From positions 15,442-79,441 of the forward strand of contig CAZJWR010000009.1 in assembly GCA_964549765.1 (NCBI GenBank): a stretch of DNA of 64,000 nucleotides, read 5' to 3'. A model generated the notes under the pieces. It was not told the origin of the DNA. It did no database searches and saw nothing but the letters and a program-made list of their open reading frames with translations. The position numbers were made by a program, and so were the translations under genes. The DNA is from an uncultured Ignavibacteriales bacterium (GTDB taxonomy: Bacteria; Zixibacteria; MSB-5A5; GN15; JAAZOE01). This document shows, in pieces, positions 1 through 64,000 of this stretch; the stretch's first letter is position 1, and each line of letters opens with the position of its first letter.

Positions 1-1
1 G

Positions 2-205
2 GCCGCCGTGTACGGGATATTCATGACACCGATCGGGTGGAAATGGGCATTGGTCGTCTGGGGATACGCGTCGGCCTGGTTTTTCGTCAATGATTTAGTC
101 AAGCTGGCGGCATACAAGATCGTGGGGAAGGGACATGAAGGCCTGGCGTTCAAGACCGCCGGAACGCGCGATTCCAATATGGTTCATATGAGGATACAAA
201 AATGA
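2..205 (+). CDS. P-type cation/proton ATPase, extreme C-terminus (5' part outside window)
   Basis: Frame open from base 2 to the stop at 203-205. The last hydrophobic helix PIGWKWALVVWGYASAWFFVNDLVKLAAYKI resembles the conserved final TM of plasma-membrane-type P-type ATPases (recognised from memory only). Confidence 0.5.
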   Translation, partial: AAVYGIFMTPIGWKWALVVWGYASAWFFVNDLVKLAAYKIVGKGHEGLAFKTAGTRDSNMVHMRIQK

Positions 206-333
206 CATGAGACGCATGGTATCATATATCCGGAGGACCGGGACGGGATGCCTGGGGGGCGGACGGCCGGGAACAATCGGCCCGCGAGCCGGGTTACGTG
301 CGCATGAAAAGTGTTTAAACAGGAGATGAAAAA

Positions 334-1812
334 ATGAAGACACGAAGAAATATGCACTATGGATGGCGGCTTTTGGTGATGGCCGCCCTGGTGAGCGCTT
401 TCGTTGTCATCCTGATCGACCACCCCATGTTCGCTCAGGATAATATTCTGAAAGTGGTTCCCGCCGGCCAGAGGTCAATTGCAACGCTGGCCGATCTGAA
501 CGACGCCTTCGTTGATATCGCTAAAGACGTAAAACCGACAGTCGTGACGGTTTCCACAGAAAAAACTCTGACCGTGCCCGTGAATCCTTTCGGAGGCGGT
601 AACCTGTTTGACTTTTTCTTCGGACCGGGACAGGGTCGGCAGCAGCAGCCGCAGGAGCGGCAATATCATCAGCAGGGATTGGGTTCAGGAGTGATCGTCG
701 CCAGCGACGGCGTTATCCTGACCAATAACCATGTCGTTGATGGGGCTGACAGCATCTACGTGCGCACATTTGAAGGGCGCAAGTACCTGGCGAAAGTCGT
801 CGGGACCGATCCGAAGACGGATATCGCGGTACTGCGCATCGACGCCAAGGATCTGCCGCGCATCGCAATCGGCAACAGCGACAGCCTCCGGGTGGGTGAG
901 ATGGTGATGGCCGTCGGGAGTCCCATGAGCGAGGAACTGGCGTACACGGTAACGCAGGGAATCGTCAGCGCCACGGGGCGTTCGAACGTGGGGCTGGCCA
1001 CCTATGAAGATTTTATTCAGACGGATGCGGCGATAAATCCCGGTAATTCGGGTGGCCCGTTGGTAAATATGAACGGCGAATTGGTCGGCCTTAACGCCGC
1101 GATCATCAGCCGGAGCGGCGGATTCCAGGGGATCGGGTTTGCCGTGCCGTCCAATATGGCCGTGCACATCATGGATATGCTGTTGACGACCGGCAAGGTG
1201 ACGCGGGGATGGCTTGGCGTGTCCATCCAGGATGTGAACCAGCAGATCGCGAACGCCATGAAATTGCCGGAACAAACCGGGGCGCTTGTCGGCGACGTTG
1301 TCTCGGACAGCCCGGCGGAGAAGGCCGGTCTCAAGGCCGGTGACCTGATCCTGACGCTCAACGGGGATAAGATCAAGGATGCCTCGGAATTGCGCAATGA
1401 GGTTGCATCGACAGCTCCGGGAACGAAAGTCACGTTCGGTATCCTTCGGGATGGTAAGAATATGACCATTGAGGTGATGCTCGGCGAGATGCCGGCGGAG
1501 ATGGCCGCAGCCGGATCCGGCGGGATTCAGAAGGATCTGGGATTTTCGGTGCAGACGCTGACACCGGCGTTGGCCGACCAATATGGGATCGATAAGAAAA
1601 TGAGCGGCGTAATCGTGACCGGCATCGATCAGGGAAGCAACGCCTATCGCCAGGGTCTTCGTGAGGGCGACCTGATCGAGGAGTTCGACCAGCAAAAAGT
1701 GGAGACGGCTCAGAAATTTTACGCCATGGCGGCTTTGAAGAAACCGGGTGACACCATCCTCCTACGGGTATTTCGTCAGGGAAGTCGCTTCTATCTCGCA
1801 TTCAGTTTGTAA
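334..1812 (+). CDS. htrA: HtrA/DegP-family periplasmic serine endoprotease with two PDZ domains
   Basis: 492 aa with an N-terminal TM/signal segment. Trypsin-fold core includes NNHVV (His), DIAVLRI (Asp) and GNSGGPLVNMNGELVGLNAAI (Ser). Two PDZ-like segments follow (GWLGVSIQDV..., GFSVQTLTP...). Confidence 0.9.
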   Translation: MKTRRNMHYGWRLLVMAALVSAFVVILIDHPMFAQDNILKVVPAGQRSIATLADLNDAFVDIAKDVKPTVVTVSTEKTLTVPVNPFGGGNLFDFFFGPGQGRQQQPQERQYHQQGLGSGVIVASDGVILTNNHVVDGADSIYVRTFEGRKYLAKVVGTDPKTDIAVLRIDAKDLPRIAIGNSDSLRVGEMVMAVGSPMSEELAYTVTQGIVSATGRSNVGLATYEDFIQTDAAINPGNSGGPLVNMNGELVGLNAAIISRSGGFQGIGFAVPSNMAVHIMDMLLTTGKVTRGWLGVSIQDVNQQIANAMKLPEQTGALVGDVVSDSPAEKAGLKAGDLILTLNGDKIKDASELRNEVASTAPGTKVTFGILRDGKNMTIEVMLGEMPAEMAAAGSGGIQKDLGFSVQTLTPALADQYGIDKKMSGVIVTGIDQGSNAYRQGLREGDLIEEFDQQKVETAQKFYAMAALKKPGDTILLRVFRQGSRFYLAFSL

Positions 1813-1941
1813 TCCGCAGGCAGGAACCGCCATGCATTCCGCCAGAGGGAGAAGAGGGACGGCGCATCGCGCCGCCCCTCTTTGTAAATTGGGAGCCGGC
1901 AGAGGTAAAAACATGTCATACTACAAAAGATCAATAGACAT

Positions 1942-3234
1942 ATGAGCGATCCCTCGGACGCCTCAATTGGGTTTTGGGAGACCGCCGCGATCGGCGTGGG
2001 GGGGATGGTCGGAGGCGGCATATTCGCCGTGCTAGGACTGTCGGTGGAACAGGCGCGGGGCGGGTCGACCATAGCTTTCGCCATCGCCGGAGTTGTGGCG
2101 CTGCTGACGGCATATTCATACACGCGGTTGTCGGTGACGTTTCCCAGCCAAGGAGGGACGGTGACGTTTCTCGACAAAGCGTTCGGAGAGGGAATCTTCA
2201 TCGGCAGCGTCAATATTCTGTTATGGCAGTCATACATCGTTATGCTGTCGCTGTATGCGTTCGCCTTCGGGAGCTATGGCGCGACTTTCGGCCCGGAAAG
2301 TATCCAGCCGCTGTTGAAACATATACTCATGTCGGCCGGTATCGTCATCATTTCGGTCTTGAATGTGTTTGGGGCGCGCGTTATCGGCGAAGCCGAAGGC
2401 GCCATCGTGGCCACAAAGCTGGCGATATTGTTGTTTTTCGTGGGCGTGGGCATCTTCGGAATCAATACCGGCCGACTGGCTCCGGCTGCGTGGTCGCCGC
2501 CTCTAGCCATCATTGCGGGCGGCATGCTAATTTTCCTGGCGTATGAGGGTTTCGAATTGATCGCCAATACTGCCGGCGACGTCGTGAATCCGCAAAAGAC
2601 ATTGCCGAGGGCGTATTACGGTTCGGTCATCTTCGTAATCGTTCTGTATATCCTGGTGGCCGCCGTTACCGTGGGCAACTTGCCGGTGGCGAAGATCGTC
2701 GGGGCCAAGGACTATGCATTGGCGGAAGCGGCCCGACCGTTTCTGGGGACGGCCGGATTCATCCTGATAGCCACGGCGGCGGTGTTGTCGACGGCGTCGG
2801 CAATCAATGCGACCATTTACGGGGCGGCGCGGATGAGTTATACGATCGCCAAGGACGGCGAACTGCCGCCGTTTCTGGAGCGGAAGGTCTGGCGGCGTGG
2901 GCGCGAAGGTCTGCTGATCACATCCGGCATTACTTTGGTGGTCGCGAATCTGTTTAACTTATCCAGCATATCGATGATGGGAAGCGCCGGATTCCTCGTG
3001 ATTTTCGCGGCCGTGAATATTGCCAATGTTCGTCTCTATCGCCAAACCAACAGCAGAGCATGGATATCCGTGGTCGGTGCGGCGGCCTGTATCGGGGCGT
3101 TGGCCGTGCTTTTGTGGCATACCGCCAAGACCTCACCGGCGAATCTCCTGGTCCTGGCGGCGATGGCGGTTTTGGCTTTTTCAATCGAGGCCGTCTATCG
3201 GATGTTCCGCGGGCGGAATGTCCATGTAAGTTAG
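1942..3234 (+). CDS. APC-superfamily amino acid/polyamine permease
   Basis: 430 aa with about 12 hydrophobic helices. The N-terminal GVGGMVGGGIFAVLG motif is typical of APC permeases. Confidence 0.8.
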   Translation: MSDPSDASIGFWETAAIGVGGMVGGGIFAVLGLSVEQARGGSTIAFAIAGVVALLTAYSYTRLSVTFPSQGGTVTFLDKAFGEGIFIGSVNILLWQSYIVMLSLYAFAFGSYGATFGPESIQPLLKHILMSAGIVIISVLNVFGARVIGEAEGAIVATKLAILLFFVGVGIFGINTGRLAPAAWSPPLAIIAGGMLIFLAYEGFELIANTAGDVVNPQKTLPRAYYGSVIFVIVLYILVAAVTVGNLPVAKIVGAKDYALAEAARPFLGTAGFILIATAAVLSTASAINATIYGAARMSYTIAKDGELPPFLERKVWRRGREGLLITSGITLVVANLFNLSSISMMGSAGFLVIFAAVNIANVRLYRQTNSRAWISVVGAAACIGALAVLLWHTAKTSPANLLVLAAMAVLAFSIEAVYRMFRGRNVHVS

Positions 3235-3270
3235 GCCGAAATCCATTCCTTTCACATTGTCTGTGCGTTC

Positions 3271-6200
3271 TTATCTGCCGCGCGCCGGATGGAATAGCAC
3301 GTCGGCGGCTACGAGCCGCTTTTCGATTCCCGGTCCCTGAATGGAGAGACTCAAGGCCTGGCCGCCTTTCGCCTGGAACATCCAAGCGGTGAGAGGGTGA
3401 AGCCCGGCGGACAGCGCGATGCTCAGCGAGGCCTCGTCTTCGCCGTGGATGCCGTCGTTGTCGGCATGGGTCGTGTCGCCAACCAAGAGGGCGCTGCCGT
3501 CGTCGGAACTGATGAAAAAATCATAGAGGCCGTCGCGGGGCACGTTGATATATCCGGTGAATACGAGGCCGTAGTCTTCATCTCGGGCGTAATCGGGGAT
3601 GGCGACGATTGCGGCGACGGTGTCTTTCGCAGGTGTCAACGAATCGAAATCCGGCAGTTTCGTCCATTCACCTTCATAGTACCGGCAGCGGAGCCCGGGC
3701 ACGGCACCGGCGACGTTATCCGGATGGCGCGGGATAAGCTTGGTCAACTTCAGGCTTGTTACATGCGAGTCATCGGCGCCTAATTTTATGGCGCGGGCTT
3801 TGACGGTTGTTGTCGCCGCTATCCAGAGCGGCGGCTGTTGCGAGGCGAATACCGGCGAGTGCGCCGTCGGGTCGGTTCCATCGACCGTGTAAAAAATCGC
3901 CGCGCCTGGTATGGGCGTCGTCAGGTCCACCGCCATGGAATCGATGAATGTGGTTCGGGCGGCGTGAATTTGAGCCAGAGTATTATCGATGATGTCGTAC
4001 AGCGGACGAGCCGGTCGAATATCGTCGTTCGCGACGGCAGCCGCGGTGGCGGCAACGATATGAATTCGCAGGTTGCGCGGGAATATGATCGACGACAGAT
4101 GCGGGGGAATCTCCATCGGCATTAGAAAGAGGTATGTGAAGCGATAGGCGTCGTTTTCGCCGTCGGCAGTGTGGCGATGCGTGCCGACCCATCCGACCGG
4201 AGCGCGATTGATGTAGGCGGGCTGGATTTCATCCGGGGACTCGACAAAGACGCTGCCGGCGAGACGGTTATTCCATTGGCCCAGGGGATCGGCATAGTCC
4301 TGAATCATCAAATGCCTGGTTTCAGTACCGGCGGGAGTGACGAGCACAAAGTCGGCTTCGGCCGGTCCGGCGACGGCGGCGGCGAGCATGTAGAGATGAT
4401 CGAACTCGCCATAGGGTAGAGTTATCTTCTGGCCCTGACAGCGGACAACGTTGAGCGTGCCGGAGTCGGACGCGCCGGTGACAAATGGGATACCGTGGAT
4501 ATAGATCGTATCGGGCAGGAGATCGCCGGAAAGGGTATTGCCTTCGCCATCGAAATCGCCGTCAGTGCGGTCGGCGTCGTTGCTGATACCGTCGAGATTA
4601 TATGGCAGGACCAGCGATGCGTAGGCGGGCGGTGCGGTCTTATCGTGGTTCGGCTTCTGGAATCTCACCGCGAAGGTTCTTGGCTGATTTGGTGAAAACG
4701 ATGCCAATAGCGTACTTCCGGAGAAGGCAGCATCGCCAATTGTCTCCTCGACACCGTTCAATTCACGAGCGCTTAGAATGGGGAAGGCAAAGTTCAGTCG
4801 CATGCTGTCGAGTGATTGCCCATCGAGTTCCCGCATGCGCACGACGATTTCGTCGGTGTCTTCGGCCATCTTGATCGCAGCAACCATGACCCCCGGGTCG
4901 CTGACGTCGAGCAGGGAAAACGTTTTGCCCAATTGCCCCTTATGCGCCTGCGTTTGAAAGGCAAGGAGGGGTTGATTGAAACGGGCCGCCTCCCACGGGA
5001 TGCCGCCCGTGTGCCAATCGCCGGCATGGCCGACGACGGCATAGGCGAAACGGTGATGCCCCAAATCCTGTGAGCGTTGATCCTGCACCCAAAACCAATT
5101 GTCGTAGACACCGGGCGTATGGATCAAGGTTAGCCGAATAGTCGCAGCGTCGGGATGATCCCAGCCGTATTTGCAGTCGTTGAGGACGGCAACGCCGTAG
5201 TCGTTATCCGGTGATGTCATATCCGCCCATTGATGGCCGGGCACCTCGTAGAGCTTTTCCTGATCGATGCCGCGCCGGATGGTTCCGAGGCCGATATCAT
5301 ACGTGACGGAATCGGCGGGCGTCGTAAGCGAAAACGCTGCTTTGAGAAGCGTTTCCTTTTCGTACCAGTCCACATCCGAATCGAAATCAACGCGGTTGCC
5401 GGCTTCTCCGGCAGACAGGTATATTCGCGTCCTATACGACGAAGCATCAGCTTTTTTCGTGACCTCGAGGCCGACGCGGGCCGGACCGTTTTCGATAATC
5501 TGAACGTTGACATCGGAGAATTCGATAGGGAGAGGATTGGCAATTATATCTTCGTACTGGATTTCCCACGCCGGCCACTGCTTCGGTTTGTCGTGGAGGA
5601 ATTGCAGCGTAATCGGCTTCTGCAGTAATTCCTTCGACGCCGACTTGTCATATATGGAGGCAACATCGCCGCTCTTGTCGAGCGTGACGATATACCGGCG
5701 GTCTTCAAGCCGAGTGCGCGAAACGGACAAGTCAGTGGAAATAGCACATGATTCGTTGGACGGACGTGCATCATAGACTTCATATCCGACCGGTGGGACA
5801 TTGGCGACGAAAATGACGGTCAGGCTGTCATCGAATCTGGCCGCGATCTGCGACGGAACTTCCTTGCCGTCGGGATTATAGACGCGGACATATTCCGGCT
5901 GTGAATCATCGAAGACAATCGTAGCCTCGACGATATCCTCGCGCGCCACCGCGAGCGAATTGTATACAACCAGCGACACACCCTGCGAGCGTGTATCGAG
6001 CGTGGGAGTCGCAGCCGAAACGGCGCTTTCGAGAATACCCGCCGAACGATTCAGGCAGAGAATTTCGTCATTCCACGAAAATTCATACGCCTCGGGGATA
6101 CTCGTTCCGGTCAAATCATCGTGAAACTGGTGCCAGAGAAATCTGATCCAGTTCTCGCGGATTTCGTCCCGAGGATATTCATTTGCGCCCAGAACGTCGG

Positions 6201-7215
6201 CGATCACGGAAGCTCGCTCGGCGGCATCGACCAAGAGTTCGTTTTTGCGATTCCATCGCTTCATCGCCGCCTGCGAGGAATAACATCCCACACCATGCCG
6301 GGTCATGAGCAATTCTCCTCGGTACCGGGGAAGGTTGATATCGGTATGCGATGCGACGAGGTCGGCGATATCATCGGACCCGACGTTCTGAACGGTCACG
6401 GGGCCGTCGCCTTTTATCGAGCGGTCGAGCCATGCGACCGATTCCGAATCGGGTGAGCCGCCGGTATCGCCGGTGCCGAAATATCTATAAGCGGCATGCA
6501 ACCCGGAACGTTCACCTTGCCGGTCGATAGCATTTATCCAAGCGGTGTCCCGCGAAAGATCGTCCCTGATTTTGCCGACGTAGTTTCCGGGTTTCAGGGC
6601 GGCGATAAGGGAGGAGCCGTCCACGCCTTCCCAGATGCCGATAGCGAATGGCACCCCGATCGATGATCCCCATGACAGTTTTTGGGTGGAGAAGCTTTTG
6701 AGGCCGCAGTGGGCGGCGATCGACGGCAGAGCGTAGCCGAATCCGAAGCAATCCGGCAGAAATACATCGCGACTTGTCTTGCCGAATTCCTTTTTGAAAT
6801 AGCCGTTTCCGTACAGGCAATGCCGCACCAGCGATTCGAATGACGGCATGTTTACGTCGACGGCGTCGACCCAGCTTCCCGCCACCCGCCATTGACCGTT
6901 GTCGATGTACTTTTTCAATCGGCGGAATTCATCGGGATAGTATTCATGCAACAGCATATACCGGAAGGCACCCTCGAAACTGAACACGTAGTCAGGATAC
7001 AAATCCATGAGTTTGAAATTCTCGCGGAAGGTTGCCGGGACGAATTCGTCGATTGTTTCGCGTATTGTCCAGCGCCATTGAGTGTCCAGATGGGATGTGC
7101 CGACGACATAGAGCGTGCGCGGATGGGACGCGCTCGAATCGGGTGGTGTTTGCGCCATGGACATGCCGCCCAAAGCAATGAGCAGCCCAGATAAGATTGC
7201 CGAAGTCCTTCGCAT
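3271..7215 (-). CDS. Secreted GH38 alpha-mannosidase with C-terminal chitobiase/Fn3-associated-like and PA14-like modules
   Basis: GH38 core motifs VVGTSHLDTQWRW and WHQFHDDLTGTSI. C-terminal AAIFYTVDGTDPT and GLRCRYYEGEW...GLYDFFISSDDGSALLVGD (PA14-like). Signal peptide MRRTSAILSGLLIALGGMSMA. Start placed at ATG 7215 (AAAGGA upstream) rather than the ORF-track start 7251. Confidence 0.85.
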   Translation of the reverse strand: MRRTSAILSGLLIALGGMSMAQTPPDSSASHPRTLYVVGTSHLDTQWRWTIRETIDEFVPATFRENFKLMDLYPDYVFSFEGAFRYMLLHEYYPDEFRRLKKYIDNGQWRVAGSWVDAVDVNMPSFESLVRHCLYGNGYFKKEFGKTSRDVFLPDCFGFGYALPSIAAHCGLKSFSTQKLSWGSSIGVPFAIGIWEGVDGSSLIAALKPGNYVGKIRDDLSRDTAWINAIDRQGERSGLHAAYRYFGTGDTGGSPDSESVAWLDRSIKGDGPVTVQNVGSDDIADLVASHTDINLPRYRGELLMTRHGVGCYSSQAAMKRWNRKNELLVDAAERASVIADVLGANEYPRDEIRENWIRFLWHQFHDDLTGTSIPEAYEFSWNDEILCLNRSAGILESAVSAATPTLDTRSQGVSLVVYNSLAVAREDIVEATIVFDDSQPEYVRVYNPDGKEVPSQIAARFDDSLTVIFVANVPPVGYEVYDARPSNESCAISTDLSVSRTRLEDRRYIVTLDKSGDVASIYDKSASKELLQKPITLQFLHDKPKQWPAWEIQYEDIIANPLPIEFSDVNVQIIENGPARVGLEVTKKADASSYRTRIYLSAGEAGNRVDFDSDVDWYEKETLLKAAFSLTTPADSVTYDIGLGTIRRGIDQEKLYEVPGHQWADMTSPDNDYGVAVLNDCKYGWDHPDAATIRLTLIHTPGVYDNWFWVQDQRSQDLGHHRFAYAVVGHAGDWHTGGIPWEAARFNQPLLAFQTQAHKGQLGKTFSLLDVSDPGVMVAAIKMAEDTDEIVVRMRELDGQSLDSMRLNFAFPILSARELNGVEETIGDAAFSGSTLLASFSPNQPRTFAVRFQKPNHDKTAPPAYASLVLPYNLDGISNDADRTDGDFDGEGNTLSGDLLPDTIYIHGIPFVTGASDSGTLNVVRCQGQKITLPYGEFDHLYMLAAAVAGPAEADFVLVTPAGTETRHLMIQDYADPLGQWNNRLAGSVFVESPDEIQPAYINRAPVGWVGTHRHTADGENDAYRFTYLFLMPMEIPPHLSSIIFPRNLRIHIVAATAAAVANDDIRPARPLYDIIDNTLAQIHAARTTFIDSMAVDLTTPIPGAAIFYTVDGTDPTAHSPVFASQQPPLWIAATTTVKARAIKLGADDSHVTSLKLTKLIPRHPDNVAGAVPGLRCRYYEGEWTKLPDFDSLTPAKDTVAAIVAIPDYARDEDYGLVFTGYINVPRDGLYDFFISSDDGSALLVGDTTHADNDGIHGEDEASLSIALSAGLHPLTAWMFQAKGGQALSLSIQGPGIEKRLVAADVLFHPARGR

Positions 7216-7276
7216 AATCGATCCTTTATTTGACGGGTCGATGAACTTCATTTATTGGATTTCACCAAAGCATTCA

Positions 7277-8650
7277 TCACGTTCCTTTCAGGCGAAATCC
7301 GCGGTGTTTCAAACCGTCCAGCAGCACGGCGCCGAGGATGACGAGCCCCAGGACGACTTTCTGGGTGTAGCTTTCGACATTGGTCAGATTCATACCGTTC
7401 TGGATCACGCCGATCAGAAAAGCGCCGATGAGGGTTCCGAACATATTTCCCTGGCCGCCGCTCAGGCTGGTGCCGCCGACCACGACGGCGGCGATGACAT
7501 ACAATTCGTAGGTCAGGCCATAAGTCGGCGCGCCGCTTTTCAACTGCGAGGCCATGATGATACCGCCGAGGCCGGCGAGGGTGCCGCTGACAGTGTACAC
7601 GAGAAACAGCACCAAGCGGACACGGATGCCGGACAGCCGCGCCGCCTCCATGTTTCCGCCGACGGCATAGATGTAGCGGCCCATGGTCGTACGGGTCATG
7701 ATGATATGGGCGATGATATACAAGACGACCATGAGAATGACGGCGATGGGAATTTTCAACAGCGGTTCGACGCCCCGTCCCAGCCAGATGAAACTCTCGG
7801 GCATACGGTAAATCGGTTTTCCCCGCGAAATGATATAGGCCAACCCGGCCGCAACCTGCATCATGGCCAGCGTGGCGATGAACGGCGGGATGCGGAAACG
7901 GGTGATGGTGAAACCGCTGAAGGCGCCGGTGGCGCCGCATACGGCGATACCGCCCAGGGCGGCGACGAGCATCACCCACGCCGACGCGCCTTCGCCGCCG
8001 GCGTGTTCTATCAGCCAGGCGGTAACGACGGCCGATAGGGCGATCAGGCTGCCGACCGAAAGATCGATTCCGGCCGTGATGATTACCATGGTCATGCCGA
8101 TGGCGATGATGGCAATGACCGTGATCTGGTTGGCGACGTTGCGGATGTTGTCCGGGAGGAGGAAGGTCGGCCAGCGGTACGATTTCGGGGATGCGATATC
8201 GGTCGCTTCCAACGCGGGCAACTGTGATACAATCGATCGCACTACCGGCGAGTATCCTCTGGTCGTGGCTATGATGGTTCCGGGGGAGAGGGAATCGACG
8301 AGAGCGGTCAATTGCGAGCGGACCTGAGACGGATCGCCGGTCACGATATGGATTAATGAGATACCCAAATCCTTGAGGTCGGTTTGCAGCGCGGCCGCGA
8401 AATTCCGATCTTCCTCTCCGGTTTGGGCGATAACAATGACTTCGGTCGGCAGCTGCTTATGCTTCCGTATGCTGTCGGCAACGCTGCGCGCCGCGTCGGC
8501 TCCAACCGGAAACTGATCGCGGACAGTCAGGACGGAAAACGTCAGACACAGCACGGTCAGGACGGCGAGCATGCCGTAATCGATAAGAAAGCGCGAAAGC
8601 CTGCGGCGAGCAGCGCGTTTGTTTTGATCTGAAGGGACCGTCGTATTCAT
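7277..8650 (-). CDS. Sugar ABC transporter permease (RbsC-like) with about 150-aa N-terminal extension
   Basis: The C-terminal ~320 aa form a multi-TM permease of the ribose/monosaccharide ABC type. The N-terminus adds one TM helix and a soluble alpha/beta-looking segment (EVIVIAQTGEEDRNFAAALQTDLKDLGISLIHIVTG...). Confidence 0.8.
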   Translation of the reverse strand: MNTTVPSDQNKRAARRRLSRFLIDYGMLAVLTVLCLTFSVLTVRDQFPVGADAARSVADSIRKHKQLPTEVIVIAQTGEEDRNFAAALQTDLKDLGISLIHIVTGDPSQVRSQLTALVDSLSPGTIIATTRGYSPVVRSIVSQLPALEATDIASPKSYRWPTFLLPDNIRNVANQITVIAIIAIGMTMVIITAGIDLSVGSLIALSAVVTAWLIEHAGGEGASAWVMLVAALGGIAVCGATGAFSGFTITRFRIPPFIATLAMMQVAAGLAYIISRGKPIYRMPESFIWLGRGVEPLLKIPIAVILMVVLYIIAHIIMTRTTMGRYIYAVGGNMEAARLSGIRVRLVLFLVYTVSGTLAGLGGIIMASQLKSGAPTYGLTYELYVIAAVVVGGTSLSGGQGNMFGTLIGAFLIGVIQNGMNLTNVESYTQKVVLGLVILGAVLLDGLKHRGFRLKGT

Positions 8651-8661
8651 TCCAGACTATC

Positions 8662-10200
8662 CTAAATAGCCATCGCCATGATATCTTCCTGTGAGGCCTG
8701 CGCCGCCGATTCGATTTCCCCGGAAATGCGCCCGTCGCGCATTACGAGGATTCTATCACAGATGCCGAGAATTTCCGGGAGTTCGGATGAGATGATGATA
8801 ATGGCTTTGCCTTGGGCGGCGAGATCATTTATCAGCAGATACATGTCGTATTTGGCGCCGACATCAATCCCTCGGGCCGGCTCATCAAAAATAAATACTT
8901 TAGATTTTGTCTCCAACCACCGTGCAACCAAGAGCTTCTGCTGGTTGCCGCCGGACAACTCCTCGGCCAATTGGGAAGGGTCGGCAACCCGCAAATTCAG
9001 ATCGCGGACACGGGCGCGGAAACGGGAGAGTTCGGTCCGGCGGTCGATCCAGCTCAAATGCGACCACACTTTCAGGTTCGGGAGGGAGAAGTTTTTGAGC
9101 GCTGTACCCTTCAAAATAAGTCCTTGCGCCTTACGATCTTCAGTTAGAAAACTAATGCCATGCTTTATAGCGTCGCGCGGAGTCTTGATGTCGACTGGAA
9201 TACCGTCGATAATAATCTCACCGCGTTTTTGGGAATCGGCTCCGAATAGCAGTCGGGCGACCTCAGTGCGACCTGCCCCCATGAGGCCGGCCAGGCCGAG
9301 CACCTCGCCCGATTTAACCGAAAACGAGATATCCTCGACACCGCCGCCGATCAAGCCGCGAACGTCGAAACGAACATCGCCGATGGTAACGGCCGTTTTG
9401 GGAAATTCCTCATCGAGCGGCCGCCCCACCATCAGTTCTATCAGCCGCTGGCGGGATAGAGATTTCGTCTTTTCGGTCGCGATGGTTTCGCCATCCCGCA
9501 TGATGGTAATCCGGTCGGCGATGCGAAAGATTTCATCGAGGCGGTGGCTGATGAAAATTATGCCGATACCCCGGTCGGCGAGTTCGCGAAGCACAGCGAA
9601 CAAGGCCGATACTTCGCGGGGGGTGAGAGCGGCGGTTGGCTCATCCATAACCAATATGCGCGCCTCGACGTGGAGCGCCCGGGCGATTTCCACGAGCTGC
9701 TGCTGCGCCACAGTCAGGCCGGCCACAAGGCTTTCGGGGTCGATGTCGGCCCCGAGGCGGGATAGCAACTCAGCGGTGTGCCGCCGTTCGGATTTGGCGT
9801 CGATCAGTGGCGCACGCCCGGCCTCACGGCCGAGAAATATGTTGGCTCGCACCGAAAGCCACGGGACGAGGGTGAATTCCTGATAAATGGCCGCAATGCC
9901 CGCCTTATGGGCGGCAATCGGTGAATTGAATGCGACGTGTGTGCCTGACAAGGTGATTTCGCCGGCATCGGGGGCGTGGACGCCCATAAGAACTTTGATA
10001 AGGGTACTTTTGCCGGCGCCGTTCTCGCCGACGAGGGCATGAATTTCACCTGGAAACAAATCGAATGACGCCGACGAAACAGCTACGACACCGGGAAAGG
10101 ATTTGCGTATGCCGGCCAATGCCAGCAGGGGACGGTCGTTATCGGAGGATCGATCCGATAACGGCCCGGAGGGGGGATTATCCCGGTTATTTGGCATCAC
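8662..10200 (-). CDS. Sugar ABC transporter ATP-binding protein, duplicated ATPase (RbsA-like)
   Basis: Two cassettes. Walker A is GENGAGKST. Signatures are LTVAQQQLVEIARAL and LSGGNQQKLLVARWL. Walker B motifs are ILVMDEPT and VFIFDEPARGID. It overlaps the upstream binding-protein gene by 14 nt. Confidence 0.9.
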   Translation of the reverse strand: MMPNNRDNPPSGPLSDRSSDNDRPLLALAGIRKSFPGVVAVSSASFDLFPGEIHALVGENGAGKSTLIKVLMGVHAPDAGEITLSGTHVAFNSPIAAHKAGIAAIYQEFTLVPWLSVRANIFLGREAGRAPLIDAKSERRHTAELLSRLGADIDPESLVAGLTVAQQQLVEIARALHVEARILVMDEPTAALTPREVSALFAVLRELADRGIGIIFISHRLDEIFRIADRITIMRDGETIATEKTKSLSRQRLIELMVGRPLDEEFPKTAVTIGDVRFDVRGLIGGGVEDISFSVKSGEVLGLAGLMGAGRTEVARLLFGADSQKRGEIIIDGIPVDIKTPRDAIKHGISFLTEDRKAQGLILKGTALKNFSLPNLKVWSHLSWIDRRTELSRFRARVRDLNLRVADPSQLAEELSGGNQQKLLVARWLETKSKVFIFDEPARGIDVGAKYDMYLLINDLAAQGKAIIIISSELPEILGICDRILVMRDGRISGEIESAAQASQEDIMAMAI

Positions 10201-11140
10201 TCTGTGTAAATAATGAGCACGGGATCAGAATAGTCGGCGGTACATCGTTCCCGGAAAAGTAATCGCTGACGGCCTTGATGGTGCTGCGCCCGATTTCGCG
10301 GGGTTGCTGGATGACGTCAGCATATATTTTCCCGGCCGCGATCGCGTCTCTGGCCTCCGGCACGGCATCGAATCCGACGATGATGACGCGGCCCGATTTG
10401 CCCGCTTTCTCGATTGCGGCCAGCGCGCCAAGCGCGGAATCGTCATTGATACCGAAGATGGCATTGAGATCGGGATGCGCCTGCAATATGTCTTCCACCG
10501 TGCGAAAGGCCTGATCTTTTACGCCGTGCCCGGAAAGTTTGGCGACGATCTGGATGTTCGGCCAATTGGCGAGTTCATCCTCGAACCCGCTCACGCGCTG
10601 GATGACCGATTCTACCTCGGGATGATCGATGATGGCCACTTTGCCCGTGCCGTTCAGCGCCCGGGCAATGGCCTGCGCCGCCAGTCGGCCGCCGGCGACG
10701 TTGTCCGAGGCGATATGTGAAACCACCTTGACGCCTTCGGCCAGGCAGGCGATGTCGGCCGTGAAGACGGGGACGCCGGTGTCGTTGGCTTCTTTGATGG
10801 CGGTGCCGATCGATTTGGAGTCGCAGGGACTGACGATGATAGCGTTGACTTTGCGGACGATGAAGTCCTGGATCTGATCCTTCTGCTTGGCGACGTCGAA
10901 TTCGCCGGCCGTAACCAGCAGGTTGTATCCGGCGTTCTTCGCCGCTTCCTGAAGGCCAGCTTCGAGGTCCTGATAGAACGGATGGGTTCTGGTCAAGAGC
11001 GACACCCCAATGACGATGCCGGCTGTGTCGGTTTTATCGGCGGGTGATTTGGATTCGGATTTTTCTTTGCCGCATCCGGCAAGAAGCGGAATCATGAGTG
11101 ATAAAATAAGGATATAAATTCCCGGTGATTTCCAACGCAT
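10187..11140 (-). CDS. Sugar ABC transporter substrate-binding lipoprotein (RbsB-like)
   Basis: Lipobox LLAGC after MRWKSPGIYILILSLMIP. Periplasmic-binding-protein type I features are present (IGVSLLTRTHPFYQDL, VIIVGFDAVPEARDAI). Start moved to ATG 11140. Confidence 0.85.
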   Translation of the reverse strand: MRWKSPGIYILILSLMIPLLAGCGKEKSESKSPADKTDTAGIVIGVSLLTRTHPFYQDLEAGLQEAAKNAGYNLLVTAGEFDVAKQKDQIQDFIVRKVNAIIVSPCDSKSIGTAIKEANDTGVPVFTADIACLAEGVKVVSHIASDNVAGGRLAAQAIARALNGTGKVAIIDHPEVESVIQRVSGFEDELANWPNIQIVAKLSGHGVKDQAFRTVEDILQAHPDLNAIFGINDDSALGALAAIEKAGKSGRVIIVGFDAVPEARDAIAAGKIYADVIQQPREIGRSTIKAVSDYFSGNDVPPTILIPCSLFTQSDAK

Positions 11141-11552
11141 AGGGTACCTTTCATGTGGCGTCGGCGATGCCGACGCATTCAAATGGTACAACAAACCATC
11201 GAGTTGAAACTACGACATTCGACTTGCTTTGGCAAGGCAATTTGTATACCCGCCATTACGCGGAAAAGAGTCGATAATTTTGTGAAAAATATCGCTTGCA
11301 AAACGAAAAAACTCCCTGTAATTTTGTATGCATAATTAGTGAATGTCCCCGTGGCGGGAGACGGTGAATGATTCTTTGGTATTGTCTTCGTCGGTTTACA
11401 GATTCTGTGATTACTTCCCTTGTCGGTATCGATCCAGCATATCCATGTCCAAGAGCGATCAAGTTCCGGGTAATGTCTTGAATCGGATGAAGCACCGATG
11501 ACGAAAGGCCATGGGACATTTAAAGACAGCTGGAATCTGGGAGGAATCTAAT

Positions 11553-11882
11553 ATGGAATCGGACTGCACCGATTTGGAACAATTTTCCAACGCAGAATTG
11601 GAAGCGATCGAGATCCACAAGTATTATTTATCGGAAAAAGCCGGTCACGATGTGGGATGGGAGTGCGCCATCAAGGATTGGCTGGCGAATTATGCCGCCC
11701 GATGGCGGTACGAACGGTTGCGAAAGGATTTGGAAGAGCAGTTACGGGAGATCGAAAGATACAAATGGATCGAATCGGAGAAAGCCGGTCGCGATCTGGG
11801 TCAGCAGGCGGCGATCGACTGGATCTGCCGATTCGCGGACGAATGGCGGAAAAGGAGGGATCCCGAGGAATTCGCCGAATGA
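11553..11882 (+). CDS. Hypothetical small protein built from two copies of a K(Y/W)xxSEKAGxDxG...DW...WR motif
   Basis: GGGAGGA Shine-Dalgarno 8 nt upstream of ATG 11553. Internal duplication: HKYYLSEKAGHDVGWECAIKDWLANYAARWR and YKWIESEKAGRDLGQQAAIDWICRFADEWR. Confidence 0.45.
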   Translation: MESDCTDLEQFSNAELEAIEIHKYYLSEKAGHDVGWECAIKDWLANYAARWRYERLRKDLEEQLREIERYKWIESEKAGRDLGQQAAIDWICRFADEWRKRRDPEEFAE

Positions 11883-12146
11883 TTTCTCAGCGGCCTGTCG
11901 GCCGCGATTGCAGATCGTAGACTCAACTTATAAGTTCACCGCATATCCTCATGCGGCCCCGGAGCAGGCGAACTCGCATAAACAAGCACGATCCCTGATC
12001 GCGCGAGCGTGCCGATCCGCTTTCCGAAAAAGCTCTACTTCTGCACCGACCTTGTGACACCGGGGTGATTATCATTGTGACAAATTCCTAAAGAATTATT
12101 ATACTACAGCATGGATTTACACAGTCGGCAGGAATGTCCGTGAAAC

Positions 12147-12611
12147 ATGCCCAATGATCGGTACACAATAAGCCACAGTATCAATTACCTGCAACAGGCG
12201 GTGCGGTACAAGGAAATCGCTTTCGCCGCCAGATACTTCCTCGGCATCGTCTGTCTCCTAGCGGATCAATGGGATGTCGCACAGACCTGTTTCGAAGCCG
12301 TCGTCAACGAATGCCGCAGGCTCTTGACTCGGCAGAGCGATTTTGTGATGGCGCGCGCCGTTCTGACCCAGGCCTTGGCGCTGCTCGGGGATGCGGATAG
12401 CTGTCGTGCGGAGATCGAATTGTTGGAACCCCACGTCGACGACGACGGCTCGATCGCTTATGATATCGCCCGCGCGTACGCCATCATGGGCGACGAGGAA
12501 ATGGCCCGGCGCTATGTCGGCATCGCGGTCGATACCCACCAGGGACCGACTCAATCCGAGATCGCTCTGGACCCGGTACTGAGACGATTTCTGGCGACAC
12601 AGGATGTTTAG
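12147..12611 (+). CDS. Hypothetical protein, TPR-like helical repeats
   Basis: 154-aa ORF with helical-repeat character (AYDIARAYAIMGDEEMARRYVGIAV). No specific family recognised. Confidence 0.35.
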   Translation: MPNDRYTISHSINYLQQAVRYKEIAFAARYFLGIVCLLADQWDVAQTCFEAVVNECRRLLTRQSDFVMARAVLTQALALLGDADSCRAEIELLEPHVDDDGSIAYDIARAYAIMGDEEMARRYVGIAVDTHQGPTQSEIALDPVLRRFLATQDV

Positions 12612-12769
12612 GCGTCAGCTTCCCGCATATTCGAGCCTTAGAGAGGAAAATTCCCGTATTTCCCGATTCATTTTCGTAGTTGATTTAATTTCCTCACGGA
12701 ACGTAATTGGCGGAAACTCGGGCGCGGAACTTATCCGGTCTCCGTGCGGTTTAGGCGGCTGAGGAGAGT

Positions 12770-13963
12770 ATGAGTTTTTTGGTGATGGTCATAGTTGTTC
12801 TGTCCCTGATGTACGGGTATATCGGGTGGCGGATAATCGTGCCGGCGGCGCTTGGTTTTCCCGTGAACCTGATTCTCTGGTTGGTGCTCGCCGTCTCGTT
12901 CCTGCTTCTTTTTGCACCGTTTATTCTTCGGGCTAACGGCGTCGAGGGTATTTTGGTCGATATTACCGCCTGGGCTGCATATCTGACGTTCGGTTTCTTT
13001 ACGCTGCTGTTTGCATTTCTGGTGGCCAAGGATGTGATTTTTGTTCTCATTGCCGGGATCCAGAAATCATCGTTGATCGTACGCGAATTTTTCAATTCCA
13101 CAACATCAGCGGTGGAAAAAGTCGATCCGGATCGCCGCCGTCTGATAATCAATTCTCTCAATGTGGGTATGCTATTCGTAACCGGCGGCCTCACGGGGTA
13201 CGGCATGTTTCAGGCCCTGAAAAAACCGGCGGTTGTCACCGTAGATATTCCCATCAAGGATTTGCATCCAAACCTCGATGGTCTCACCATCGTGCAAATC
13301 ACCGATATTCACGTGGGGCCGACGATCAAACGCGGTTTTGTACAGGAAGTTGTGGATACCGTAAACAGACTCAAACCCGATATTGTCGCCCTGACCGGTG
13401 ATCTCGTGGACGGATCGGTCCGGCAATTGCAGCATGATGTCGCTCCCTTGGCCGAGCTGAAAGCACCGCTCGGGTATTATTTCATCACCGGGAATCATGA
13501 ATATTATTCCGGAGTCAAACAATGGGTGGCGGAAACCGCGCGGCTGGGATTTACCGTGCTTCTGAACGAGCATCGGGTGATCGAGCGAGGGGAGGGGCGT
13601 TTATTACTGGCCGGAGTTACCGATTACTCGGCGGGGCAGTTCGATCCCAGCCAGGCCAGCGACCCGCGCAAGGCGATCGAGGGCGCGCCGGAGTGCCATG
13701 TCAAACTGCTGCTGGCGCACCAACCCAAAAGCATTTTCAAGGCCGCCGAGATCGGGTATGATTATGTCATCTCGGGGCATACCCATGGCGGGCAGTATTT
13801 CCCGTATCATTTTCTGGCCGCGCTGGCCCAGCCATACATATCCGGCCTTCATACTCATGACAGTACGCGTATTTATGTCAGCCGGGGGACAGGGTACTGG
13901 GGGCCGCCACTCCGCATCGGCGCTCCGTCCGAGATCACCGTGCACCGATTCGTCAGAGCATAA
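12770..13963 (+). CDS. Membrane-anchored metallophosphoesterase (YkuE/calcineurin-like)
   Basis: Four N-terminal TM helices, then the phosphoesterase motifs ITDIHVG, TGDLVDG, GNHEYY and SGHTHGGQ. Confidence 0.85.
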   Translation: MSFLVMVIVVLSLMYGYIGWRIIVPAALGFPVNLILWLVLAVSFLLLFAPFILRANGVEGILVDITAWAAYLTFGFFTLLFAFLVAKDVIFVLIAGIQKSSLIVREFFNSTTSAVEKVDPDRRRLIINSLNVGMLFVTGGLTGYGMFQALKKPAVVTVDIPIKDLHPNLDGLTIVQITDIHVGPTIKRGFVQEVVDTVNRLKPDIVALTGDLVDGSVRQLQHDVAPLAELKAPLGYYFITGNHEYYSGVKQWVAETARLGFTVLLNEHRVIERGEGRLLLAGVTDYSAGQFDPSQASDPRKAIEGAPECHVKLLLAHQPKSIFKAAEIGYDYVISGHTHGGQYFPYHFLAALAQPYISGLHTHDSTRIYVSRGTGYWGPPLRIGAPSEITVHRFVRA

Positions 13964-14106
13964 TCGCCCTCTCTTGCCGGATTGGGCGGCTCGCATTCGG
14001 CCGGTGAAATCCGTATAATATTGAAAACTGTATCCCGGATGAGAGGGATGATGCATGCCTGTAGAAAGATCAAAGAATTCCTGTATCGATTCGCCGGACA
14101 GTGTCC

Positions 14107-16518
14107 ATGAGTGACGTCAATACTTCGGCATTCGGCCGGCCGGGAATCGAGCCGCGATGGACGTCCAGCGCCAAAGACGGCGTCGGGACGTCCATAAGCA
14201 TGGCCAGCCGGGTATGGTTCACGTTCAGTCATGGTATCTTTAACGAAATCTACTATCCCCGTATAGACCAGGCTTGCACGCGCGACGTGGGGATGATCGT
14301 CACGGACGGCAAGAACTTCTTTTCCGAGGAGAAACGCCATACCGAGACCCGCACCAGGTACATCGAACCGGCCATTCCGGCGTTCCGGGTGACGAATACA
14401 TGTACCCATGGAATGTATCGCATCGAAAAAGAAATTCTGTCCGACCCCGACCGGGATACGGTTCTACAGCATACAAAATTCGTCCCGCTGGCTCAATCCG
14501 ATGGGGATTATCGGCTGCATGTCCTGCTATCATCGCATCTCGGAAATCGGGGCGCCGGCAATACCGCCTGGCTGGGCGATTACAAAGGGACGCCGATGTT
14601 GTTTGCCGCCCGGGACAGCGATGCGCTGGCACTGGCTTGCTCAGCGCCGTGGAAGTCGCGGTCGGTTGGGTTCGTCGGATTTTCGGACGGCTGGCAGGAT
14701 TTGAACCAGCACAAAATGATGACGTGGCGATTCGAGCGGGCGGAGGACGGCAACGTCGCCCTTGTCGCCGAAATCGACTGGCAGGCCGCCGGGCCAGAAG
14801 GATTCGTCCTGTCCATCGGATTTGGAGTCAATGCGTCCGAGGCGGGACACCGGGCTCTCGCCAGCCTGCTCGAAAATTTCCAAGATATAAAGAAGCGATA
14901 CGTTCATCAGTGGGGAGGATACCATAAGCTCCTGAAGGAAGGCAAAACCGACGGCTTGCGGCCGCGTGACCTGCACAAAATCAGCGCCTCCGTTCTGCGT
15001 ATCCATGAAGCCAAACGGTTCCCCGGCGGGATAATCGCCAGTCTTTCGATACCGTGGGGGATGTCAAAGGGCGACGATGATCTGGGCGGTTATCATCTCG
15101 TCTGGCCGCGCGATCTCGCCGAAAATGCCGGGGGACTATTGGCGACAGGCGCGCACAGCGACGCTCGCCGCGTTCTGCAGTATCTGATGGTGACTCAAGA
15201 GGCAGACGGTCATTGGTCGCAAAACATGTGGCTTGACGGTTATCCCTACTGGACCGGGTCGCAGATGGATGAAACCGCTTTCCCGATACTTCTGGCCGAC
15301 CTGGCAAGACGCCAAGAAGCCATCGACGATGAATATTTTCGTCATCTGTGGCCCACATTTCGCAAAGCAGCGCAGTATATCGTCTGCAACGGCCCGATCA
15401 CGCAACAGGATCGTTGGGAGGAAGATCCCGGTTATTCGCCCTTTTCGCTCGCCGTGGAAATCGCAGCACTTCTGGCCGCCGCCGACATGGCCGATCTGAA
15501 CGGGGAGCAGAAAATCGCGACTTATCTAAGACAGACGGCCGATGTTTGGAATGCCTCCGTTGAACGCTGGACGTATGTCCGAAATACGGACCTGACGCGA
15601 TCGCTGGGCGTCGATGGATATTATGTTCGGATATCGCCGCCGGAAACCTCGGACGGATCATCGCCATTGTTCGGATTCGTACCGATAAAGAACCGTCCTC
15701 CGGGCGAGAGCGGAGAAGACGCGGCGCATATTATCAGCCCCGACGCGCTGGCGCTGGTGCGGTTCGGCCTTCGCGCCGCCGATGACGCGCGGATCGTGAA
15801 TACGGTGAAGGTCATCGACGCGCTATTGAAAGTCGAAACGCCGTCAGGCCCGGTATGGCACCGGTATAACGATGACGGTTACGGCGAACATGAGGACGGC
15901 GGCTCGTTCGATGGTAGCGGGATTGGAAGGGGTTGGCCGCTTCTCACGGGAGAACGGGGTCATTATGAACTCGCGGCGGGAAGACCTGAAGAAGCGAAAC
16001 GGCTGCTGGCGGCGATGGAAAATCTGGCTGGCGGGTCGGGCTTGATTCCCGAGCAGGTCTGGGACAGCGACGATATTCCGGAAAAAGAGCTCTTTTTGGG
16101 GCGTCCATCGGGTTCAGCCATGCCACTGGTGTGGGCGCATGCCGAATACCTCAAGCTGCATCGATCCATCACGGATAACCGTGTTTTCGACCTGCCGAGG
16201 CAGACGGTGCAGCGGTATATCGTGGACAAGGTCAAGTCAAATATTGCCATATGGCGGTTCAATCATAAGTGCCGCACGATTCCCAAGGGGAAGACGCTTC
16301 GGATTGAGATATTGGAACCGGCGCTGATCCATTGGAGCAATGACGGCTGGACGACGACGCATGATACCGCGACCGACGATACCGGCATCGGCATCCAGAT
16401 CGCGGATTTACCGACCGGGAAACTTGAACCGGGCCGCGAGGTGGTCTTTACTTTTTATTGGCAACGGTTGGATACTTGGGAACGGAAGGATTATTCGATA
16501 CTGGTTTCGGATACGTAA
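14107..16518 (+). CDS. GH15 glucoamylase/glucodextranase-type glycoside hydrolase
   Basis: N-terminal glucodextranase-N-like beta domain (GIEPRWTSSAKDGVGTS..., WFTFSHGIFNEIYYPRIDQ). (alpha/alpha)6 catalytic domain motifs YHLVWPRDLAENAGGLLATG and QDRWEE. Confidence 0.85.
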   Translation: MSDVNTSAFGRPGIEPRWTSSAKDGVGTSISMASRVWFTFSHGIFNEIYYPRIDQACTRDVGMIVTDGKNFFSEEKRHTETRTRYIEPAIPAFRVTNTCTHGMYRIEKEILSDPDRDTVLQHTKFVPLAQSDGDYRLHVLLSSHLGNRGAGNTAWLGDYKGTPMLFAARDSDALALACSAPWKSRSVGFVGFSDGWQDLNQHKMMTWRFERAEDGNVALVAEIDWQAAGPEGFVLSIGFGVNASEAGHRALASLLENFQDIKKRYVHQWGGYHKLLKEGKTDGLRPRDLHKISASVLRIHEAKRFPGGIIASLSIPWGMSKGDDDLGGYHLVWPRDLAENAGGLLATGAHSDARRVLQYLMVTQEADGHWSQNMWLDGYPYWTGSQMDETAFPILLADLARRQEAIDDEYFRHLWPTFRKAAQYIVCNGPITQQDRWEEDPGYSPFSLAVEIAALLAAADMADLNGEQKIATYLRQTADVWNASVERWTYVRNTDLTRSLGVDGYYVRISPPETSDGSSPLFGFVPIKNRPPGESGEDAAHIISPDALALVRFGLRAADDARIVNTVKVIDALLKVETPSGPVWHRYNDDGYGEHEDGGSFDGSGIGRGWPLLTGERGHYELAAGRPEEAKRLLAAMENLAGGSGLIPEQVWDSDDIPEKELFLGRPSGSAMPLVWAHAEYLKLHRSITDNRVFDLPRQTVQRYIVDKVKSNIAIWRFNHKCRTIPKGKTLRIEILEPALIHWSNDGWTTTHDTATDDTGIGIQIADLPTGKLEPGREVVFTFYWQRLDTWERKDYSILVSDT

Positions 16519-16749
16519 TCCGGCGCGCCGGGAGCCCTGAGCCACCCGGGGATATGACTCTAATATTGTGAACCTTTTTTCGGCCCGTCCGTATTATCTG
16601 TACAGACAGTTTCATCTCGAGGGATTTCGTGGACAGAGACAGGAGCGATCGGGGCGACTCCTCCGAGGGTGATTTCGGGACCCGGTCGCGGCGATTCCGA
16701 AATCGGTTGGCGGAAGGAGTCACAGGTGAACGTACGACGGAGCAAATAT

Positions 16750-17112
16750 ATGGAATTCGAGGATGCGGTAATCGGTGATGTCGTTGTGGTTATTCTTCAC
16801 GGCAAAATAATGGCCTACGAGGACAGTCTGCCATTGCGGGAGCGGCTCAAGGAACATCTCGATTCGGAAATGACCAAATTCGTGATCGACATGGCCGATG
16901 TCCCGTGGATGAATTCCGAGGGCATTGGCCTGTTGGCGACGGCGGTAGCAACAGTGGGTAAGGCGGGGGGCAGGTTGGTTCTGGCCAATATCAGCAAGAA
17001 GGTTGAGAGCGTGCTCACCATCACCAAGTGCGATGCCATCATCAAGCATTATGACAGCCGTGAGGCGGCAGTGGCGTCGTTGTCCGGGTCATATTCCGAT
17101 TCGGCGCATTAG
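16750..17112 (+). CDS. STAS-domain anti-sigma-factor antagonist (SpoIIAA-like)
   Basis: About 120 aa from ATG 16750. Typical STAS pattern VVVILHGKIM...KFVIDMADVPWMNSEGIGLL...LVLANISKKVESVLTITKCD. Confidence 0.75.
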   Translation: MEFEDAVIGDVVVVILHGKIMAYEDSLPLRERLKEHLDSEMTKFVIDMADVPWMNSEGIGLLATAVATVGKAGGRLVLANISKKVESVLTITKCDAIIKHYDSREAAVASLSGSYSDSAH

Positions 17113-17755
17113 CATTCCCGAATCGGGGCCAGACGTTTCTCACCATACATAATCGCCAGAGGTCGCGGCTGCTGGTTCGTATAAACGGCACGATGGCCAG
17201 CCGAACGGTTGTCCCCAGACTTTTTTCGAGAAAGCGCAATTCCTCCAGTTGTTCCCCGACAGCCGGGTTCGGCGGCGGTTTGATGCTTCGTTCCCTCATC
17301 AGCAGGATCGCCTTGGCGCCGATGGATAATTCGGCTTGAATCCGAAGCAGGCACAGCATATCGGCCACTACCGGGCCGGGGAATTTCTCTTTAAGAGCGC
17401 TTAAATATTCCCCGATGGGAGTTTCCCTGATTTGTCCGGTGATTATTTGAACGAGCAGTTCCGCGTCGGCGTCCATGCCCGTGCCCAGCCACAACCCGGT
17501 CGCCTTTTCGCTGCGATCAAAAGCAAATACCAGTAGAGGCGGCATGGCCGCGAGTAGAATTAACGTGGTCCAGACCGGCGAGAGGATGGAATGATTGAAT
17601 ACGGAATGGATGATGATGGCGGCCGCCAATCCGGGGATGAAGGAAAGGTACGGTTTTGTGGGCTGTCGTTCGCTCAGGGCTTTCGAAATTATGCCGAATA
17701 TCGACGCGGCGGCACCGTGCAGGGCGGCGGTTCCGAAACCGCGATTTATCCACAC
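17042..17755 (-). CDS. PrsW-like intramembrane protease family protein, C-terminal portion only; 5' end unresolved (possible pseudogene)
   Basis: RGFGTAALHGAAASIFG and IIHSVFNH resemble the distal PrsW motifs. There is no ATG start: the frame is open only back to a TGA near 17840. TM-like sequence upstream lies in other frames. Confidence 0.35.
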   Translation of the reverse strand: MWINRGFGTAALHGAAASIFGIISKALSERQPTKPYLSFIPGLAAAIIIHSVFNHSILSPVWTTLILLAAMPPLLVFAFDRSEKATGLWLGTGMDADAELLVQIITGQIRETPIGEYLSALKEKFPGPVVADMLCLLRIQAELSIGAKAILLMRERSIKPPPNPAVGEQLEELRFLEKSLGTTVRLAIVPFIRTSSRDLWRLCMVRNVWPRFGNANAPNRNMTRTTTPLPPHGCHNA

Positions 17756-17960
17756 GACAATGACGCCGTTCTGGAGCAGAGAAAAGATGAAAAATGGCAG
17801 CGGTTCGCCGTTGCTTCAGGAAGTATATCCGGAAACAGGCCAGAACGCCACCCCAAAATGCGGAACTGAAAGCGGAGGGCTTTTTTAATAATGGCCGGAC
17901 CGCGAACGGTTCGGCCGGCTATCAGAGGCTCGTCATTGGCAAAAAGCCGGTCGGATCGGT

Positions 17961-18455
17961 TTACCAGTTGTAATCCAGCCCCCGGAATTTGGCGTCGGCG
18001 ACGATGACCTTCATGATGGCGACGACATGACTTCTCTCTGCGTCTATAATCTGCTTGAGCTGAGGCTGTTCGCCCAGAATATCGCGAATGGCTTCGTAAT
18101 ATTGCAGGGTCGCCTTTTCGAAGGCCAGCGCTTTGCCGAGAGCATCATTGGACGTCTCGATGTCGTCGGTATTCTTGAGGCCGTCCTTTCTGAAGAACGA
18201 GGAGATGGCGGTTGCCCGCAGGTATTGGTACTGCTCGAACTGCTCAGCCCTAATATCCTGTTCCGGCACCGATTCCAGAACGGTCTTAAACTGGGTTTCA
18301 TGTTTTCGCTCATCGCGCACCAGTTGATCGAAAATTTCGGCTAATTCCTTTTGATTTGCGAACTTATGTTTCAGCCGGTCATAAAAATCGGCCCCCATCT
18401 GTTCGGTGACTACAGCCAGTTCGATGGCTTTACGCAACGTCAGGTCTTTTATCAT
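17961..18455 (-). CDS. Ferritin-like/rubrerythrin-family di-iron protein
   Basis: 164 aa, four-helix-bundle pattern with two ExxH motifs (DERKHETQF and AERSHVVAI). Confidence 0.7.
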   Translation of the reverse strand: MIKDLTLRKAIELAVVTEQMGADFYDRLKHKFANQKELAEIFDQLVRDERKHETQFKTVLESVPEQDIRAEQFEQYQYLRATAISSFFRKDGLKNTDDIETSNDALGKALAFEKATLQYYEAIRDILGEQPQLKQIIDAERSHVVAIMKVIVADAKFRGLDYNW

Positions 18456-18505
18456 TTGAATCTCCTTGATGTCGAGGGGTTTTGCCCCTATGCCTGCGAC
18501 GGCCG

Positions 18506-19177
18506 TTATTTTTTTCGGGGAATGACTCCCTGCTTGGCCAGTTCGGGGATGATCATTTCGGTAATTTCGTGGTCGACGGCCTGATCCGAGGTCGGGTCAA
18601 TGACTTCACTGGTGGCTGTCCATACCAGCTCCCCCTTTCCCCCGGCACTCCAAACGTCTATGCGATGCCTGATGACGGTGTCGATCGCGATATATCCCGG
18701 TTCATAGATATCCTGATAGTACACGGAGTAGGTATTGTACCAGCGATCATACCTGTAAACCGGGACTTCCGTGATATAGCCCGGCATGTATTGGTCTTCG
18801 GTCCTGGACGGCAGATTTGATGTGATGATAATGCCGTCGAAGTTGTTTTCGCGCACCGTACTGACCACTTCCTGTGTATCGGGAAGGGCATCCGGAAATA
18901 GCTGATAAGACGGAGTGGCCGAGACGCCATAGGCGCGGAGGGCATTGACGAAACTGTCCTCCCACAGGCGGCGGATGGCGGCGTCCCGTTTCATGGTAAT
19001 GACCATCATCTTCGTGAACGCCGTCCTGGGCTGCTCCGGATTTTTCCACACATTGACCAGTTGCGATGAGCTGCAACCGAATAGCCCGGCGGCGAGAATG
19101 CCGGCGATCAGGACAAAAGCGATCATCCGTACCCGGGGCGAATAGTGATCCATATAAAAAATCTCCTCGCGATTCAT
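18506..19177 (-). CDS. Putative lipoprotein, unknown function
   Basis: Signal plus lipobox (IAGILAAGLFGCSSS). No catalytic motif recognised. The exact start is uncertain because there are several in-frame Met codons. Confidence 0.5.
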   Translation of the reverse strand: MNREEIFYMDHYSPRVRMIAFVLIAGILAAGLFGCSSSQLVNVWKNPEQPRTAFTKMMVITMKRDAAIRRLWEDSFVNALRAYGVSATPSYQLFPDALPDTQEVVSTVRENNFDGIIITSNLPSRTEDQYMPGYITEVPVYRYDRWYNTYSVYYQDIYEPGYIAIDTVIRHRIDVWSAGGKGELVWTATSEVIDPTSDQAVDHEITEMIIPELAKQGVIPRKK

Positions 19178-19538
19178 ATTACTTCATCATAAAACGATAC
19201 GAAGGACAATAGGCTCCATAATTGATATTTTCTGCGGGGAGGAGCGAGGAACGCCACTTTTTATTCTTTCGCCGATAAAATCGATGCTCGCGCCGTCGGG
19301 ACGGTATTTTCGATTTTGCGCCGGGCCGGTCATTTTTTCGTTGACAGTCCGGTGACGGACTTCGTAAATTCCTCGATGTGGCATCGAGGATTCCCGGCAT
19401 AATTATGCAGCCTTCGTTTTGGCATCGATCTTGAATACAACTTAATAACGTGAAAGGGGGGATGTACGGGCGTGTGATAATTCTCCGTTTACGCAAAGGG
19501 GAGTATTAATACGTGACTAACTTCACAGGGAGGTTCTC

Positions 19539-22500
19539 ATGAAGAAGTTTGCAGTATTGTTATCAGTAATTCTTCTGCTTCCAGGCTATATTCTCGCCAA
19601 TCAACCGAACATGAAGGTTATCGACCCGCCGGACATACCGTCGTTTCTCGGATATGTTCCGGGCGAACTTATTGTGCAATTTCAATTGCCGAGCGACAAG
19701 GTCAGGGCGGCTACGAGCCGCGACCACACCCTTGCGCTCGGTATCGCATCCCTTGACGATATCGCCGCAAAATACCAGGTGACGAAGATGCGCCAGTTGT
19801 TCCGGGGCGCGCAGCCGGTCGAGAAGAGCGGCAAGCAGTTCGACCTTTCCCGGTATTTTGTAGTGACATTCGACAAGGCCGCCGATTTGGATCTGGTGGC
19901 ATCGGAATATCGCAGCGATCCCAACGTCGTATCGGTCGAGAAAAACGGCATCCATTCCATGTATGCCACGCCAAACGACGGGTATTTCAGTTATCAATGG
20001 TATCATAATCAGGCCAGCGATCATGATATCGATTCCCCCGAAGCCTGGAACCTCGAAACCGGTAACACCGGTATGATAATTGCGCTGCTGGACTCCGGTA
20101 CCCGGTATTATCATCCGGATCTCGGCGGTGCCAACGCCTCGCCGTCCAATCCCGGCGCTTCACGCGGCAACATGTGGATCAACACGGCGGAGCTCAACGG
20201 GTCCTCCGGCTACGATGACGACGGCAACGGGTACGTCGACGACTGGATTGGCTGGGACTTCGTCAACAATGCGTCCAGTTGCTGGAGCGGAGAGGACTGC
20301 ACTACGCCGGATAACGATCCCCGCGATTTCAACGGTCATGGCACGCATACCGCGGGTATTATGGGCATGATGACCAATGATGGGTACGGCATGGCCGGCG
20401 TGGCCGGCGGTTGGGGCAACGGTTCCCAATCGGTGACCGGCAACGGTGTCAAGATAATGCCCTTGCGTATCGGCTATTCCTACAATTATGGCGGCACCGA
20501 ATACGGCGTTGTCTTGATGGACGCGGCGGCATCGGCATTCTATTATGCTGCCGACAACGGCGCGCGGATCGCCTCGTGCAGCTGGGGCTCGTCCAACAGC
20601 GGCGGCATCGGCGCGGCGGTTAGCTATTTCATCGCCTCGGGTGGTATTGTTTTTGTCGCGGCGGGCAACGACGGCGGCCAGACAGCCGATTATCTGAACG
20701 GCCGGGGAGACTGTGTTTCCGTCGCCGCCACGGATGAAAACGATAATGCCGCCAGTTTCACGACTTACGGCACGTGGGTCGATATTTGCGCGCCGGGAAA
20801 TAACATCTACAGCACGTATCACGACCACACCGACCCGAACACCAATTACTGGGCTTCCATGAGCGGCACCTCGATGGCGACGCCGATGGCGGCTGCGGTG
20901 GGCGGATTGATCTGGTCGCATAATATGTCGTGGTCGGCCACGCAGGTCAAGAATCAGCTGTTCAGCAGCGCTGACAATATCGACGCCTATCTCAGCTCAC
21001 AGTATATCGGCAAGATGGGCGCTGGTCGCATCAACGCCTACAACGCCGTCAATACCGGGACGCCAGCTCCGGTGGCCGCCTTCACCGGCTCGCCGACCTC
21101 CGGGTGCGCTCCACTGACCGTGACTTTCACCGACCAATCGACCGGTGATATCACCAGCTGGAGCTGGACGTTCGGCGACGGCGGATCATCTACATCCCAG
21201 AATCCGTCTCATCAGTACACGTCGGCCGGCAATTATACGGTAACTTTGACAGTAACAGGGCCGGGCGGTTCAGACGGGGAGACCAAGACCAACTATATCA
21301 CGGTCAGCGTTCCTCCGACGGCCAATTTCACCGGCAGCCCGACCTCGGGGGATGCGCCGTTGACCGTGAATTTCACCAATCAGTCCAGCGGCGCGACGTC
21401 GTATCTGTGGGATTTCGGTGACACTCAGACCTCGACGGCAACCAATCCGAGCCACACGTACACGTCCACGGGGACGTTCACGGTGACTCTGACGGCCACC
21501 AACGCGTGCGGTTCCGATCAGAATGTGAAGACTAATTACATCACGGTGACCTGCACACCGCCGGTCGCCAATTTCACGGGAAGTCCGACTTCGGGGAATG
21601 CGCCGTTGACAGTGAATTTCACCGATCAATCGACGGGCGCGACGTCATGGTCGTGGGATTTCGGTGACGGCATCGGGACCTCGACGGCACAGAACCCAAG
21701 CTATACCTACAATTCGCCGGGAACTTATACCGTATCGCTGACCGCGACCAATTCCTGCGGAAACGATACGAACATCAAGACGAACTATGTCACCGTCAAC
21801 GAAGCCGGCGGCTATGCCTCGCTGCCGTATTCGACCGGTTTCGAAGCGGGGACGTTCGATCAATATTGGACAACTCAATCCAGCGGGGACGGCCGCATTC
21901 GTTTGCTGACGACCAACACGCCGCATTCGGGATCATATCATATGATCATGGATAACGCCGTGAGCGGGACCTATAGCCAGAACGAAGCATGGTTACATCT
22001 GAACCTGGCCGGCAAGAGCGACGTCGAGCTGACGTTCTGGTGGAAGGAATTCAGCGATGAGGATCATACTCAGGACGGTGTTTTCCTCTCCAGCAACGGC
22101 GGATCCAGCTTTACCAAGGTTTACAGCCTAATAGGGGGAACGTCTACGTACCAGCAGATTGTTCTCGACGTTGATGCCCTCGCTGCCAGCTATGGCTTGA
22201 GTCTGACCAGCACCTTCGTGATCAAATTCCAGCAGTACGATAACTATCCGATCACGACCGACGGCATGGCCTTCGACGACATCAGCGTCATATCACTCGA
22301 AGCCCCGCCGGTAGCTGACTTCTCGGGCGATCCGACCTCGGGGACGGCTCCGCTGACGGTCGATTTCACGGATCTGTCGACCAATAATCCGACGAGTTGG
22401 AGTTGGGATTTCGGCGATGGAACCGGGACATCGACGGCCCAAAACCCGTCCTATACCTATACCTCGGCGGGTTCGTACACGGTGACGTTGACGGCCACGA

Positions 22501-23366
22501 ATGCCTATGGTTCCGATCAGGAAGTCAAGACCAACTACATCACGGTCAATCCGCCTGGGGCCTGGACGACCATCACATATGACGATTTCGAAAGCGGAAC
22601 CGGCCATTACACCGACGGTGGCGCGGATTGCTACTGGTATACCGGATATACGTATGCTTGGGAAGGAAGCTGCGCCATGGACATCCAGGACAACAGCGGC
22701 GTGGCGTCGTCTTTCTATCACACCGCCAGTTACAACGTTTCCGGCTACACGGAGATGGAAGTCGAATTCTATTTTGTTGCCATCAGCATGGAATCCGGCG
22801 AGGACTTCTGGGTACAATACTACAACGGTTCCTCCTGGCAGACGGTGGCGACCTTTGCTCGCGGTGCCGATTTCAACAACAATGCCTGGTATGTCGCCAC
22901 GGTGACGATTTCCAGCAGTCTGTACAATTTCCCAACCAACGCCAAGCTCCGCTTCTTGTGCGACGCCAGCGGGAATTCCGACGACGTGTACATCGATGCC
23001 ATTACATGGCAGGGAATGAGTGGCACGGCGTCGATGCGGGACATTGCCACGCTGAGCAAGCTGGGAAGAGAAACGGCGGTCATACCTGATGAATTCTCTC
23101 TGTCCCAAAATCATCCCAATCCGTTCAACCCGACGACCGCAATCAGCTTTGCGCTGCCCGAGGCGACCCATATTGAGATCGCTGTCTTCAATATCGTCGG
23201 ACAGCGGATCGCGACTTTGGCCGAGTCCGATTATCCGGCGGGCGAGCACACGGTCATGTGGGACGGCCGGGATGATAACGGTCGCACGGTTAGTTCCGGT
23301 GTCTATTTCTACCAGATCAAAGCCGGTGATTTCATCGCTTCCAAGAAAATGGTGTTGATGAAGTAA
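19539..23366 (+). CDS. Secreted subtilisin-family (S8) peptidase with four PKD domains and a T9SS C-terminal sorting domain
   Basis: Signal peptide. S8 triad contexts LLDSGTRYYHPDL (Asp), HGTHTAGIMG (His) and SGTSMATPMAAAVGG (Ser). Four PKD repeats. C-terminal NHPNPFNPTTAISF...GVYFYQIKAGDFIASKKMVLMK. Confidence 0.9.
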   Translation: MKKFAVLLSVILLLPGYILANQPNMKVIDPPDIPSFLGYVPGELIVQFQLPSDKVRAATSRDHTLALGIASLDDIAAKYQVTKMRQLFRGAQPVEKSGKQFDLSRYFVVTFDKAADLDLVASEYRSDPNVVSVEKNGIHSMYATPNDGYFSYQWYHNQASDHDIDSPEAWNLETGNTGMIIALLDSGTRYYHPDLGGANASPSNPGASRGNMWINTAELNGSSGYDDDGNGYVDDWIGWDFVNNASSCWSGEDCTTPDNDPRDFNGHGTHTAGIMGMMTNDGYGMAGVAGGWGNGSQSVTGNGVKIMPLRIGYSYNYGGTEYGVVLMDAAASAFYYAADNGARIASCSWGSSNSGGIGAAVSYFIASGGIVFVAAGNDGGQTADYLNGRGDCVSVAATDENDNAASFTTYGTWVDICAPGNNIYSTYHDHTDPNTNYWASMSGTSMATPMAAAVGGLIWSHNMSWSATQVKNQLFSSADNIDAYLSSQYIGKMGAGRINAYNAVNTGTPAPVAAFTGSPTSGCAPLTVTFTDQSTGDITSWSWTFGDGGSSTSQNPSHQYTSAGNYTVTLTVTGPGGSDGETKTNYITVSVPPTANFTGSPTSGDAPLTVNFTNQSSGATSYLWDFGDTQTSTATNPSHTYTSTGTFTVTLTATNACGSDQNVKTNYITVTCTPPVANFTGSPTSGNAPLTVNFTDQSTGATSWSWDFGDGIGTSTAQNPSYTYNSPGTYTVSLTATNSCGNDTNIKTNYVTVNEAGGYASLPYSTGFEAGTFDQYWTTQSSGDGRIRLLTTNTPHSGSYHMIMDNAVSGTYSQNEAWLHLNLAGKSDVELTFWWKEFSDEDHTQDGVFLSSNGGSSFTKVYSLIGGTSTYQQIVLDVDALAASYGLSLTSTFVIKFQQYDNYPITTDGMAFDDISVISLEAPPVADFSGDPTSGTAPLTVDFTDLSTNNPTSWSWDFGDGTGTSTAQNPSYTYTSAGSYTVTLTATNAYGSDQEVKTNYITVNPPGAWTTITYDDFESGTGHYTDGGADCYWYTGYTYAWEGSCAMDIQDNSGVASSFYHTASYNVSGYTEMEVEFYFVAISMESGEDFWVQYYNGSSWQTVATFARGADFNNNAWYVATVTISSSLYNFPTNAKLRFLCDASGNSDDVYIDAITWQGMSGTASMRDIATLSKLGRETAVIPDEFSLSQNHPNPFNPTTAISFALPEATHIEIAVFNIVGQRIATLAESDYPAGEHTVMWDGRDDNGRTVSSGVYFYQIKAGDFIASKKMVLMK
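21063..21800 (+). repeat. Three in-frame tandem 246-nt repeats encoding PKD domains; a fourth, dispersed copy lies at 22302-22553
   Basis: Units start at 21063, 21309 and 21555, exactly 246 nt apart. Each encodes FTGSPTSGxAPLTVxFTxQSxG...W(D/T)FGD...NPSHxYTSxGxYTVTLT.... Confidence 0.85.
23094..23363 (+). other. T9SS/FlgD-Ig-like C-terminal sorting domain (copy 1 of 3 in window)
   Basis: FSLSQNHPNPFNPTTAISFALPEATHIEIAVFNIVGQRIATL...GEHTVMWDGRDDNGRTVSSGVYFYQIKAGDFIASKKMVLMK. Confidence 0.8.
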
Positions 23367-23389
23367 CCGCAGATATTTATGATCTAAAA

Positions 23390-23420
23390 GGGCGGGCGGC
23401 GATTGCCCGCCCTTTTTATT
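23390..23420 (+). terminator. Rho-independent terminator after the S8/PKD gene
   Basis: Perfect 8-bp GC stem GGGCGGGC/GCCCGCCC (23390-23397 and 23405-23412), a 7-nt loop, then TTTTTATTT. Confidence 0.85.
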
Positions 23421-23521
23421 TGGGATAACCGCATAAACCTTGCACTGCGGAAATCGGTTGGTTACATTATCGTCAAGGACATGTCGGATATTCCTCTCAT
23501 AGATATTTTATGTAGGTGGCC

Positions 23522-24157
23522 ATGGATCTTCGAAAACAAATGGATCAAATTTATCGCGACTTTTCGCCGGACGCGATCCCCTGGAATATCCTCGATCCGC
23601 CGCAACTGCTTGTTGACGCTGTTGACTCCGGCAAGATCACGGCCTGTACGGCGGTCGATTTGGGGTGCGGCGCGGGTAACTATGCCGTTTGGCTCGCCGG
23701 TCGGGGATTCGACATGACCGGTCTCGATTTCTGCCGATATGCAATCGAACGGGCGCGGGAATTGGCCGATCGGGAGAAAATCGCCTGCCGTTTCGAGGTC
23801 GCGGATTTGCTGGGTGACCTGCACGAATATCAATCCCGATTCGATTTTGTTTACGATTGGGAGCTTATGCACCATATTGTTCCGGACGACCGCCCCACCT
23901 ATCTCGATACTGTCCGCCGATTGCTTCGACCCGGAGGAAAGTATTTCTCGGTGAGTTTCAGCGAGCAAGATCCCGCCTTCGGAGGTCAGGGCAAGTATCG
24001 CACGACACGGTTGGGGACGGTGCTGTATTTTTCATCGCAGTCGGAGCTGAAGAATTTATATATTCCCCGTTTTCATTTGCTGTCACTTGACACCATGGAA
24101 ATTCCCGGCAAGCGCGGTTCTCACATCGCCAATGTCGTTTGGCTGGAGGGTCGATAA
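23522..24157 (+). CDS. Class I SAM-dependent methyltransferase
   Basis: Motif I AVDLGCGAGNYAVWLAGRG and the post-I acidic residue context (GLDF). Confidence 0.8.
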   Translation: MDLRKQMDQIYRDFSPDAIPWNILDPPQLLVDAVDSGKITACTAVDLGCGAGNYAVWLAGRGFDMTGLDFCRYAIERARELADREKIACRFEVADLLGDLHEYQSRFDFVYDWELMHHIVPDDRPTYLDTVRRLLRPGGKYFSVSFSEQDPAFGGQGKYRTTRLGTVLYFSSQSELKNLYIPRFHLLSLDTMEIPGKRGSHIANVVWLEGR

Positions 24158-24392
24158 TGTCTGCGGATCATGCTCGCGCCGCATGCAATTCGATCACAAT
24201 TATCTGCGATCCAAATCGATAGAAGTCTCGTTTTTCGCCGATTCGGGAAGAAATAGATGAAATTGTCGCATTTCTGTATTGACTAGAACGTCTTTTTTTG
24301 TATCGTGGAGACATTAACAACATGGCCTGAGGGCTTAACGGAGTGTAGTTCTCTTGCCGACACCTGTGGCACTTTAACTGAACGAGAGACCG

Positions 24393-25895
24393 ATGCATAT
24401 TGTCAGTATCTCCCGCGGCAGTCAAAGTCTCGGTATCGAATTCGCCAAACATCTTTCAGGAAAACTCGGATATGAATTGATCAGTCGGGAGGATCTGCTC
24501 GAAGAGGCGACCCGGCAACGGATTCCGGTGGGGAAGTTGGAGACCGCGATAGTCAAGCCGCATATTTATTCACAACGACTGGCGGTCGAACTGGAACATT
24601 ACAAAGCCCTGGCGACGTCCATCTTGTGCGAAAAGGCGCTCGATCACGACATTGTCTACCACGGCCGGACCGGCCACCTGTTACTTCCGGGCGTCGATAA
24701 TATCCTCAAGATACGTGTCGTGAGCGACATGGAGCACCGTATCGCGACCGTCATGGATCAGTTGCGTTTGCCGAGGAAAAAGGCCAAGCAGTACATTGAC
24801 GCCGTGGAGGAAGACCGGCGGAAATGGGTCAAGAAATTCTATAATGTCGACTGGGATGTGTTTACGCTCTATGACCTGGTCGTCAATCTCAGCCAGATCA
24901 ACGCCGCCAACGCCGCCTCCGCTACGTGCACCATGGCCCAGCTTCCCGAATTCCAATCGACGCCGGCCTCCGTCGCCGCTCTTAAGGATCTCCTGCTGGC
25001 GTCGCGGGCGCGCCTGATCCTGGCCCGGAATGAGAAGACCCGGGACGCCAACGTGAAAATCATGGCCGTCAAAGGCGTCGTCAACGTAACCTATTCCTTC
25101 CAGCAGGCGGAGATAGCCGAGGCCATCATGGAAGCATTAAAGGAGTTGACCGAGGCCAAACGGGTCGTCTGCACCGAGGCGCAAACCAATGTCCTTTGGA
25201 TACAGGAGGCCTTCGATCCGGACGAGCGCGGCTATGATCAGGTCCTGTCGCTGGCGAAAACATGGGATGCGGCGGTGGAAATTCTCAAGATGATGCCCGG
25301 CGACGAGTTCAAACGATACCCGGTCAGCGAGGAAATCGCCCAGAAGGGACTGGATTCGTGGCGTCAGACCGGAATCATCGACGAGCGGGACGAATACGAC
25401 ACCCGGGACCCCGAGGATGTCTCGAAAATCTACGAACGGCTGATCAATGACGGGCGGGCCGGGGGCAAGCGGATTATCGAAGGTACGCAGCAGAATCTGC
25501 TCAATGCCATTGACCGTTCCGGGAAATATCGTCTTATCGTTTTCGACAATATGTTTCTGGGCAAGGGGACGGAAGCCAGAACGCGGATGATTCAGGAATG
25601 GTCGAACGCGCTCTCGGACTCGCTGAAAACGCCGGTGGTGTCATTGGGCGAAATCCAGGCCAAATATCGGTTCGGGGCGTCGCAGGCGGTGCGGATGATC
25701 ATCGCCGGTCTGCTGGCCGTCGCCGTTCTTTTCACGGTATTTCAATTCGACGATACGATCATGGAATTTCTTTTGCGTGAAGGCACATTCAGCCGAATTC
25801 TGGCGACGACCTGTATCCTGGTTTTTATTCCGGTTTTCGCATATATCTATAGTACGGCGACCGGTTTGTTCTTGCGGATGATAAAGCTCGATTAA
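24393..25895 (+). CDS. Cytidylate-kinase-like family protein (degenerate P-loop), long form with two C-terminal TM helices
   Basis: N-terminus IVSISRGSQSLGIEFAKHLSGKLGYELISREDLL and core YHGRTGHLLL...LKIRVVSDMEHRIATVM...RRKWVKKFYNVDWDVFTLYDLVVNL match the cytidylate-kinase-like (Cytidylate_kin2) pattern. C-terminal helices are IIAGLLAVAVLFTVF and ILATTCILVFIPVFAYIY. Confidence 0.7.
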   Translation: MHIVSISRGSQSLGIEFAKHLSGKLGYELISREDLLEEATRQRIPVGKLETAIVKPHIYSQRLAVELEHYKALATSILCEKALDHDIVYHGRTGHLLLPGVDNILKIRVVSDMEHRIATVMDQLRLPRKKAKQYIDAVEEDRRKWVKKFYNVDWDVFTLYDLVVNLSQINAANAASATCTMAQLPEFQSTPASVAALKDLLLASRARLILARNEKTRDANVKIMAVKGVVNVTYSFQQAEIAEAIMEALKELTEAKRVVCTEAQTNVLWIQEAFDPDERGYDQVLSLAKTWDAAVEILKMMPGDEFKRYPVSEEIAQKGLDSWRQTGIIDERDEYDTRDPEDVSKIYERLINDGRAGGKRIIEGTQQNLLNAIDRSGKYRLIVFDNMFLGKGTEARTRMIQEWSNALSDSLKTPVVSLGEIQAKYRFGASQAVRMIIAGLLAVAVLFTVFQFDDTIMEFLLREGTFSRILATTCILVFIPVFAYIYSTATGLFLRMIKLD

Positions 25896-25913
25896 CGGCA
25901 ACGGGGAGTGATC

Positions 25914-26984
25914 ATGGGTGATTTGTTCATACATATAACAGCAGGCAGCGCGGTTCAAGTGATAATCCTCGGATTCATCGGCGGCGTCCTGAGTGGATTC
26001 ATCGGCAGCGGCGGGGCATTTTTCATGACGCCGGGCATGATGAACCTGGGGGTTCAGGGTGTGGTCGCCGTCGGCACGAACATAACCCACAAATTCGGCA
26101 AGGCGCTGGTGGGATCGAAGAAACACGGCGAAATGGGTCATGTCGACAAGAAGCTGGGTATCTTCATGTTGATCACGGCACTGATCGGTATCCGGCTGGC
26201 GGTTTGGATCGCCACGGCCTTGTTCGGCATCAGCGATACCCACGGGGATAAGGGCGCGGCCGCCAACCTCTACATCAGCGCCGTTTTCGTCATCATCCTG
26301 ACCGGTGTGGCCATTTCGGTCTTGATGGATGTCCTGCGTTCGCGGAAGGGAAGCGACGCCGGCCCGTCACGCAAAATAACCAATTACCTGTCTAAACTCC
26401 GTCTCTTTCCCATGATCTATTTCCCGGTCGCCGACGTCCGGGTGTCGCTGTGGGCGCTGCTCGTGGTCGGGCTGTTTACCGGATACCTGGCGGGCACCAT
26501 CGGGGTCGGCGGATTTGTGGGCGTCCCGGCCATGATCTATGTCTTTGGCATACCGACCGCCGTGGCCACCGGCACGGAGTTGTTTCTCGCCATGTTCATG
26601 GGGGCGTTCGGGGCGATCAACTACGCCTTCGAGGGGTTTGTCGATATCCGGCTGGTCGTGCTGTTATACCTCGGTTCGCTGGTCGGCATTTTCATCGGGG
26701 CTTACGGTACCAAGGTCGTCAACGAAGTCATCATCAGGATGGTGACGGGCGTTATAATTCTCCTGTGTGTCGTCAGCCGGGCCATCGCCATCCCGATTTA
26801 TATGGCGCAATTGGAAATGATCGATTTCGTGCCGGCGTCATCGTACCCGATGCTGAACGAAATCAGCAAATATTTTCTCTATGTCAGCGGTATCGGCGGC
26901 GTTCTAGTCATCCTGGTGCATGTGGCACGGGCCTATATCAAACGGCGGAGGGTGTTTGCCACCATTGTAGCCAAAACCGATTAA
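25914..26984 (+). CDS. TauE/SafE (TSUP) family anion/sulfite-type exporter permease
   Basis: Duplicated 4-TM halves carrying GGVLSGFIGSGGAFFMTP and GYLAGTIGVGGFVGVPAMIY motifs. Confidence 0.85.
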   Translation: MGDLFIHITAGSAVQVIILGFIGGVLSGFIGSGGAFFMTPGMMNLGVQGVVAVGTNITHKFGKALVGSKKHGEMGHVDKKLGIFMLITALIGIRLAVWIATALFGISDTHGDKGAAANLYISAVFVIILTGVAISVLMDVLRSRKGSDAGPSRKITNYLSKLRLFPMIYFPVADVRVSLWALLVVGLFTGYLAGTIGVGGFVGVPAMIYVFGIPTAVATGTELFLAMFMGAFGAINYAFEGFVDIRLVVLLYLGSLVGIFIGAYGTKVVNEVIIRMVTGVIILLCVVSRAIAIPIYMAQLEMIDFVPASSYPMLNEISKYFLYVSGIGGVLVILVHVARAYIKRRRVFATIVAKTD

Positions 26985-27007
26985 CGCAAGTATGGGAGAG
27001 TTGCCCT

Positions 27008-27385
27008 ATGGGTAAATCCAGTCTGGATATCTGCATTATCGACGACGAGATCGTGGTCTGCAAACGGCTTCAGCAGTTTCTGAGCAAGGCCAATCATGCC
27101 GTGGAAACGTTCGTCGACAGCCGGTCGGCGATCGAACGGATCGACGAGAAGCGATTCGATATCGTCGTCACCGACATCCGTATGGATAATATCGACGGTA
27201 TGGAGGTGCTCGATCATGTGATGAAAAAAGGGGAAGACACCAAGGTCATCATGATCACCGGCTACGCCACCATCGAGATCGCCCGCGAAGCTCAGGCAAA
27301 AGGCGCCTTCGATTTCATCTCCAAACCGTTCAGGCCCCAGGACCTGAAAGAAGTTATCGACCGGGCCGCCCAGGAAACCGGGTAA
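27008..27385 (+). CDS. Stand-alone response-regulator receiver domain protein (CheY-like)
   Basis: ICIIDDE...DIVVTDIRMDNIDGMEV...VIMITGYATIE...GAFDFISKPF. Only the last 125 codons of ORF 26450..27385 are used, because the rest overlaps the TauE gene. Confidence 0.85.
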   Translation: MGKSSLDICIIDDEIVVCKRLQQFLSKANHAVETFVDSRSAIERIDEKRFDIVVTDIRMDNIDGMEVLDHVMKKGEDTKVIMITGYATIEIAREAQAKGAFDFISKPFRPQDLKEVIDRAAQETG

Positions 27386-27386
27386 T

Positions 27387-28940
27387 ATGGGAAAAAACGG
27401 GGCCAAAAGAACATCCTTAACGGATATTCTTCAGGATGGCCTATCGCGCGAGGCGGGGCACGGTTCCGCCGCCGAAGAAGCCACCATCAAACAATCACTC
27501 CTCGAACGTCCGCGTTTTTCGATCAAGGCACGCTTGACGCTGATGTTTTTCGTCTTTTTTCTCATCAGCGCCGTCGTCTCGGTGGCGGCCATGTTCATGC
27601 TGTCGATGATCAACGACCGGGTGCGGTTTGTGTCGTTGGCGGATAAATTCGCCAACGAAATCCAGTCGGTGCGGCGCAGCGAAAAAAACTATTTTCTCTA
27701 TGGTTCCGACCTGACCGAGGTCCGGCAGCATCTTGACAGCGCCTACGTGATTCTGGATCAGGCCGCGCTTGAATTGGGTCATGTCGTCGGGCGGGCCGAG
27801 ATCAGCAGTCTCCGGGATTATCTGACAAGCTATCAGCGCCTGGTCGACACTTTTCTAGTGTTGGGGGGAGGCGCGGGATTTAAGGAATCGGCCGAATTCC
27901 AGCAGAAGGCGCAATCGCTTCGAGGATACGGTTCCAAGCTTCTGGAGCTGTCGCTGGATATATCGCGCAAGGAACGGCTGCTGATTTCGAACACCATCGG
28001 CAAGGCCAAACAGGTGCAGATCGCGCTGCTGGTCGTCCTCCTGGCCTTTTCCGTATTCATCGCATCGTATATTTCACGGCACATCATTTCCCGTCTCGGT
28101 CGATTGATGGAGGCCACGCAGCATTTCGCCAGCGGGAATTTTCTGCCGATCACGCCGAGGCGAAAATATAAGGACGAATTTTCGCATCTGGCCATCGCGC
28201 TCAATCATATGATGTTCGAGCTGGATCGCCGCCAGAATATCCTCGTCGAGACGCACAAACTTCGCGCCATCGGCAATCTCACGGCCGGCATCGCGCATGA
28301 ACTCAACAATCCGCTGAACAATATCATCCTCACCTCGGAAATGATGAAAGACGGTTATCAGGATTGGACCGATGAAGAGATCCGTGACATGATCAACGAC
28401 CTGGTGACGCAGGGTCAGCGCGCCCAGCAGGTGGTTAAGAATCTTCTCGATTTCGCGCGCGAGAGCGAAACAACGATGGAATATCTTTACATCGACAAGC
28501 TGATCGACGAAACCATTCGGCTGTCGCGGAACCAGATCAAGATCAGCAAGATTGAAATCCGCGAGGAAATCGCCGATAATCTGCCGCCGATTTACGGCGA
28601 CCGGAAATTGCTCATTCAAGTTTTCCTCAATCTTCTCCTAAACGCCATCGACGCGATGCCGAACGGTGGAGTCGTGACGGTCCGGGTGGAGGAGGAGAAA
28701 AAGACGGGCTTTTTATCGATTCACATTTCCGATACAGGCGTCGGCATCCCGAGCCATATTCTCAGCTCCATCTTTACACCGTTCTTCACGACCAAACCGA
28801 CCGGCAGAGGCACCGGGCTGGGTCTGGCCGTATCCAAGGGGATCATTGAAAAACACGGGGGAAGTATCGAGGTAGAAAGCAGGGTGGGGGAGGGAACGAC
28901 CTTTACGGTTCACCTGCCGATTGTCCCGATTCCTGCGTAG
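27387..28940 (+). CDS. Sensor histidine kinase (two TM, HAMP, HisKA, HATPase_c)
   Basis: H-box GIAHELNNPLNNI, N-box LLNAIDAM, G1 DTGVGIP and G2 GTGLGLAVSKGIIEKHGG. The start lies 1 nt after the receiver gene stop. Confidence 0.9.
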   Translation: MGKNGAKRTSLTDILQDGLSREAGHGSAAEEATIKQSLLERPRFSIKARLTLMFFVFFLISAVVSVAAMFMLSMINDRVRFVSLADKFANEIQSVRRSEKNYFLYGSDLTEVRQHLDSAYVILDQAALELGHVVGRAEISSLRDYLTSYQRLVDTFLVLGGGAGFKESAEFQQKAQSLRGYGSKLLELSLDISRKERLLISNTIGKAKQVQIALLVVLLAFSVFIASYISRHIISRLGRLMEATQHFASGNFLPITPRRKYKDEFSHLAIALNHMMFELDRRQNILVETHKLRAIGNLTAGIAHELNNPLNNIILTSEMMKDGYQDWTDEEIRDMINDLVTQGQRAQQVVKNLLDFARESETTMEYLYIDKLIDETIRLSRNQIKISKIEIREEIADNLPPIYGDRKLLIQVFLNLLLNAIDAMPNGGVVTVRVEEEKKTGFLSIHISDTGVGIPSHILSSIFTPFFTTKPTGRGTGLGLAVSKGIIEKHGGSIEVESRVGEGTTFTVHLPIVPIPA

Positions 28941-28988
28941 ATAACCTTGAATTATGAATAAACACCGACGGGCGTTCGAGCCGGACGG

Positions 28989-29822
28989 CTAATTATGCCC
29001 GTATATCCCCTTGGACAGGTTTCCCGAAAGCAGGTTGATATTGACTTCGCACTCGGTGACGCCTTTGACTTGAGAGGTCAGTTCGACGAGCATATCCCGC
29101 AGTTTCTTGTTTTTCACGGCTCCTTTGAGCGTGACCGTCCCGCCGCTGGCCGCGACGGTGACGGGGAGCCGCCAAAGTTTATCGTCGGATGCGAAGGCCG
29201 CCTTGACCTCGCATTCCGTCGAGATGTCGTTCAACCTCCGGGACGACGCCTCGGTGGTGCGAAATTCCTGCCGATTAACAGTCAGTGCGAGCACTTCGCA
29301 TATCGTATCGATGGTCATGTTGCCGGTGTAGAAGGTCATGTCATACAAAGCCGGGTCGCGCCATTCCTCGCCATAGGCCCATTTGACCCAGCGGCGTCGC
29401 TGCTCGTCGATGTTGATGATATATTCGCGGGCGGCATCGACGCCCAGTTGCTGTTCCTGCATGACGATCTTCATTCTTTCTTCAATGGGTGCATCGAGCC
29501 GCGTTTTCAGGACATGATGAATACCCCGCAGGAATACCTGCCCGGCGTACCCGTGATAGACGACATTATCCTGTTTGACGGCGTCGAGGAGAGCACACTG
29601 CACAAAAATCAGATATCGTTTATGCTCCATCGTGAACTTCCGCCAGAAAGTGGGCGACGTTTTCAGCCGGGTAAGCAGTTCCTCCTCGAGAATATTGTAT
29701 TTCCGGGCCCCCTCCAATATGACCTCGTGGCTGAGGCTGTGATAGCCCAGCTTTTCGGATAGGCAGTGAGCGAGTTTTTCCCCGCCACTTTTCGTTCCTC
29801 TGGAAATCGTGATTATGGCCAT
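28989..29822 (-). CDS. Cytidylate-kinase-like family protein with C-terminal BON-like domain
   Basis: IITISRGTKSGGEKLAHCLSEKLGYHSLSHEVIL, YHGYAGQVFL...LKTRLDAPIEERMKIVM...RRRWVKWAYGEEWRDPALYDMTF. C-terminus VTVAASGGTVTLKGAVKNKKLRDMLVELTSQVKGVTECEVNI. Confidence 0.7.
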   Translation of the reverse strand: MAIITISRGTKSGGEKLAHCLSEKLGYHSLSHEVILEGARKYNILEEELLTRLKTSPTFWRKFTMEHKRYLIFVQCALLDAVKQDNVVYHGYAGQVFLRGIHHVLKTRLDAPIEERMKIVMQEQQLGVDAAREYIINIDEQRRRWVKWAYGEEWRDPALYDMTFYTGNMTIDTICEVLALTVNRQEFRTTEASSRRLNDISTECEVKAAFASDDKLWRLPVTVAASGGTVTLKGAVKNKKLRDMLVELTSQVKGVTECEVNINLLSGNLSKGIYGHN

Positions 29823-30026
29823 CGTACTCCCCGATATGTATCTTCAACGCGCACCACGCCCGCCGGATTCCGGCCGCCTGCTCGCGCCTACCTCTTGCCG
29901 ATTACGGAAAGCATAGCAAATTGAGATTACGGTGTCAATGTTTTTGAAGCGAATATGGGGAAGGATGCATTCGGCAATGCCGGATCGCAGACACAAATCA
30001 AAAATACCGTGGATCGGCCATGATCA

Positions 30027-33000
30027 TCATTTCATCAAAACCATCTTTTTCTCCACACGCATATCGTCGGTGGTCAGCCGGTAGATATAAATGCCGCTGG
30101 CGACCACCTTCCCGTCATTGCCGGTGCCGTTCCAGATGATCCGGTGGACCCCGGCCGATTGCCTCTTGTCGAACAGAACGGCAACGCGTTCGCCGAGAAT
30201 ATTGAAAATGTCGATGGTCACGTGGGCCTCGTGCCTCAGCTCATAGGAGATGGCCGTCGTCGCATTGAAGGGATTGGGATAGTTTTGATTCAGCCTGAAG
30301 GCCGACGGCAAAGGACCGCTGATATCGGCGGGCAGTGTATTGCCGTAATAATCGGAAAGCTGCACTTTAACCAGTTCGAATATGCCATGTCCTCGGAGAG
30401 GTACGGAGAATATATTCACAGCGCCGGCGGGAATTTCGGGGCTGCCATTCATGCTGAAGACAAGAACTTTCAATTCGTTTTCGGTAAGGCCGTATTTTAT
30501 ATCCATGCCGGGAGCGCCGTCGAGCAGGTGCGGTTCACTGATCTCATAACCGGAATAGCGAAATACGAAATATCCTCCGCCGATACCGATGCGTGAATCG
30601 GTTAGAAGGGTTGCTTGCGTGTTTTCCAGTTCAACGCTTGCTGATGCCGTAATACCGGGCGGGATCGGCTTGAAATTGGGAGTAACGTTGCCGGTGATCA
30701 CACGGACCTGGTAAACCAGATCGGCGATGGATAACGTCGCCCCATCGAGATTAACATCCGAGGCCGCCATCGAAGCATCCACGTGATTTCCGAAGGCGTC
30801 CAGTCCACGAACGAAATAATTGGTGAACATGACGGCATCCGCCACCTCATTGGCCACCCGATTGACATTGAGATCGCCCATTGCGTAAATATTCGAATCG
30901 GAGGCGGCGACGGTGAATGTCCGGGTCGTCATCCAATTGCCGTATACGATGCCGTCGTAAGCGCGGGCGCGCCAGAAATATGTGGATCCGTTATCGAGTA
31001 CGGTGTTCACCTGCCAGGACGTAGTCCCCGATCCGGCGCTCACGAATCCCGATTGAGCCGCCAGGGGCGAAAATGCGGAAGCTTTTGAAATTTGAAAATG
31101 ATACTGGACCGGTGTCCCGTTGGGGTCGGAGACGTTGTTGATAATAAGTATCGGTTGCGACGTGTATACCTCCGCCTGATTTTCCGGAGCATTGCCCGCC
31201 GGGGCGGGGGGAGGATTGTTGGGGGTCGTGAAATCGAAGGGATCGGACCATCGCGACGTCGTCGTTCCATTGGTCGCCCGGCAATGCCAGTAATAGCGAA
31301 GCCCCTGACTCAATGGCGTGCCGGCGCCGTAGCAGGTCGTACCGGAGCCCTCGCTGACCCACCCCGATTGCCGCACAACTTTGGTAAACGCCAGGTCCTC
31401 GGCTATTTCGAACTGATACCGGACCGCATCGGCACAGTCGCCGTGATTGGAATTGCTGACGCACAGTGTCGGGACGGTTCCGACCGACGATCCCGGGACG
31501 GGCGAGTACCATACCGGCACCGCCGGCGGCGCGCTGCATGGTTCCGCGACCCGTAGGATTCTCCCCATATATGGTTTGAGGTAAAATACGGAATCGGACG
31601 CAGGCGACTGCACACCGTCGGTATTGATATTGTAATACAATCGGTGGAGATTGACGGCGACGCTGTCATGCACCCAGTCGGCCTGGCCGTTGGAGGTCCG
31701 CACAAGGACGACAACATTACTGTTGTTGTAATCGCGCCGCATAACGGCAATTTTGCTGTAACTGGTTCCGACCGAACTGATTTCATAGGCCGGCCCGTCC
31801 GGTTCGCCGAAATCGACTTCATAGATTCCCCGCCACCGGGTCGTGTCGTTGAATCGGCAGGGTGAGATAAATGCGTTCGTGTCACGCACCTGGAGGAAGA
31901 AGGCATAATGGGTCATGTATATTCGGGAGGAATCGAATTTCCAGTCGGAGGGATTGGAACTGCACAGGAAATCGCCCAAAAACAGCCAGTTGATATATCG
32001 CTCAGGATGTGCCGCCATTTTATTGGCCATGGCATACCATTGCTGCCAGCCGTTGGGCCAGGCCTTGAGGTAGTCGACGGGGTTCTCGAGACAGACGTTC
32101 GTGTAACGGATCTGCACGCCCAGCGCGCCCGGTGAAAACTTATCCACGTTGGCGAACGGACGAATCCGGTCCAAGCCTCGCGCGGCGCACGTCGAATCCA
32201 GCACTGCCGCGATGGTCGAGTCGATCAGCATGGTCGAGTAATCGTAATAGTGGGTGTTGGCGGCGACATCGTTGCCGATCCCCGGCTGTTCGTACCAATC
32301 GAGACCGCCGGTCGGGCCGCCGGTGGTGCCGTTTATATTATAATATGAGTAGAGACGCGGGGCGTACCCCTCCCGGTATTGGTTGTCCATGAAGAAGGCG
32401 GTCCAATGGTGATTGCCCGGCCCGCTGGACGCCGAATCCTCTATCAGATGCCGGCGATAGGCGTACGCTATGGCATTTCGGGCGTCGCGATTGAGGCCGT
32501 TGGCCAGCCAACAATAACCAGCCGGATAGAACATGGTATCGGACGAGGTATTGTTCCAGTATTGATAGGTGAACCGGCGCTTATGGTATGGTAGGCCGGT
32601 CAGCGAATAGGTGCGGGTCCCATCGCCGACGTTGGTGATATTGACGTAATCGTCGGATATATGCACGACCAAAGATTCCGGCGATACTCCGATACTGTCC
32701 AGATAGTGTTTGGCATAGACGTACAGCCAATAGGTTTGGACATCGGCCAGCCGATCATTGTATTGGGCGCCGGGATTGAAGCGGCTATAGAGGTTTATCT
32801 CCTGGCTGGATGCGTACGGTCCGCACCAGAACTCCTTGCCCATTCCCTGGGCGGCGTGATAAATGCTGTCGAACATCCCGGGCCAGTCGCCCAATCCGGC
32901 GACGCCGGCGTCGTACCGTTCCGCCAGCCACTGCGCGGTCGCATTTCTCGAGCCGTAATAGCTGTTGCCCCCGAACATGAATTTGTATGGCGTCTTGTCC

Positions 33001-33053
33001 TGTGCGGAGACCGCCGCCGATAGGAAAATCATGAAAAGGAGTAATCGTCGCAT
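30027..33053 (-). CDS. Large secreted protein: unknown N-terminal domain, two tandem ~100-aa beta domains, dockerin-like repeat pair, cohesin-like module, T9SS sorting domain
   Basis: Signal peptide MRRLLLFMIFLSAAVSA. Tandem repeat at 30909-31529. Dockerin-like segment GDLNVNRVANEVADAVMF...SDVNLDGATLSIADLVYQV (30687-30881). C-terminus NYPNPFNATTAISYEL...GIYIYRLTTDDMRVEKKMVLMK (30030-30299). Confidence 0.7.
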   Translation of the reverse strand: MRRLLLFMIFLSAAVSAQDKTPYKFMFGGNSYYGSRNATAQWLAERYDAGVAGLGDWPGMFDSIYHAAQGMGKEFWCGPYASSQEINLYSRFNPGAQYNDRLADVQTYWLYVYAKHYLDSIGVSPESLVVHISDDYVNITNVGDGTRTYSLTGLPYHKRRFTYQYWNNTSSDTMFYPAGYCWLANGLNRDARNAIAYAYRRHLIEDSASSGPGNHHWTAFFMDNQYREGYAPRLYSYYNINGTTGGPTGGLDWYEQPGIGNDVAANTHYYDYSTMLIDSTIAAVLDSTCAARGLDRIRPFANVDKFSPGALGVQIRYTNVCLENPVDYLKAWPNGWQQWYAMANKMAAHPERYINWLFLGDFLCSSNPSDWKFDSSRIYMTHYAFFLQVRDTNAFISPCRFNDTTRWRGIYEVDFGEPDGPAYEISSVGTSYSKIAVMRRDYNNSNVVVLVRTSNGQADWVHDSVAVNLHRLYYNINTDGVQSPASDSVFYLKPYMGRILRVAEPCSAPPAVPVWYSPVPGSSVGTVPTLCVSNSNHGDCADAVRYQFEIAEDLAFTKVVRQSGWVSEGSGTTCYGAGTPLSQGLRYYWHCRATNGTTTSRWSDPFDFTTPNNPPPAPAGNAPENQAEVYTSQPILIINNVSDPNGTPVQYHFQISKASAFSPLAAQSGFVSAGSGTTSWQVNTVLDNGSTYFWRARAYDGIVYGNWMTTRTFTVAASDSNIYAMGDLNVNRVANEVADAVMFTNYFVRGLDAFGNHVDASMAASDVNLDGATLSIADLVYQVRVITGNVTPNFKPIPPGITASASVELENTQATLLTDSRIGIGGGYFVFRYSGYEISEPHLLDGAPGMDIKYGLTENELKVLVFSMNGSPEIPAGAVNIFSVPLRGHGIFELVKVQLSDYYGNTLPADISGPLPSAFRLNQNYPNPFNATTAISYELRHEAHVTIDIFNILGERVAVLFDKRQSAGVHRIIWNGTGNDGKVVASGIYIYRLTTDDMRVEKKMVLMK

Positions 33054-33603
33054 TTCGGATTCCCTTCCGAGTATGTAAGTCTCGGGACCAAACAGAACGT
33101 TGCTTTTGACAGCGCCTTCATATCCCCGTATAAAACCGGGGCAACTGCGCTCAGGATCTCGTTAGGGCAGGTATGTCGATTATCTCCTTCGAATAACTGG
33201 CGGCGAGTATAATTTGTACGACATAAATATGTGAATTCGTCCCTCGATTGTCAACAGGTTTTCATCCTCGGGGCCAATATTTATCGCCGGTCAATTGAAT
33301 CGCTCTTGTCATGGTAAGAGTCTGGAATGCGGAGAAGCAATTGGGGTTTATAAGGAAAAAGCCCATCGAGCGGACAATACACGATGCTTATAAGTAAAAT
33401 GCGGGCCATATATTATGCAGCTAATTTAAAGTGTTGCATTGATGGCGCAGTTGGCGGAATGGCAGTCCCGTAGAGGTTAATCTCAGTGTCCACTTATCTG
33501 GAGCGAATGTCCCGGCATCCGTATCCGATTCTCCGGTGACGGCATTTTCGGATGCAATGTTAACTACGAAAAAGCCCTCAGAAATTGTGTATTTATTTCG
33601 TAT

Positions 33604-33897
33604 GTGATGCAAAACAATCAATCCTGCATGCGCCGCCGACGTCGATTCATCTGGGCTCTGATCGTCATTTTGATCATATCGAGCATGATCGGATTATATT
33701 ATTATCTGCGGGTGATTGCCGCCATGATATCCGATCGTGAACCGGAAAGCGAAGTGGGCGCGCTGCCGGAGTTCTCGCCCGGCAATTCGTTGGTGCTACC
33801 GCTCGTTGCGATTGCCGTCGTGTATCTCGGTGTCTATCCCGGCCCATTGATCGGTCTGATCCAAGACGCCATCCTGAAATCATTCACCGGCGGCTGA
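33604..33897 (+). pseudogene. nuoN: Orphan 3' remnant of NADH-quinone oxidoreductase subunit N
   Basis: SSMIGLYYYLRVIAAM...LPLVAIAVVYLGVYPGPLIGLIQDAI matches the C-terminal ~75 aa of NuoN (E. coli NuoN carries AIGLYYYLRV near its end). There are no nuo sequences upstream, and the frame is closed at 33538-33540. Confidence 0.55.
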
Positions 33898-33929
33898 TCG
33901 CCGTCCTGCTTCGGGTCATCATTATTGCG

Positions 33930-34931
33930 TTGCCTCCGGGAACGACATTTTTTACTTTGGGCATTATGCAGAAATCGATTTTGAAAATTGCGAGCGCCAG
34001 ACGATATATTTCAGCCGTTCAGCGCCGACCCTGGTTTCATTCTGTATTCCGGCTGCGCATCGAGGAGTTCATCGCCCTGGTGTTTTTTGCACCGATGGTT
34101 TATCTGACGGCCAAGGCGTATTTCTATTTTGATGCCCAGGGCCACGTTCCTCGTAGGTTTGTCGGCGACGTGGACCGCGTTTTTGCTGTAGTTGTGGTCA
34201 TTGCCATTCTTCTGCTTATCGTGCGTTTCCGTCCGCGTTGGACTCTCTTGCGCGACGGACTTCCATTCGCATTCTGCCTGGCGATTTATACCAATCTGCA
34301 CGACACGATTCATTTCGCCAACCCGTACGATATTAACAACACGCTTATTGCCATCGACGCCTGGGTATTCGGCGTTCAGCCCTGCGTCTGGGCCCAGCAG
34401 TTCGTCCATCCGTGGTTGACAGAAATATTTTCGTTTTGCTACATGCTATTTTTCCTCTGGGCTCCGCTGGTGGCGGCGACGCTGTATTTCCAAAACAGAA
34501 AGACCGAATTTCGAAATACGCTGGTGTCAGTCATCCTCTGCTTCTATGTCGGATATTTTCTATACATAATCTTTCCGGCCGCTCCGCCCCGACTCACGCT
34601 GAAGCACCTGTTCACCGTCCAATTCGACGGTACTCCGATTGCGGACGCCACGCTAAGCATGGTCAATGTGCTGCCATCGGATTCCCGCGCCGCATTTCCC
34701 TCACTTCATTCAGCGGTAACGCTGCTGACGCTTTTATTCGCCTGGAAATATGTGCGCGGGCTGTTCTGGTTGATATTGCCGTTCTGTATCGGGCTTTTTG
34801 TGTCCACTATCTATCTGCGCCATCATTATGTCGTCGATCTGGTCGCCGGCTTCGCGCTGGGAATACTCGCTTTTATCTATGGTCCGCGAGCGGACACCTG
34901 GTGGCGAGCGCGGCATCCCTCGCAGTCATGA
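33930..34931 (+). CDS. PAP2-superfamily membrane protein (inositol-phosphorylceramide/sphingomyelin-synthase-like PAP2_C type)
   Basis: Multi-TM protein. C-terminal PAP2 motifs FPSLHSAVTLL and YLRHHYVVDLVAGFALG. The start could be the internal ATG at 33966. Confidence 0.7.
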   Translation: MPPGTTFFTLGIMQKSILKIASARRYISAVQRRPWFHSVFRLRIEEFIALVFFAPMVYLTAKAYFYFDAQGHVPRRFVGDVDRVFAVVVVIAILLLIVRFRPRWTLLRDGLPFAFCLAIYTNLHDTIHFANPYDINNTLIAIDAWVFGVQPCVWAQQFVHPWLTEIFSFCYMLFFLWAPLVAATLYFQNRKTEFRNTLVSVILCFYVGYFLYIIFPAAPPRLTLKHLFTVQFDGTPIADATLSMVNVLPSDSRAAFPSLHSAVTLLTLLFAWKYVRGLFWLILPFCIGLFVSTIYLRHHYVVDLVAGFALGILAFIYGPRADTWWRARHPSQS

Positions 34932-35051
34932 AGTACCGTTGACGGGGCATTTCATTCCGGCGCCTCTTATCCGTGAGGGAAAAGCTAACCGACCACAGGC
35001 ATATGTCCATATCGCCCGATATTGCGCCATGGGGCTCGCCGCGCGTCACAA

Positions 35052-35088
35052 AATAAAGGGTCGGCCGTTCCCGGCCGACCCTTTTTCC
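35052..35088. terminator. Bidirectional Rho-independent terminator between convergent genes
   Basis: 10-bp stem GGGTCGGCCG/CGGCCGACCC (35058-35067 and 35072-35081) with loop TTCC. It is flanked by AAATAAA on the left and TTTTT on the right, so a U-tract follows the hairpin on both strands. Confidence 0.8.
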
Positions 35089-35123
35089 GTACCCCAACCG
35101 CATGCTCTGGTATTGGTTGGGCC

Positions 35124-38100
35124 CTATTTAATCAGCGCCATCTTCCGTGTCTTGGTGAACTCGTCCGCTTTAAGTCGATAGAAGTATATTCCGGTGGCGA
35201 CTTTGTGGCCGGCATTATCCGTCGCGTCCCATGTTACGGAGTAGCGGCCGGCCTGCTGCTCGGAATTGACCAGGTTCTTTACCTTCTGCCCAAGCACGTT
35301 GAAGACGATCAGTTCCACATGCCCGGCTGCAGGCACGGCATAATTGATCGTCGTCGTCGGATTGAACGGATTGGGGTAATTCTGCATCAGGCTGTACTGC
35401 ATCGGGAGCGGTTCCGTTTTTTCCCGTGTACCCAGGACGGCGGGAATCTCATTGCCGTGCTCATCGAAAACCTGGAACGATTCGATTTCGGCGGCCTCAA
35501 TGCCGGAATAGGGGATGGTCAGAAGCTCGCCCTGGCCGGCCGGGATGACACCGGAACCACTCATATCGCAGAGCCCGAAACGGTGCGATCCGGCGGTGAA
35601 ACCGGAGTAAGCCTGCATATCGCGAGTCATTCCACCGAGCACGGGCGCCGATGTTTTGATGAATCCGGCGGGATCGGGGACTTCAAACTGGACGCCTCCG
35701 ATCGGCACGTCGGAATCGAGCATAATTTTCAATAGTGCACCGTCCGCATTCGCCGATTTCTCGACGGTATAATACACCGGTCCGGCGCTCATGCCTGGCG
35801 CGGCCTTAGGCGGCGGCGGGCCGCCCTTGAAGATGTAGTCAACAATATAGACGATATCGCCAATATTGACGTCGGCATCGCCATTGGCGTCTCCGGCGTT
35901 GATGGGAATCGGCGGCCGCTGACCTTTGAAAACGTATTGGATCAAATAAACGCCGTCGCCGATTTCAACACCACCGCTACCGTTGGCATCACCGTACAGA
36001 CTTAGCCCGACGAAGATATTACCGTACTGGAATTCAGGGTAGATAGACGAGGAACTGGGATCGAAGAGCAGGAATTGCCCGGCCGGCGGGAAGAAGGAGG
36101 AATCGATAACCGATACCTGTTCCGGGGCCTCGGAATTGACCCGCATGTACAGATTGGCGATTTCCCCGTCACCCGGTTGGAGATAGTCCTCCATGAAAAC
36201 GACCATGCCGAACAGGATTCCGCCCCCGATAGTATCGATATTGGATTCGGTGATATCGATATAGTCGATTCGGGTCCCGGCGAATGAAACGGAATCGCAA
36301 GTCAGGATCGCCGGATCATACGTCAGAGGTATGCTGAACGCCGCCAATTCGTGGACGTTGTGGAGATAAACCGGGACGACAATCTGTTCACCGGGTTGGG
36401 CGGATACGGAGGCAACACGAACCGTATCCCGCTCGGGCGCATCGCCGGGGATAATCGTGAGATTCACGGTTAGTGAGGCCGGGCTGTTCAATGCTCCCGG
36501 CGCGGTCACGGTGATTGTCGCCTGATAGGTTCCTACCGGCAAACTGTCGATGAAGCAGCCAACAGTGACGTTCGACGGAGCCGTTCCGGAAAGCGGCTGC
36601 GCCGTCATCCAGGATTCTCCCGACGCGGTCAATGTCCAATCGAAAGTGCCCTGCCCCGTGTTGGTTATGGAAAATTCTTTTGGCCACGGATTGGTGGAGT
36701 TTTGCACGGCAGTGAAGTCGATACGATCGGAAAGGAGTGTCAGGATCGGCTGGTCGGCAGTAATCGTCATCCTGACGACCGCCGTCCGCGGCGAGTTGAT
36801 TGCATCGACAGCAATAACCCTGATTGTCGTCTCATAGTTGCCCGGAGTCAATCCGGTCGGATCAACCGTAAGGGTAATGGTTTGATCGGTCGTGCCGGAA
36901 GAACTGCTCAATTGACACCAACCGTCAGCCGCCATCGCGGACCATGAAATCGGATTGCCCGCGGAATTTTTGATCATCATTTGAGCCTGTGCCGCCGGAT
37001 CACCTTCGAGGAAATCGAAACTAAAGCTTCCCGGAGACAGCACCAGATAATCCGGAATATCTCCGGACTCCATGACGGTCAGCCGCGATCCCGGGGTAAC
37101 GCCCAACTGATCGACCGTTACTCCCGAGGGGAAGACCGTGCGGAGATCGAACTGGTCGCCGCCGCCTGTGCCGAAATGGATGTAATCGGGACCGGAACCG
37201 TTGAAGCCATTGGAAACATTGTATTCGCGATAGCCGACCAGGGCGTCGAGGCTGCCGAGTTGCCCGGCGGGGAAGAGGTACACCTTGGTGCCGATCCCGG
37301 CTCGATTCGATACCACCCCGACCGGAGCCACCGTGATGAAGGCGCCGTTATTCGTCTCGTTGCGGAAAAAGGAATTCTGGATGTAATCCGTGCGGGCAAT
37401 GTACACGTCAAGATCGCCGTCACCGTCATAGTCACCCACGACCGCCGGGCCGGCCTTGGCCCGCCCGTCGTTGATCCCACACATGTCGGTCACGTCGGTG
37501 AAGGCACCGGTGCCGTCGTTGAGGAAAAATTGAGCCGACCGGTTTTCATTGGCGACGACAAGATCGAGATCGCCGTCGTTATCGACATCGAAAAATTCGG
37601 TGCCTCGGGTATAATTCCGGCAGGTCGTGCCGGACGCCTGGGTGACATCCGTGAAAAAGCCGTTGCCGTCGTTCAGGAATAGATAATTCGGATCGGAATA
37701 CCCGGCGCCGGTATACATATCGAGGTCGCCGTCGTTGTCGACGTCGCCGAACGACGTTCCCAGGGCCGTGGGGAAATATCCCAGGCTGGAGTTATCGGAG
37801 ATGTCGGTAAAATGCCCTGTCCCGTCGTTGGTGAACATCAGAGATACGGCGCGGTTCTGCCGGTTGATAACGAGGTCGTCGTCGCCGTCATTGTCGATAT
37901 CGCCAAAGACAGCCCGACAGACGAACCGGATATTCGATAATCCCGCTTCCTCGGTGATATCAGTGAACGTCATATTTCCGTCGTTGCGGTACAACCGGGC
38001 GCCGTAAAAGACGTCCAGGTCGCCGTCATGATCGACATCGTTCACAGCCACGGCATACCCGTCGTAGCCGAGCGTGGTCGAGAATTGCTGTATGCCGGCG

Positions 38101-40169
38101 TCAATAAACGTCTCGAAACCGGTATTCATGTAGGTATATCCGACTTCCTTATCCTCGGTGAAGGTGATGATATCGGGGAGGGCATCGGCATCGAGATCTC
38201 CGGCGAAGACGCCCAGGTTATGATAGCAATCACTGACGCTGGCGGCCTCGCCCACGTCGGTGAAGGACACACCGTCGGAGCGATAAAGACGATTTTGCCC
38301 GTTATTGTTGTTGAGATAGATGTCATCGAACCCGTCGAGGTTGTAATCGAAAAAAGCGGCGCCGTTGCTGAAATCAAAGTCGTTCAGACCGACCGAAGCC
38401 GATACGTTGTTGAGGAAATAGTCGGTAATCTGCACCGATACCACCAGCATTGTCGGGGAATTGATGGCGTCAGGTGTGGTTATCTGAACATGCCCGACAT
38501 ATTGTCCCAATCCGAGTCCGTCGGGATTAACGGTGATTGATAGTGAATCGGGAGTATTGCCGGAAGGCGTATTAACGGTAAGCCACGATGTCGTCGAAGC
38601 GGCGGTCCACGGGATGCTTTCGCCCTTGGCGTCGTAGACGAGCGTCCGCACCGTAACCGGTCCGTCCGAGATGTCTCTCATGAGCGAAATGCCGGAAGGC
38701 GCCAGCCGGATGTAGTTCGGCATTTCACCGGTCTCGAATATGATCAGACGAGAGCCTGCCGATACGCCGGCGGTGTCGACCACCGTGCCGGCGGGATAGA
38801 CGACCCGAACGTCGAACAACCCGGGGCCGCCCGTGCCCAAATGGATCCGCCCGTTGGTACCGGCGTTGAAACCGGATGTCGATGTGAGTTCATACATGGA
38901 CCGAAGGTGGTTTGCATTCCCGAGATACCCTCCGTCATATAGATAAACCTTGCTGCCGATACCGGCGAAGTTGGATACGGTCCCCCGGGGACTGACTTCG
39001 ACGGCGTAATTATTATTCAGATTATTGACGAAGCAGGGGTTCACCAGATAATCGGACTTGGCGATATAGAGATCGAGATCGCCGTCGCCGTCGAGATCAC
39101 CCACGGCGAGACCACCCGCCTTGTCCTGCTGGTTGTCCATGCCCACTTCCGCCGTGACGTCTTGAAAAACACCGCCGCCCAGATTTTCATGGAAGGTCGA
39201 CGATCCGTCCTCATTGGCCAGCACCAAATCGGGGTCGCCGTCATTATCAAAATCGGCAAATACGGCGCCACGGGTATAGCGGAGGGAGGTATTGGCATCG
39301 TCATCGATCGTGAAATGCCCGGAGCCGTCATTCAGATACAAGACATTGCTGTAGGCGAGAAACAGGTCAAGGTCGCCGTCGTTGTCGATATCGGCAAAAG
39401 AACCGCCCAGACCGTACGGCGTACCCTCGATATGAGAGGTGGCATCGCTGAAATGGCCATGGCCGTCGTTGAGATAAAGTGAAGCGCTGCCGCCATTCTG
39501 CCGCGAAATGAACAAATCGGGATCAAGATCATTATCGACATCGGCGAAGGCGGCATGGGCGACGAAACCGATCGAACCCAGCCCGGCCGCGTCATTGGAC
39601 TCTTCGAATTGCATATCGCCCAGATTCCGGAATAAGCGGCCGCCGTAGAAGACATCCAGCAGACCGTCCATATTATAATCGGCAAAAGCACAGGCGTATC
39701 CTTCATACCCATACATGGAGTAAAAGGAGTTGACGCCGGCATCGGAGAATGTCTGGTCGCCATTATTGAGATAGAGCATTCCGGGGCCGGTGCTGCCGCC
39801 GCCGTAGGAATTTTCCGTGAACACGAGATAATCCATCAGGCCGGTGCCGTCCAGATCAGCCGTGGCGATTCCCAGCGTCTTGACTTGGTTGTCGATTCCG
39901 GCGACGGCGCCCACTTCCGAGAAGGTGCCGTTCCCGTTGGACATGTATAGACGATCCGGGGCGCTGGAATAATTCGTCACGACGATATCGTCGAAACCGT
40001 CATTGTTAAAATCGAATATGGCCGTACCCATTGAAAAATCACTCAGGTGTAGACCCGATGCGGGGTCCTGGGCGATGTCGGTAAATGATGCGTTGGTACC
40101 CATCGCCAAGGCCGGGTACAGAGCGGCAAGAATGATAATCACCGCCAGTAAACTTCTCTTCCCTTTCAT
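35124..40169 (-). CDS. Giant secreted FG-GAP/VCBS (CRTAC1/ASPIC-UnbV-like) protein, duplicated module, with cohesin-like, dockerin and T9SS sorting domains
   Basis: Signal peptide [22 protein letters not shown] with GGGAGGA upstream of ATG 40169. Many FxDxDNDGDLD repeats. Two ~555-aa modules (38427-40091 and 36741-38426). The C-terminal modules are listed separately. Confidence 0.85.
   Translation of the reverse strand: [1681 protein letters not shown]
35127..35399 (-). other. T9SS/FlgD-Ig-like C-terminal sorting domain (copy 3)
   Basis: [38 protein letters not shown]...[22 protein letters not shown]. Confidence 0.8.
35811..35996 (-). other. Dockerin (two EF-hand-like repeats) inside the 35124-40169 protein
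   Basis: [25 protein letters not shown]...[26 protein letters not shown]. Confidence 0.7.
35997..36428 (-). other. Cohesin-like domain inside the 35124-40169 protein
   Basis: [49 protein letters not shown]... follows the cohesin pattern: a surface-exposed beta-sandwich with the 'vpV.l.nv..laafqf.l.YD...L' signature. Confidence 0.55.
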
Positions 40170-40568
40170 GATCCGTCCTCCCGGTATTTCGATCATTGAA
40201 ATTTTTTCCTGTCTTGTGCGATAACCCTGCTGTACGTTATTCTTGCGTCATCTACTTAGATGAGAGCCGCGTATGTAGAAAAATACACTATTTTGCCGCC
40301 GGTGCGGAGATTTTTTTAAACCCGCTTTTAAAAATTGGTTCCGGTTGCTATATTTTGGCATGGTGGGAATCCGTGAATTATCCCCAGCAACCGGGTGCGA
40401 TGTTCCCGGCGGCCGCGCAAGCGGATCCAGCCGGACGTTTTCCTGCCTCCAGGAGTCACACCATTTTTCCGCGAATCATGTATCAAAACGGCACAAACGC
40501 GCTCCTTAAATCGAAGGGCGTGGTGTGCCCGACGGACAAGTAGGGGCCGGGACGACAACCGGAAGAGC

Positions 40569-41165
40569 ATGACGAGCAGCAGAGACAAAAGCATTAAGGC
40601 CTTGGTTACCGGCTGTCGAAAGGGCAATAAGCACGATTGGGCCGAACTCATCGACCGCATATCGCCAGCTATTTTTTCGGTATGCTATCGCTTCCGGCTG
40701 GCTCGCGAAGAGAGTTTCGATGTGTTCGGAAAAGTATCCCTTTTGGTTCTCGAAAACCTGGACAGGCTGAGGAACGAAAGCCGGATTTTTGGCTACGTGT
40801 CGACCATCGCCTATCACGAGGCGGCGGCGATGAAAGCGCGCTCCAAACTGGTAAACGAAGCTGAACGCGAGCACGCCGAACACCAAACCAACCTCGATTG
40901 GAGTTCAGCGGCGCAGGAAATGATCGAATTGGACCGAGAGTTGAAAACTCTCTCAGACGCCTTTTATGAATTGCCGACCCGCTGTCAGGAGCTGCTGCGT
41001 CTGCTTTTTTTTGAATCGGAATCGATGTCGTACCGGGATATATCCCGCCGGATGAAAATCCCGGTGTCGTCGATCGGGCCGACAAGAATGCGGTGCCTGA
41101 AGACATTGCGGCAGATCATGAAGGAAAAGGGGGAGAAGGATGAAAAAGATGTCACCGAAGTATAA
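40569..41165 (+). CDS. ECF-type sigma-70 family RNA polymerase sigma factor
   Basis: Region 2-like DWAELIDRISPAIFSVCYRF...FGYVSTIAYHEA. Region 4 HTH LPTRCQELLRLLFFESESMSYRDISRRMKIPVSSIGPTRMRCLKTLRQI. Start chosen at ATG 40569 within ORF 40395..41165. Confidence 0.8.
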   Translation: MTSSRDKSIKALVTGCRKGNKHDWAELIDRISPAIFSVCYRFRLAREESFDVFGKVSLLVLENLDRLRNESRIFGYVSTIAYHEAAAMKARSKLVNEAEREHAEHQTNLDWSSAAQEMIELDRELKTLSDAFYELPTRCQELLRLLFFESESMSYRDISRRMKIPVSSIGPTRMRCLKTLRQIMKEKGEKDEKDVTEV

Positions 41166-41724
41166 AACGGAAAAGCTCATGGCGCATACGAAAAGAAACA
41201 GTAGGAAGAATACGGATCGGAAGAAAATGGGCGCCACTGACAAACAGATGATGTCCGCCATGAACCGGGAACTTGACCGCATGTTCGAATATCTCGAAAC
41301 GGCCGGTGTCTCAGCCGATTCAAGGGTTCTGGCCGATGCCATCTTCGAAAATTTCCAGAAGGGCCGACGCCGACCGGATGGCCGGAATGCATATCTCTAT
41401 TACGACAGCCGGGCCATTCCCCTGCCGGCGGGCGTGAGGCCGTCGCTCATGTCGGAACGGCGGTTGAAATATTCCGCCGGTGATATCACTCTGGAAGTGT
41501 CGATTACGCCGGTCTTTCCGGGACGATTCGAAGTGACCGGGCGTTTTGAGGGCGTTGCTGGGAAAAGCGTCATAAAATCGCACCTTAAGGGACGACGGAC
41601 GCTTAGCGGGGAAACCGACGAGTTCGGTTTCTTTACCTTTTCCGCGGTTGATCCCGGAACCTATTCGCTATACTGTAAGGTGGGAGACGAAGAGGTCATT
41701 GTGCACGATCTCGAACTGCGATGA
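41140..41724 (+). CDS. Hypothetical soluble protein: Lys/Arg-rich N-terminus, beta-sandwich (carboxypeptidase-regulatory-like) C-terminus; candidate anti-sigma/protease substrate
   Basis: AAGGGGGAG SD before ATG 41140. 26-nt overlap with the sigma gene and an ATGA overlap with the CHAT gene. No TM helix and no HxxxCxxC anti-sigma motif. C-terminus FGFFTFSAVDPGTYSLYCKVGDEEVIVHDLEL. Confidence 0.5.
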   Translation: MKKMSPKYKTEKLMAHTKRNSRKNTDRKKMGATDKQMMSAMNRELDRMFEYLETAGVSADSRVLADAIFENFQKGRRRPDGRNAYLYYDSRAIPLPAGVRPSLMSERRLKYSAGDITLEVSITPVFPGRFEVTGRFEGVAGKSVIKSHLKGRRTLSGETDEFGFFTFSAVDPGTYSLYCKVGDEEVIVHDLELR

Positions 41725-44489
41725 ATTTTAAGCAGTTATCAAAAATCGCCACGCCGAAGGCGCTACAGGCGTTTCTCGATCGTCACTATGACGGTGCGAT
41801 CGAGAAATTTTACTCAGCCCTGAACGCTGAATCCGATCGCCTTATTCGGACCGATCTCACGCAAGCCCTGCAACTGAATGAGTGGACAGCCGGGCTGGAA
41901 TCGCTCCTCCCGGATAAATACCGCGCTCAGCTCTATCGCATCTGGGGACGGCATGCTCATCTGTCGGGTGATTATCCCCTGGCATTGAAATTGTACAACC
42001 GAGCCATCGGTCTATTTGCCGCCGTCGGAGATCGCAACAGCCGAGCTCGTGTCCAGAAAGCGCTGCTGGACGTACTCGCGTATTTGGGAAAGTATGATCA
42101 GGCCATCGAGGTCGGGCGGCAATCGCTTCGCTTCTACGGACGTATCAAGGCGACGACCGATTATGCCCAGGTGCTGACCAACCTTGGAAATCTCTACCAT
42201 CGTCTCGACGAAAACAAGAAAGCCCTGCGGTACTACGACCGAGCCTATGAGATTTTCAAACATCTGGATAATACCTATGCCCTGGCTCTGGTGCAATTCA
42301 ATCGGGGTAATATCTATTCGAATCTGAACGAACTGGATAAATCGGAACGGCTTTACCGGCAGGCCGGGAAAATATATCGCTCGCTGTCGATGGAACTGGC
42401 CGCGACTCAGGCCGACTATTCCCTCGCGTATATCGCATTCCTTAAGGGGAATTACAGCGAATCACTCGACGCCTTCTCAAGAACGGGCGAGGAATTCCGA
42501 CGCCTCGGCGATAATCGCTGCCTGGCATTGACCGAGCTTGACCGGGCCGAGGTGTATCTGCATCTCAATCTGTACAGTCAGGCTATCGATGATGCGCTGG
42601 CGGTAGCAGACGAATTCGGGCGTTTGAAAATGTCGTACGAGCAGGGGAAATCGTACTATTTTGCTGCCGCCGGGTATTGCGCGTTCGGTGATTTCACGCT
42701 CGGGGGGAAACAGGCGCGCCGCGCCTTAAAGATTTTCGTACACGAGAAAAACCGAGTCTGGCAGGTATTATGTCGGTTCCTGCTCGCCAAGATAGATTTC
42801 CGGGATGGCCGGCTAAAGAGGGCTCTGAGCAATTTTCGAGACATCGCCGATTTTTATAAACGTCACGGCGATATCAGGCAGTATAACGACGTTCGGCTGA
42901 CCTGGCTGGAAGTGTTGATTGCCTCAAAACAATTCCGCGCCGCCGGACGGCTGTCTGTCGGTATCGGAAAAGTGCGGAGACAACTAACCGGCTATCAGCG
43001 CTTCCTCTACTATCTATTGGTCGGAGATCTCAATCGGGATCGCGGAGATACGGGGACGGCGGCCCGATTTTACCGGCGGGCGATCGGGGAAGCCGAGAAA
43101 CTTCAGGAAACGATTTTCCCCGATGAAATCAGACGCTTTTTCTGGATTGATAAGCTGGCCGCATACAATCGCCTGACGGCCGTTTATCTCGAGAAAGGCC
43201 GGACGCGCCAAGCATTCCGGATATTGGAGAAGGGTAAAGCCGCCCTTTTGATGACAGCCGATTTGCGTCTTCCGGCCGGCCGGCCGGTGCCGTTGTCACC
43301 GTCGCTGGAAGCCGAACGCTTGCGCTTGAAGGCGTTTCTCCGCAAGGCGATCATTCCCGCCGGTACGATGTCGCGCGGCGCCTCGGCTGCTCGCCGGGTG
43401 CAATCGGTTGAAAGACGGCTGTGGAAAATCTCGCGGGCTACCCGTGACAAGAGGCGTACATCCATCGGATCCGATCTTGGCGCCCTTCACGATATTGACG
43501 ATATCCAAAGTATCCTCGGCGACTCCGACGTTGTCGTCGAGTACCTGCTCCGAGAGGAGCTATGCGGTGCGTTTGTCATCGACGCCGATGATTTTGCCTT
43601 TCATGTCCTTGACATCGATGTGGAAGAACTCCGTGGCTTGCTGGCCAGATTCTACTTTCTGATCAACAGCGTTTCGACGTGCGACGACGATCGATTAGTC
43701 ATCAGTGACCTGCTAAGGCGGATTTCAGATAAAATCTGGAAGCCGCTGGAGACCGACTTCGATCACATCAAAAACGTCTATCTTGTTCCCGACGGCATCC
43801 TTGGCCGACTGCCGTTTTCCCTTGCCGAGAACACCGATGGTTCCGCCCTATTCGAACGGTATCATCCGTATATATGTTCTTCCTCTTCGACCCTGGCCGG
43901 GCGGCTGTCATCCAGGCAACCCGCGACTCCCTTCACGAGCGTATCCATTTTGACGGCGGCTTCCACCGATCTTCCCGGTGCATTGGCGGAGCGGGTGGCG
44001 GTATCCCGTCATTTTGCCGGGGCCGATATTCACGACGGGAAGGATGCCACCAGCAGCAACCTTTTCCGATCTTTGGAAAAGCGGGGAGGTTCGGTGCATC
44101 TTGCGGCGCACGCCTCGCAGTCGTACGAGAATCCTCTGTTTTCACAGATTCTGCTGGCTGACGGTCCCCTATATACATTTGACCTGTTCTCGCGCCCGGT
44201 TTCAGCCGAGCTGGTTGTTCTTTCCGGCTGTCAGACCGGTGATCCCGGCCTTCACGGCGCGGGGGAGAATTCTTCGCTGGCCGCGGCGTTCCTGGCGGCC
44301 GGGGCCGGAAACATTATAGCCAGTCATTGGCCGGTGGCCGATGAGATTACCGCAGTTTTTATGGATGCATTTTACGCCCACCTCGACCGCCGTAACTATG
44401 TCGCCGCGCTCCGCGCTGCGATGATCGAAACCCGAAACAAATCGGCCAATATCAAACATTGGGCCGCCTTTTATCTGGCGTGCCGTTGA
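41721..44489 (+). CDS. TPR-repeat / CHAT-domain (caspase-like) protease
   Basis: About 560 aa of TPR units (e.g. AQVLTNLGNLYHRLDENKKALRYYDRAYEIF). C-terminal CHAT domain with His context VHLAAHASQS and Cys context ELVVLSGCQTG. Confidence 0.85.
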   Translation: MNFKQLSKIATPKALQAFLDRHYDGAIEKFYSALNAESDRLIRTDLTQALQLNEWTAGLESLLPDKYRAQLYRIWGRHAHLSGDYPLALKLYNRAIGLFAAVGDRNSRARVQKALLDVLAYLGKYDQAIEVGRQSLRFYGRIKATTDYAQVLTNLGNLYHRLDENKKALRYYDRAYEIFKHLDNTYALALVQFNRGNIYSNLNELDKSERLYRQAGKIYRSLSMELAATQADYSLAYIAFLKGNYSESLDAFSRTGEEFRRLGDNRCLALTELDRAEVYLHLNLYSQAIDDALAVADEFGRLKMSYEQGKSYYFAAAGYCAFGDFTLGGKQARRALKIFVHEKNRVWQVLCRFLLAKIDFRDGRLKRALSNFRDIADFYKRHGDIRQYNDVRLTWLEVLIASKQFRAAGRLSVGIGKVRRQLTGYQRFLYYLLVGDLNRDRGDTGTAARFYRRAIGEAEKLQETIFPDEIRRFFWIDKLAAYNRLTAVYLEKGRTRQAFRILEKGKAALLMTADLRLPAGRPVPLSPSLEAERLRLKAFLRKAIIPAGTMSRGASAARRVQSVERRLWKISRATRDKRRTSIGSDLGALHDIDDIQSILGDSDVVVEYLLREELCGAFVIDADDFAFHVLDIDVEELRGLLARFYFLINSVSTCDDDRLVISDLLRRISDKIWKPLETDFDHIKNVYLVPDGILGRLPFSLAENTDGSALFERYHPYICSSSSTLAGRLSSRQPATPFTSVSILTAASTDLPGALAERVAVSRHFAGADIHDGKDATSSNLFRSLEKRGGSVHLAAHASQSYENPLFSQILLADGPLYTFDLFSRPVSAELVVLSGCQTGDPGLHGAGENSSLAAAFLAAGAGNIIASHWPVADEITAVFMDAFYAHLDRRNYVAALRAAMIETRNKSANIKHWAAFYLACR

Positions 44490-44506
44490 TCGGGAGGAAC
44501 TGCACG

Positions 44507-45895
44507 ATGCGACTGACTCGGATATTGCTTCTCATGCTCATCATTCTGCCGGTATATGTGCAGGCAACCGATATATATGTCGACTCCCAAGTGGTATGCC
44601 GGGTCCGGCCTGGAGCCGATCCTGACACCGTGGCAGCGACGGTAGAAGCACTGGTGACCAACGGCATCGAATCCGCCGAGACGTACCTGTTCCAGTATCG
44701 GGTGCCCGCGCCGGTTGACTCGGTGATTCATCTTCTGATCGACAATCCGGATGTTATCGAGGCACACCCCAATTTCATCATACACATTAACCTGGACCAG
44801 GTCAGTCAGCCATTCGTCGACGGCGATCAGACCAACCAGGCCTTCGTCGACGGCATTTCTCCGGCGCATTATTTTGAACAATACGCCGAGGGCAACCTGC
44901 TCATGGATTCGGCGCATCTTATCAACCGGGGAGAAGGCGCCGTGATCGCTATAATCGACGGCGGGTGCGACAACACCAACCCGGTGTTCCAAAACCGGAT
45001 CGACGATGGCAGTTTCGATTTCGTTGATATCGATTATGAACCATGGGTAAATTCCGGCACGACCGGCAACCACGGCACCTTCGTCGCGGGCATCGCGGCC
45101 CGATGCGCTCCCGATGCTTCTCTGATGATCGTGCGCTGCTTCAGCGCCTCCGGGAGCGGTACCAGTTTCGATATCGCCCACGGTATCTATTATGCGGCCG
45201 AGCACGGCGCCGACATCATCAATATGAGCTTCGGAATGGATCGGTATAACTCGACGATAGCCGAAGCCATCGAAGCGGCATATTACCAATACGGGGTGGT
45301 GTTGACAGCCGCGGCCGGAAATTCCGGATTGGAGTTCGATCGTTTCCCCGCTTCGCATCCCTGCGTACTCAATGTGGCCGCAGTGGATTCCGCCGATATC
45401 AAAACCGATTTTTCCAATTATGGGTTCAGTGTCGCCGTGACCGCCCCCGGGGAGAATATCTATAGTTCGCTGGCCGGCGGCAACGTCTGGGGCTGGTGGA
45501 GCGGGACATCGTTCTCCGCTCCGTTTGTGTCCGGTTTGGCGGCGCTATTGAAATCGATGCATCCGGGCGACCCTCCGTACTCCATAATGGAGACAATGGT
45601 ACGGGCATCCGACAATATTGACGAAATCAATCCCGGCTATACGCTGCTGCTCGGGAGCGGTCGGGTTGATTTCCTGAAGACGATTTATCTACCCGGCGAC
45701 GCCAACGGAAGCGGTGGGGTTAATCTGGGAGACGTTGTTTATCTGGTGAACTACATCTTTAAGAGCGGTCCCGAGGCGTTGCCCCCGGAAAGCGGCGACG
45801 CCAATTGCGATGAAACGGTCAATATCGGCGACGCCGTGTTCCTGATCGATTATATTTTCCGGAGCGGAACGGAGCCGGTTCGTTGTGATTGGTGA
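44507..45895 (+). CDS. Secreted subtilisin-family (S8) peptidase with C-terminal dockerin
   Basis: GGGAGGA SD before ATG 44507. Signal peptide [20 protein letters not shown]. Triad contexts AIIDGGCD (Asp), [11 protein letters not shown] (His) and [17 protein letters not shown] (Ser). Dockerin at 45692-45892: [22 protein letters not shown]...[23 protein letters not shown]. Confidence 0.85.
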   Translation: [462 protein letters not shown]

Positions 45896-46104
45896 GGCGG
45901 CAGTCATGCCGGAAAGCGAATTGGTCCGGCCTGCCGATAGTGGCATGCCTGGTCTTGTGACGAAGAATTCTCAGGCAATCAGAGGCTCGCTTCGGGCTTG
46001 AGCGAAGAGGATAGAGGTTGAGCCGTAAAAGAAATCCGCTTTTTACTTCATATGGTAAATTCCAACTCCGTTGGATCAGTTAGGGGAGTTCGTGTCGGTC
46101 AAGG

Positions 46105-46122
46105 AATGCCGGAGGTCGGGAC
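46105..46122 (+). repeat. Copy A of an 18-nt perfect direct repeat AATGCCGGAGGTCGGGAC, inside an 8-bp-stem hairpin
   Basis: Identical 18-mer at 59670-59687. In copy A it sits between GTGTCGGT (46092-46099) and ACCGACAC (46131-46138). Weaker colinear matches follow; see findings. Confidence 0.6.
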
Positions 46123-46450
46123 TGTTCATTAACCGACACGATGAATTCGTTAAATATCGCATTAATTATGAATGCGTTGCATGAATTCAATGCGCTCCAC
46201 CGTCTGGTATGTAATCTCCGCTGGGGGGGAACAGATGCCACAACGCGAGTATGAGGTTCGATTCCCACCATTTCCATTTTAATGTCCTTCAGTATGTTAC
46301 CGTCGCACGAGGGGTGGGACGAATTGCCTATTCCCCCGTTCACGGTCTGTATCTCAAACCCGCTGGCAATAACTTACGACGTCCACCGTAAGGCATTGGT
46401 CTCGGCGCGATCGGCGTTTTCCAGGTGCTTCAAAAAATTCCTCAATTCTC

Positions 46451-46479
46451 TTGACATCCAGAGTCGCCATATGTATATA
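46451..46479 (+). promoter_or_regulatory. Sigma-70-type promoter of the ArsR-family gene
   Basis: TTGACA (46451-46456), a 17-nt spacer, then TATATA (46474-46479), about 30 nt upstream of ATG 46510. Confidence 0.6.
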
Positions 46480-46499
46480 TATGCGTAGTTTCGCATATA
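46478..46499 (+). promoter_or_regulatory. Perfect 8-6-8 inverted repeat TATATGCG-N6-CGCATATA (putative ArsR-family operator O1)
   Basis: Read directly from the sequence. It overlaps the -10 hexamer and the predicted start site of the regulator gene. Confidence 0.65.
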
Positions 46500-46509
46500 G
46501 GTACTAACG

Positions 46510-46845
46510 ATGATAGAAGATAGAGAACTATTCGATCTGCATGCCGAGTTCTGCAAGCTGATTGCCAGTCCCAGAAGGCTGATGATCATAGAACTCCTGG
46601 CCAGGAAGGAGCTGAGCGTTGGTGAGATTGCTCACGCTCTGGATGTGCCGCATAGCAATGTAAGCCAGCACCTCAGGGTCATGCGCTCGCGTCATATCGT
46701 TGAAGCACGCAGAGACGGGCAGACGGTATACTATAGATTGACCAATGTTCGGCTGCCCGCAGTCTGTGCTGAGATTCGGTCTATCTTGCTGGAAGGTATG
46801 GACATGCGAGGCAAGAAGGCTCGAGGAATGAACAAGAAAAGATGA
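46510..46845 (+). CDS. ArsR/SmtB-family winged-helix transcriptional repressor with two Cys (C15, C86)
   Basis: ASPRRLMIIELLARKELSVGEIAHALDVPHSNVSQHLRVMRSRHIVEARRDGQTVYYRL is the canonical ArsR HTH. The cysteines are at FCKLIASP (before alpha2) and at PAVCAEI (C-terminal helix). Confidence 0.85.
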   Translation: MIEDRELFDLHAEFCKLIASPRRLMIIELLARKELSVGEIAHALDVPHSNVSQHLRVMRSRHIVEARRDGQTVYYRLTNVRLPAVCAEIRSILLEGMDMRGKKARGMNKKR

Positions 46846-46865
46846 AGCATGTTTTTTTTGCGTCG

Positions 46866-46887
46866 TATGTGCAATAATGCGCATATA
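46866..46887 (+). promoter_or_regulatory. Second operator-like 8-6-8 dyad TATGTGCA-N6-CGCATATA (O2) upstream of tusA
   Basis: Same geometry and an identical right half-site to O1. The left half matches 6 of 8. It lies in the 87-nt arsR-tusA gap. Confidence 0.5.
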
Positions 46888-46932
46888 TGATGATCAGAAT
46901 ATATACAGACCTGTCTAGAGGAGAAAGAAGAA

Positions 46933-47187
46933 ATGACACTTGAAGAACTCTTAAACCTGAATGTCAGCAAGATCGTTGACGCTCGCGGCACCGCCTGCCC
47001 CGGTCCATTGCTCGAAGCCAAACGAGGTATGGCCGAAGTCCCCAAGAACGGAATCATGGAAGTGCTATCATCCGACGAAGGGACCAACGATGACATCCCG
47101 CTGTGGTGCAAGAAAGTCGGACATGAGTACCTTGGCAATATCGAGGAAGCGGGTTACTGGAGACTATTCGTTCGCAGGATGAAGTAA
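46933..47187 (+). CDS. tusA: TusA/SirA-family sulfur carrier protein
   Basis: 84 aa with the DARGTACPGPLLEAKRGM motif (conserved Cys-Pro-x-Pro). GGAGAAAGAAG SD. Confidence 0.85.
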   Translation: MTLEELLNLNVSKIVDARGTACPGPLLEAKRGMAEVPKNGIMEVLSSDEGTNDDIPLWCKKVGHEYLGNIEEAGYWRLFVRRMK

Positions 47188-47621
47188 TGGTGTCAACTAC
47201 TACTGACACCGGTTGGGAACCCAGGATACTTGTATTCTCAACCAATAATATCTCGGACCCCGGGATTGATCTGGCTGGCAGTTCACACATGCCTTACTCC
47301 CCCTCGGTGCTGGTGATAGCCGTGCCGTGCTCGAGCGGCATCAAGTCCTCGTGGGTGCTTCACGCGCTTAATGCCGGATTTGATGGCGTATTCATAGCCG
47401 CCGATGGGTCTGACTGTGCTTACCTGCCGGACTGCACGAAACGAACCGGTGAGGTTGTTCAAAGGACGCAGGCGCTTTTGGAGAAAAACAACCTTGATCC
47501 AAGGCGGCTGAAAATGGCGGCAATCTGCTCAGTCTGTGCTGAGTCTTTCCAGTCGCACATGGAGAAATTCAGATCAGCTCTGGTGAAGCTCAGCGCGCCG
47601 CAAGGAAAGGTGGCCCAATGA
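47187..47621 (+). CDS. MvhD/FlpD-like iron-sulfur protein (methyl-viologen-reducing hydrogenase delta-subunit family)
   Basis: ILVFSTNNISDPGIDLAG...VLVIAVPCSSGIKSSWVLHALNAGFDGVFIAADGSDCAYLPDC is the FlpD-domain pattern. The start overlaps the tusA stop (TAATG). Confidence 0.75.
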   Translation: MVSTTTDTGWEPRILVFSTNNISDPGIDLAGSSHMPYSPSVLVIAVPCSSGIKSSWVLHALNAGFDGVFIAADGSDCAYLPDCTKRTGEVVQRTQALLEKNNLDPRRLKMAAICSVCAESFQSHMEKFRSALVKLSAPQGKVAQ

Positions 47622-47641
47622 GGTATTTTATTGTCAGCCAA

Positions 47642-47657
47642 TGTGAATTAATTCACA
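47642..47657. promoter_or_regulatory. Perfect CRP/FNR-family-type palindrome TGTGA-N6-TCACA (TGTGAATTAATTCACA)
   Basis: A 16-bp perfect palindrome in the only sizeable (79-nt) intergenic gap of the operon. Its centre is 51 nt upstream of the hdrL-like ATG. Confidence 0.6.
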
Positions 47658-47700
47658 ATATACAGCCTGCTTCTGATTCTTCCGCGAGAGGCCTAAATAT

Positions 47701-50478
47701 ATGAAATATGACGTATTGGTTGTCGGCGGCGGGATCGCCGGTATGGAATCGTCATTGACCCTGGGAGACATGGGCTACAATGTGCTCCTGGTGGAAAAGG
47801 AGGCCAGCATTGGCGGAAAGATGGTATTGCTCAGCAAGGTATTCCCGACCCTCGATTGTGCAAGTTGCATCTCCACCCCAAAGATGGCGTCTACCGCTCA
47901 CCACCCCAATGTCACCATATCTACATCCACTCAAATCGATGAAATCACCAGGAACAATGGGGGCAACTTCCAGATTAAGCTCCACAAGAAATCCACCTAC
48001 GTCAACTCGGCGGCATGTACGGGGTGTGGTGAGTGTGAGCAGGCCTGCACAGTGGCACGGCCGGATCCGTTCAATTTCGATTTAGTTGCCCACCGGGCAA
48101 TCCATATCCCTTTCCCTCAGGCCGTGCCCAAGAAAGCAGTTATGGTACGGGAAGGAACGTCCCCCTGTTCATTCGCCTGCCCGGCGGGAGTAAAAGCCCA
48201 CGGTTATGTATCCCTGGTGCGCAGCGGCAAATATGACGAGGCGTTTCATCTCCACATGGAAGATGCCCCCCTTCCAGGCAGCCTCAGCCGGGCCTGTTAT
48301 GCTCCATGCGAAGGCGAGTGTACCCGCGGCAAACTGGAAGGTGCCGTTCCCATTCGGGCAATCAAACGCTTCATGGTCGATCGTTACTACGAGAAATACC
48401 CTGAACCGGAATATGGCCCGCCGGAGTTGATCCCCGGGAAAAAAGTTGCCGTCGTAGGTTCCGGTCCGGCAGGACTGTCGGCAGCTTATCATCTGGCTCG
48501 CCGTGGCTACAGCGTCACCGTATTCGAGTCGGCACCTGAACCCGGAGGCATGCTGCGGTACGGCATTCCCGCCTACCGACTGCCGAAAGAGGTGGTAGAT
48601 CGAGATATCAAAAATATCACGGCTCTCGGTGTTCGTATCGTTACCGCGTTGCCGGTTGCGTCCCTGGGTTCGCTGAAAGCGCAGGGGTATGACGCGGTCT
48701 TTCTCGCCGTAGGTACAATAGAAGGAATGAAGATAGCGGTTGAGGGTGAAGAGCTCAACGGTGTCACCGACTGCATGACCTTCTTGAAGCAGGCGAACTC
48801 GGCCGAGGAAATGGATCTGAGCGGGAAAACAGTCATGGTGATAGGTGGCGGAAACGCAGCCATCGATCCCGCCAGGATGGCAATTCGGCTGGGTGCCCAG
48901 AAGGTCATCATACAATATCGGAGAAGTCGAGCCGAAATGCCCGCACACGATTGGGAAGTAGCAGCCGCCCTAGAAGAAGGCGTTACCCTCCAAATTCTGC
49001 GCAATCCGGTGCGTTTCGTCGGGAATAACGGTCGTCTGGAAGCCGTCGAGAGCATAACGATGGAGCTTGGTGAACCAGACGACAGCGGCCGGCGGCGTCC
49101 TATACCGGTAGCAGGTTCAGAGCAGCAGATTCCGGTCGACATGGTGATCCTTGCAATCGGCCTCAAACCAAGTACTTCACCCTTCGCCACCGAGCTTGAT
49201 CTCAATCGAAACGGGACAATCAAGACGAATGAAGAAACGCTCCAGACTTCGATGCCACCCGTCTTCGCCGGAGGCGACGCGGTCACCGGGCCATCCATGA
49301 TTGTCAGTGCGATAGGCCATGGGAAACGCGCGGCCTTCTACATCGACCGATTCCTCAAGGCCGAATCGCTGGAAGGCATCGCGTTCGACAACAAACTCCC
49401 GGTGGTTGACGTAGTTTCGGTTCTGGCGCGGACACACACGAACGGCAACGGCTCCGATCACCGACAATTGCTACCGGTCGTAGGTTTGGAGATACCTCGC
49501 GCACGGATATCCGAGCGTATCGCCACAGAAAAGAAAAAGATTCCCGTATCGCAGCGGATTGGGAGTCTGGCCGAGGTCGAGCTTCCCTTTACTGAGGAAG
49601 AGGCCCGCTACGGTGCGAGCCGGTGCCTGGATTGCGGCGTCTGCTCTGAATGCCATGAATGCGTGAAGGTCTGTCCGGCTCACGCAATTGATTTCAGCCT
49701 GCGGGATGAAACGCTGACGGTCGAAGCAACATCCGTAATCGTGTCAACCGGCTTCAATCTCTTTGATGCCCATCGCAAGCCGACCTATGGCTATGGCAAG
49801 ATCCCCAATGTCATCACGGCGATGCAAATGGACCGCATATTGGCCCCTACCCGTCCCTTCAATGGCGTCATCAGACCGTCCGACGGCAAGGCCCCCGACA
49901 ACATAGCTTATGTCTTGTGTGCCGGCTCCCGAGATCAAAGCGTCGATAATGCGCTGTGTTCCCGAGTCTGCTGTATGTATTCCCTCAAGCAGGCTCAATT
50001 GGTGATGGGATCTCTGCCGCTGGCGGATATTACCATTTACTACATTGATATTCGGGCCTTTGGTAAGGGCTACGAGGAGTTCTACCAGCAGGCCAGGGGA
50101 ATGGGAATTTACTTTGTCAAGGGCAGGGTGGCTCAGATTGACCAATTGGATAACGGTAATCTGGATGTGCAATACGAGGCGATAGACGCCGACGGCGGAC
50201 TCAGGCACATGGAACACGATCTGGTTGTGCTTTCTACCGGCTTTGCGCCGAATCTTGACGCGTTCCGGATGTTCAAAGACGGCAATCTGGACGCAGACGC
50301 TCATGCGTATGTGCGGGAGATCGACGAAGATATCAACCCGGGACGAACAAGTATAAACGGAGTGTTTGTCGCCGGTGCCGCCTCTACTCCCAGAGATATC
50401 CCTGACAGCATACTTCACGCGGGCGCGGCCGTTGCTCAGGCGGCCGCGTACTTACAGAGAATGAGGATTAGCCGATGA
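47701..50478 (+). CDS. HdrA-like flavoprotein with an inserted GltD/NfnB-like NAD(P)H:FAD oxidoreductase module (HdrL-type)
   Basis: HdrA N-terminus YDVLVVGGGIAGMESSLTLGDMGYNVLLVEKEASIGGKM, CTGCGECEQAC, AIHIPFPQAVP. Insert of about aa 150-555 with KKVAVVGSGPAGLSAAYHLARRGYSVTVFESAPEPGGMLRYGIPAYRLPKEV, VMVIGGGNAAID, VFAGGDAVTGPSMIVSAIGHGKRAA. HdrA C-terminus CLDCGVCSECHECVKVCP, VIVSTGF...YGYGKIPNVIT, VFVAGAASTPRDIPDSI. Confidence 0.85.
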   Translation: MKYDVLVVGGGIAGMESSLTLGDMGYNVLLVEKEASIGGKMVLLSKVFPTLDCASCISTPKMASTAHHPNVTISTSTQIDEITRNNGGNFQIKLHKKSTYVNSAACTGCGECEQACTVARPDPFNFDLVAHRAIHIPFPQAVPKKAVMVREGTSPCSFACPAGVKAHGYVSLVRSGKYDEAFHLHMEDAPLPGSLSRACYAPCEGECTRGKLEGAVPIRAIKRFMVDRYYEKYPEPEYGPPELIPGKKVAVVGSGPAGLSAAYHLARRGYSVTVFESAPEPGGMLRYGIPAYRLPKEVVDRDIKNITALGVRIVTALPVASLGSLKAQGYDAVFLAVGTIEGMKIAVEGEELNGVTDCMTFLKQANSAEEMDLSGKTVMVIGGGNAAIDPARMAIRLGAQKVIIQYRRSRAEMPAHDWEVAAALEEGVTLQILRNPVRFVGNNGRLEAVESITMELGEPDDSGRRRPIPVAGSEQQIPVDMVILAIGLKPSTSPFATELDLNRNGTIKTNEETLQTSMPPVFAGGDAVTGPSMIVSAIGHGKRAAFYIDRFLKAESLEGIAFDNKLPVVDVVSVLARTHTNGNGSDHRQLLPVVGLEIPRARISERIATEKKKIPVSQRIGSLAEVELPFTEEEARYGASRCLDCGVCSECHECVKVCPAHAIDFSLRDETLTVEATSVIVSTGFNLFDAHRKPTYGYGKIPNVITAMQMDRILAPTRPFNGVIRPSDGKAPDNIAYVLCAGSRDQSVDNALCSRVCCMYSLKQAQLVMGSLPLADITIYYIDIRAFGKGYEEFYQQARGMGIYFVKGRVAQIDQLDNGNLDVQYEAIDADGGLRHMEHDLVVLSTGFAPNLDAFRMFKDGNLDADAHAYVREIDEDINPGRTSINGVFVAGAASTPRDIPDSILHAGAAVAQAAAYLQRMRISR

Positions 50479-52199
50479 CGGAACGAAGGATTGGCGTCTA
50501 CATTTGCCATTGCGGCGGCAACATCTCAGACTATGTTGACGTAGACAGAGTCCGGGAAGGAGTAGCACATGACGAAGGCGTGGTTGTGGCCAAGACGACC
50601 ATGTTTGCGTGTTCTGATGCCGCTCAGGAGGAGATGATCGAGGATATCAGGACCAATAATCTAGACGGCATCGTCATCGCCTCATGTTCTCCGAAGCTTC
50701 ACCTCTTTACGTTCCGTGCGATGGCGGAGCGGGCGGGATTGAATCCATATCAGTACGTGCAGGTTAACCTCAGGGAGCAGGATTCCTGGGCTCATCAACA
50801 TGATTTGGACAGAGCCACCGAGAAAGGGATCAGGCTGGTGAAAGCCGGAATCGCCCGTTGCGCCCTGACCGCTCCTCTCACCACTATGAGAATCGAAACA
50901 ACTCCGAAAGTTCTTGTTATCGGCGCGGGGGTTGCTGGACTGCGAGCGGCGCTCTCGCTTTCCGATATGGGCTTTACCGTTTTCGTTATTGAGAGAGAAG
51001 CTGCCGTCGGGGGGTGGACGGGTCAGTTCGGGGGTATGTTTCCGAACGATCGCATCGGGTCTGATCTTGTGAGCAGTCTATATGCAGATGCCAAGAAGTG
51101 GGACAATATCACAATCTTCACCAGGGCCGAGCTGATTGCGAAAAGCGGCAACGTTGGGGCCTTTGAAGTAGTCATTAATATCAACAAGCGAGAGACTATT
51201 AAGCTCGACGTTGGCACGATCGTTGTGGCGACAGGTTTTGATGTTTACCGGCCGGCAGCCGGTGAATTCGGTTATGGGCAGCCGGGCGTTATCACGCTTC
51301 CGGACTTCAAACAGCTCGTGGACCGTTCGACCGGGCCGCTCACCTACCAGGGCCGCGCAGTAGAAGACATTGCCTACATCTACTGTGTCGGCAGTCGGCA
51401 GTCGGCAGACGGCGACAATGCGAATCGTTACTGTTCACGATACTGCTGTACCGCGGCCGTTCACACCTCTTTGACTATGCACAAGAGAGATGAGACTACG
51501 CACCACTTTCATCTTTATCGCGACATGCGGACATACGGCAAGTATGAGCTGCTGTATCTGGATTCGCTCAACAACGGCTCCGCATTTCTGAAATATGCCG
51601 ACGATGACCCTCCTGCGGTGACTCTCGCGGGAAACAGACTGCGCGTCACGGTGCGCGATCAACTAACTCAGGGAGAGGAATTCGACATCGATGTCGACCT
51701 GGTCGTGCTGGTAACGGGGATGGTGCCGCGAGAAAACAAGAATCTTGTCGACGTCCTCAAACTTCCCATCGCTATGGATGGCTTCTTCAATGAGATCCAT
51801 CCCAAGCTCAGACCGGTTGAGACGGTCATTGATGGGGTCTTCATTGCCGGTGCATCTCAAGGTCCCAAGACACTGGCTGAAAGTGTGGCTTCATCCATGG
51901 CGGCCGTATCAAAGAGCGCCGCACTGCTGATGAAGGGATATGTTGATCTCGAGCCTCTGATCGCTACCATCGACAGCGACAAATGTTCCTGGTGCGATGA
52001 ATGCACAAAGGCGTGCCCATATGATGCCATTGAAAATGTATCCGTGGACGGCGAAGAGGTTGCACGGATCATCCCCGCTCTGTGCAAAGGAGGCGGGGCA
52101 TGTGTTCCCGTGTGTCCGCGCGACGCGATCGAAGTGAAGGGGTACACGGATGCCCAGATAATTGCAACGATTGATTCTCTGATCAAAGAGGTTGGCTGA
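50475..52199 (+). CDS. hdrA: HdrA/QmoB-like FAD and Fe-S flavoprotein with C-terminal 2x[4Fe-4S] ferredoxin domain
   Basis: IGVYICHCGGNISDYVDVD, VLVIGAGVAGLRAALSLSDMGFTVFVIEREAAVGG, IVVATGFDVY, VFIAGASQGPKTLAESV, CSWCDECTKACP, CKGGGACVPVCP. ATGA overlap with the previous gene. Confidence 0.85.
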   Translation: MTERRIGVYICHCGGNISDYVDVDRVREGVAHDEGVVVAKTTMFACSDAAQEEMIEDIRTNNLDGIVIASCSPKLHLFTFRAMAERAGLNPYQYVQVNLREQDSWAHQHDLDRATEKGIRLVKAGIARCALTAPLTTMRIETTPKVLVIGAGVAGLRAALSLSDMGFTVFVIEREAAVGGWTGQFGGMFPNDRIGSDLVSSLYADAKKWDNITIFTRAELIAKSGNVGAFEVVININKRETIKLDVGTIVVATGFDVYRPAAGEFGYGQPGVITLPDFKQLVDRSTGPLTYQGRAVEDIAYIYCVGSRQSADGDNANRYCSRYCCTAAVHTSLTMHKRDETTHHFHLYRDMRTYGKYELLYLDSLNNGSAFLKYADDDPPAVTLAGNRLRVTVRDQLTQGEEFDIDVDLVVLVTGMVPRENKNLVDVLKLPIAMDGFFNEIHPKLRPVETVIDGVFIAGASQGPKTLAESVASSMAAVSKSAALLMKGYVDLEPLIATIDSDKCSWCDECTKACPYDAIENVSVDGEEVARIIPALCKGGGACVPVCPRDAIEVKGYTDAQIIATIDSLIKEVG

Positions 52200-52438
52200 T
52201 GAATAATAGAATTGAGCGCGATACGGCAGAGGCGATGAGGGATGAAATGATGATGAAAGACAAGATTCTCGCTCTCCTGAAAGACGACCCCGGAACGATA
52301 CCTGAGATCGCCCAGGCGCTTGAGTGTTCGACCAGTTCTGTCGTGTACTGGATAATGGCGATGTGGAGATATGGTTCCGTGGAAGCCGTCGGCAAACCGG
52401 ATGACAAAGGATATTACAGGTACCGCCCCGTTTCGTAA
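52199..52438 (+). CDS. Small winged-helix-like protein, unknown role
   Basis: 79 aa. KILALLKDDPGTIPEIAQALECSTSSVVYWIMAMWRYGSVEAVG looks like a wHTH. The start overlaps the hdrA stop (TGATG). Confidence 0.45.
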   Translation: MNNRIERDTAEAMRDEMMMKDKILALLKDDPGTIPEIAQALECSTSSVVYWIMAMWRYGSVEAVGKPDDKGYYRYRPVS

Positions 52439-52447
52439 GGAGAAGTC

Positions 52448-52759
52448 ATGGCTGCCGTAGATACAAAGTTTGTAGATGAAGTCAACTCTTCAAAATCGTT
52501 CAATGCCGCTGCCTGCATGAATTGCGGCGTCTGTACCGCCGTTTGCCCGATGGAGCTGGACCTGCTGCCGCGACGGCTTTTTCGTTATGCGGTCATTGGC
52601 GTTGAGGAGAAAATTCTGGAACATCGGGAAACGATATTTTCCTGCCTAATGTGCCGGATGTGCGAGCAAAACTGCCCCGCCGGGGTCAGGATCAGCGAAA
52701 ACGTGCGTATCCTGCGCGGCTACATCAACCGAACCGTCTTTGGGTTATCGAGGAAATAG
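52448..52759 (+). CDS. hdrC: HdrC-like 2x[4Fe-4S] ferredoxin subunit
   Basis: 103 aa with CMNCGVCTAVCP and CLMCRMCEQNCP. Confidence 0.8.
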   Translation: MAAVDTKFVDEVNSSKSFNAAACMNCGVCTAVCPMELDLLPRRLFRYAVIGVEEKILEHRETIFSCLMCRMCEQNCPAGVRISENVRILRGYINRTVFGLSRK

Positions 52760-52762
52760 ATC

Positions 52763-53797
52763 ATGGCGTTACCTACCGAACACGTTCTGGGGATACTGGT
52801 GGATAATCTTTTGAGGCGCGGAAGTGTCCTCCGGCTGTCGCCCCGCACCGCCGTCAGGTGGTCACAGGGATTGAACATACCCAAGGGCGGGAAGACCGTC
52901 ATATATACCGGTCATATGTATCAGTTGATTCCAGCCATCTCCGCTCTGGCGACAAAAATGGCCTATTTTGAGAACTCCTGGATGACAAGATTCTTCGGTC
53001 TGGGACGCATTGCCAATAGATTTATCAACCTGGCGTGGTTTCTGGCGCGAACTGATTCCCCGGAGACCGAGCATTATAACAACATCCTGCGAAACATCGC
53101 ACGGCTATTACAGGCGGCAGGAATCGAATTTGGATATCTCTACGAAGAAGAGATGTATTCGGGAGCCCTTGTGCACGACGAGGGTGTTGACGACGCTTTC
53201 GTAACACATGCCGAAAGGGTTGTTAAAGTCTTCAGACGTAACGGAGTGAAATCTGTTATCACCGTGGATCCTCATACCACGAATATGCTTCGAAGCGTCT
53301 ATCCGGTGTACTGCAAGGACTATGACCTGGAAGTGAAAAGCTACCTTGAGGTATTGGCTGAAAGCGATATCGAGCCGGCGCGGCTACTAAACCTCGATGT
53401 GACGATTCACGACTCCTGCGTGTACGCTCGCTATGAGAACATTGTCATGGAACCTCGACAATTGCTTACGAAGGCCGGCGCGACGCTCCGCGAACCTGAA
53501 AACGCGGGGAAGCTCACACACTGCTGCGGCGGACCGATAGAATCGTTTTTCCCTGACAAGGCGAAAGCCATTGCAGCCAAGAGGGTGAAACAGCTCGCTG
53601 CCACAGGAGGCAATGTAATTGCAATGTGCCCGATCTGTCTGGTGAATCTCAAACATGCGGCACAGGATATCGATGCGGACGTGGCTGACATCTCAGAATT
53701 GCTGGTAGAAGCTTATGGTGACTTCGGATCAGCACGGTCGACGCGTCCGGTACGCAAATCAAATCAAAAAGAAGGCGAGGTTCTTACCTATGGATGA
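52763..53797 (+). CDS. hdrB: HdrB/HdrD-like CCG-domain (noncubane Fe-S) subunit
   Basis: Two Cys-rich CCG-type motifs (TIHDSCVYARY and LTHCCGGPIESF; MCPICLVNL). The gene lies 3 nt after hdrC. Confidence 0.8.
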   Translation: MALPTEHVLGILVDNLLRRGSVLRLSPRTAVRWSQGLNIPKGGKTVIYTGHMYQLIPAISALATKMAYFENSWMTRFFGLGRIANRFINLAWFLARTDSPETEHYNNILRNIARLLQAAGIEFGYLYEEEMYSGALVHDEGVDDAFVTHAERVVKVFRRNGVKSVITVDPHTTNMLRSVYPVYCKDYDLEVKSYLEVLAESDIEPARLLNLDVTIHDSCVYARYENIVMEPRQLLTKAGATLREPENAGKLTHCCGGPIESFFPDKAKAIAAKRVKQLAATGGNVIAMCPICLVNLKHAAQDIDADVADISELLVEAYGDFGSARSTRPVRKSNQKEGEVLTYG

Positions 53798-54164
53798 GGC
53801 AAACGTTGAAAAGATGGTCATCGTGGCAACGCACGGATGTGAGGACCCGGAGAGGGCGTGTCTGCCATTCGTGCTGGCGAACGCTGCGCTGGCCATGGAC
53901 ACTCATGCAGTGGTTATTCTTCAGGGGACTGCGGTTACCTTGGCGAAGAAGGGCTGCTATGAGCATGTATTTGCGGCCGGTCTGCCAGCCCTTAAGGAGT
54001 TGGTTGATTCCTTCTTGGAACTCGGAGGCAGCCTCCTGGTCTGCAGCCCCTGCATTCAGGAACGACACATCACATCTGATATGTTGGTTAAGAACGCACA
54101 GCCAATAAAAGCGGCCAGGGTCGTAATGGAGCTGCTCGAGGCAAAAGCTACCTTGAGTTATTAA
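53790..54164 (+). CDS. dsrE: DsrE/DsrF-family sulfur-transfer protein
   Basis: KMVIVATHGCEDPERACLPFVLANAALAMDTHAVVILQGTAV...LLVCSPC. 8-nt overlap with the hdrB-like gene. Confidence 0.75.
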   Translation: MDEANVEKMVIVATHGCEDPERACLPFVLANAALAMDTHAVVILQGTAVTLAKKGCYEHVFAAGLPALKELVDSFLELGGSLLVCSPCIQERHITSDMLVKNAQPIKAARVVMELLEAKATLSY

Positions 54165-54181
54165 GTGCAAAGGAGTACAAA

Positions 54182-55003
54182 ATGTTTGCTATAGCTATAT
54201 CTCGAGGTTCGCTGAGCGCGGCCTCCAAACTGGCTGAAGGGCTGCAGGCAAAATGGGGCGGGACAATCGTCGCTCGCGAAGAGGTGATCAAAGCGGCCGA
54301 AGCCTTTGGGTTAGAGGAAACAGGACTTCGGGAAGAACATATCCTCGGGCAACACGCCCCCGGATTCTGGGAACGTTACGCCGACGCCCGAAAACACTAC
54401 CTGGCCTGCTTCAGGGCCGCCTTACTTGATTTCGTGCTCAAAGGATCACTGATTTACCACGGCAACCTCGCCCACATCCTTCTCAACAATATTCCTTTCG
54501 TTCTGCGGGTCAGGGTAAACGCCCCGTTCGAAAATCGGGTGAAAATGTTGGTTGCTGAACAGGGCTTGTCGGAGGCAGATGCCGTTGCGAAGATAACGGA
54601 GATTGACAAGCAGAGGAGACGTTGGGTGCAGTTTCTCTACGACGTCGACACGCGGGACCCTATCTTGTTCGATATAGTCCTCAATCTCCAAAGAATGACC
54701 ATTGACGACGCAATTGAGCTGGTCGGCTCTGAGGTGAAGAAAGACCGATTTCAGTCGAGTGAAAAATCCTTGAAGATAGTCCGCGATTTGCACCTGGCAT
54801 CGCTGGCGGAAATCGCTTTGATGCACTCTACCGATACATACGGTCTGGATCTCAGAGTACAAGCAGATGAAAGTACGGGTGAAGTTGTGATTGTCCGGGC
54901 CCCGGAGTTAACAGAGAGTGCAGTCTCCGACGACGTTATTCGAGCCGCCCTGGAAAATGTGAAGGAAATCAAGAACGTCCTAATCGGAAAGACGCCCGAC
55001 TAG
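54182..55003 (+). CDS. Cytidylate-kinase-like family protein with BON-like C-terminus (third paralog)
   Basis: AIAISRGSLSAASKLAEGLQAKWGGTIVAREEVI, YHGNLAHILL...LRVRVNAPFENRVKMLV...RRRWVQFLYDVDTRDPILFDIVLNL. C-terminus LRVQADESTGEVVIVRAPELTE...ENVKEIKNVLI. Confidence 0.7.
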   Translation: MFAIAISRGSLSAASKLAEGLQAKWGGTIVAREEVIKAAEAFGLEETGLREEHILGQHAPGFWERYADARKHYLACFRAALLDFVLKGSLIYHGNLAHILLNNIPFVLRVRVNAPFENRVKMLVAEQGLSEADAVAKITEIDKQRRRWVQFLYDVDTRDPILFDIVLNLQRMTIDDAIELVGSEVKKDRFQSSEKSLKIVRDLHLASLAEIALMHSTDTYGLDLRVQADESTGEVVIVRAPELTESAVSDDVIRAALENVKEIKNVLIGKTPD

Positions 55004-55116
55004 AACGAAGTGGCGGTCGTCACATCCGGTTACCGGTCAACACTTGCCACGGATACTGAGCTGATACGGTATCTCCTTGACGATTGGGCCATCGCCTAAA
55101 CTCCGGAGTGGGACAA

Positions 55117-56472
55117 ATGGAACATGAACAGGAAGATTCTCAGTGTGACAAGCTTGTCACCGTCGTTGACAGTATCTCCGATGGTGTTCTTGCTGTCGAC
55201 CTTGACAGGCGCATAACGTTTATGAATCAGGCTGCCGCGCGTATCTCCGGCTATTCTCCGGACGAGGCCATGGGTAAACATTGCTGGGAGGTTTTTCACA
55301 CCAACGTATGCGAAGACAGTTGCCCGCTCAAACGTGCCATGAATGGTGCGGCCTCAACCGTCAACAGGCCCGTATGTATTACTAATAAAGAGGGTAAGCG
55401 CGTCCCGGTAAGCATCTCGGCAACGCTGTTGAGGGATCGACGGGGGACAATAATAGGCGGCGTAGAGACTCTCCGAGACCTTGACCTGGTCAGGCAGTTG
55501 CAACGGGAGTATGAGTCACAGTACGTTTTTGAGGATATGATGAGCCGCAGCAAGAAGGTGAGAGATATCTTCGATATCATTCCGGCCATAGCAGAGAGCG
55601 AAAGCACGGTTCTCATTGAAGGTGAAAGCGGAACCGGAAAGGAACTTATTGCCAGGGCAATTCATAACCTCAGTCCCCGGAAAGATGGACCCTTTGTCGC
55701 GCTCAACTGCGGGGCTATTCCCGACAATCTCCTTGAGTCCGAGCTTTTTGGCTATGTAGCAGGCGCCTTTACGGATGCAAAGAAAGACAAAAAGGGGAGG
55801 TTTGCAATCGCCGCAGGAGGTACTTTGCTCCTGGATGAGATTGGCGATGTGTCTCAGGCGATGCAGGCCAAACTGCTGCGTGTACTTCAAGAAAAACTCT
55901 ATGAACCATTGGGCGCAACAGAATCTGCGGCCTCCGACGTTCGCGTATTAGCAGCGACAAACAAGAGGTTGGATGACCTTGTAGAGAAGGGTAGTTTCCG
56001 AAGAGATCTGTATTATCGCATTAACGTCATGCGCGTGCGGCTGCCTTCATTGAGGGAAAGAAGAGAAGATATCCCCCTGCTGGCCGACCACTTCGTTGAT
56101 CGATTCAACCGTCTTCACCATAAAAACGTCCCGGGGTTCTCACCTCCGGCCCTGGGGCTACTTCTGAATCATGATTTCCCCGGGAATGTCAGAGAACTGG
56201 AGAACATCGTCGAGCATGCGTCGGTGCTGTGCGGCGAAGGCATAATAAGGCCGGAACATCTTCCCGAGTATCTGAGGGGCGACCGACCGGTTCCAGCCAT
56301 AGAAATCGCAGGAACGTTTGCCGAGATGGAAGCTCTGTTCCTGATTGGAGCTTTGAAAAGGAACAATTGGTCGCGCAAAGATACTGCCGCAGAAATCGGC
56401 ATCAATCCCTCCACACTCTATAGAAAAATCAAAAAACTCGGTTTGAAACTGCCACCAAGCCAGGAACAATAA
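55117..56472 (+). CDS. Sigma-54-dependent transcriptional activator (PAS, AAA+, Fis-type HTH)
   Basis: PAS: ITFMNQAAARISGYSPDEAMGKHCWEVF. AAA+: VLIEGESGTGKELIARAIH, ESELFGYVAGAFTDA, GGTLLLDEIG, RVLAATN, FRRDLYYRI. HTH: RKDTAAEIGINPSTLYRKIKKLGL. Confidence 0.9.
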   Translation: MEHEQEDSQCDKLVTVVDSISDGVLAVDLDRRITFMNQAAARISGYSPDEAMGKHCWEVFHTNVCEDSCPLKRAMNGAASTVNRPVCITNKEGKRVPVSISATLLRDRRGTIIGGVETLRDLDLVRQLQREYESQYVFEDMMSRSKKVRDIFDIIPAIAESESTVLIEGESGTGKELIARAIHNLSPRKDGPFVALNCGAIPDNLLESELFGYVAGAFTDAKKDKKGRFAIAAGGTLLLDEIGDVSQAMQAKLLRVLQEKLYEPLGATESAASDVRVLAATNKRLDDLVEKGSFRRDLYYRINVMRVRLPSLRERREDIPLLADHFVDRFNRLHHKNVPGFSPPALGLLLNHDFPGNVRELENIVEHASVLCGEGIIRPEHLPEYLRGDRPVPAIEIAGTFAEMEALFLIGALKRNNWSRKDTAAEIGINPSTLYRKIKKLGLKLPPSQEQ

Positions 56473-56492
56473 AAGACACCGCACATCCTACC

Positions 56493-56537
56493 GTGCGAAA
56501 TTGCATATCGTCATGTTATTGGTCGTGCGTTTCTGCA
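56493..56537 (+). promoter_or_regulatory. Two copies of a GTGCG-N4-TGCA dyad-like motif (candidate enhancer/UAS for the sigma-54 activator)
   Basis: GTGCGAAATTGCA (56493-56505) and GTGCGTTTCTGCA (56525-56537). Their starts are 32 bp apart, and they lie 112-156 bp upstream of the -24 element. Confidence 0.45.
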
Positions 56538-56648
56538 CGATCGTAATATATACCCCTGATCATACGCCTCCAACACAACTTGCTTGCGCATCCATATCTG
56601 CCGACTATTCAATGAGATAGATGGCCTCAGAACCGTTGTCGATGCTGT

Positions 56649-56664
56649 TGGCACATCTTATGCA
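56649..56664 (+). promoter_or_regulatory. Sigma-54 (-24/-12) promoter
   Basis: TGGCAC-ATCTT-ATGCA versus the consensus TGGCAC-N5-TTGCA. GG to GC spacing is exact. It lies about 40 nt upstream of AAGGAG plus ATG 56705. Confidence 0.7.
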
Positions 56665-56704
56665 TGGGACCACTTCAGTGATAGTGATGAGAAAGGAGCA
56701 AGAT

Positions 56705-57058
56705 ATGATAGGACTTGATCGACTGATGGAGATTGAAGGGGTTGTCGGGGCAGGACAATTCTCCGAAGACGGACATATCATCAGACAGGTCGGCCAAATG
56801 TCCGATGACTTGATGGGAAGCGCCGAACTCTGCGTGCGCCAGAATCAGTTCAGCCAGCATTTTCTGGAGTCTCTCAATGATAAACTGCCTCGAGACTACG
56901 GATCGTTGATCGGTTGGATCATCTGGGGTAGCAAGTTCTCCGTGGTCGTTGTCGGCAACACACGAGTGTTTGTTCAGACCACCCGCGGCGACTACAATCA
57001 ACTGATGATAGACCTGACTGGTTCCGAAGCGACAGGACCGCGTCCCCTCAATTGCTAG
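56705..57058 (+). CDS. Roadblock/LC7-like small protein (DUF2173-like)
   Basis: 117 aa from an SD-preceded ATG. LDRLMEIEGVVGAGQFSEDGHIIRQVG... resembles roadblock-fold DUF2173 proteins (assigned from memory). Confidence 0.45.
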   Translation: MIGLDRLMEIEGVVGAGQFSEDGHIIRQVGQMSDDLMGSAELCVRQNQFSQHFLESLNDKLPRDYGSLIGWIIWGSKFSVVVVGNTRVFVQTTRGDYNQLMIDLTGSEATGPRPLNC

Positions 57059-57127
57059 CTACTGGCGAGGAGTAAGTGAGGTCTTTTTTGATTTGCTAAA
57101 CTGTAACGCCTTAAGGAGGTAACTGAA

Positions 57128-57319
57128 ATGACTGAAAAGAAAAAAGAAGAAGTGCAACTGGGCCATGGTGTCTACCATCCAGGCGCTCGGCCGATGGAAG
57201 TGCTCCTCGACAAGGACGGTTGCATGTGGCTCTGCGACAAAGGGGTGGACCCGAAGAAGAACTTCGAGGAACAGGGTTGCTGGCGTTGTAAAGATCTTCA
57301 GTTTACTCGCAACGACTGA
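57128..57319 (+). CDS. Small Cys-rich hypothetical protein (C-x4-C ... C-x2-C)
   Basis: Strong SD TAAGGAGGT 7 nt upstream. 63 aa with GCMWLCDKG...GCWRCKD. Confidence 0.45.
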   Translation: MTEKKKEEVQLGHGVYHPGARPMEVLLDKDGCMWLCDKGVDPKKNFEEQGCWRCKDLQFTRND

Positions 57320-57540
57320 TCCCGTATTGCTTATCATGAGTACACCACGATTCAGCAGAGAGCGAGGTCGTCGAGCCAAACGCACGGCAGCCTCGCTCAA
57401 CCAGCGGCTTAGCCTGTCCAGAGTCACCCTTGTGGTGAGCAGGCGATGTCGGCCACGAGCAGTGACGGCGTGGCAATCGGGTTGTGCCAGCGGGCAAACG
57501 TACCCGCATGCCCAACTTGAGTTGTGAGGAGATAATTAGA

Positions 57541-57975
57541 ATGAGGGTCAATTTGACGCAGATAAGTGGTCTCGCCATGGCCGCCTGCGGCGATTCCAGT
57601 CACTGGGTTACGATGGATGGACCCCGGGAGTACGGTGGCTTTTCAGCGGGATCGCGTCCCATGGAGGTATTGCTGATGGGATTGGCCGGATGTACGGCTA
57701 TGGACGTGATTTCCATTCTAAGAAAGAAAAGAGTATCGCTGGCCGGGTTCACTCTGGACGTCGAAGCATCGCAGGCGGAGCAACACCCCAAGGTATTTAC
57801 GGAAATCAGGCTTCATTACCTCTTTTCGGGGACACACATTCGCCCCAATGATGTGGAGCGGGCTATAGAGTTAAGTGAGCACAAATACTGCAGTGCAATT
57901 GCCATGCTGGAACAGAGTGTAAAGATCACTCACGATTACCAGATTGACGAGGTCAATAGCCAATCCGCAAACTGA
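57541..57975 (+). CDS. OsmC/Ohr-family peroxiredoxin-like protein
   Basis: GSRPMEVLLMGLAGCTAMDVISILRK...HKYCSAIAML carries the two conserved Cys of OsmC. GAGGAG SD before ATG 57541. Confidence 0.85.
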   Translation: MRVNLTQISGLAMAACGDSSHWVTMDGPREYGGFSAGSRPMEVLLMGLAGCTAMDVISILRKKRVSLAGFTLDVEASQAEQHPKVFTEIRLHYLFSGTHIRPNDVERAIELSEHKYCSAIAMLEQSVKITHDYQIDEVNSQSAN

Positions 57976-58180
57976 CCTGTCGAGTCGGAAAGAAACGAGT
58001 CCGCTGAGTTGTATCATGCCAAGAGACGAGCAGTTTGATAGGAGTACCAAAGAGTATGAGCACTGGTTTGAGGCGCATCGGGCTGTCTATTCTGGTTATA
58101 AGGGGAATCAAGGAAAGGGAAAGGCCGTGACAGGGTTGGAGCAAGCCGTAGCCTCGTCTTCGGTATGAGGAGAAAAGACA

Positions 58181-59164
58181 ATGTACGTCTATGGTCCGGT
58201 ACCATCCCGAAGACTCGGAGCTTCACTGGGTGTCAGTCCCATCCCAGCCAAGACGTGCTCATACACGTGTGTCTATTGTCAACTCGGTAGAACCACCAAT
58301 CTGACGGTAAGTCGATACAGCTTCTTTCCGAGGGAGGACATCCTTGGGGAAATACTGTACAAAGGCACGAAGGCGACGCTTGATTACGTCACCTTCGTCG
58401 GAGACGGGGAGCCCACTCTGTGTAAAGATCTGGGCTGGCTCATTGAGCAAACGAAGAAGAACCTGACGGCCCGAACAGCCGTAATCACCAACGGCTCCCT
58501 GCTCTTTCTCGACGATGTCAGGTTGGATCTTGGCGCCGCCGACCTAGTCATGCCTTCGCTGGATGCGGGGAATGAAAAAACCTTCAGAGCCGTCAACCGA
58601 CCACATCGCAGTATCACCTATGAGAAGATGCTGCAGGGGCTTATAGGCTTCCGTCACGAATACTCCGGACAAATATGGCTCGAGGTGATGTTGGTGAAGG
58701 GGGTGAATGATACTGAAGAGGAGTTGCGAAGTATCGCGAAGGCCGTACGTCTGGTTGCTCCCGATCGGGTGTATGTCGTCACGCCGATTCGCCCTCCGGC
58801 AGAATCTTGGGTTAAACCGCCAGCCCCCGAGACCATTATTATGGCTCAGGAGTTAATCGGGAAAACCATACCCATGGTTGGCCGGGAATCCGGTAAATTT
58901 GATTTGGAGGGTTATCGCGACGCCCGTCAGGCAATCCTAGAGATTGGCGCTCGACACCCCTTGCGGTCTGATCAAATTGCAGAAATTGAAAGTAAACTCG
59001 CTGTTTCCAGAGTAGTCGAACAAATGATTCAGAAGGGAGAACTGATCCGGACGGAATACGGTGGAATAACTTACCTACTCCCGGGGAATTTTGTCAGGGG
59101 AACGGTGAAGAGCGCAGAGAAAGGAGGAGAGGATAATGAACGCCGTAAGGGTGAACGTAAATGA
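58181..59164 (+). CDS. Radical SAM protein, unknown substrate
   Basis: CSYTCVYCQLG (CxxxCxxC) near the N-terminus. GDGEPTL and NGSLL motifs. Confidence 0.8.
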   Translation: MYVYGPVPSRRLGASLGVSPIPAKTCSYTCVYCQLGRTTNLTVSRYSFFPREDILGEILYKGTKATLDYVTFVGDGEPTLCKDLGWLIEQTKKNLTARTAVITNGSLLFLDDVRLDLGAADLVMPSLDAGNEKTFRAVNRPHRSITYEKMLQGLIGFRHEYSGQIWLEVMLVKGVNDTEEELRSIAKAVRLVAPDRVYVVTPIRPPAESWVKPPAPETIIMAQELIGKTIPMVGRESGKFDLEGYRDARQAILEIGARHPLRSDQIAEIESKLAVSRVVEQMIQKGELIRTEYGGITYLLPGNFVRGTVKSAEKGGEDNERRKGERK

Positions 59165-59471
59165 TCTGGAATGGAGCGGAGCCGCAGAATACCCAACTGG
59201 AACCGAGGAAAAGGTACTCAGTATAGGGGGCAACATCGCACCCCGAGCCATTATGCTCAAGTTGCCCCCGGGATGGAGAATGGACAGTCATTCTCACCGG
59301 TTCACGGAACTCCATTATGTGCTCGAGGGCCAAGTTGAGAGTCAGGGACAGAAATACGCGGCCGGAACTTTCCGGGTGATCCCGAAAGAAGTCGAACATG
59401 GGCCATACAGCTCAGAAACAGGCGCTATCGTACTGGTGATCTGGTGCTCTTTAACCGAAGGGGGACAATGA
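59136..59471 (+). CDS. Cupin-domain protein
   Basis: HSHRFTELHYVLEGQ...PKEVEHGP (cupin motifs 1 and 2). AAGGAGGAG SD. 29-nt overlap with the radical SAM gene. Confidence 0.7.
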   Translation: MNAVRVNVNDLEWSGAAEYPTGTEEKVLSIGGNIAPRAIMLKLPPGWRMDSHSHRFTELHYVLEGQVESQGQKYAAGTFRVIPKEVEHGPYSSETGAIVLVIWCSLTEGGQ

Positions 59472-59669
59472 GGGAAACAAGACTGACGGACAAAATGCGC
59501 CTTGGTCAAGTCCAGTTTGACGATCTTCTTCCTGGTGGTTTGCCAAGTCGCTCCTCTACTACTAATAGTTGCCTTGTAAATCCATTGATAAGTGCTGTCA
59601 TATTAGCTGCATGGCTGTTGCGCGGAGGGAGTGATCTGTCCCGGCTATCGTCAAGCGCTAATGCCTTAA

Positions 59670-59687
59670 AATGCCGGAGGTCGGGAC
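59670..59687 (+). repeat. Copy B of the 18-nt direct repeat AATGCCGGAGGTCGGGAC
   Basis: Exact match to 46105-46122. It is preceded by a local duplication, ctAATGCCttaaAATGCC. Confidence 0.6.
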
Positions 59688-60199
59688 GGGAACATAACAG
59701 ACAAAATGACCGCTGGGTGGTTCTTCATGCCATTTAACAGGATAGGGTAGACATAGAAGGACCGGAACCCCGTCAAGATATATTAGGGTTACCCTCTAGG
59801 GGATCAGATATGGACCGGCAACTCCCCGGGTGCCACCCATTTCTACAAGATCCTAATGAGATTCTATCTCGTTTTCAAACCTAATCTACTAACGACCGAA
59901 TGTAGAGCAATCTCGGACGAGGCCATTTCCCGGCCAATATTATTCCCGGCATCCCATCGGGGTATAGGACCCTCCCAGTGTCGCCAGGTGTTTTTTTTGT
60001 TGACAACGGTGTCGATTTTTAATCGTTTAGCAAATATAGATGTCCAGAATAACGAGATGATTTAATCGCTCTCGGTTATATGTGGCGCACGGAGTGTTTT
60101 TATGGGCATGGGCAATGTGGAAAGGAGCACAGTGTATAGCATCTTTGATATTGACCAGTCGACAATTTTATAACCCCTACGCTACGCAGGAGGATGCAG

Positions 60200-63112
60200 A
60201 TGATCCCAAGAACTGTTATTGTAGCGTGCATATTCGCATGCTTACTCGCTGGATCGGTTTTTGGAGCCATTACGGGCCAGATATCGGGTACCGTAACTGA
60301 TTCCAAAACCGGTGAGCCATTGGTCGGCGTCTCGGTGGCAATCCAAGGCACCACCATGGGCGCGAAAACCGGGGCTATGGGGAAGTTCGTAATCAATAAT
60401 GTCCCGACCGGTGATTTCACTCTGGTATTCAGTTCGGTCGGCTACGAGAAATTGGAACTCACAGGAGTCCATGTTACCGCGGATCTGACCACGGTTGCAA
60501 GTCAGAAGCTGACTCAGCAAGTGACGGAGACCGGGCGAATCGTTACCGTCACCGCCAAGATACCCTTGGTCAGGCCGGACCAGACGACCACGGTGCAGGT
60601 GATGCAGCAGGATCAGATCCGGTCGTTGCCGATCCGAGGTTTCGAGCAGGCGGTGACACTGCAGAATAGTGTCGTTCGCATGAAATTGAACAATGACACA
60701 AATGTCCGTTTGCGGGGACAGAGAGAAACGACAGCCACCGGAAACGAGTTGAATCTGAGAGGTGGGCGCCCCTCAGAAGTGGCTTATTACGTGGACGGAT
60801 TTTCACAGCAGGACCCGCTGACCGGAATATCCTCAACCAACATCTCCAATAACGCTATCAAGGAGGTTTCGGTCCAGTCCGGTACGTTTTCGGCCGAGTA
60901 CGGACACGTGGCCTCCGGCATTGTGAATGTCGTCACCAACTCGGGGACTGATAGTTATCATGGGACTGCCGAGCTGGTCACCGATAACGTGCTTGGCGAT
61001 AATTACGATCAGAATATCTACTCGCTTGATCTGGGCGGACCCATTCCGGGCATGAAGAAGGCCTTCTTTTTCGTGTCGGGAGAGCGGCGCTGGCAGGGCG
61101 ATCGGTCTCCGTCGGTCAAGACCGAAGACGTTTTTAAAACCTTCGACGTCGACAATCCCGACCTGTGGATTTCGCCGAACCTGGCGATCAAAAACCTCAA
61201 TCGCCTGCCAGCCAATCACATGTCCGGCTGGTCCGGTCAGGCCAAGCTGGACTTCGAATTGACATCTGCCATCAAGCTCGCCATTACCGGCACCGGGTCC
61301 CGCGACGACTGGCAGGAATACCGACATAATTATCTGTTCAACTACTGGCATTCGCCCCGTTACCTCGACAAGAATATCGGGCTTAATGCCAAAGTGACAC
61401 ACGTCATCAACCCGGAAACCTATTACAATCTGAGCGGAACATATTTCATGACCGAGCGCATCCGCGGCGACGGTGTCCTATTTGACGATCTCCCGGCCTA
61501 CCGCCGGGCGTTTGCCAATCCCGAATGGGACGACATGAATCTTTTCCGTGATCCGCATAGTCCCGTAAAAGCGTCGGAGGTCGACTCGACCGTGGCGCAG
61601 GGATCGGCAGGCGATACGGTTCTTTTTTATGCCGAATCGTACTGGAATAATTTTCTGCACCGCAAGTCGTCCTATCTCGGATTCAAGGGTGACTTCAATC
61701 GGCAAATCGGATTCGCGCAGACGATCAAAGCCGGTTTTGATTTCGAGCGCCATACTCTGCGGTACTATGAGAATCTTGACCCGACCAATACCCAGGGATT
61801 CTCATCCGACAATGTCAATCGATACGGATTCAGCGTCGATGGTAAGGAATCGGATAGCGAAGACTATCGTAATAACACCAAGCATCCGATTAATCTCGGG
61901 CTATACGTGCAGGATCGGATCGATGCGAAAGGCCTGATAATCGACGCCGGATTGCGGTTCGACCTCTTCGATTATAAGGCGCTGAGGATCAAGGATCCTC
62001 AAAACCCGCTCGATCCGGACAGCGCCACGGGGCTCAACGAGCTGGATCGCGGTGATCTCGAGAATAGCAAAGCATTCACGCGCCTGTCACCTCGCCTGGG
62101 AATATCGTTTCCCATAACGGACCAGACCCAGTTCCATATCAATTACGGTCAGTTTTATCAGCGACCGGATTTGGTGCGGCTTTATGTCGGATACGATTTT
62201 ATGGCGGCGCGGATTACGCAACCGGGATCGTATTATCCGTTCCCAAGCCCCAACCTGGAGCCGGAAAAGACGACCCAGTACGAGGCCGGCATAGCCCATC
62301 AACTCGGCGAAAACACGGTGCTGAATATTACGGCCTACTATAAGGACGTTCAGGACCTGACGCAGATATTCCATCAGACACCGGCCAACCCCCAGACATA
62401 TGACTATTTCGCAAATACCGATTTTGGCACCATCAAAGGGGTCGACCTGGAATTAAAGGTGCGCCGATCTCATTATGTGGGTCTTGACCTCAAATATACG
62501 CTCAGCTACGCCACCGGCACGGGTTCATATGCTCAAACGAATTACAACATCGCCTGGCAAGATCCCTTGCATCCACCCAAAGTGACGTCTCCGCTGGATT
62601 ACGATCAGCGGCATAATTTCGTGGCGCTGCTTGACTATCGCTATGGCAAGGGCGAGGGGCCGAAAGTCGGAGATGCCCATCCACTGGAAAAATTGAGCGC
62701 CAACGCTATCCTGCAGCTTTTCAGCGGCACACCGTACACCCCGATGTACCTGTTTAACGCCGCCACCGAGGCCGCCGTCAATCCGGAGCCGCGTGGCCGT
62801 GTCAACTCCGATAATATCTCGTGGTCGTTCAACATCGACCTGAAGATACAACGGCAATTCGACGTTGGCGACTTCACCCTGGTACCCTACATCTGGGTGC
62901 AGAATCTGCTGGATAATAAAAACGTCGTGGCGGTTTATGAAAGTTCCGGGAAACCCGACGTTACTGGCTGGTTGCAGACCGATGAGGGCGCGCTGTTTGC
63001 ACAGAATACAGCGGATCAAAACGGAGCCTACTATTACGGTTTGAAGGAAGATAACCCCAGAAATTTCGCCGGGCCGAGAGTCATCTATTTCGGCATTCGG
63101 ATGGGCTTCTAA
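60200..63112 (+). CDS. TonB-dependent outer-membrane receptor with N-terminal carboxypeptidase-regulatory-like domain
   Basis: Signal peptide. ISGTVTDSKTGEPLVGVSVAIQGTTMGAKTGAMGKFVI (CarbopepD_reg), plug domain (NLRGGRPSEVAYYVDG), a long beta-barrel, and a C-terminal aromatic residue (...YFGIRMGF). Confidence 0.85.
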   Translation: MIPRTVIVACIFACLLAGSVFGAITGQISGTVTDSKTGEPLVGVSVAIQGTTMGAKTGAMGKFVINNVPTGDFTLVFSSVGYEKLELTGVHVTADLTTVASQKLTQQVTETGRIVTVTAKIPLVRPDQTTTVQVMQQDQIRSLPIRGFEQAVTLQNSVVRMKLNNDTNVRLRGQRETTATGNELNLRGGRPSEVAYYVDGFSQQDPLTGISSTNISNNAIKEVSVQSGTFSAEYGHVASGIVNVVTNSGTDSYHGTAELVTDNVLGDNYDQNIYSLDLGGPIPGMKKAFFFVSGERRWQGDRSPSVKTEDVFKTFDVDNPDLWISPNLAIKNLNRLPANHMSGWSGQAKLDFELTSAIKLAITGTGSRDDWQEYRHNYLFNYWHSPRYLDKNIGLNAKVTHVINPETYYNLSGTYFMTERIRGDGVLFDDLPAYRRAFANPEWDDMNLFRDPHSPVKASEVDSTVAQGSAGDTVLFYAESYWNNFLHRKSSYLGFKGDFNRQIGFAQTIKAGFDFERHTLRYYENLDPTNTQGFSSDNVNRYGFSVDGKESDSEDYRNNTKHPINLGLYVQDRIDAKGLIIDAGLRFDLFDYKALRIKDPQNPLDPDSATGLNELDRGDLENSKAFTRLSPRLGISFPITDQTQFHINYGQFYQRPDLVRLYVGYDFMAARITQPGSYYPFPSPNLEPEKTTQYEAGIAHQLGENTVLNITAYYKDVQDLTQIFHQTPANPQTYDYFANTDFGTIKGVDLELKVRRSHYVGLDLKYTLSYATGTGSYAQTNYNIAWQDPLHPPKVTSPLDYDQRHNFVALLDYRYGKGEGPKVGDAHPLEKLSANAILQLFSGTPYTPMYLFNAATEAAVNPEPRGRVNSDNISWSFNIDLKIQRQFDVGDFTLVPYIWVQNLLDNKNVVAVYESSGKPDVTGWLQTDEGALFAQNTADQNGAYYYGLKEDNPRNFAGPRVIYFGIRMGF

Positions 63113-63133
63113 CCTGAAATGAGGGATAAGGCT

Positions 63134-64000
63134 ATGAAAACGATACTCTTGACTCTTTGCCTGGTGATGCTGCTAACCATTCCTTTGGTGGCCGAGTCAC
63201 CGCATGGGGTCAATTTTAGGCCTGCATCGCCTGCGTCGCCGACATCGCCGCTCACCGTCGACAACCGGCATTACATCAACGTTAACAACATCCTTATGTT
63301 TGTTACCAACCATGGCAATTTTGGCCGGGACCTGGGCGGTGTTTTCGGCAACGACTACGGGACCTATTACCCGTATGTCACAGACAGTCAGATTCAGAAT
63401 GGCAGTCTGGACAAATCAATCGTCTATGCCTCGGGTTTGTGGATCGGCGCCATTGATTCGGCGACCAATCAGACGCGGGTCATTGTCGCCGAATACGAAG
63501 ACGAATATGTACCCGGGCCAATGGTGGGGGGAGAAGCACTTCCGGACGATCCGCGGTTCAAAATCTACAAGCTCTATAAAGACAGTCTCGCGGAGAACCC
63601 CAATGACGATTACCTCAACTGGCCGATCGCGGACGGGGCGCCATGGAAAATCGACACCCTCACCGGGGACACAATACCGGATATGGTCGGCGATCAAATG
63701 CTGTGGGCGGTTTATAATGACGCCGATTCGGCTCAGCACGGCAACGATGCCGGCAAAACCCTGCCCTTGGGCATTGAAGTACACCAGACGACCTTTGCGT
63801 ACAAACGGACGGATCCGTTGGGAAATGTGATCTTTATTCGCCTCCGAGTCTTCAATAAAGGCGCCAATACTCTCCGAGATTGCTATTTCTCGCTCTGGGC
63901 CGACCCCGATCTCGGCGGATTCACTGATGACCTGGTCGGATGTGACACGAATCTGTCGGTTGGTTTCTGTTACAACGGTGATAACAACGATAATCAATTC
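63134..64000 (+). CDS. Secreted hypothetical protein, 3' end beyond the window (not in the ORF track because no stop is reached)
   Basis: ATG 63134 lies 21 nt after the receptor stop. My own translation is open to base 64000: MKTILLTLCLVMLLTIPLVAESPHG...LWADPDLGGFTDDLVGCD.... Signal peptide present. Confidence 0.6.
   Translation, partial: MKTILLTLCLVMLLTIPLVAESPHGVNFRPASPASPTSPLTVDNRHYINVNNILMFVTNHGNFGRDLGGVFGNDYGTYYPYVTDSQIQNGSLDKSIVYASGLWIGAIDSATNQTRVIVAEYEDEYVPGPMVGGEALPDDPRFKIYKLYKDSLAENPNDDYLNWPIADGAPWKIDTLTGDTIPDMVGDQMLWAVYNDADSAQHGNDAGKTLPLGIEVHQTTFAYKRTDPLGNVIFIRLRVFNKGANTLRDCYFSLWADPDLGGFTDDLVGCDTNLSVGFCYNGDNNDNQF

Follow-up and report, generated by a model that had tools for sequence, protein, structure and literature searches.

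The arsR gene analysed here, and the operon that follows it, lie in a stretch of 64,000 nucleotides (the window). In the reading that we favour, with somewhat better than even confidence, arsR encodes an autoregulated repressor that acts through two operators, O1 and O2, controls the downstream tusA-hdr genes and is released from DNA through a site formed by its two cysteines, C15 and C86. The features of the regulatory part are the following.

46451 to 46456, + strand: -35 hexamer TTGACA of the arsR promoter, read directly and invariant in 7/7 aligned orthologous upstream regions
46474 to 46479, + strand: -10-like hexamer TATATA, 17 nt past the -35, within a TATATATAT tract
46478 to 46499, no strand: predicted operator O1, TATATGCG-TAGTTT-CGCATATA, identified by palindrome, PWM and conservation
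46510 to 46845, + strand: arsR, predicted ArsR/SmtB winged-helix repressor of 111 aa (Pfam, NCBIfam, AF2, Foldseek)
46852 to 46859, + strand: run of 8 T just past the arsR stop codon
46866 to 46887, no strand: predicted operator O2, TATGTGCA-ATAATG-CGCATATA, in the arsR-tusA spacer, identified by PWM and conservation
46886 to 46891, + strand: TATGAT, a candidate -10 for an internal promoter that tusA may have, sharing bases with O2 at its right end

The arsR product matches Pfam HTH_5 (PF01022; 1.4e-12, 47.7 bits for a cutoff of 22) and the NCBIfam ArsR/SmtB model NF033788 (85.4 bits, cutoff 55). Its AF2 model (pLDDT 95) displays the order alpha1-alpha2-alpha3-alpha4-beta1-beta2-alpha5, with helices at residues 5-18, 21-30, 37-44, 48-60 and 82-110 and strands at 64-69 and 72-77; the top Foldseek matches of this model are M. 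smegmatis SmtB, Rv0081, SmtB, NolR and CzrA (TM 0.7-0.8). The best PDB sequence matches are SmtB (1.7e-14), NolR (8e-14) and Rv0081 (9e-14), which are nearer to the locus ArsR, in sequence and fold alike, than the detectable homologs BigR (8.5e-10) and SqrR (2e-8). Its two near-invariant cysteines stand elsewhere than those of the known persulfide sensors, which places the protein in a branch of the ArsR family that is so far uncharacterised. We found no published description of this regulator, nor of a cysteine site joining alpha1 and alpha5, in searches of the literature on ArsR proteins, Hdr/TusA, the Desulfovibrionales ArsR regulon and Dissulfuribacter.

The arsR ATG is at 46510, its stop codon at 46843-46845, and a conserved AGG about 8 nt upstream of the ATG is the likely Shine-Dalgarno sequence in the ortholog alignment. 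The -10-like TATATA agrees with TATAAT at 4/6 positions, and an AT-rich tract is kept at this place in the aligned upstream regions of orthologs. The consensus scanner did not call the arsR promoter because the last base of the hexamer is A instead of the canonical T. O1 is a perfect 8-6-8 inverted repeat with the core ATGC-N8-GCAT; it shares two bases with the 3' end of the -10-like hexamer and also covers the expected transcription start. Its homologous position is kept in the loci L001, L016, L017, L019 and L023. Such a conserved palindrome over a gene's own -10 is, at the sequence level, what ArsR autoregulation predicts, and since O1 covers the -10 and start region we propose that ArsR represses itself.

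O2 stands within the 87 nt that separate arsR from tusA, 46 nt upstream of the tusA ATG (46933). Its right half-site is identical to that of O1 and its left half differs by 2 mismatches; taken in a 7-8-7 register (TATATGC-N8-GCATATA), O2 departs from symmetry by 1 mismatch only. Equivalent sites occupy the same spacer in L016, L017, L019, L023 and L024, and the L016 spacer palindrome has perfect 13-nt arms. In the more distant relatives examined the spacer measures only 3-57 nt and O2 is absent from it; O2 is therefore a lineage-specific addition. The sequence-only reading of this DNA had announced an ArsR-family regulator, a TTGACA-17-TATATA promoter, a perfect palindrome over its own -10 and start, and a second operator of the same geometry and right half-site before tusA. 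All four stand: the profile matches bear out the family, direct reading the promoter coordinates as well as the position and symmetry of O1, and the orthologous loci the conserved position of O2.

Several other elements of the spacer and its surroundings were considered. The run of T is kept in 6/6 aligned arsR-downstream spacers. An intrinsic terminator after arsR was rejected: the terminator scan found none, no hairpin lies 5' of the run, and the 3' end of arsR together with the run folds like its shuffles (z-score 0.14). The run is thus probably not a terminator; it may act like an UP element. Hexamers of the type TAYGAT occur at the same aligned place as TATGAT in the spacers of orthologs; near TATGAT itself there is no convincing -35 and the consensus scanner calls no separate tusA promoter. 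Palindromes just 3' of O2 are different in each locus and unconserved, and were dropped. Around arsR and tusA the + strand shows no sigma54 promoter, and a minus-strand sigma54 match with 1 mismatch within arsR (46567-46552) is attributed to chance, being unconserved in orthologs and encoding the CKLIA motif. Further upstream, a GGTTCGATTCC-like string near 46250 was considered as a tRNA and rejected.

O1 and O2 are real sites, far past chance. The operator pattern, allowing at most 3 mismatches, has 3 matches in the 64 kb for 0.29 expected, a number reached in 0/100 shuffles; the short core ATGCG-N6-CGCAT alone shows no enrichment in the window. With a PWM built only from sites of the orthologous loci, the window's own O1 and O2 being left out, O1 ranks first (31.4 bits) and O2 second (20.9 bits) in the window, both above the maxima of all 100 shuffles (mean 11.1, highest 18.1). 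The third-best match (25824-25845, 12.5 bits) falls within this shuffle noise and was rejected as a further operator. Both operator positions are kept in 5-6 orthologous Zixibacteria loci, in two of which the half-sites have changed symmetrically (TATACG..CGTATA in L017, ATTCG..CGAAT in L024), the pattern expected for dimer binding.

Binding of the locus ArsR to these sites is predicted from sequence, and the outer parts of the palindromes (TATATA) overlap promoter-like sequence, so that O1 and O2 could instead be bound by another protein or be plain AT-rich promoter elements. We judge this very improbable. What is conserved is the GC-containing core ATGCG..CGCAT and not the AT-rich flanks, and the size, symmetry and position of the sites agree with those of ArsR-family operators. 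Moreover, in L001 and L017 the sites accompany an arsR gene followed by a CoA-disulfide-reductase-like gene, with no hdr operon, 79-aa winged-helix gene or sigma54 activator nearby; this co-occurrence points to ArsR as the binder.

Downstream of O2, the presumed target operon comprises the following genes.

46933 to 47187, + strand: tusA, 84 aa, with a CPGP active-site motif (Pfam TusA 1.6e-20)
47187 to 47621, + strand: mvhD/flpD-like iron-sulfur subunit (Pfam FlpD 1.8e-27)
47701 to 50478, + strand: HdrL-like fusion of 925 aa, an HdrA interrupted by an NAD(P)H domain of GltD/NfnB type (Pfam Pyr_redox_2, Fer4_20; NCBIfam HdrA2 3.8e-142, PRK12771 1.8e-151)
50475 to 52199, + strand: HdrA-like flavoprotein, 574 aa (NCBIfam HdrA2 3.4e-142)
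52199 to 52438, + strand: 79-aa winged-helix protein within the operon (Pfam HTH_27 1.5e-6)
52448 to 52759, + strand: HdrC-like 2x[4Fe-4S] protein (Pfam Fer4_17, Fer4_8)
52763 to 53797, + strand: HdrB-like CCG-domain protein (Pfam CCG 9.6e-14)
53790 to 54164, + strand: dsrE-like sulfur carrier (Pfam DsrE 6.3e-13)

The dsrE start is likely the ATG at 53790 or 53814; the mechanically defined ORF of 149 aa begins at 53715, and its DsrE match starts at residue 33. These Pfam assignments agree with the earlier proposal of tusA, hdr-like and dsrE genes downstream of arsR. The sHdr cluster is the sulfur-oxidising heterodisulfide-reductase-like cluster. It has the composition sHdrC1B1AHC2B2, with duplicated HdrB and HdrC, and is associated with lipoate-binding protein genes (PMC12423496). 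The present operon encodes a single HdrC and a single HdrB, a pair of HdrA-type proteins that includes the NfnB/GltD fusion, and an MvhD/FlpD subunit, and no lipoate-binding protein gene occurs among the genes scanned at 46933-55003. A target operon of sHdr type was thus rejected for want of duplicated HdrB/HdrC and of a lipoate-binding protein; by its predicted gene content the operon is of HdrL/MvhD type. No published function for the tusA-mvhD-hdrL-hdrA-hdrCB(-dsrE) module was found in the literature searched.

The order arsR-tusA-mvhD/flpD-hdrL-hdrA recurs in relatives at 47-75% identity. In 9 distinct loci, the least similar at 47% identity, an arsR gene stands directly 5' of tusA-flpD-hdrL-hdrA; among them are contigs labelled Deltaproteobacteria and a cluster containing Dissulfuribacter thermophilus (HFC46801.1), where an 82-aa gene is found at the position of the 79-aa winged-helix gene. 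On a Verrucomicrobia contig, a 49%-identical homolog is found near the module and a paralog directly 5' of dsrE-tusA-flpD-hdrL. Other clade members precede a CoA-disulfide-reductase-like gene, or Fer4_11/NrfD/multihaem-cytochrome genes. The clade is present in Zixibacteria, Desulfobacterota, Myxococcota and Verrucomicrobia, and loci of Zixibacteria and Myxococcota have a PAS-sigma54 activator in synteny with arsR. The contig search with the single ArsR protein retrieved mostly distant Micromonospora ArsR paralogs, its useful results being the Myxococcota loci and L001. With sulfur and disulfide genes as neighbours, the regulator plausibly answers to a redox or sulfane-sulfur signal.

The locus ArsR has exactly two cysteines, C15 in alpha1 and C86 in the first turns of alpha5 in the AF2 model. 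In an alignment of 121 sequences, the query and 120 homologs of at least 48% identity, C15 is present in 120/121, C86 in 119/121 and H11 in 119/121, and 112/121 have exactly two cysteines; H11 and C15 in alpha1, C86 and R90 in alpha5 are near-invariant in the family. Further out, the 150 nearest clusters at 50% identity include 81 in which both cysteines are retained, 123 with C15 and 101 with C86. Where relatives have replaced them, position 86 carries Y, F, I or V and position 15 L or I, and in the SmtB alignment C86 corresponds to Y111 and C15 to F40. Residues H/Q11 and R90 are co-conserved with the pair, which we regard as a candidate alpha1/alpha5 thiol site. The sequence-only reading was right about the two cysteines and about the placing of C86 in the C-terminal helix, and a lack of conservation in orthologs, which it named as a refutation, is contradicted by their near-invariance; it also likened their layout to that of BigR, SqrR, SoxR and sHdrR, and here the comparison fails, as C15 and C86 align to non-sensing positions of the known RSS sensors.

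This last point bears on whether the locus ArsR is a true member of the BigR/SqrR/SoxR/sHdrR group (ArsR SSN cluster 4), a group in which a polysulfide bridge, di- to tetrasulfide, joins the alpha2 and alpha5 cysteines of one protomer and persulfide or polysulfide treatment releases the DNA; the locus protein would then do so through equivalent cysteines. Sulfur-carrier genes 3' of arsR, a 4-8-4 operator like the sqr box, the detectable homology to BigR and SqrR and a similar cysteine spacing (71 versus 66 residues) speak for it. Yet in an alignment with the true PDB sequences the alpha2 cysteine of BigR, SqrR and HlyU falls on E28 and their C-terminal alpha5 cysteine on L94, positions occupied by Cys in at most 2/150 of the nearest cluster representatives each. 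C15 sits in alpha1, not alpha2, 13 residues N-terminal of the known position, and C86, at the start of alpha5, 8 residues N-terminal of its counterpart; both being shifted, the resemblance in spacing is a coincidence and not a near-match. The NCBIfam BigR equivalog NF040642 gives 63.1 bits, well below its cutoff of 155, and SmtB, NolR and Rv0081 are the closer relatives. Membership in this group is hardly credible.

A metal or Fe-S sensor, in which H11/C15 and C86 of both subunits ligate a metal or a bridging cluster whose occupancy controls DNA binding, appears quite unlikely. Invariant His and Cys residues spaced by one helical turn, with a second Cys, make a typical set of ligands, the proteins of the presumed target operon contain many Fe-S clusters, and ArsR metal sites have arisen at many places of the alpha1/alpha5 interface (PMC8960804, PMC10054925). 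But many members with both cysteines have Q in place of H11, including the paralog directly 5' of dsrE-tusA (L027), the conserved partner of C86 is an Arg, no metal ligand, and none of about 14 sampled loci has a metal efflux or sequestration gene as adjacent target. The canonical sites are also absent: the alpha5 ligands of the SmtB/CzrA/NmtR type (DxHx10HxxE; D104, H106, H117 and E120 in SmtB) correspond to N79, R81, I92 and E95, the SmtB alpha3N ligands are missing, and the alpha3 CxC of ArsR/CadC (ELCVCDL) is replaced by ELSVGEI at residues 34-40. C15 and C86 could also be structural residues of a plain autoregulated repressor released by a ligand, a protein partner or a competing regulator such as the PAS-sigma54 activator, syntenic with arsR in two phyla, or the 79-aa winged-helix protein. 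Indeed both look like buried core positions, hydrophobic in relatives and in SmtB, which makes a structural role conceivable and the access of a bulky persulfide questionable, and NolR, Rv0081 and PagR have no known inducer site (PMC10054925). Against this, near-invariance as Cys across 120 homologs is unexpected for packing, given that Y, F, I or V are tolerated elsewhere, the flanking H/Q11 and R90 are conserved along with the pair, and no sigma54 promoter turned up near either arsR or tusA. We consider this explanation unlikely.

According to the favoured model of a thiol-controlled repressor, an ArsR homodimer would bind the 22-bp two-fold symmetric operators with core ATGC-N8-GCAT. At O1, which covers the -10 and start region of the sigma70-type arsR promoter, it would shut off its own gene; at O2 it would block a weak internal promoter or act as a roadblock to read-through, and either way occupancy would keep tusA-mvhD-hdrL-hdrA-(wHTH)-hdrC-hdrB-dsrE off. 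We propose that the repressor lets go of DNA when a clade-specific site is chemically modified; this site would combine C15, preceded by H11 at a distance of one turn in alpha1, with C86, followed by R90 at the same distance in alpha5. Both cysteines lie on the hydrophobic stripes of the two dimer-core helices, and their proximity is argued from helix-face periodicity and the SmtB alignment. Because of the genes encoded beside clade members, the signal would most likely be a species that oxidises thiols or contains sulfane sulfur, or else TusA or a similar carrier loaded with sulfur. A wider statement is possible but rather doubtful: that a large ArsR clade uses a new alpha1/alpha5 dimer-core site (C15 with H/Q11, C86 with R90) for sulfane-sulfur or thiol-redox sensing, possibly with direct sulfur transfer from TusA, and switches on the TusA-MvhD-HdrL-HdrABC-DsrE module, which is widely conserved and just as uncharacterised and would probably be a reductase, electron-bifurcating and NAD(P)H-linked, with a protein-bound persulfide or disulfide as substrate.

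To our knowledge, the characterised sulfur-sensing ArsR proteins all use one Cys pair, in alpha2 and at the end of alpha5. C15 and C86 lie off every characterised ArsR sensory site, and sensing through them has therefore no precedent. With SqrR, BigR, HlyU, YgaV, SoxR and sHdrR, the locus ArsR shares the fold, the predicted logic of a homodimeric repressor, two conserved cysteines per protomer and sulfur-metabolism gene targets, and the sHdrR and SoxR genes likewise adjoin hdr-like or sulfur-carrier genes (PMC12423496). It differs by having E28 and L94 where SqrR has C41/C107, BigR C42/C108 and sHdrR C50/C116, and by a target operon of HdrL/MvhD type in place of sHdr/Sox. The SqrR sqr box, ATTC-N8-GAAT, is a 22-bp minimal operator bound 1:1 by the homodimer (bioRxiv 10.64898/2026.05.15.721447); O1 has the same 4-8-4 geometry with different half-sites (ATGC-N8-GCAT), and the upstream site of L024 reads ATTCG-N6-CGAAT. 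Rv0081 of M. tuberculosis shares the N-terminal L-x-x-L-x-A-E-F-x-K motif but displays K and F where the locus clade has H11 and C15, and NolR lacks cysteine. RexT of Nostoc is a non-metal, Cys-based H2O2-sensing ArsR protein outside cluster 4 (PMC8960804), with vicinal Cys40/Cys41 in alpha3, whereas alpha3 of the locus ArsR (37-44) has no Cys. The wider retention of C15, with C86 in part of the wider clade, resembles the 1-Cys/2-Cys types of OhrR (MarR), and the presence of a CoA-disulfide-reductase-like gene next to clade members has a parallel in CstR (CsoR family) regulons; the folds of OhrR and CstR are unrelated to that of the locus ArsR and the analogy is one of logic only.

The ArsR family serves as a model of the evolution of many different sensory sites on a single small fold. 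The locus described here provides a concrete and conserved example, with a defined predicted operator, an alternative Cys pair and a target operon. As the same arrangement exists in a cluster with the cultured sulfur disproportionator D. thermophilus, the question is experimentally approachable. The analysis also flags tusA-mvhD-hdrL-hdrA-hdrCB(-dsrE) as a predicted regulated unit common to several anaerobic phyla.

The arsR product belongs to the ArsR/SmtB family (Pfam HTH_5, 1.4e-12; NCBIfam ArsR/SmtB model, 85 bits with the cutoff at 55). Its AF2 model, based on a 56-sequence alignment (pLDDT 95), displays alpha1 at residues 5-18, alpha2 at 21-30, alpha3 at 37-44, alpha4 at 48-60, beta strands at 64-69 and 72-77, and alpha5 at 82-110. 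Foldseek places M. smegmatis SmtB, Rv0081, SmtB, NolR and CzrA on top with BigR and SqrR lower, and sequence comparison ranks them the same way (SmtB 1.7e-14, NolR, Rv0081, then BigR 8.5e-10 and SqrR 2e-8). The SmtB alpha5 metal ligands D104, H106, H117 and E120 are absent, being N79, R81, I92 and E95 here, and so is the alpha3 metal site (ELSVGEI instead of ELCVCDL).

Features of the arsR region and the downstream hdr operon
46451-46456 (+): -35 hexamer TTGACA, read from the sequence
46474-46479 (+): -10-like hexamer TATATA, 17-nt spacer after TTGACA
46478-46499: candidate operator O1, TATATGCG-TAGTTT-CGCATATA, perfect 8-6-8 inverted repeat
46510-46845 (+): arsR, 111 aa, exactly two Cys (C15, C86)
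46852-46859 (+): run of eight T, 3' of the arsR stop codon
46866-46887: candidate operator O2, TATGTGCA-ATAATG-CGCATATA, 46 nt 5' of the tusA ATG (46933)
46886-46891: candidate -10 TATGAT of a putative internal tusA promoter, TAYGAT-like in orthologs
46933-47187 (+): tusA, CPGP motif
47187-47621 (+): mvhD/flpD
47701-50478 (+): HdrL-like, a GltD/NfnB-like NAD(P)H module inserted in HdrA
50475-52199 (+): second HdrA
52199-52438 (+): 79-aa winged-helix (wHTH) protein, Pfam HTH_27, between hdrA and hdrC
52448-52759 (+): hdrC
52763-53797 (+): hdrB, CCG domain
53790 or 53814 to 54164 (+): dsrE

ArsR-family sensors of persulfide or sulfane sulfur form a cluster marked out by a cysteine in alpha2 and another in alpha5 (PMC10054925); sHdrR (Cys50/Cys116) and SoxR carry this SqrR-type pair (PMC12423496). 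The sequence-only reading had seen a similar layout here, but when BigR, SqrR and HlyU, as deposited in the PDB, are aligned with the window protein and five other members of the family, C15 and C86 come out at non-equivalent positions. The alpha2 cysteine of these sensors (LMLVC, LMIMC, LQILC) aligns to E28 and the C-terminal alpha5 cysteine (TIFC, EQFC, RLYC) to L94, whereas C15 lies in alpha1, 13 residues upstream of the former, and C86 at the start of alpha5, about one turn into the helix and 8 residues upstream of the latter. The likeness in spacing, 71 versus 66 residues, is thus fortuitous, both positions being shifted. Since the two cysteines are off the sensor positions and the NCBIfam BigR equivalog model gives 63 bits, below its cutoff of 155, the protein, judged by alignment and model score, is not a member of this cluster. 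No description of an ArsR sensory site combining alpha1 and the start of alpha5 was found in reviews and SSN papers.

The pair itself, as far as sequences can tell, is not incidental. The query aligned with 120 homologs (48-100% identity) shows C15 in 120/121, C86 in 119/121, H11 in 119/121 and R90 in 120/121, and exactly two cysteines in 112 of these 121 proteins, so lack of conservation in orthologs is not seen. Searched exhaustively with HMMER, 1.84 billion cluster representatives gave 496 clusters at E<=1e-10; both cysteines are kept in 81 of the 150 nearest (35-68% identity), C15 in 123 and C86 in 101, with at most 2 carrying a cysteine at each SqrR position. This higher conservation of C15 in the wider clade resembles, by analogy, the 1-Cys versus 2-Cys logic of OhrR. 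Replacements among relatives are Y/F/I/V at position 86 and L/I at position 15, the SmtB equivalents are Y111 and F40 respectively, and hydrophobic residues follow a heptad-like spacing (I7, H11, F14/C15, I18; L82, V85/C86, I89, I92/L93); C15 and C86 would therefore lie on the alpha1 and alpha5 faces that build the dimer core. Because C86 falls halfway between the two parts of the alpha5 metal site of SmtB in the alignment, it is probably near the dimer dyad.

Direct reading of the sequence confirmed the proposed promoter and operator coordinates as exact, as well as an O2 with the geometry and right half-site of O1 in front of tusA. O1 begins within the -10-like hexamer, and 10 nt separate its end from the arsR ATG (46510); in the register TATATGC-N8-GCATATA, O1 has no mismatch and O2 one. 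The arsR promoter escaped a consensus scanner, its TATATA being without the final T; TTGACA is invariant in 7/7 aligned orthologous upstream regions, with an AT-rich tract at the same distance downstream. The 16 specified operator bases occur three times in 64 kb with up to 3 mismatches, against 0.29 expected, and 0/100 shuffles gave that many. With a weight matrix trained exclusively on the corresponding sites at orthologous loci, so that neither site of the window contributed, O1 (31.4 bits) and O2 (20.9 bits) take the top two ranks across the window, the maxima of shuffles averaging 11.1 and reaching at most 18.1. The third-best match, TTTATTCCGGTTTTCGCATATA at 25824-25845 (+), has 3 mismatches and 12.5 bits, within shuffle noise, and is probably no site.

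Both operator positions are conserved among orthologous loci; homologs of the protein bear names such as candidate division Zixibacteria.

Operator half-sites in the window and in sampled loci of other contigs (L numbers)
Window: O1-type TATATGCG-N6-CGCATATA; O2-type TATGTGCA-N6-CGCATATA
L001: O1-type (upstream) TATATGCG-N6-CGTATAAA; O2-type (spacer) none found
L016: O1-type TTTATGCG-N6-CGTACAAA; O2-type TATATGCA-N6-CGCATATA, perfect arms of 13 nt
L017: O1-type TATATACG-N6-CGTATAAA; O2-type CATATGCA-N6-CGTATATA
L019: O1-type TTTATGCG-N6-CGCATATA; O2-type TATATGCG-N6-CGCATATG
L023: O1-type TATATACG-N6-CGCATAAA; O2-type TATATGCA-N6-CGCAGATA
L024: O1-type ATTCG-N6-CGAAT; O2-type TATATGCG-N6-CGCATATA, perfect

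Matrix ranks and positional conservation thus bear out the predicted autoregulated architecture with two operators, which is ordinary for the ArsR family. Identical base changes in both half-sites (L017, L024) are what one would expect if a symmetric dimer recognises the site. The geometry, though not the half-site (ATGC-N8-GCAT here), equals that of the SqrR sqr box, ATTC-N8-GAAT, bound by one dimer per site with a minimal duplex of 22 bp (bioRxiv 10.64898/2026.05.15.721447). The T-run is kept as 5-8 T directly 3' of the arsR stop in 6/6 aligned spacers (window, L016, L017, L019, L023, L024); no hairpin precedes it, no terminator was found between arsR and tusA, and it may be an UP-like element for a tusA promoter. 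In distant loci O2 is absent, the arsR-tusA spacer is just 3-57 nt and arsR simply heads the operon; O2 and the conserved T-run are a trait of the Zixibacteria lineage.

The tusA, hdr-type and dsrE genes announced downstream are all present (46933-54164). Gene content rejects a sulfur-oxidising sHdr cluster and identifies, by annotation, a methanogen/sulfate-reducer-type Hdr with sulfur-carrier proteins. The embedded winged-helix protein, 79-82 aa, also lies between hdrA and hdrC in L030 (10952-11200) and might act as a further regulator or as an accessory subunit of Hdr. An arsR directly 5' of tusA-flpD/mvhD-hdrL(700-930 aa)-hdrA(about 575 aa) is found in the window, L016, L019/20, L023, L024/25, L026 (a contig labelled Deltaproteobacteria), L028, L029 and L030/31 (in the cluster with Dissulfuribacter thermophilus protein HFC46801.1), with ArsR identity to the window protein as low as 47%. 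The Verrucomicrobia contig L027 has two paralogs of the clade, at 2804-3160 (-) and 5001-5390 (+), separated by rhodanese and VKOR-thioredoxin genes. One, a 49%-identical homolog, is divergent from a neighbouring gene block; the other, inside that block, has both cysteines and Q at position 11 and stands directly 5' of dsrE-tusA-flpD-hdrL.

In L001 and L017/L018 the downstream gene encodes a CoA-disulfide-reductase-like flavoprotein (TIGR03385 1.5e-71, below its cutoff), a putative second regulon type of the same clade; it replaces tusA-hdr (L001 6546-7934, L017 5563-6951) after ArsR orthologs of 72-73% identity. Other members stand 5' of Fer4_11/NrfD/multihaem-cytochrome genes (L021/22, L002). 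These genes (L021 5375-8674, L002 6315-10521; ArsR 45-61% identity, both cysteines kept) encode a quinone-interacting membrane redox complex, with NrfD and cytochrome parts fused in one 1072-aa protein in L002. No metal-efflux genes adjoin clade members in the sampled loci.

Downstream of dsrE come a cytidylate-kinase-like gene, a PAS-sigma54 activator (55084-56472) and a DUF2173-like gene; the activator-DUF2173 pair is syntenic with arsR elsewhere. The full set (55084-59471: activator, DUF2173, small ORF, OsmC, radical-SAM, cupin) recurs in L019, L023, L024 and L025. It is divergent from arsR in other Zixibacteria loci but downstream on the same strand in the window, which suggests a rearrangement. 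A sigma54-type promoter match, TGGCACATCTTATGCA at 56649-56664 (+), with 1 mismatch, directly follows the activator gene, about 40 nt 5' of ATG 56705, where the DUF2173-like gene probably starts; in Myxococcota loci L002 and L006, TGGCAT-N5-TTGCT lies just 3' of the homologous activator gene. Another match inside arsR, TGGCAATCAGCTTGCA at 46567-46552 (-), coincides with CKLIA codons, is unconserved in orthologs and is probably due to chance. Unrelated to arsR, and known from translation only, are a 1690-aa FG-GAP/VCBS-repeat protein with dockerin-like repeats and a T9SS-type C-terminal sorting domain (35124-40196, -) and a subtilase-like protease with similar C-terminal repeats (44459-45895, +).

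We propose that an ArsR dimer on O1, across -10/+1, would repress its own promoter, and that a dimer on O2 would keep tusA and the downstream genes unexpressed, by blocking either the weak internal promoter (candidate: T-run and TATGAT) or read-through from the arsR promoter; derepression would follow modification of the C15/C86 site. This whole chain is the most likely reading and somewhat probable overall, its first half being rated higher. That O1 and O2 serve another protein is most improbable: the sites stay with arsR in L001 and L017/L018, where hdr operon, sigma54 activator and small wHTH gene are all missing from the surroundings, and this argues for binding by ArsR itself. True SqrR-type membership, with the sensor cysteines falling on E28 and L94, is equally hard to credit.

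As for the signal, the proximity of TusA, DsrE, Hdr, the CoA-disulfide-reductase-like enzyme and quinone-linked redox complexes points to a thiol-oxidising or sulfane-sulfur cue more than to a metal. A metal or Fe-S site at C15/C86 is unlikely. A purely structural cysteine pair, with release by another mechanism, is doubtful too, if less so. The novelty lies in three features occurring together: a near-invariant cysteine pair at positions that no characterised ArsR sensor uses, a clade that is sizeable and uncharacterised, and a linkage, tight and extending across phyla, to a tusA-mvhD-hdrL-hdrABC(-dsrE) module that is itself undescribed. The window ArsR agrees with a remark in PMC12423496 that the canonical cysteines are missing from many ArsR regulators associated with hdr genes, whose mode of action may differ.

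Follow-up and report, generated by a model that had tools for sequence, protein, structure and literature searches.

What reaction is carried out by an operon in which an Hdr-like flavin and iron-sulfur core is joined to two sulfur-carrier proteins? Such a gene set lies at 46933-54164 of the 64-kb stretch of DNA analysed here (the window), and our reading of it, tentative and rated slightly below an even chance, is a soluble multi-subunit Hdr-like NADPH:sulfane-sulfur reductase that acts on protein persulfide or polysulfide and is possibly coupled to ferredoxin. In an ORF check, all eight open reading frames from tusA to dsrE were present on the plus strand, and the gene content given in an earlier note on this DNA is borne out, each assignment being backed by Pfam or NCBIfam profile matches. 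With their neighbours, the genes are:

46510-46845, plus strand: ArsR/SmtB-family regulator (111 aa; Pfam HTH_5, 1.4e-12)
46933-47187, plus strand: TusA sulfur-carrier protein (84 aa; Pfam TusA, 1.6e-20)
47187-47621, plus strand: MvhD/FlpD-like iron-sulfur protein (144 aa; Pfam FlpD, 1.8e-27)
47701-50478, plus strand: HdrL (925 aa; Pfam Pyr_redox_2, 1.6e-46, and Fer4_20, 4.6e-17)
50475-52199, plus strand: HdrA (574 aa; NCBIfam HdrA2 and PDB alignment to 5odc_A)
52199-52438, plus strand: winged-helix (wHTH) protein (79 aa; Pfam HTH_27, 1.5e-6)
52448-52759, plus strand: HdrC-like ferredoxin, 2x[4Fe-4S] (103 aa; Pfam Fer4_17, 2.5e-11)
52763-53797, plus strand: HdrB-like CCG-domain protein (344 aa; Pfam CCG, 9.6e-14)
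53790-54164, plus strand: DsrE-family sulfurtransferase, DsrE3-like (124 aa; Pfam DsrE, 6.3e-13)
54182-55003, plus strand: cytidylate-kinase-like protein (273 aa; Pfam Cytidylate_kin2, 8.3e-25)
55084-56472, plus strand: PAS-sigma54 activator (Pfam), a possible additional regulator
56621-57058, plus strand: DUF2173 protein (Pfam), a possible additional regulator

Most junctions are coupled, as had been claimed, with overlaps of 1 nt (TusA/FlpD and HdrA/wHTH), 4 nt (ATGA, HdrL/HdrA) and 8 nt (HdrB-like/DsrE, the DsrE start codon being ATG) and gaps of 9 nt (wHTH/HdrC-like) and 3 nt (HdrC-like/HdrB-like). The 79-nt FlpD-HdrL gap is the single exception.

Conservation and regulation of the cluster

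The order tusA-mvhD-hdrL-hdrA-wHTH-hdrC-hdrB is near-invariant across 80 related loci, and the arrangement is far beyond chance, since dozens of loci across many phyla repeat the order and spacing. The parts are found at the expected place in nearly all loci (TusA 53/55, FlpD 54/56, HdrL 54/57, HdrA 64/64, wHTH 68/69, HdrC-like 74/74). A DsrE-superfamily gene is adjacent in all 46 fully covered loci, although it is sometimes of another subfamily (DrsE_2) or relocated upstream of tusA. The carriers are thus co-conserved with the hdr genes, and the near-constant order and spacing, together with the retention of a DsrE-superfamily gene even when swapped or relocated, mark them as integral to the system. 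The cluster spans about 15 bacterial phyla and is among the most rigidly conserved Hdr-type operons seen. In three variant loci (L012, L020 and L035), NuoE/NuoF/NuoG-like genes stand in for the NfnB-like part of HdrL; judged from gene content, pyridine-nucleotide input is a conserved theme and the module itself exchangeable.

In a genome scan, the hdrB-like gene was found in 446 of 185,579 species genomes, a distribution too patchy for a housekeeping function. It is therefore highly improbable that the system serves to mobilise sulfide or persulfide for Fe-S clusters, thionucleosides and cofactors, as opposed to detoxification or an electron sink. In E. coli, TusA carries sulfur for biosynthesis (NCBIfam TusA model), and TrmO-like and radical-SAM genes do lie near a few loci; however, neighbours of this biosynthetic kind are rare, at 4-5 loci, the regulators are repressors of a stress-type or ligand-sensing kind, and biosynthetic flux would hardly call for a flavin/Fe-S machine of five to six subunits that include two HdrA paralogues.

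An arsR gene lies upstream in 29 of 49 loci and is missing in the other 20; in Bacillota loci a CsoR-family protein is the regulator instead. The window's ArsR matches NCBIfam HTH_metalloreg (1.7e-24) and, under that model's cutoff, BigR (1.9e-17). Its PDB matches include SmtB, BigR (3pqj) and SqrR (6o8l), and it is nearer to the metal sensors (SmtB, CzrA) than to BigR or SqrR. All 31 orthologues retain C86, and 74% of them retain C15. This two-Cys ArsR is a candidate thiol/persulfide-sensing repressor of the operon, and three sites, of which the arsR-proximal palindrome was also returned by an inverted-repeat search, lie close to its gene:

46451-46504, plus strand: putative promoter just upstream of arsR (TTGACA at 46451-46456, 17-nt spacer, TATATA at 46474-46479)
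46473-46485 and 46492-46504, plus strand: arms of the palindrome ATATGCG-N6-CGCATAT, overlapping the putative arsR promoter
46867-46886, plus strand: imperfect second palindrome ATGTGCA-N6-CGCATAT between arsR and tusA, a candidate operator of tusA-dsrE

A TTGACA...TATGCG-N6-like motif also precedes arsR in loci L004, L007, L009 and L010. L007 carries an exact ATATGCG-N6-CGCATAT at 3103-3122, 45 nt before tusA, and close variants of the tusA-proximal palindrome are found in L004, L006, L009 and L010. A stricter promoter scan did not list the TTGACA/TATATA putative arsR promoter, and the region before the operon yielded no convincing -24/-12 promoter. ArsR would repress at ATATGCG-N6-CGCATAT sites until modified by sulfane sulfur.

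On the other side of the operon, the cytidylate-kinase-like gene, which begins 17 nt after dsrE and is downstream in 13 of 69 loci from several phyla, is a possible accessory gene. Recurrent neighbours include a sigma54 activator (17 loci) and DUF2173 (11 loci). The earlier note mentioned neither the arsR gene with its palindromes nor the cytidylate-kinase-like gene, nor that the HdrB-like protein has a single Pfam CCG match.

Subunits and a possible electron path

HdrL is an HdrA-type FAD domain whose "inserted ferredoxin domain" is interrupted by an NfnB/GltD-type NADPH-FAD-[4Fe-4S] module (residues 154-654); neither the N-terminal nor the C-terminal ferredoxin domain known from HdrA is present. 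In PDB alignments, its residues 5-149 correspond to 146-289 of 5odc_A and 643-920 to 288-567, and the module aligns end to end with NfnA/NfnB-type proteins (NfnA 9n5u, 3e-106), with the Fe-S cysteines kept. A YRR motif, which is an NADPH signature (PMC7596348), lies at 406-408. The built-in NAD(P)H module that had been read from the sequence is thus present (Pyr_redox_2, NfnA alignment). HdrA consists of the N-terminal Fe-S domain, the FAD domain and the C-terminal ferredoxin domain, with no inserted ferredoxin domain and no DCxxC motif; its residues 1-234 align with 1-234 of 5odc_A and 239-572 with 314-652. NCBIfam HdrA2 models match both proteins at about 1e-142, and conserved Cys sets are found in the orthologues of each. 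The cluster does therefore combine two different HdrA-type flavoproteins with a single HdrC/HdrB pair. By the PDB alignments the two are complementary fragments of a full HdrA, and because each holds the half missing from the other, an HdrL-HdrA heterodimer is suggested.

The HdrC-like protein matches NCBIfam HdrC models (3e-12) over model positions 14-99 of 192, so that it lacks the C-terminal half of canonical HdrC, and its eight Cys are invariant in 77 orthologues. The HdrB-like protein, presumed to be the catalytic subunit, has one Pfam CCG match only (residues 213-297), with an intact motif formed by C219, C254, C255, C289 and C292. Its N-terminal half is a pseudo-CCG domain with no conserved Cys, carrying invariant YTGxMYQ and ITVDPHTT motifs. 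Its best NCBIfam matches are TfrB (5e-20) and LdhH (4e-14). A profile search against PDB gives EtfD (9ojn, 6e-16) well before HdrB (7bkb_B, 0.65), and Foldseek ranks EtfD, then LutA, then HdrB for the AF2 model (pTM 0.82). Thus, while the domain assignments hold by Pfam and NCBIfam, "HdrB" is not canonical, having one CCG and being nearer to EtfD, TfrB and LutA than to the HdrB of methanogens.

The active-site Cys22 of TusA, in a CPGP motif, is invariant in 54 orthologues, and C48, C77, C83, C114 and C117 of the MvhD/FlpD-like protein are invariant in 56. DsrE (120-125 aa among orthologues) has its active-site C85 in a CxPC motif, with C85 kept in 100% and C88 in 93% of orthologues. The wHTH protein is modelled as three helices and a wing (AF2 pLDDT 86), matching only generic ArsR/MarR/Z-alpha folds. 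Its orthologues are acidic (median pI 5.3), with no conserved Cys found, and its family (1616) is similar in size to that of the HdrB-like protein (1879). Because it is acidic and sits inside the operon (68 of 69 loci), it is probably a dedicated subunit or adaptor rather than a regulator, although it may bind DNA.

These features can be arranged into a putative path. NADPH would be oxidised at the NfnB/GltD-type module, and electrons would pass through the FAD and Fe-S clusters of the module and the ferredoxin-type clusters of HdrL into the asymmetric HdrL-HdrA heterodimer. From an HdrA-type FAD they would move along the pair of [4Fe-4S] clusters in the short HdrC to the one CCG-type cluster in the HdrB-like subunit, which would split the S-S bond of a persulfide held by the TusA and/or DsrE active-site cysteine, freeing H2S and restoring the carrier thiol. 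A second electron port may be formed by MvhD and HdrA's C-terminal ferredoxin domain, at which ferredoxin would either be reduced by flavin-based bifurcation or serve as electron donor; the 79-aa wHTH protein may be a structural or adaptor subunit. The standard potentials of S0/H2S (near -270 mV) and NADP+/NADPH (near -320 mV) leave a small driving force, and for this reason ferredoxin reduction through bifurcation is doubtful. The role may be removal of cytoplasmic sulfane sulfur, or the use of S0/polysulfide as an electron sink in anaerobes.

Substrate and direction of electron flow

The earlier note had left open whether the sulfur substrate is reduced or oxidised. Its NAD(P)H module, which bears the YRR signature, and its TusA/DsrE link both stand; direction and substrate we infer, and the evidence favours reduction. 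Oxidation of TusA/DsrE-bound sulfane sulfur to sulfite at the CCG subunit, as in sHdr, with electrons passing through HdrA/HdrL to NADP+ and/or ferredoxin, is quite unlikely. The reduction of NADP+ or ferredoxin with electrons from sulfane sulfur is energetically unfavourable. It is true that sHdr too is accompanied by TusA, a DsrE3-type protein and an ArsR-type regulator (PMC11094781), that the sole PDB match of the window's DsrE is DsrE3A (SSO1125, 3mc3, 1.2e-5), and that a TauE/SafE-type exporter gene is found in the window (25908-26984). However, the exporter gene is 20 kb off and does not accompany the cluster in other loci, the one HdrC/HdrB pair provides a single CCG cluster where sHdr has two pairs, and no gene for a lipoate-binding protein was found near the cluster. 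Hosts also include obligate fermenters and sulfate reducers, and the YRR/NADPH signature goes with the reductive direction in DsrL-2 (PMC7596348).

A second alternative is that NAD(P)H reduces a DsrC disulfide or trisulfide, TusA and DsrE being merely accessory. Such a "bacterial heterodisulfide" reductase role has been put forward for FlxABCD-HdrABC, and likewise for the HdrABC/HdrL of sulfate reducers, and the S. fumaroxidans HdrABC/HdrL complex, for which the authors suggest DsrC as partner, was abundant only with sulfate present (PMC5947623). Its detection only with sulfate, and hence in connection with sulfide chemistry, also counts for a sulfane-sulfur reductase. The cluster does occur in Desulfotruncus, Desulfoscipio and Desulfobacterales genomes, but for most hosts of the 80 loci no sulfate or sulfite reduction is known, the thiol proteins that are linked universally are TusA and a DsrE-family protein, and there is no DsrC-like family among the annotated recurrent neighbours (several low-count families being left unannotated). 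Pontiella sulfatireligans F21, moreover, has the full cluster (locus L036), and its genome reportedly encodes no Psr, no other molybdoenzyme and no Dsr; it reduces elemental sulfur during sugar fermentation by a mechanism its authors call unclear (PMC7356697). A DsrC-directed role is thus improbable, and the sulfur reduction of fermenting bacteria, so far unexplained, may be due to this cluster.

A counterpoint to a sulfane-sulfur reductase is the affinity of the HdrB-like protein to EtfD, TfrB, LdhH and LutA, its best sequence and fold matches, some of which have non-sulfur substrates. The substrate might then be a low-molecular-weight or protein disulfide, a hydroxy-acid or ETF-type compound, with the CCG subunit acting like LutA, LdhH or EtfD, or a selenium species, in whose trafficking the TusA/YedF-like and DsrE-like carriers would take part. 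TusA weakly matches YedF models (NCBIfam), NCBIfam "diclust_near_Sec" (NF045663) matches HdrL (1.7e-51) and the HdrB-like protein (3e-11), and there are metal-type regulators (ArsR, CsoR) and, near some loci, an ArsP_2 exporter. A substrate outside inorganic sulfur is nevertheless unlikely: the link to TusA/DsrE-family proteins, whose persulfide-carrying cysteines are invariant, is universal, and none of the conserved neighbours is a lactate, glycolate, glycerol-3-phosphate or ETF gene. In addition, a CoADR-like fusion family gene lies downstream in six loci, four of them in Kiritimatiellales/Pontiella; the other two (L029, L057) have shorter forms. The full-length 820-aa neighbour fuses CoA-disulfide/persulfide-reductase-like, rhodanese, TusA and DrsE_2 parts. 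These neighbours point to sulfane-sulfur handling.

Comparison with known systems

The composition had been called uncharacterised. No biochemistry of the Hdr core was found in the literature, but a core of this kind was previously named HdrABC/HdrL: D. autotrophicum HRM2 locus VIII has tandem hdrL/hdrA4-hdrC-hdrB and mvhD (PMC2702500), and the S. fumaroxidans complex (Sfum_0819-0824) was seen in proteomes (PMC5947623). As described, these loci have subunits of matching kinds, an HdrL with an NAD(P)H site, which in sulfate reducers is an HdrA/glutamate-synthase-type fusion (PMC2702500, PMC5947623), a second HdrA, HdrC, HdrB and MvhD, with no hydrogenase. They differ in gene order, in having an FdhB-like Fe-S protein or formate dehydrogenase genes, and in their proposed partner, DsrC; the descriptions do not mention TusA, DsrE, a small winged-helix protein or ArsR. 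The Hdr core is thus not wholly new, whereas for its association with TusA/DsrE no published precedent was found.

The NADPH module is shared with NfnAB/GltD-type proteins and DsrL-2 (alignment of HdrL 154-654, Fe-S cysteines, YRR motif), but here it is inserted in an HdrA flavoprotein, whereas there it is a separate subunit that partners NfnA or DsrAB. With Npsr, CoA-persulfide reductase and CoADR-rhodanese fusions, the system would share pyridine-nucleotide-driven reduction of sulfurtransferase-presented sulfane sulfur. However, each of those enzymes is a lone flavoprotein that uses a redox-active cysteine and whose fold and cofactors are unrelated to the Hdr-like Fe-S machinery, so the resemblance is functional and not one of family membership.

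sHdr (hdrC1B1A-hyp-hdrC2B2) also has an Hdr-like core tied to TusA and DsrE2/DsrE3-type sulfurtransferases and an ArsR-type regulator, sHdrR (PMC11094781), and a small conserved gene in the same position between hdrA and hdrC ("Hyp" there, the 79-aa protein here). It has, however, no HdrL, MvhD or NADPH module, requires lipoate-binding proteins (LbpA) and is hosted by sulfur oxidisers. As the earlier note had stated, no LbpA, hydrogenase, flox or apr genes are present among the large ORFs of the window. QmoABC and QmoAB-HdrCB likewise have two different HdrA paralogues, followed by HdrC/HdrB in Gram-positive sulfate reducers (PMC10504309), whereas the present cluster has neither QmoC nor aprBA linkage, carries the NADPH module in HdrL and is linked to TusA, MvhD and DsrE.

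The methanogen MvhAGD-HdrABC complex (5ODC) shares the HdrA FAD and Fe-S domains (E about 1e-115 and 1e-101), MvhD, an HdrC-type 2x[4Fe-4S] protein and a CCG-fold catalytic subunit. Here, in contrast, the HdrA functions are split across two complementary paralogues, an NfnB-type NADPH module takes the place of the hydrogenase, HdrC is half the length, and the HdrB-like protein has one CCG, not two, and matches methanogen HdrB weakly (profile E 0.65, TM 0.49). The hosts are bacteria, and the linked thiol proteins are TusA and DsrE.

Gene content and conservation of the cluster

The earlier note, made from sequence alone, had described eight coupled genes on the plus strand, and the ORF list places all eight in the order tusA-mvhD/flpD-hdrL-hdrA-wHTH-hdrC-hdrB-dsrE. 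Three neighbouring features absent from that note are included in the list below.

Genes of the cluster and its immediate flanks (window coordinates)
46510-46845, ArsR-family gene, directly upstream of the tusA-dsrE run
46933-47187, + strand, TusA, 84 aa
47187-47621, + strand, FlpD/MvhD, 144 aa
47701-50478, + strand, HdrL (HdrA-type flavoprotein with a built-in NADPH module), 925 aa
50475-52199, + strand, HdrA (HdrA574), 574 aa
52199-52438, + strand, winged-helix protein (wHTH), 79 aa
52448-52759, + strand, HdrC-like, 103 aa
52763-53797, + strand, CCG protein (HdrB-like), 344 aa
53790-54164, + strand, DsrE, 124 aa (orthologues 120-125 aa)
54182-55003, + strand, cytidylate-kinase-like gene, 17 nt 3' of dsrE
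55084-57058, PAS-sigma54 activator and DUF2173 gene, after the cytidylate-kinase-like gene

The junctions are as previously described, including the 8-nt overlap of the dsrE start with hdrB, with the single exception of a 79-nt gap before hdrL. Each domain assignment was confirmed with both Pfam and NCBIfam. A generic promoter/terminator scan, the output of which was at background level, found no plus-strand terminator inside the cluster. Glycoside hydrolases, proteases and transporters, along with surface proteins bearing T9SS tails, are the products of the remaining large window ORFs. No dsr, apr, sox, sqr, hydrogenase, flox or lipoate-binding gene was found among the large ORFs of the 64-kb window, in agreement with the earlier statement that LbpA, hydrogenase, flox and apr genes are missing.

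The HdrB-like protein has 1879 relatives in a set of 5.8 billion proteins, with 199 matches at E<=1e-30 in an exhaustive search of 50%-identity cluster representatives, and scanning one genome per species with a sequence pattern located its gene in 446 of 185,579 species genomes. Synteny and host groups were determined from the best 80 of these 446 loci. MAGs of Zixibacteria come closest to the window, at 79-90% amino-acid identity over the cluster. Hosts among the best 80 also include Ignavibacteria, Calditrichota, Nitrospirota, LCP-89, Chloroflexota (14 loci), Kiritimatiellales/Pontiella (11 loci), other Verrucomicrobiota, Lentisphaerae, Desulfobacterota, Myxococcota, Acidobacteriota, Planctomycetota, Spirochaetota, Rhodoferax, Bacteroidales, Gemmatimonadota and candidate phyla, as well as the Bacillota Desulfotruncus arcticus, Desulfotruncus alcoholivorax and Desulfoscipio geothermicus.

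Over these roughly 15 phyla the cluster is very rigidly conserved. In tblastn searches of the window proteins against the best 80 of the 446 loci, gene order is identical and spacing nearly so. Counting only loci long enough to judge, TusA is present in 53/55, FlpD in 54/56, HdrL in 54/57, HdrA in 64/64, the winged-helix protein in 68/69 and HdrC in 74/74, and a single HdrC/HdrB pair is found in the window and in every related locus. DsrE of the window type matched only about half of the loci by tblastn, a pattern rejected as an artefact of subfamily divergence: loci lacking this type carry a DrsE_2-type (PF13686) or divergent DsrE gene, and with DrsE_2-type queries added, a DsrE-superfamily gene is found on the same strand in all 46 of the 46 fully covered loci. 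Its position can differ, as in Pontiella (L036, 2575-3129, upstream of tusA) and Desulfotruncus (L049, 10092-10577, downstream of hdrB). Thus the condition named in the note as refuting its reading, that TusA and DsrE are not co-conserved with the hdr genes elsewhere, decisively fails for these loci.

Several apparently recurrent neighbour families (10, 14, 21 and 25) consist of ORFs antisense to core genes and were discarded. IS200-like (Y1 transposase) fragments lie directly 3' of hdrB in Pontiella sulfatireligans F21 (L036 10116-11236). On a Chloroflexota-like contig (L003 4941-7683), HdrL is called as two ORFs of 487 and 420 aa, which could reflect a frameshift, a sequencing error or a pseudogene.

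Subunit architecture

Residues 5-149 and 643-920 of HdrL align with 146-289 and 288-567 of methanogen HdrA (5ODC), and the intervening part (154-654) aligns end to end with NfnA/NfnB-type proteins (NfnA 9n5u, 3e-106). Thus the NADPH module sits inside the inserted ferredoxin domain of an HdrA. The note's proposal of a built-in NAD(P)H module is borne out by the presence of all NfnB/GltD-type features: Fer4_20 (4.6e-17) and Pyr_redox_2 (1.6e-46) Pfam matches, Fe-S cysteines, an FAD/NAD(P) Rossmann pair and a YRR motif. C156, C160, C199, C203 and C207 are invariant, and Y406-R407-R408 are kept in 60-90% of 57 orthologues. The YRR motif binds the 2'-phosphate of NADPH in NfnB (Y310-R311-R312) and in DsrL-2, and its presence goes with specificity for NADPH (PMC7596348).

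HdrL retains the FAD and inserted domains but lacks the N-terminal and C-terminal ferredoxin domains of HdrA. HdrA574 is its mirror image: residues 1-234 and 239-572 align with 5ODC 1-234 and 314-652, giving N-terminal, FAD and C-terminal domains without the inserted domain. Together the two proteins contain the full domain set of methanogen HdrA. Because these sets are complementary, HdrL and HdrA are proposed to form an asymmetric heterodimer. The DCxxC motif is 98% kept in HdrL and replaced in HdrA574. The second cluster motif of the C-terminal ferredoxin domain of HdrA (residues 537-547, gene 50475-52199) is CKGGGACVPVCP, with three Cys, compared to CKGCGTCPAGCP, with four, in methanogen HdrA. 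The three-Cys form is conserved among orthologues, hinting at a [3Fe-4S] cluster or one with a non-Cys ligand.

The HdrC-like protein, at 103 aa, is half the usual length; its eight invariant Cys would suffice to bind two [4Fe-4S] clusters. The HdrB-like protein, the presumed catalytic subunit, has a single Pfam CCG domain match, the motif of which (C219, C254, C255, C289, C292) is 100% conserved in 79 orthologues. Its N-terminal half has no conserved Cys in the same orthologues, carrying instead invariant YTGxMYQ and ITVDPHTT, of which DPHT aligns with CPHC of the canonical first CCG domain. The best family matches (NCBIfam) are to the C-terminal part of TfrB (5e-20) and to LdhH (4e-14). Among solved structures the best relative is M. 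smegmatis EtfD (profile E 6e-16; Foldseek E 8e-12, TM 0.64), followed by LutA and, third, methanogen HdrB (Foldseek E 1.4e-5, TM 0.49; profile E 0.65 to 7bkb_B). Longer relatives of 400-440 aa have an N-terminal extension of about 100-130 residues, and are read as putative HdrC-HdrB fusions of the HdrD type. With its one CCG motif, Cys-free N-terminal half and EtfD/TfrB/LdhH/LutA-like best matches, the protein is therefore a distinct CCG family and not a canonical HdrB. A non-sulfur or selenium substrate is an alternative to be set beside both these matches and the co-conserved TusA and DsrE genes; it is considered quite improbable.

Among orthologues, C22 of TusA and C85 of DsrE, the latter in a CxPC motif, are invariant. 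The only PDB match of the window DsrE is DsrE3A (3MC3). FlpD/MvhD matches Pfam FlpD (1.8e-27) and has five invariant Cys. The 79-aa protein has a predicted winged-helix fold (pLDDT 86) with only generic ArsR/MarR-like fold neighbours, no sequence match in PDB and no conserved Cys. It is acidic (median pI 5.3 versus 8.9 for ArsR proteins), and its family size (1616) is close to that of the HdrB-like protein (1879). It is read as a dedicated subunit; a role as a DNA binder is possible but not favoured.

Regulators, variant loci and neighbours

The ArsR protein has two Cys at N- and C-terminal positions, C15 (74% of orthologues) and C86 (100%), a pair compatible with BigR/SqrR-type thiol/persulfide sensors. 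Persulfide-sensing ArsR repressors of the BigR/SqrR/sHdrR type have a conserved Cys pair, in the N-terminal helix and in alpha-5, that becomes linked by a di- to tetrasulfide. However, it scores 63 bits against the BigR model (cutoff 155), and metal sensors outscore BigR/SqrR in a PDB search. A palindrome, ATATGCG-N6-CGCATAT, overlaps a putative TTGACA-17-TATATA promoter directly before arsR, and an imperfect copy precedes tusA. The palindrome recurs before both genes in Zixibacteria/Ignavibacteria loci, being exact 45 nt before tusA in one of the related loci (L007). In Bacillota loci, ArsR is absent, and a CsoR-family (PF02583) regulator is divergent from tusA instead (L049 2662-3000, minus strand); the CsoR-family gene is also found in L068, L083, L079 and L003. 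The CsoR family includes the persulfide sensor CstR. The PAS-sigma54 activator and DUF2173 gene recur on either side of the cluster in 11-17 loci (including L004, L006, L007, L009-L011, L016, L017, L032, L041 and L081). A TGGCAC-N5-TTGCW search found matches at chance level only and no sigma54 -24/-12 promoter upstream of the window operon.

Three loci (L012 1695-5320, L020 239-4272, L035 719-2059) have NuoE-, NuoF- and NuoG-N-like genes, together with a polyferredoxin-HdrA-C protein, in place of the NfnB-like part of HdrL, and in another (L013 2283-6534) HdrL is split around a 2Fe-2S/4Fe-4S protein. Thus the pyridine-nucleotide input is kept although the module that provides it can be exchanged. 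On the output side, the conserved module comprises HdrA, wHTH, HdrC and HdrB with TusA/DsrE.

Six loci, four labelled Kiritimatiellales or Pontiella and two not (L029, L057), carry a downstream gene of one family. Its full-length form encodes an 820-aa fusion of CoADR/persulfide-reductase-like, rhodanese, TusA and DrsE_2 parts, and lies a few kb downstream of the cluster (L051 11882-14344; also L028 and L053), with shorter forms in L029, L033 and L057. This fusion points to sulfane-sulfur handling. The mobilisation of sulfur for biosynthesis is another use to which a sulfur carrier such as TusA might be put, and is regarded as extremely unlikely for this cluster. Genes for a FadL-like outer-membrane protein and a DUF4405 membrane protein are found near the Kiritimatiellales fusion gene.

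The cytidylate-kinase-like gene is one of three PF13189 paralogues in the window, at 24393-25895 (+), 28989-29822 (-) and 54182-55003 (+). One carries a BON domain, and one is directly followed by a TauE/SafE-type sulfite-exporter-like gene (25908-26984, +). The position directly 3' of dsrE is kept in 13/69 related loci, from several phyla. Both the window (57484-57975) and at least one distant locus (L003 15791-16207) have a gene for an OsmC-like thiol peroxidase within a few kb of the cluster. Elsewhere in the window, a 1690-aa FG-GAP/BACON protein (35124-40196, -) has a cohesin domain and a T9SS sorting tail, and a subtilase with a dockerin domain (44459-45895, +) adjoins a CHAT-TPR protein (41721-44489). 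The cohesin protein and dockerin subtilase may form a cohesin-dockerin pair in a setting other than a cellulosome.

Proposed function and comparison with known systems

Energy conservation in anaerobes depends centrally on Hdr-type complexes, of which to our knowledge only a few have a known substrate. From composition, motifs, domain complementarity, synteny and regulatory palindromes, a function can be inferred for the cluster. The likeliest mechanism, put forward tentatively, is NADPH-driven reductive cleavage of TusA/DsrE-carried persulfide or polysulfide at the CCG cluster. NADPH would be oxidised at the NfnB-type module of HdrL, electrons would pass via Fe-S clusters into the HdrL-HdrA pair and from there via HdrC to the single CCG cluster, where persulfide or polysulfide on TusA/DsrE would be cleaved with release of H2S. 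The C-terminal ferredoxin domain of HdrA, with MvhD, may form a second port, for ferredoxin. That this port supports bifurcation is doubtful, since the standard potentials of NADPH and S0/H2S lie close together.

A wider reading is that the cluster represents a widespread enzyme class without a description in the literature found, a flavin-based, electron-bifurcating NADPH:persulfide/ferredoxin oxidoreductase in which an asymmetric HdrL-HdrA heterodimer is combined with a CCG subunit holding one cluster. Through it, fermentative and other anaerobes of about 15 phyla would conserve energy from cytoplasmic S0/polysulfide reduction via reduced ferredoxin, and 'non-sulfur' fermenters such as Kiritimatiellales and Planctomycetes would have in it the sulfur reductase they have seemed to lack. 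This reading is rather unlikely.

P. sulfatireligans F21, which carries the full cluster (L036), P. desulfatans and K. glycovorans reduce elemental sulfur during fermentation (PMC7356697). Their describers found no Psr, molybdoenzyme or Dsr genes, and how and why S0 is reduced without Psr/Dsr was left by them as an open question (PMC7356697).

The finding is real and non-trivial. If the complex is a cytoplasmic persulfide/polysulfide reductase, it would explain sulfur reduction by fermenters without Psr and Dsr, add an oxygen-independent route of reactive-sulfur detoxification and provide a new metagenomic marker for cryptic sulfur cycling. As P. sulfatireligans F21, D. arcticus, D. alcoholivorax and D. 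geothermicus are cultured hosts, the reductase hypothesis is directly testable.

Membership in the methanogen Hdr, sHdr, Flox-Hdr and Qmo groups was rejected, because defining features or genes of each are missing. As in methanogen HdrABC-MvhD, an HdrC with two [4Fe-4S] clusters (here 103 aa) and an MvhD Fe-S subunit are present. However, methanogen HdrA is one polypeptide (N-terminal Fe-S, FAD, inserted and C-terminal ferredoxin domains), here split over HdrL and HdrA574, and methanogen HdrB has two CCG motifs with two non-cubane [4Fe-4S] clusters, compared to one motif here. The methanogen complex uses hydrogenase or formate dehydrogenase as donor and CoM-S-S-CoB as substrate; no gene for either donor was found among the large window ORFs or recurrent neighbours. 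QmoABC has a membrane haem subunit (QmoC) and aprBA linkage, neither of which was found in the same two sets.

The sHdr system shares the genetic linkage to TusA and DsrE-type sulfurtransferases (53/55 and 46/46 here), but has two HdrC/HdrB pairs (hdrC1B1A-hyp-hdrC2B2), as opposed to one, and linked LbpA and lipoate-ligase genes. No LbpA or lipoate-ligase gene was found among the cluster genes, flanks, 40 largest window ORFs or annotated recurrent neighbour families. An oxidative, sHdr-like role is, on balance, very unlikely.

The closest named system is HdrABC/HdrL of sulfate reducers, in which HdrL, HdrA, HdrB, HdrC and MvhD are found in one locus, matching the cluster composition by the papers' descriptions (PMC2702500, PMC5947623). 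A tandem hdrL/hdrA4-hdrC-hdrB arrangement accompanied by mvhD is found in D. autotrophicum (HRM2 locus VIII; PMC2702500), and the S. fumaroxidans 'HdrABC/HdrL' complex (Sfum_0819-0824) was detected only with sulfate, with a link to DsrC suggested (PMC5947623). DsrC reduction can be considered on the strength of that suggestion; for the present cluster it is judged very improbable. Neither paper mentions TusA or DsrE, and no description of the cluster with TusA/DsrE, or of its characterisation, was found in the literature. The note's view of the composition as uncharacterised survives for the TusA/DsrE link; the Hdr core matches the label 'HdrABC/HdrL', which has no assigned biochemistry. The literature found describes neither the obligatory linkage to TusA/DsrE nor the CCG subunit with one cluster, the dedicated winged-helix protein or the wide distribution. 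From every characterised Hdr type the cluster is set apart by its two complementary HdrA paralogues, one with an NADPH module fused into it, by the one-cluster CCG subunit, by a small winged-helix protein of its own and by TusA/DsrE as obligatory partners.

Follow-up and report, generated by a model that had tools for sequence, protein, structure and literature searches.

Genes and sites at the locus

The window, that is, the whole 64,000-nt stretch of DNA analysed here, carries between positions 55117 and 59471 the gene for a sigma-54 activator, followed on the same strand by further genes, the first of which is preceded by a set of short sites:

55117-56472, plus strand: single-component sigma-54 activator, PAS-AAA+-HTH_8 by its Pfam domains
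56494-56505, no strand: UAS1, the distal dyad, TGCGAAATTGCA, centre about 150 bp upstream of the -24 GG
56523-56540, no strand: UAS2, the proximal dyad, TCGTGCGTTTCTGCACGA, with the core TGC-N6-GCA at 56526-56537 and its centre 118 bp upstream of the GG
56607-56619, plus strand: IHF-like site ATTCAATGAGATA, matching 7 of the 9 specified positions of WATCARNNNNTTR, centre 37 bp upstream of the GG
56649-56664, plus strand: -24/-12 element TGGCACATCTTATGCA, with GG at 56650-51, GC at 56662-63 and 10 bases between them
56693-56698, plus strand: Shine-Dalgarno sequence AAGGAG, 6 nt before ATG 56705
56705-57058, plus strand: DUF2173 protein of 117 aa (Pfam DUF2173, 9.5e-20), first gene of the putative unit
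57128-57319, plus strand: orf63, a Cys/His-rich protein of 63 aa, second gene of the putative unit, with its own AAGGAGG at 57113-57119
57541-57975, plus strand: OsmC-like protein (Pfam)
58181-59164, plus strand: radical SAM protein (Pfam)
59136-59471, plus strand: cupin (Pfam)

For comparison, 46 loci with a DUF2173 relative were obtained by scanning one genome per species; they span Zixibacteria, MAGs labelled Ignavibacteria, Gemmatimonadota, LCP-89, Myxococcota, Deltaproteobacteria and others, and single loci are referred to by L and a number. No paper tying Zixibacteria to sigma-54 was found in the literature, and PMC12316311 does not include that phylum.

The reading frame of the activator opens at TTG 55084 and has its first ATG at 55117, which gives a protein of 451-462 aa. 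Pfam recognizes PAS_4/PAS_9, Sigma54_activat (E 3e-67, profile positions 2-167 of 168), AAA_lid_14 and HTH_8; the protein carries the Walker A and B motifs GESGTGKE and LLLDEIG, a GAFTDA loop and a C-terminal HTH. Its PAS domain contains the cysteine motif C-X8-C-X3-C, here C-WEVFHTNV-C-EDS-C with E at +2 (the cysteines are residues 56, 65 and 69 counted from ATG 55117), and both the Cys triad and GAFTDA are kept in most of 31 orthologues. An RpoN box was found neither in six-frame translations of the window nor in those of the 46 related loci; the one feature that implies rpoN in the genome is the activator's intact Sigma54_activat domain.

An earlier note on this DNA had argued that the first downstream gene begins at ATG 56705 and not at 56621, and this correction holds, because nearly all homologues of the DUF2173 protein are of 117 aa and begin MIGLDRLM; in addition to the AAGGAG found here, an equivalent GGAG precedes every orthologous DUF2173 ATG. 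The same note had called the product roadblock-like, which stands for the fold and fails for the sequence: an AlphaFold model (pLDDT 74.5) retrieves with Foldseek, as top matches in the PDB, Ragulator (LAMTOR), Roadblock and MglB chains with a probability of 1.00 and TM scores of 0.6-0.68, and it displays the alpha-beta-beta-alpha-beta-beta-beta(-alpha) arrangement of solved Roadblock proteins, whereas matches of the sequence to the PDB are insignificant. A Roadblock/LC7/MglB fold is thus predicted for the DUF2173 protein, the likeness being one of fold only.

The product of orf63 has no match in Pfam or NCBIfam. Alignment of its homologues reveals the conserved residues H..ARPM..LCDK..Q-x-C-W-x-C, with an invariant His and three conserved Cys; the family has at least 734 homologues, all of about 62-64 aa, annotated as hypothetical and devoid of a Pfam domain, and looks like an unrecognized small metal- or Fe-S-binding family. 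Homologues of orf63 are present in 33 loci, orf63 follows DUF2173 in 32 loci, and the order activator, DUF2173, orf63 on one strand is seen in about 30. The two genes are separated by 69 nt in the window, each has a strong Shine-Dalgarno sequence, and together they appear to make up the part of the downstream unit that is always conserved.

Co-transcription through the OsmC-like, radical SAM and cupin genes to 59471, which the earlier note had considered, is possible but unproven. In the intervening spacers of 221 nt (57320-57540) and 205 nt (57976-58180) neither an intrinsic terminator nor a second sigma-54 site was found; what would argue for the extension is the recurrent radical SAM/cupin synteny, the pair lying near the module in 16-19 loci. 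The OsmC gene directly follows orf63 in L020 and L030.

The spacers themselves gave rise to two side observations. The first, 57320-57540, folds with -97.7 kcal/mol, which is more stable than its shuffles (z = -4.06), and contains a GC-rich hairpin of 9 bp that lacks a U-tract; neither an Rfam match nor similarity to the related loci was found for this spacer. Since Rfam returned nothing credible over 55000-59600, there is no indication of a riboswitch or leader RNA. Around the second, at 57944-58168 (plus strand), tblastx detects the remnant of a SAM-dependent methyltransferase, some 25 codons from its N-terminus (..YEHWFE..); this spacer also matches L007, L009 and L044, and in L003 the methyltransferase gene is intact before the radical SAM gene (Pfam-checked ORF). 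It appears that a methyltransferase gene was deleted between the OsmC-like and radical SAM genes.

Upstream of the activator gene the window encodes HdrA, HdrC, HdrB-like, DsrE-like, cytidylate-kinase-like and MvhD-like proteins. Across the loci, the genes that recur beside the module code for cupin, radical SAM, ArsP_2 permease, MvhD, HdrA-like fusion, TusA, HdrA and methyltransferase proteins; the setting of the module is one of sulfur, thiol and Fe-S redox chemistry. A 79-aa winged-helix (HTH_27) ORF at 52199-52438 (plus strand), between the HdrA and HdrC genes, recurs in 7 loci and may be a small regulator within the Hdr cluster.

Promoter, dyads and IHF-type site in the window and in related loci

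The -24/-12 element agrees with TGGCAC-N5-TTGCW at 10 of the 11 specified positions, the -12 region reading ATGCA and so differing from TTGCA; it is intergenic, points at the DUF2173 gene and lies 56 nt upstream of ATG 56705. The match alone is weak evidence, because a single-motif scan of the 64-kb window for TGGCACN5TTGCW with up to 1 mismatch gave 2 matches against 1.4 expected, a number that is not significant by itself. The other match, TGGCAATCAGCTTGCA at 46552-46567 on the minus strand, lies inside overlapping ORFs (46510-46845 on the plus and 46528-46884 on the minus strand) and was treated as chance. A position weight matrix trained on 39 orthologous promoters, from which the window was excluded, is more discriminating: scanned over both strands of the window it ranks the site at 56649-56664 first, with 18.6 bits, a score reached by 3 of 100 simulated sequences. 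From the usual distance between -12 and +1 we infer a transcription start near 56674-56677.

The second-best match to the matrix, TTTGGCATCGATCTTGAATA at 19418-19437 (plus strand, 16.1 bits), is also intergenic and lies about 105 nt upstream of ATG 19539, the start of a 1275-aa ORF which by eye resembles a secreted S8-type peptidase. It may be a second sigma-54 promoter, though one without an adjacent activator gene.

The two dyads follow the activator gene closely, UAS1 starting 21 nt past its stop codon. The related sites GTGCGAAATTGCA (56493-56505) and GTGCGTTTCTGCA (56525-56537) are 32 bp apart from start to start and have the core TGC-N6-GCA in common, which in UAS2 is extended to a perfect 18-bp palindrome frame, TCGTGC-N6-GCACGA, at 56523-56540. 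A pair of TGC-N6-GCA sites 25-40 bp apart occurs only once in the 64-kb window, with 0.045 expected. It was considered whether the dyads are the terminator of the activator gene; this was rejected, as their arms are short and a T-run is absent, and the sole terminator-like match near them is on the opposite strand.

In 41 of the 46 loci a -24/-12-like element is found 51-61 nt upstream of the orthologous ATG, as compared to 4.9% of control windows, the count being made in the same 40-nt zone upstream of that ATG throughout; the strict form GGCAY-N5-NTGC is present in 26 of 46 loci and in 0.45% of controls. As the loci are phylogenetically related, binomial P values for such conservation overstate independence. 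With its sequence confirmed, its position conserved across loci and the top matrix score on either strand, the sigma-54 promoter proposed in the earlier note can be upheld.

The same is true of the two phased upstream dyads, whose geometry is conserved in the relatives. For these, motifs were counted, because offsets of 1-3 bp blur the dyads in an ungapped alignment anchored on the GG. Two perfect dyads are present in 20 of the 47 sequences (46 loci and the window) and at least one in 30; most sequences without two perfect dyads have a second copy with one mismatch. Of the 20 sequences with two perfect copies, 19 have them 31-33 bp apart, and in about 20 loci the centre of the proximal dyad lies at a distance of 117-120 bp from the GG. 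The density of TGC-N6-GCA is 18.5-fold higher between -300 and -70 than in the rest of the loci, and the motif is found at the UAS1 position in most loci from Zixibacteria, LCP-89 and Gemmatimonadota; over 52 dyad sites the consensus is t-c/a-g/t-TGC-R-wwww-T-GCA-c-g-a. In most loci the dyads start about 20 nt after the activator stop codon. The remaining intergenic spacer cannot be aligned among the loci, and conserved elements in an otherwise unalignable spacer are the pattern expected when purifying selection acts on discrete elements.

Between dyads and promoter lies an element that is absent from the earlier note, a conserved site that appears to be of the IHF type. In the orthologues the best matches to WATCARNNNNTTR gather between -33 and -38 relative to the GG; perfect matches are found in 8 of 40 orthologues versus 0.2% of control windows, matches at 8 or more of the 9 positions in 18 of 40 versus 4.3%, and the comparison of orthologues with controls gives a Mann-Whitney P of 2e-13. 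The copy in the window is degenerate (7/9), yet it is at the position typical of the orthologues.

Several loci depart from the common layout. In L003, L005, L009, L013, L015, L012, L027, L035 and L037 the TGC at -12 is replaced by TGA or TGT while TGGCAY is kept at -24 (TGGCACGATTATTGAT is an example of an orthologous promoter with altered -12 GC), an unusually frequent exception to the “invariant” GC. In L021 and L022, orf63 is divergent and comes with a separate dyad pair and a near-perfect sigma-54 promoter, TGGCAYAGCTCTTGCT; in L018 a dyad pair lies behind the reversed activator gene, upstream of orf63, together with a sigma-54 promoter. In all three, orf63 has been separated from DUF2173 and is read in the opposite direction; the regions concerned, all on the minus strand, are:

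L021, 5392-5650: split-off orf63 region
L022, 5391-5650: split-off orf63 region
L018, 3781-4120: split-off orf63 region

This layout recalls the divergent orp operons. In L002, L019 and L045, a DUF2173 copy without sigma-54 promoter or dyads lies close behind another gene, the upstream sequence ATGAGATACGACACGGCGCATAGCCGCC.. being common to the three; in L002, the opposite strand carries a further DUF2173-orf63 pair. These copies look like a paralogous context.

Proposed mechanism and alternative readings

Most likely, the neighbouring activator, by its motifs a protein of the redox-sensor type, switches on two small proteins via the promoter at 56649-56664. In such a mechanism, sigma-54 RNA polymerase would form a closed complex on TGGCAC-N5-ATGCA, and the activator would bind both TGC-N6-GCA palindromes through its C-terminal Fis-type HTH; the dyads are three helical turns apart and would therefore be on the same face of the DNA. 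The bound activator would form an AAA+ ring, and bending of the DNA by an IHF-type protein, placed some 37 bp upstream of the GG, would let the GAFTDA loops of the ring reach sigma-54. ATP hydrolysis would then open the promoter, with transcription beginning near 56675 and the transcript covering at least DUF2173 and orf63, perhaps also the OsmC-like, radical SAM and cupin genes. By analogy to OrpR, an Fe-S cluster in the PAS domain would permit activation only at low redox potential. Taken in full and including the redox signal, the reading of 56494-56664 as a conserved sigma-54 enhancer promoter with an OrpR-like activator is the best explanation available, and one that can be held with good confidence.

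The signal is the step for which an alternative carries most weight. OrpR (DVU2106) of Desulfovibrio vulgaris Hildenborough has C52, C61 and C65 in its PAS domain, with D/E at position 54; the domain holds a [4Fe-4S] cluster, the protein is active only at low redox potential, and OrpR without the PAS domain or the cysteines is constitutively active (PMC8359166). By analogy, the PAS domain of the activator described here probably holds a redox-sensitive Fe-S cluster. With the architecture left as described, the Cys triad might instead sense a sulfur compound (persulfide, polysulfide, thiol-disulfide) or a metal, and not Fe-S redox potential; this deserves to be kept in mind as a minor possibility. 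The TusA, DsrE and Hdr-like neighbourhood of the window fits a sulfur species as signal equally well, and across loci the module is repeatedly found among genes for TusA, DsrE, MvhD, HdrA-like proteins, HdrABC, thioredoxin, ArsP_2 permease and Mrp/NBP35. Further, the sole paper found on DUF2173 describes, for Sulfolobaceae, expression next to hdr genes that is strongly induced by elemental sulfur; the protein studied there is, however, described as a membrane protein, whereas that of the window is soluble and of 117 aa. Against a sulfur signal also stands that the very protein in which [4Fe-4S] redox sensing was demonstrated shares C-X8-C-X3-C, the acidic residue at +2 and GAFTDA.

A tentative and rather improbable extension concerns the role of the products. 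Activator, DUF2173 and orf63 might form a self-contained signalling module spanning several phyla, in which the small proteins are feedback partners of the activator and not effectors, modulating the AAA+ ring or relaying a sulfur or redox signal; elsewhere, the Roadblock fold regulates NTPases. If true, this would tie sulfur metabolism of the Hdr/TusA/DsrE type to sigma-54 control in uncultivated lineages.

It is also conceivable, and decidedly unlikely, that the promoter is real while the dyads are operators for another protein, such as a repressor or a regulator of the Hdr/TusA/DsrE genes, so that the adjacent activator would bind elsewhere or nowhere. Short TGC..GCA palindromes are generic HTH targets, and the window holds other small wHTH ORFs, that at 52199-52438 among them. 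Yet the dyads stay at a fixed, enhancer-like 117-120 bp from the -24 element and in tandem at three turns, always adjoin the activator gene and accompany sigma-54 promoters even after gene rearrangement. In addition, the recognition region of the activator and the dyad vary together across clades, in four classes:

HTH INPSTLYRKIKK: dyad TGC-N6-GCA, most loci
HTH IHKATLYRK: dyad TCGC-N6-GCGA, L033 and L036
HTH IHKTTLFRK: dyad GTAGC..GCTAC, L028
HTH RKM.(R/K)Y: dyad TGCA-N3-TGCA, L032, L034, L035, L037 and L038

The tandem spacing of 31-33 bp is preserved in all four. Because the dyads adjoin the gene, the classes co-vary and the module moves as a unit, these observations point to the adjacent activator, rather than another protein, as the one that binds the dyads.

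That the -24/-12 match and the dyads are mere chance in an AT-balanced spacer, with DUF2173 transcribed by sigma-70 polymerase from a promoter of its own or by continuation of the activator transcript, could be argued from the 1.4 consensus matches expected per window and a weak sigma-70-like site at 56443-56470, but is untenable in the light of the related loci: the position of the element is kept in 41 of 46, the element has the top matrix score and the dyad pair is unique in the window, while sigma-70-like sites are no commoner than in shuffles.

Significance and comparison with known systems

The favoured reading, a sigma-54 enhancer promoter aided by IHF and served by a sensor-activator of the OrpR-like kind, describes a known, indeed textbook, mechanism; its value is mainly in annotation and in the reconstruction of regulons in uncultivated phyla. 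It gives a candidate phylum without genetics a high-confidence regulatory assignment, consisting of predicted activator, motif, bend site, promoter and targets, and corrects a gene start. Two families of unknown function, DUF2173 and orf63, become tied to a defined switch amid Hdr/TusA/DsrE genes, the class of OrpR-type activators (Cys-triad PAS, GAFTDA) would reach well beyond sulfate reducers, and the four co-varying HTH/operator classes are material for studying the binding specificity of enhancer-binding proteins.

With NtrC and glnAp2, the locus has in common the sigma-54 promoter, two phased dyads about 110-150 bp upstream and DNA looping, which here is a proposal. NtrC itself belongs to the response regulators, possesses a receiver domain and recognizes TGCACC-N5-GGTGCA. 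The earlier note had likened the dyads to NtrC-type enhancer sites; the comparison with NtrC cannot be kept, as the dyad frame here is TGC-N6-GCA and the activator has no receiver domain, its N-terminal sensor being a PAS domain. In the NCBIfam ntrC model it scores 296, far below the cut-off of 559, and it stays under the cut-off of every named equivalog in that collection.

The IHF-assisted sigma-54 promoters nifH, Pu and orp likewise have an element of the WATCARNNNNTTR type at a fixed distance between enhancer and promoter; as compared to these, the putative element in the window is a 7/9 match only.

The closest parallel is OrpR. It differs from the present system in its binding motif, GGGCGYRTTTTGCGCCC, as opposed to the TGC-N6-GCA dyads described here; since that motif is different, the Fe-S step draws on a short cysteine motif and on domain architecture. 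In contrast to orp, two tandem sites serve one promoter here, the activator gene is co-oriented and upstream, and the host, judged from named homologues of the DUF2173 protein, has a genome of the Zixibacteria type. The genes that mark the orp regulon, those for orange protein, Mrp and the MinD-ferredoxin ATPases, are not the putative targets in the window, which are DUF2173, orf63, OsmC, radical SAM and cupin; the window lacks orange protein and MinD/ferredoxin ATPase genes. The D. vulgaris genes orp7 (DVU2107) and orp5 (DVU2105) were considered as possible homologues of DUF2173 or orf63; profile searches with orf63 and with distant members of DUF2173 gave no Desulfovibrio entry among the 120 matches listed. 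The neighbourhood of L028 (Deltaproteobacteria) was considered as an orp locus and rejected; it shows thioredoxin, ArsP_2, TPR and disulfide oxidoreductase genes, and no orp genes.

The likeness is nevertheless extensive. Both activators are single-component PAS-AAA+-HTH proteins with C-X8-C-X3-C cysteines in the PAS domain, an acidic residue at +2 and, in place of GAFTGA, the loop GAFTDA, with which DVU2106 is listed as well (PMC4641369). In both systems the activator gene adjoins its targets, putative ones here, which include small, probably metal-binding proteins, and upstream palindromes are separated from the -24/-12 element by an IHF-type site, in the window a putative one, as reported for the palindromic and IHF sites of OrpR and its sigma-54 promoters (PMC3897727); the dependence of OrpR on sigma-54, IHF and the palindrome is experimental. 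An orp-like divergent layout is found in some relatives (L021, L022, L018 and L026), and a gene for an Mrp/NBP35 ATPase, reminiscent of orp9, lies near the module in 5 loci and directly after orf63 in L013. By motif and architecture the activator may thus be called OrpR-like, a likeness that does not extend to demonstrated orthology; because the Cys triad, GAFTDA, palindromes and IHF-type sites match what was reported for OrpR, the system of the window would be expected to work like the orp switch.
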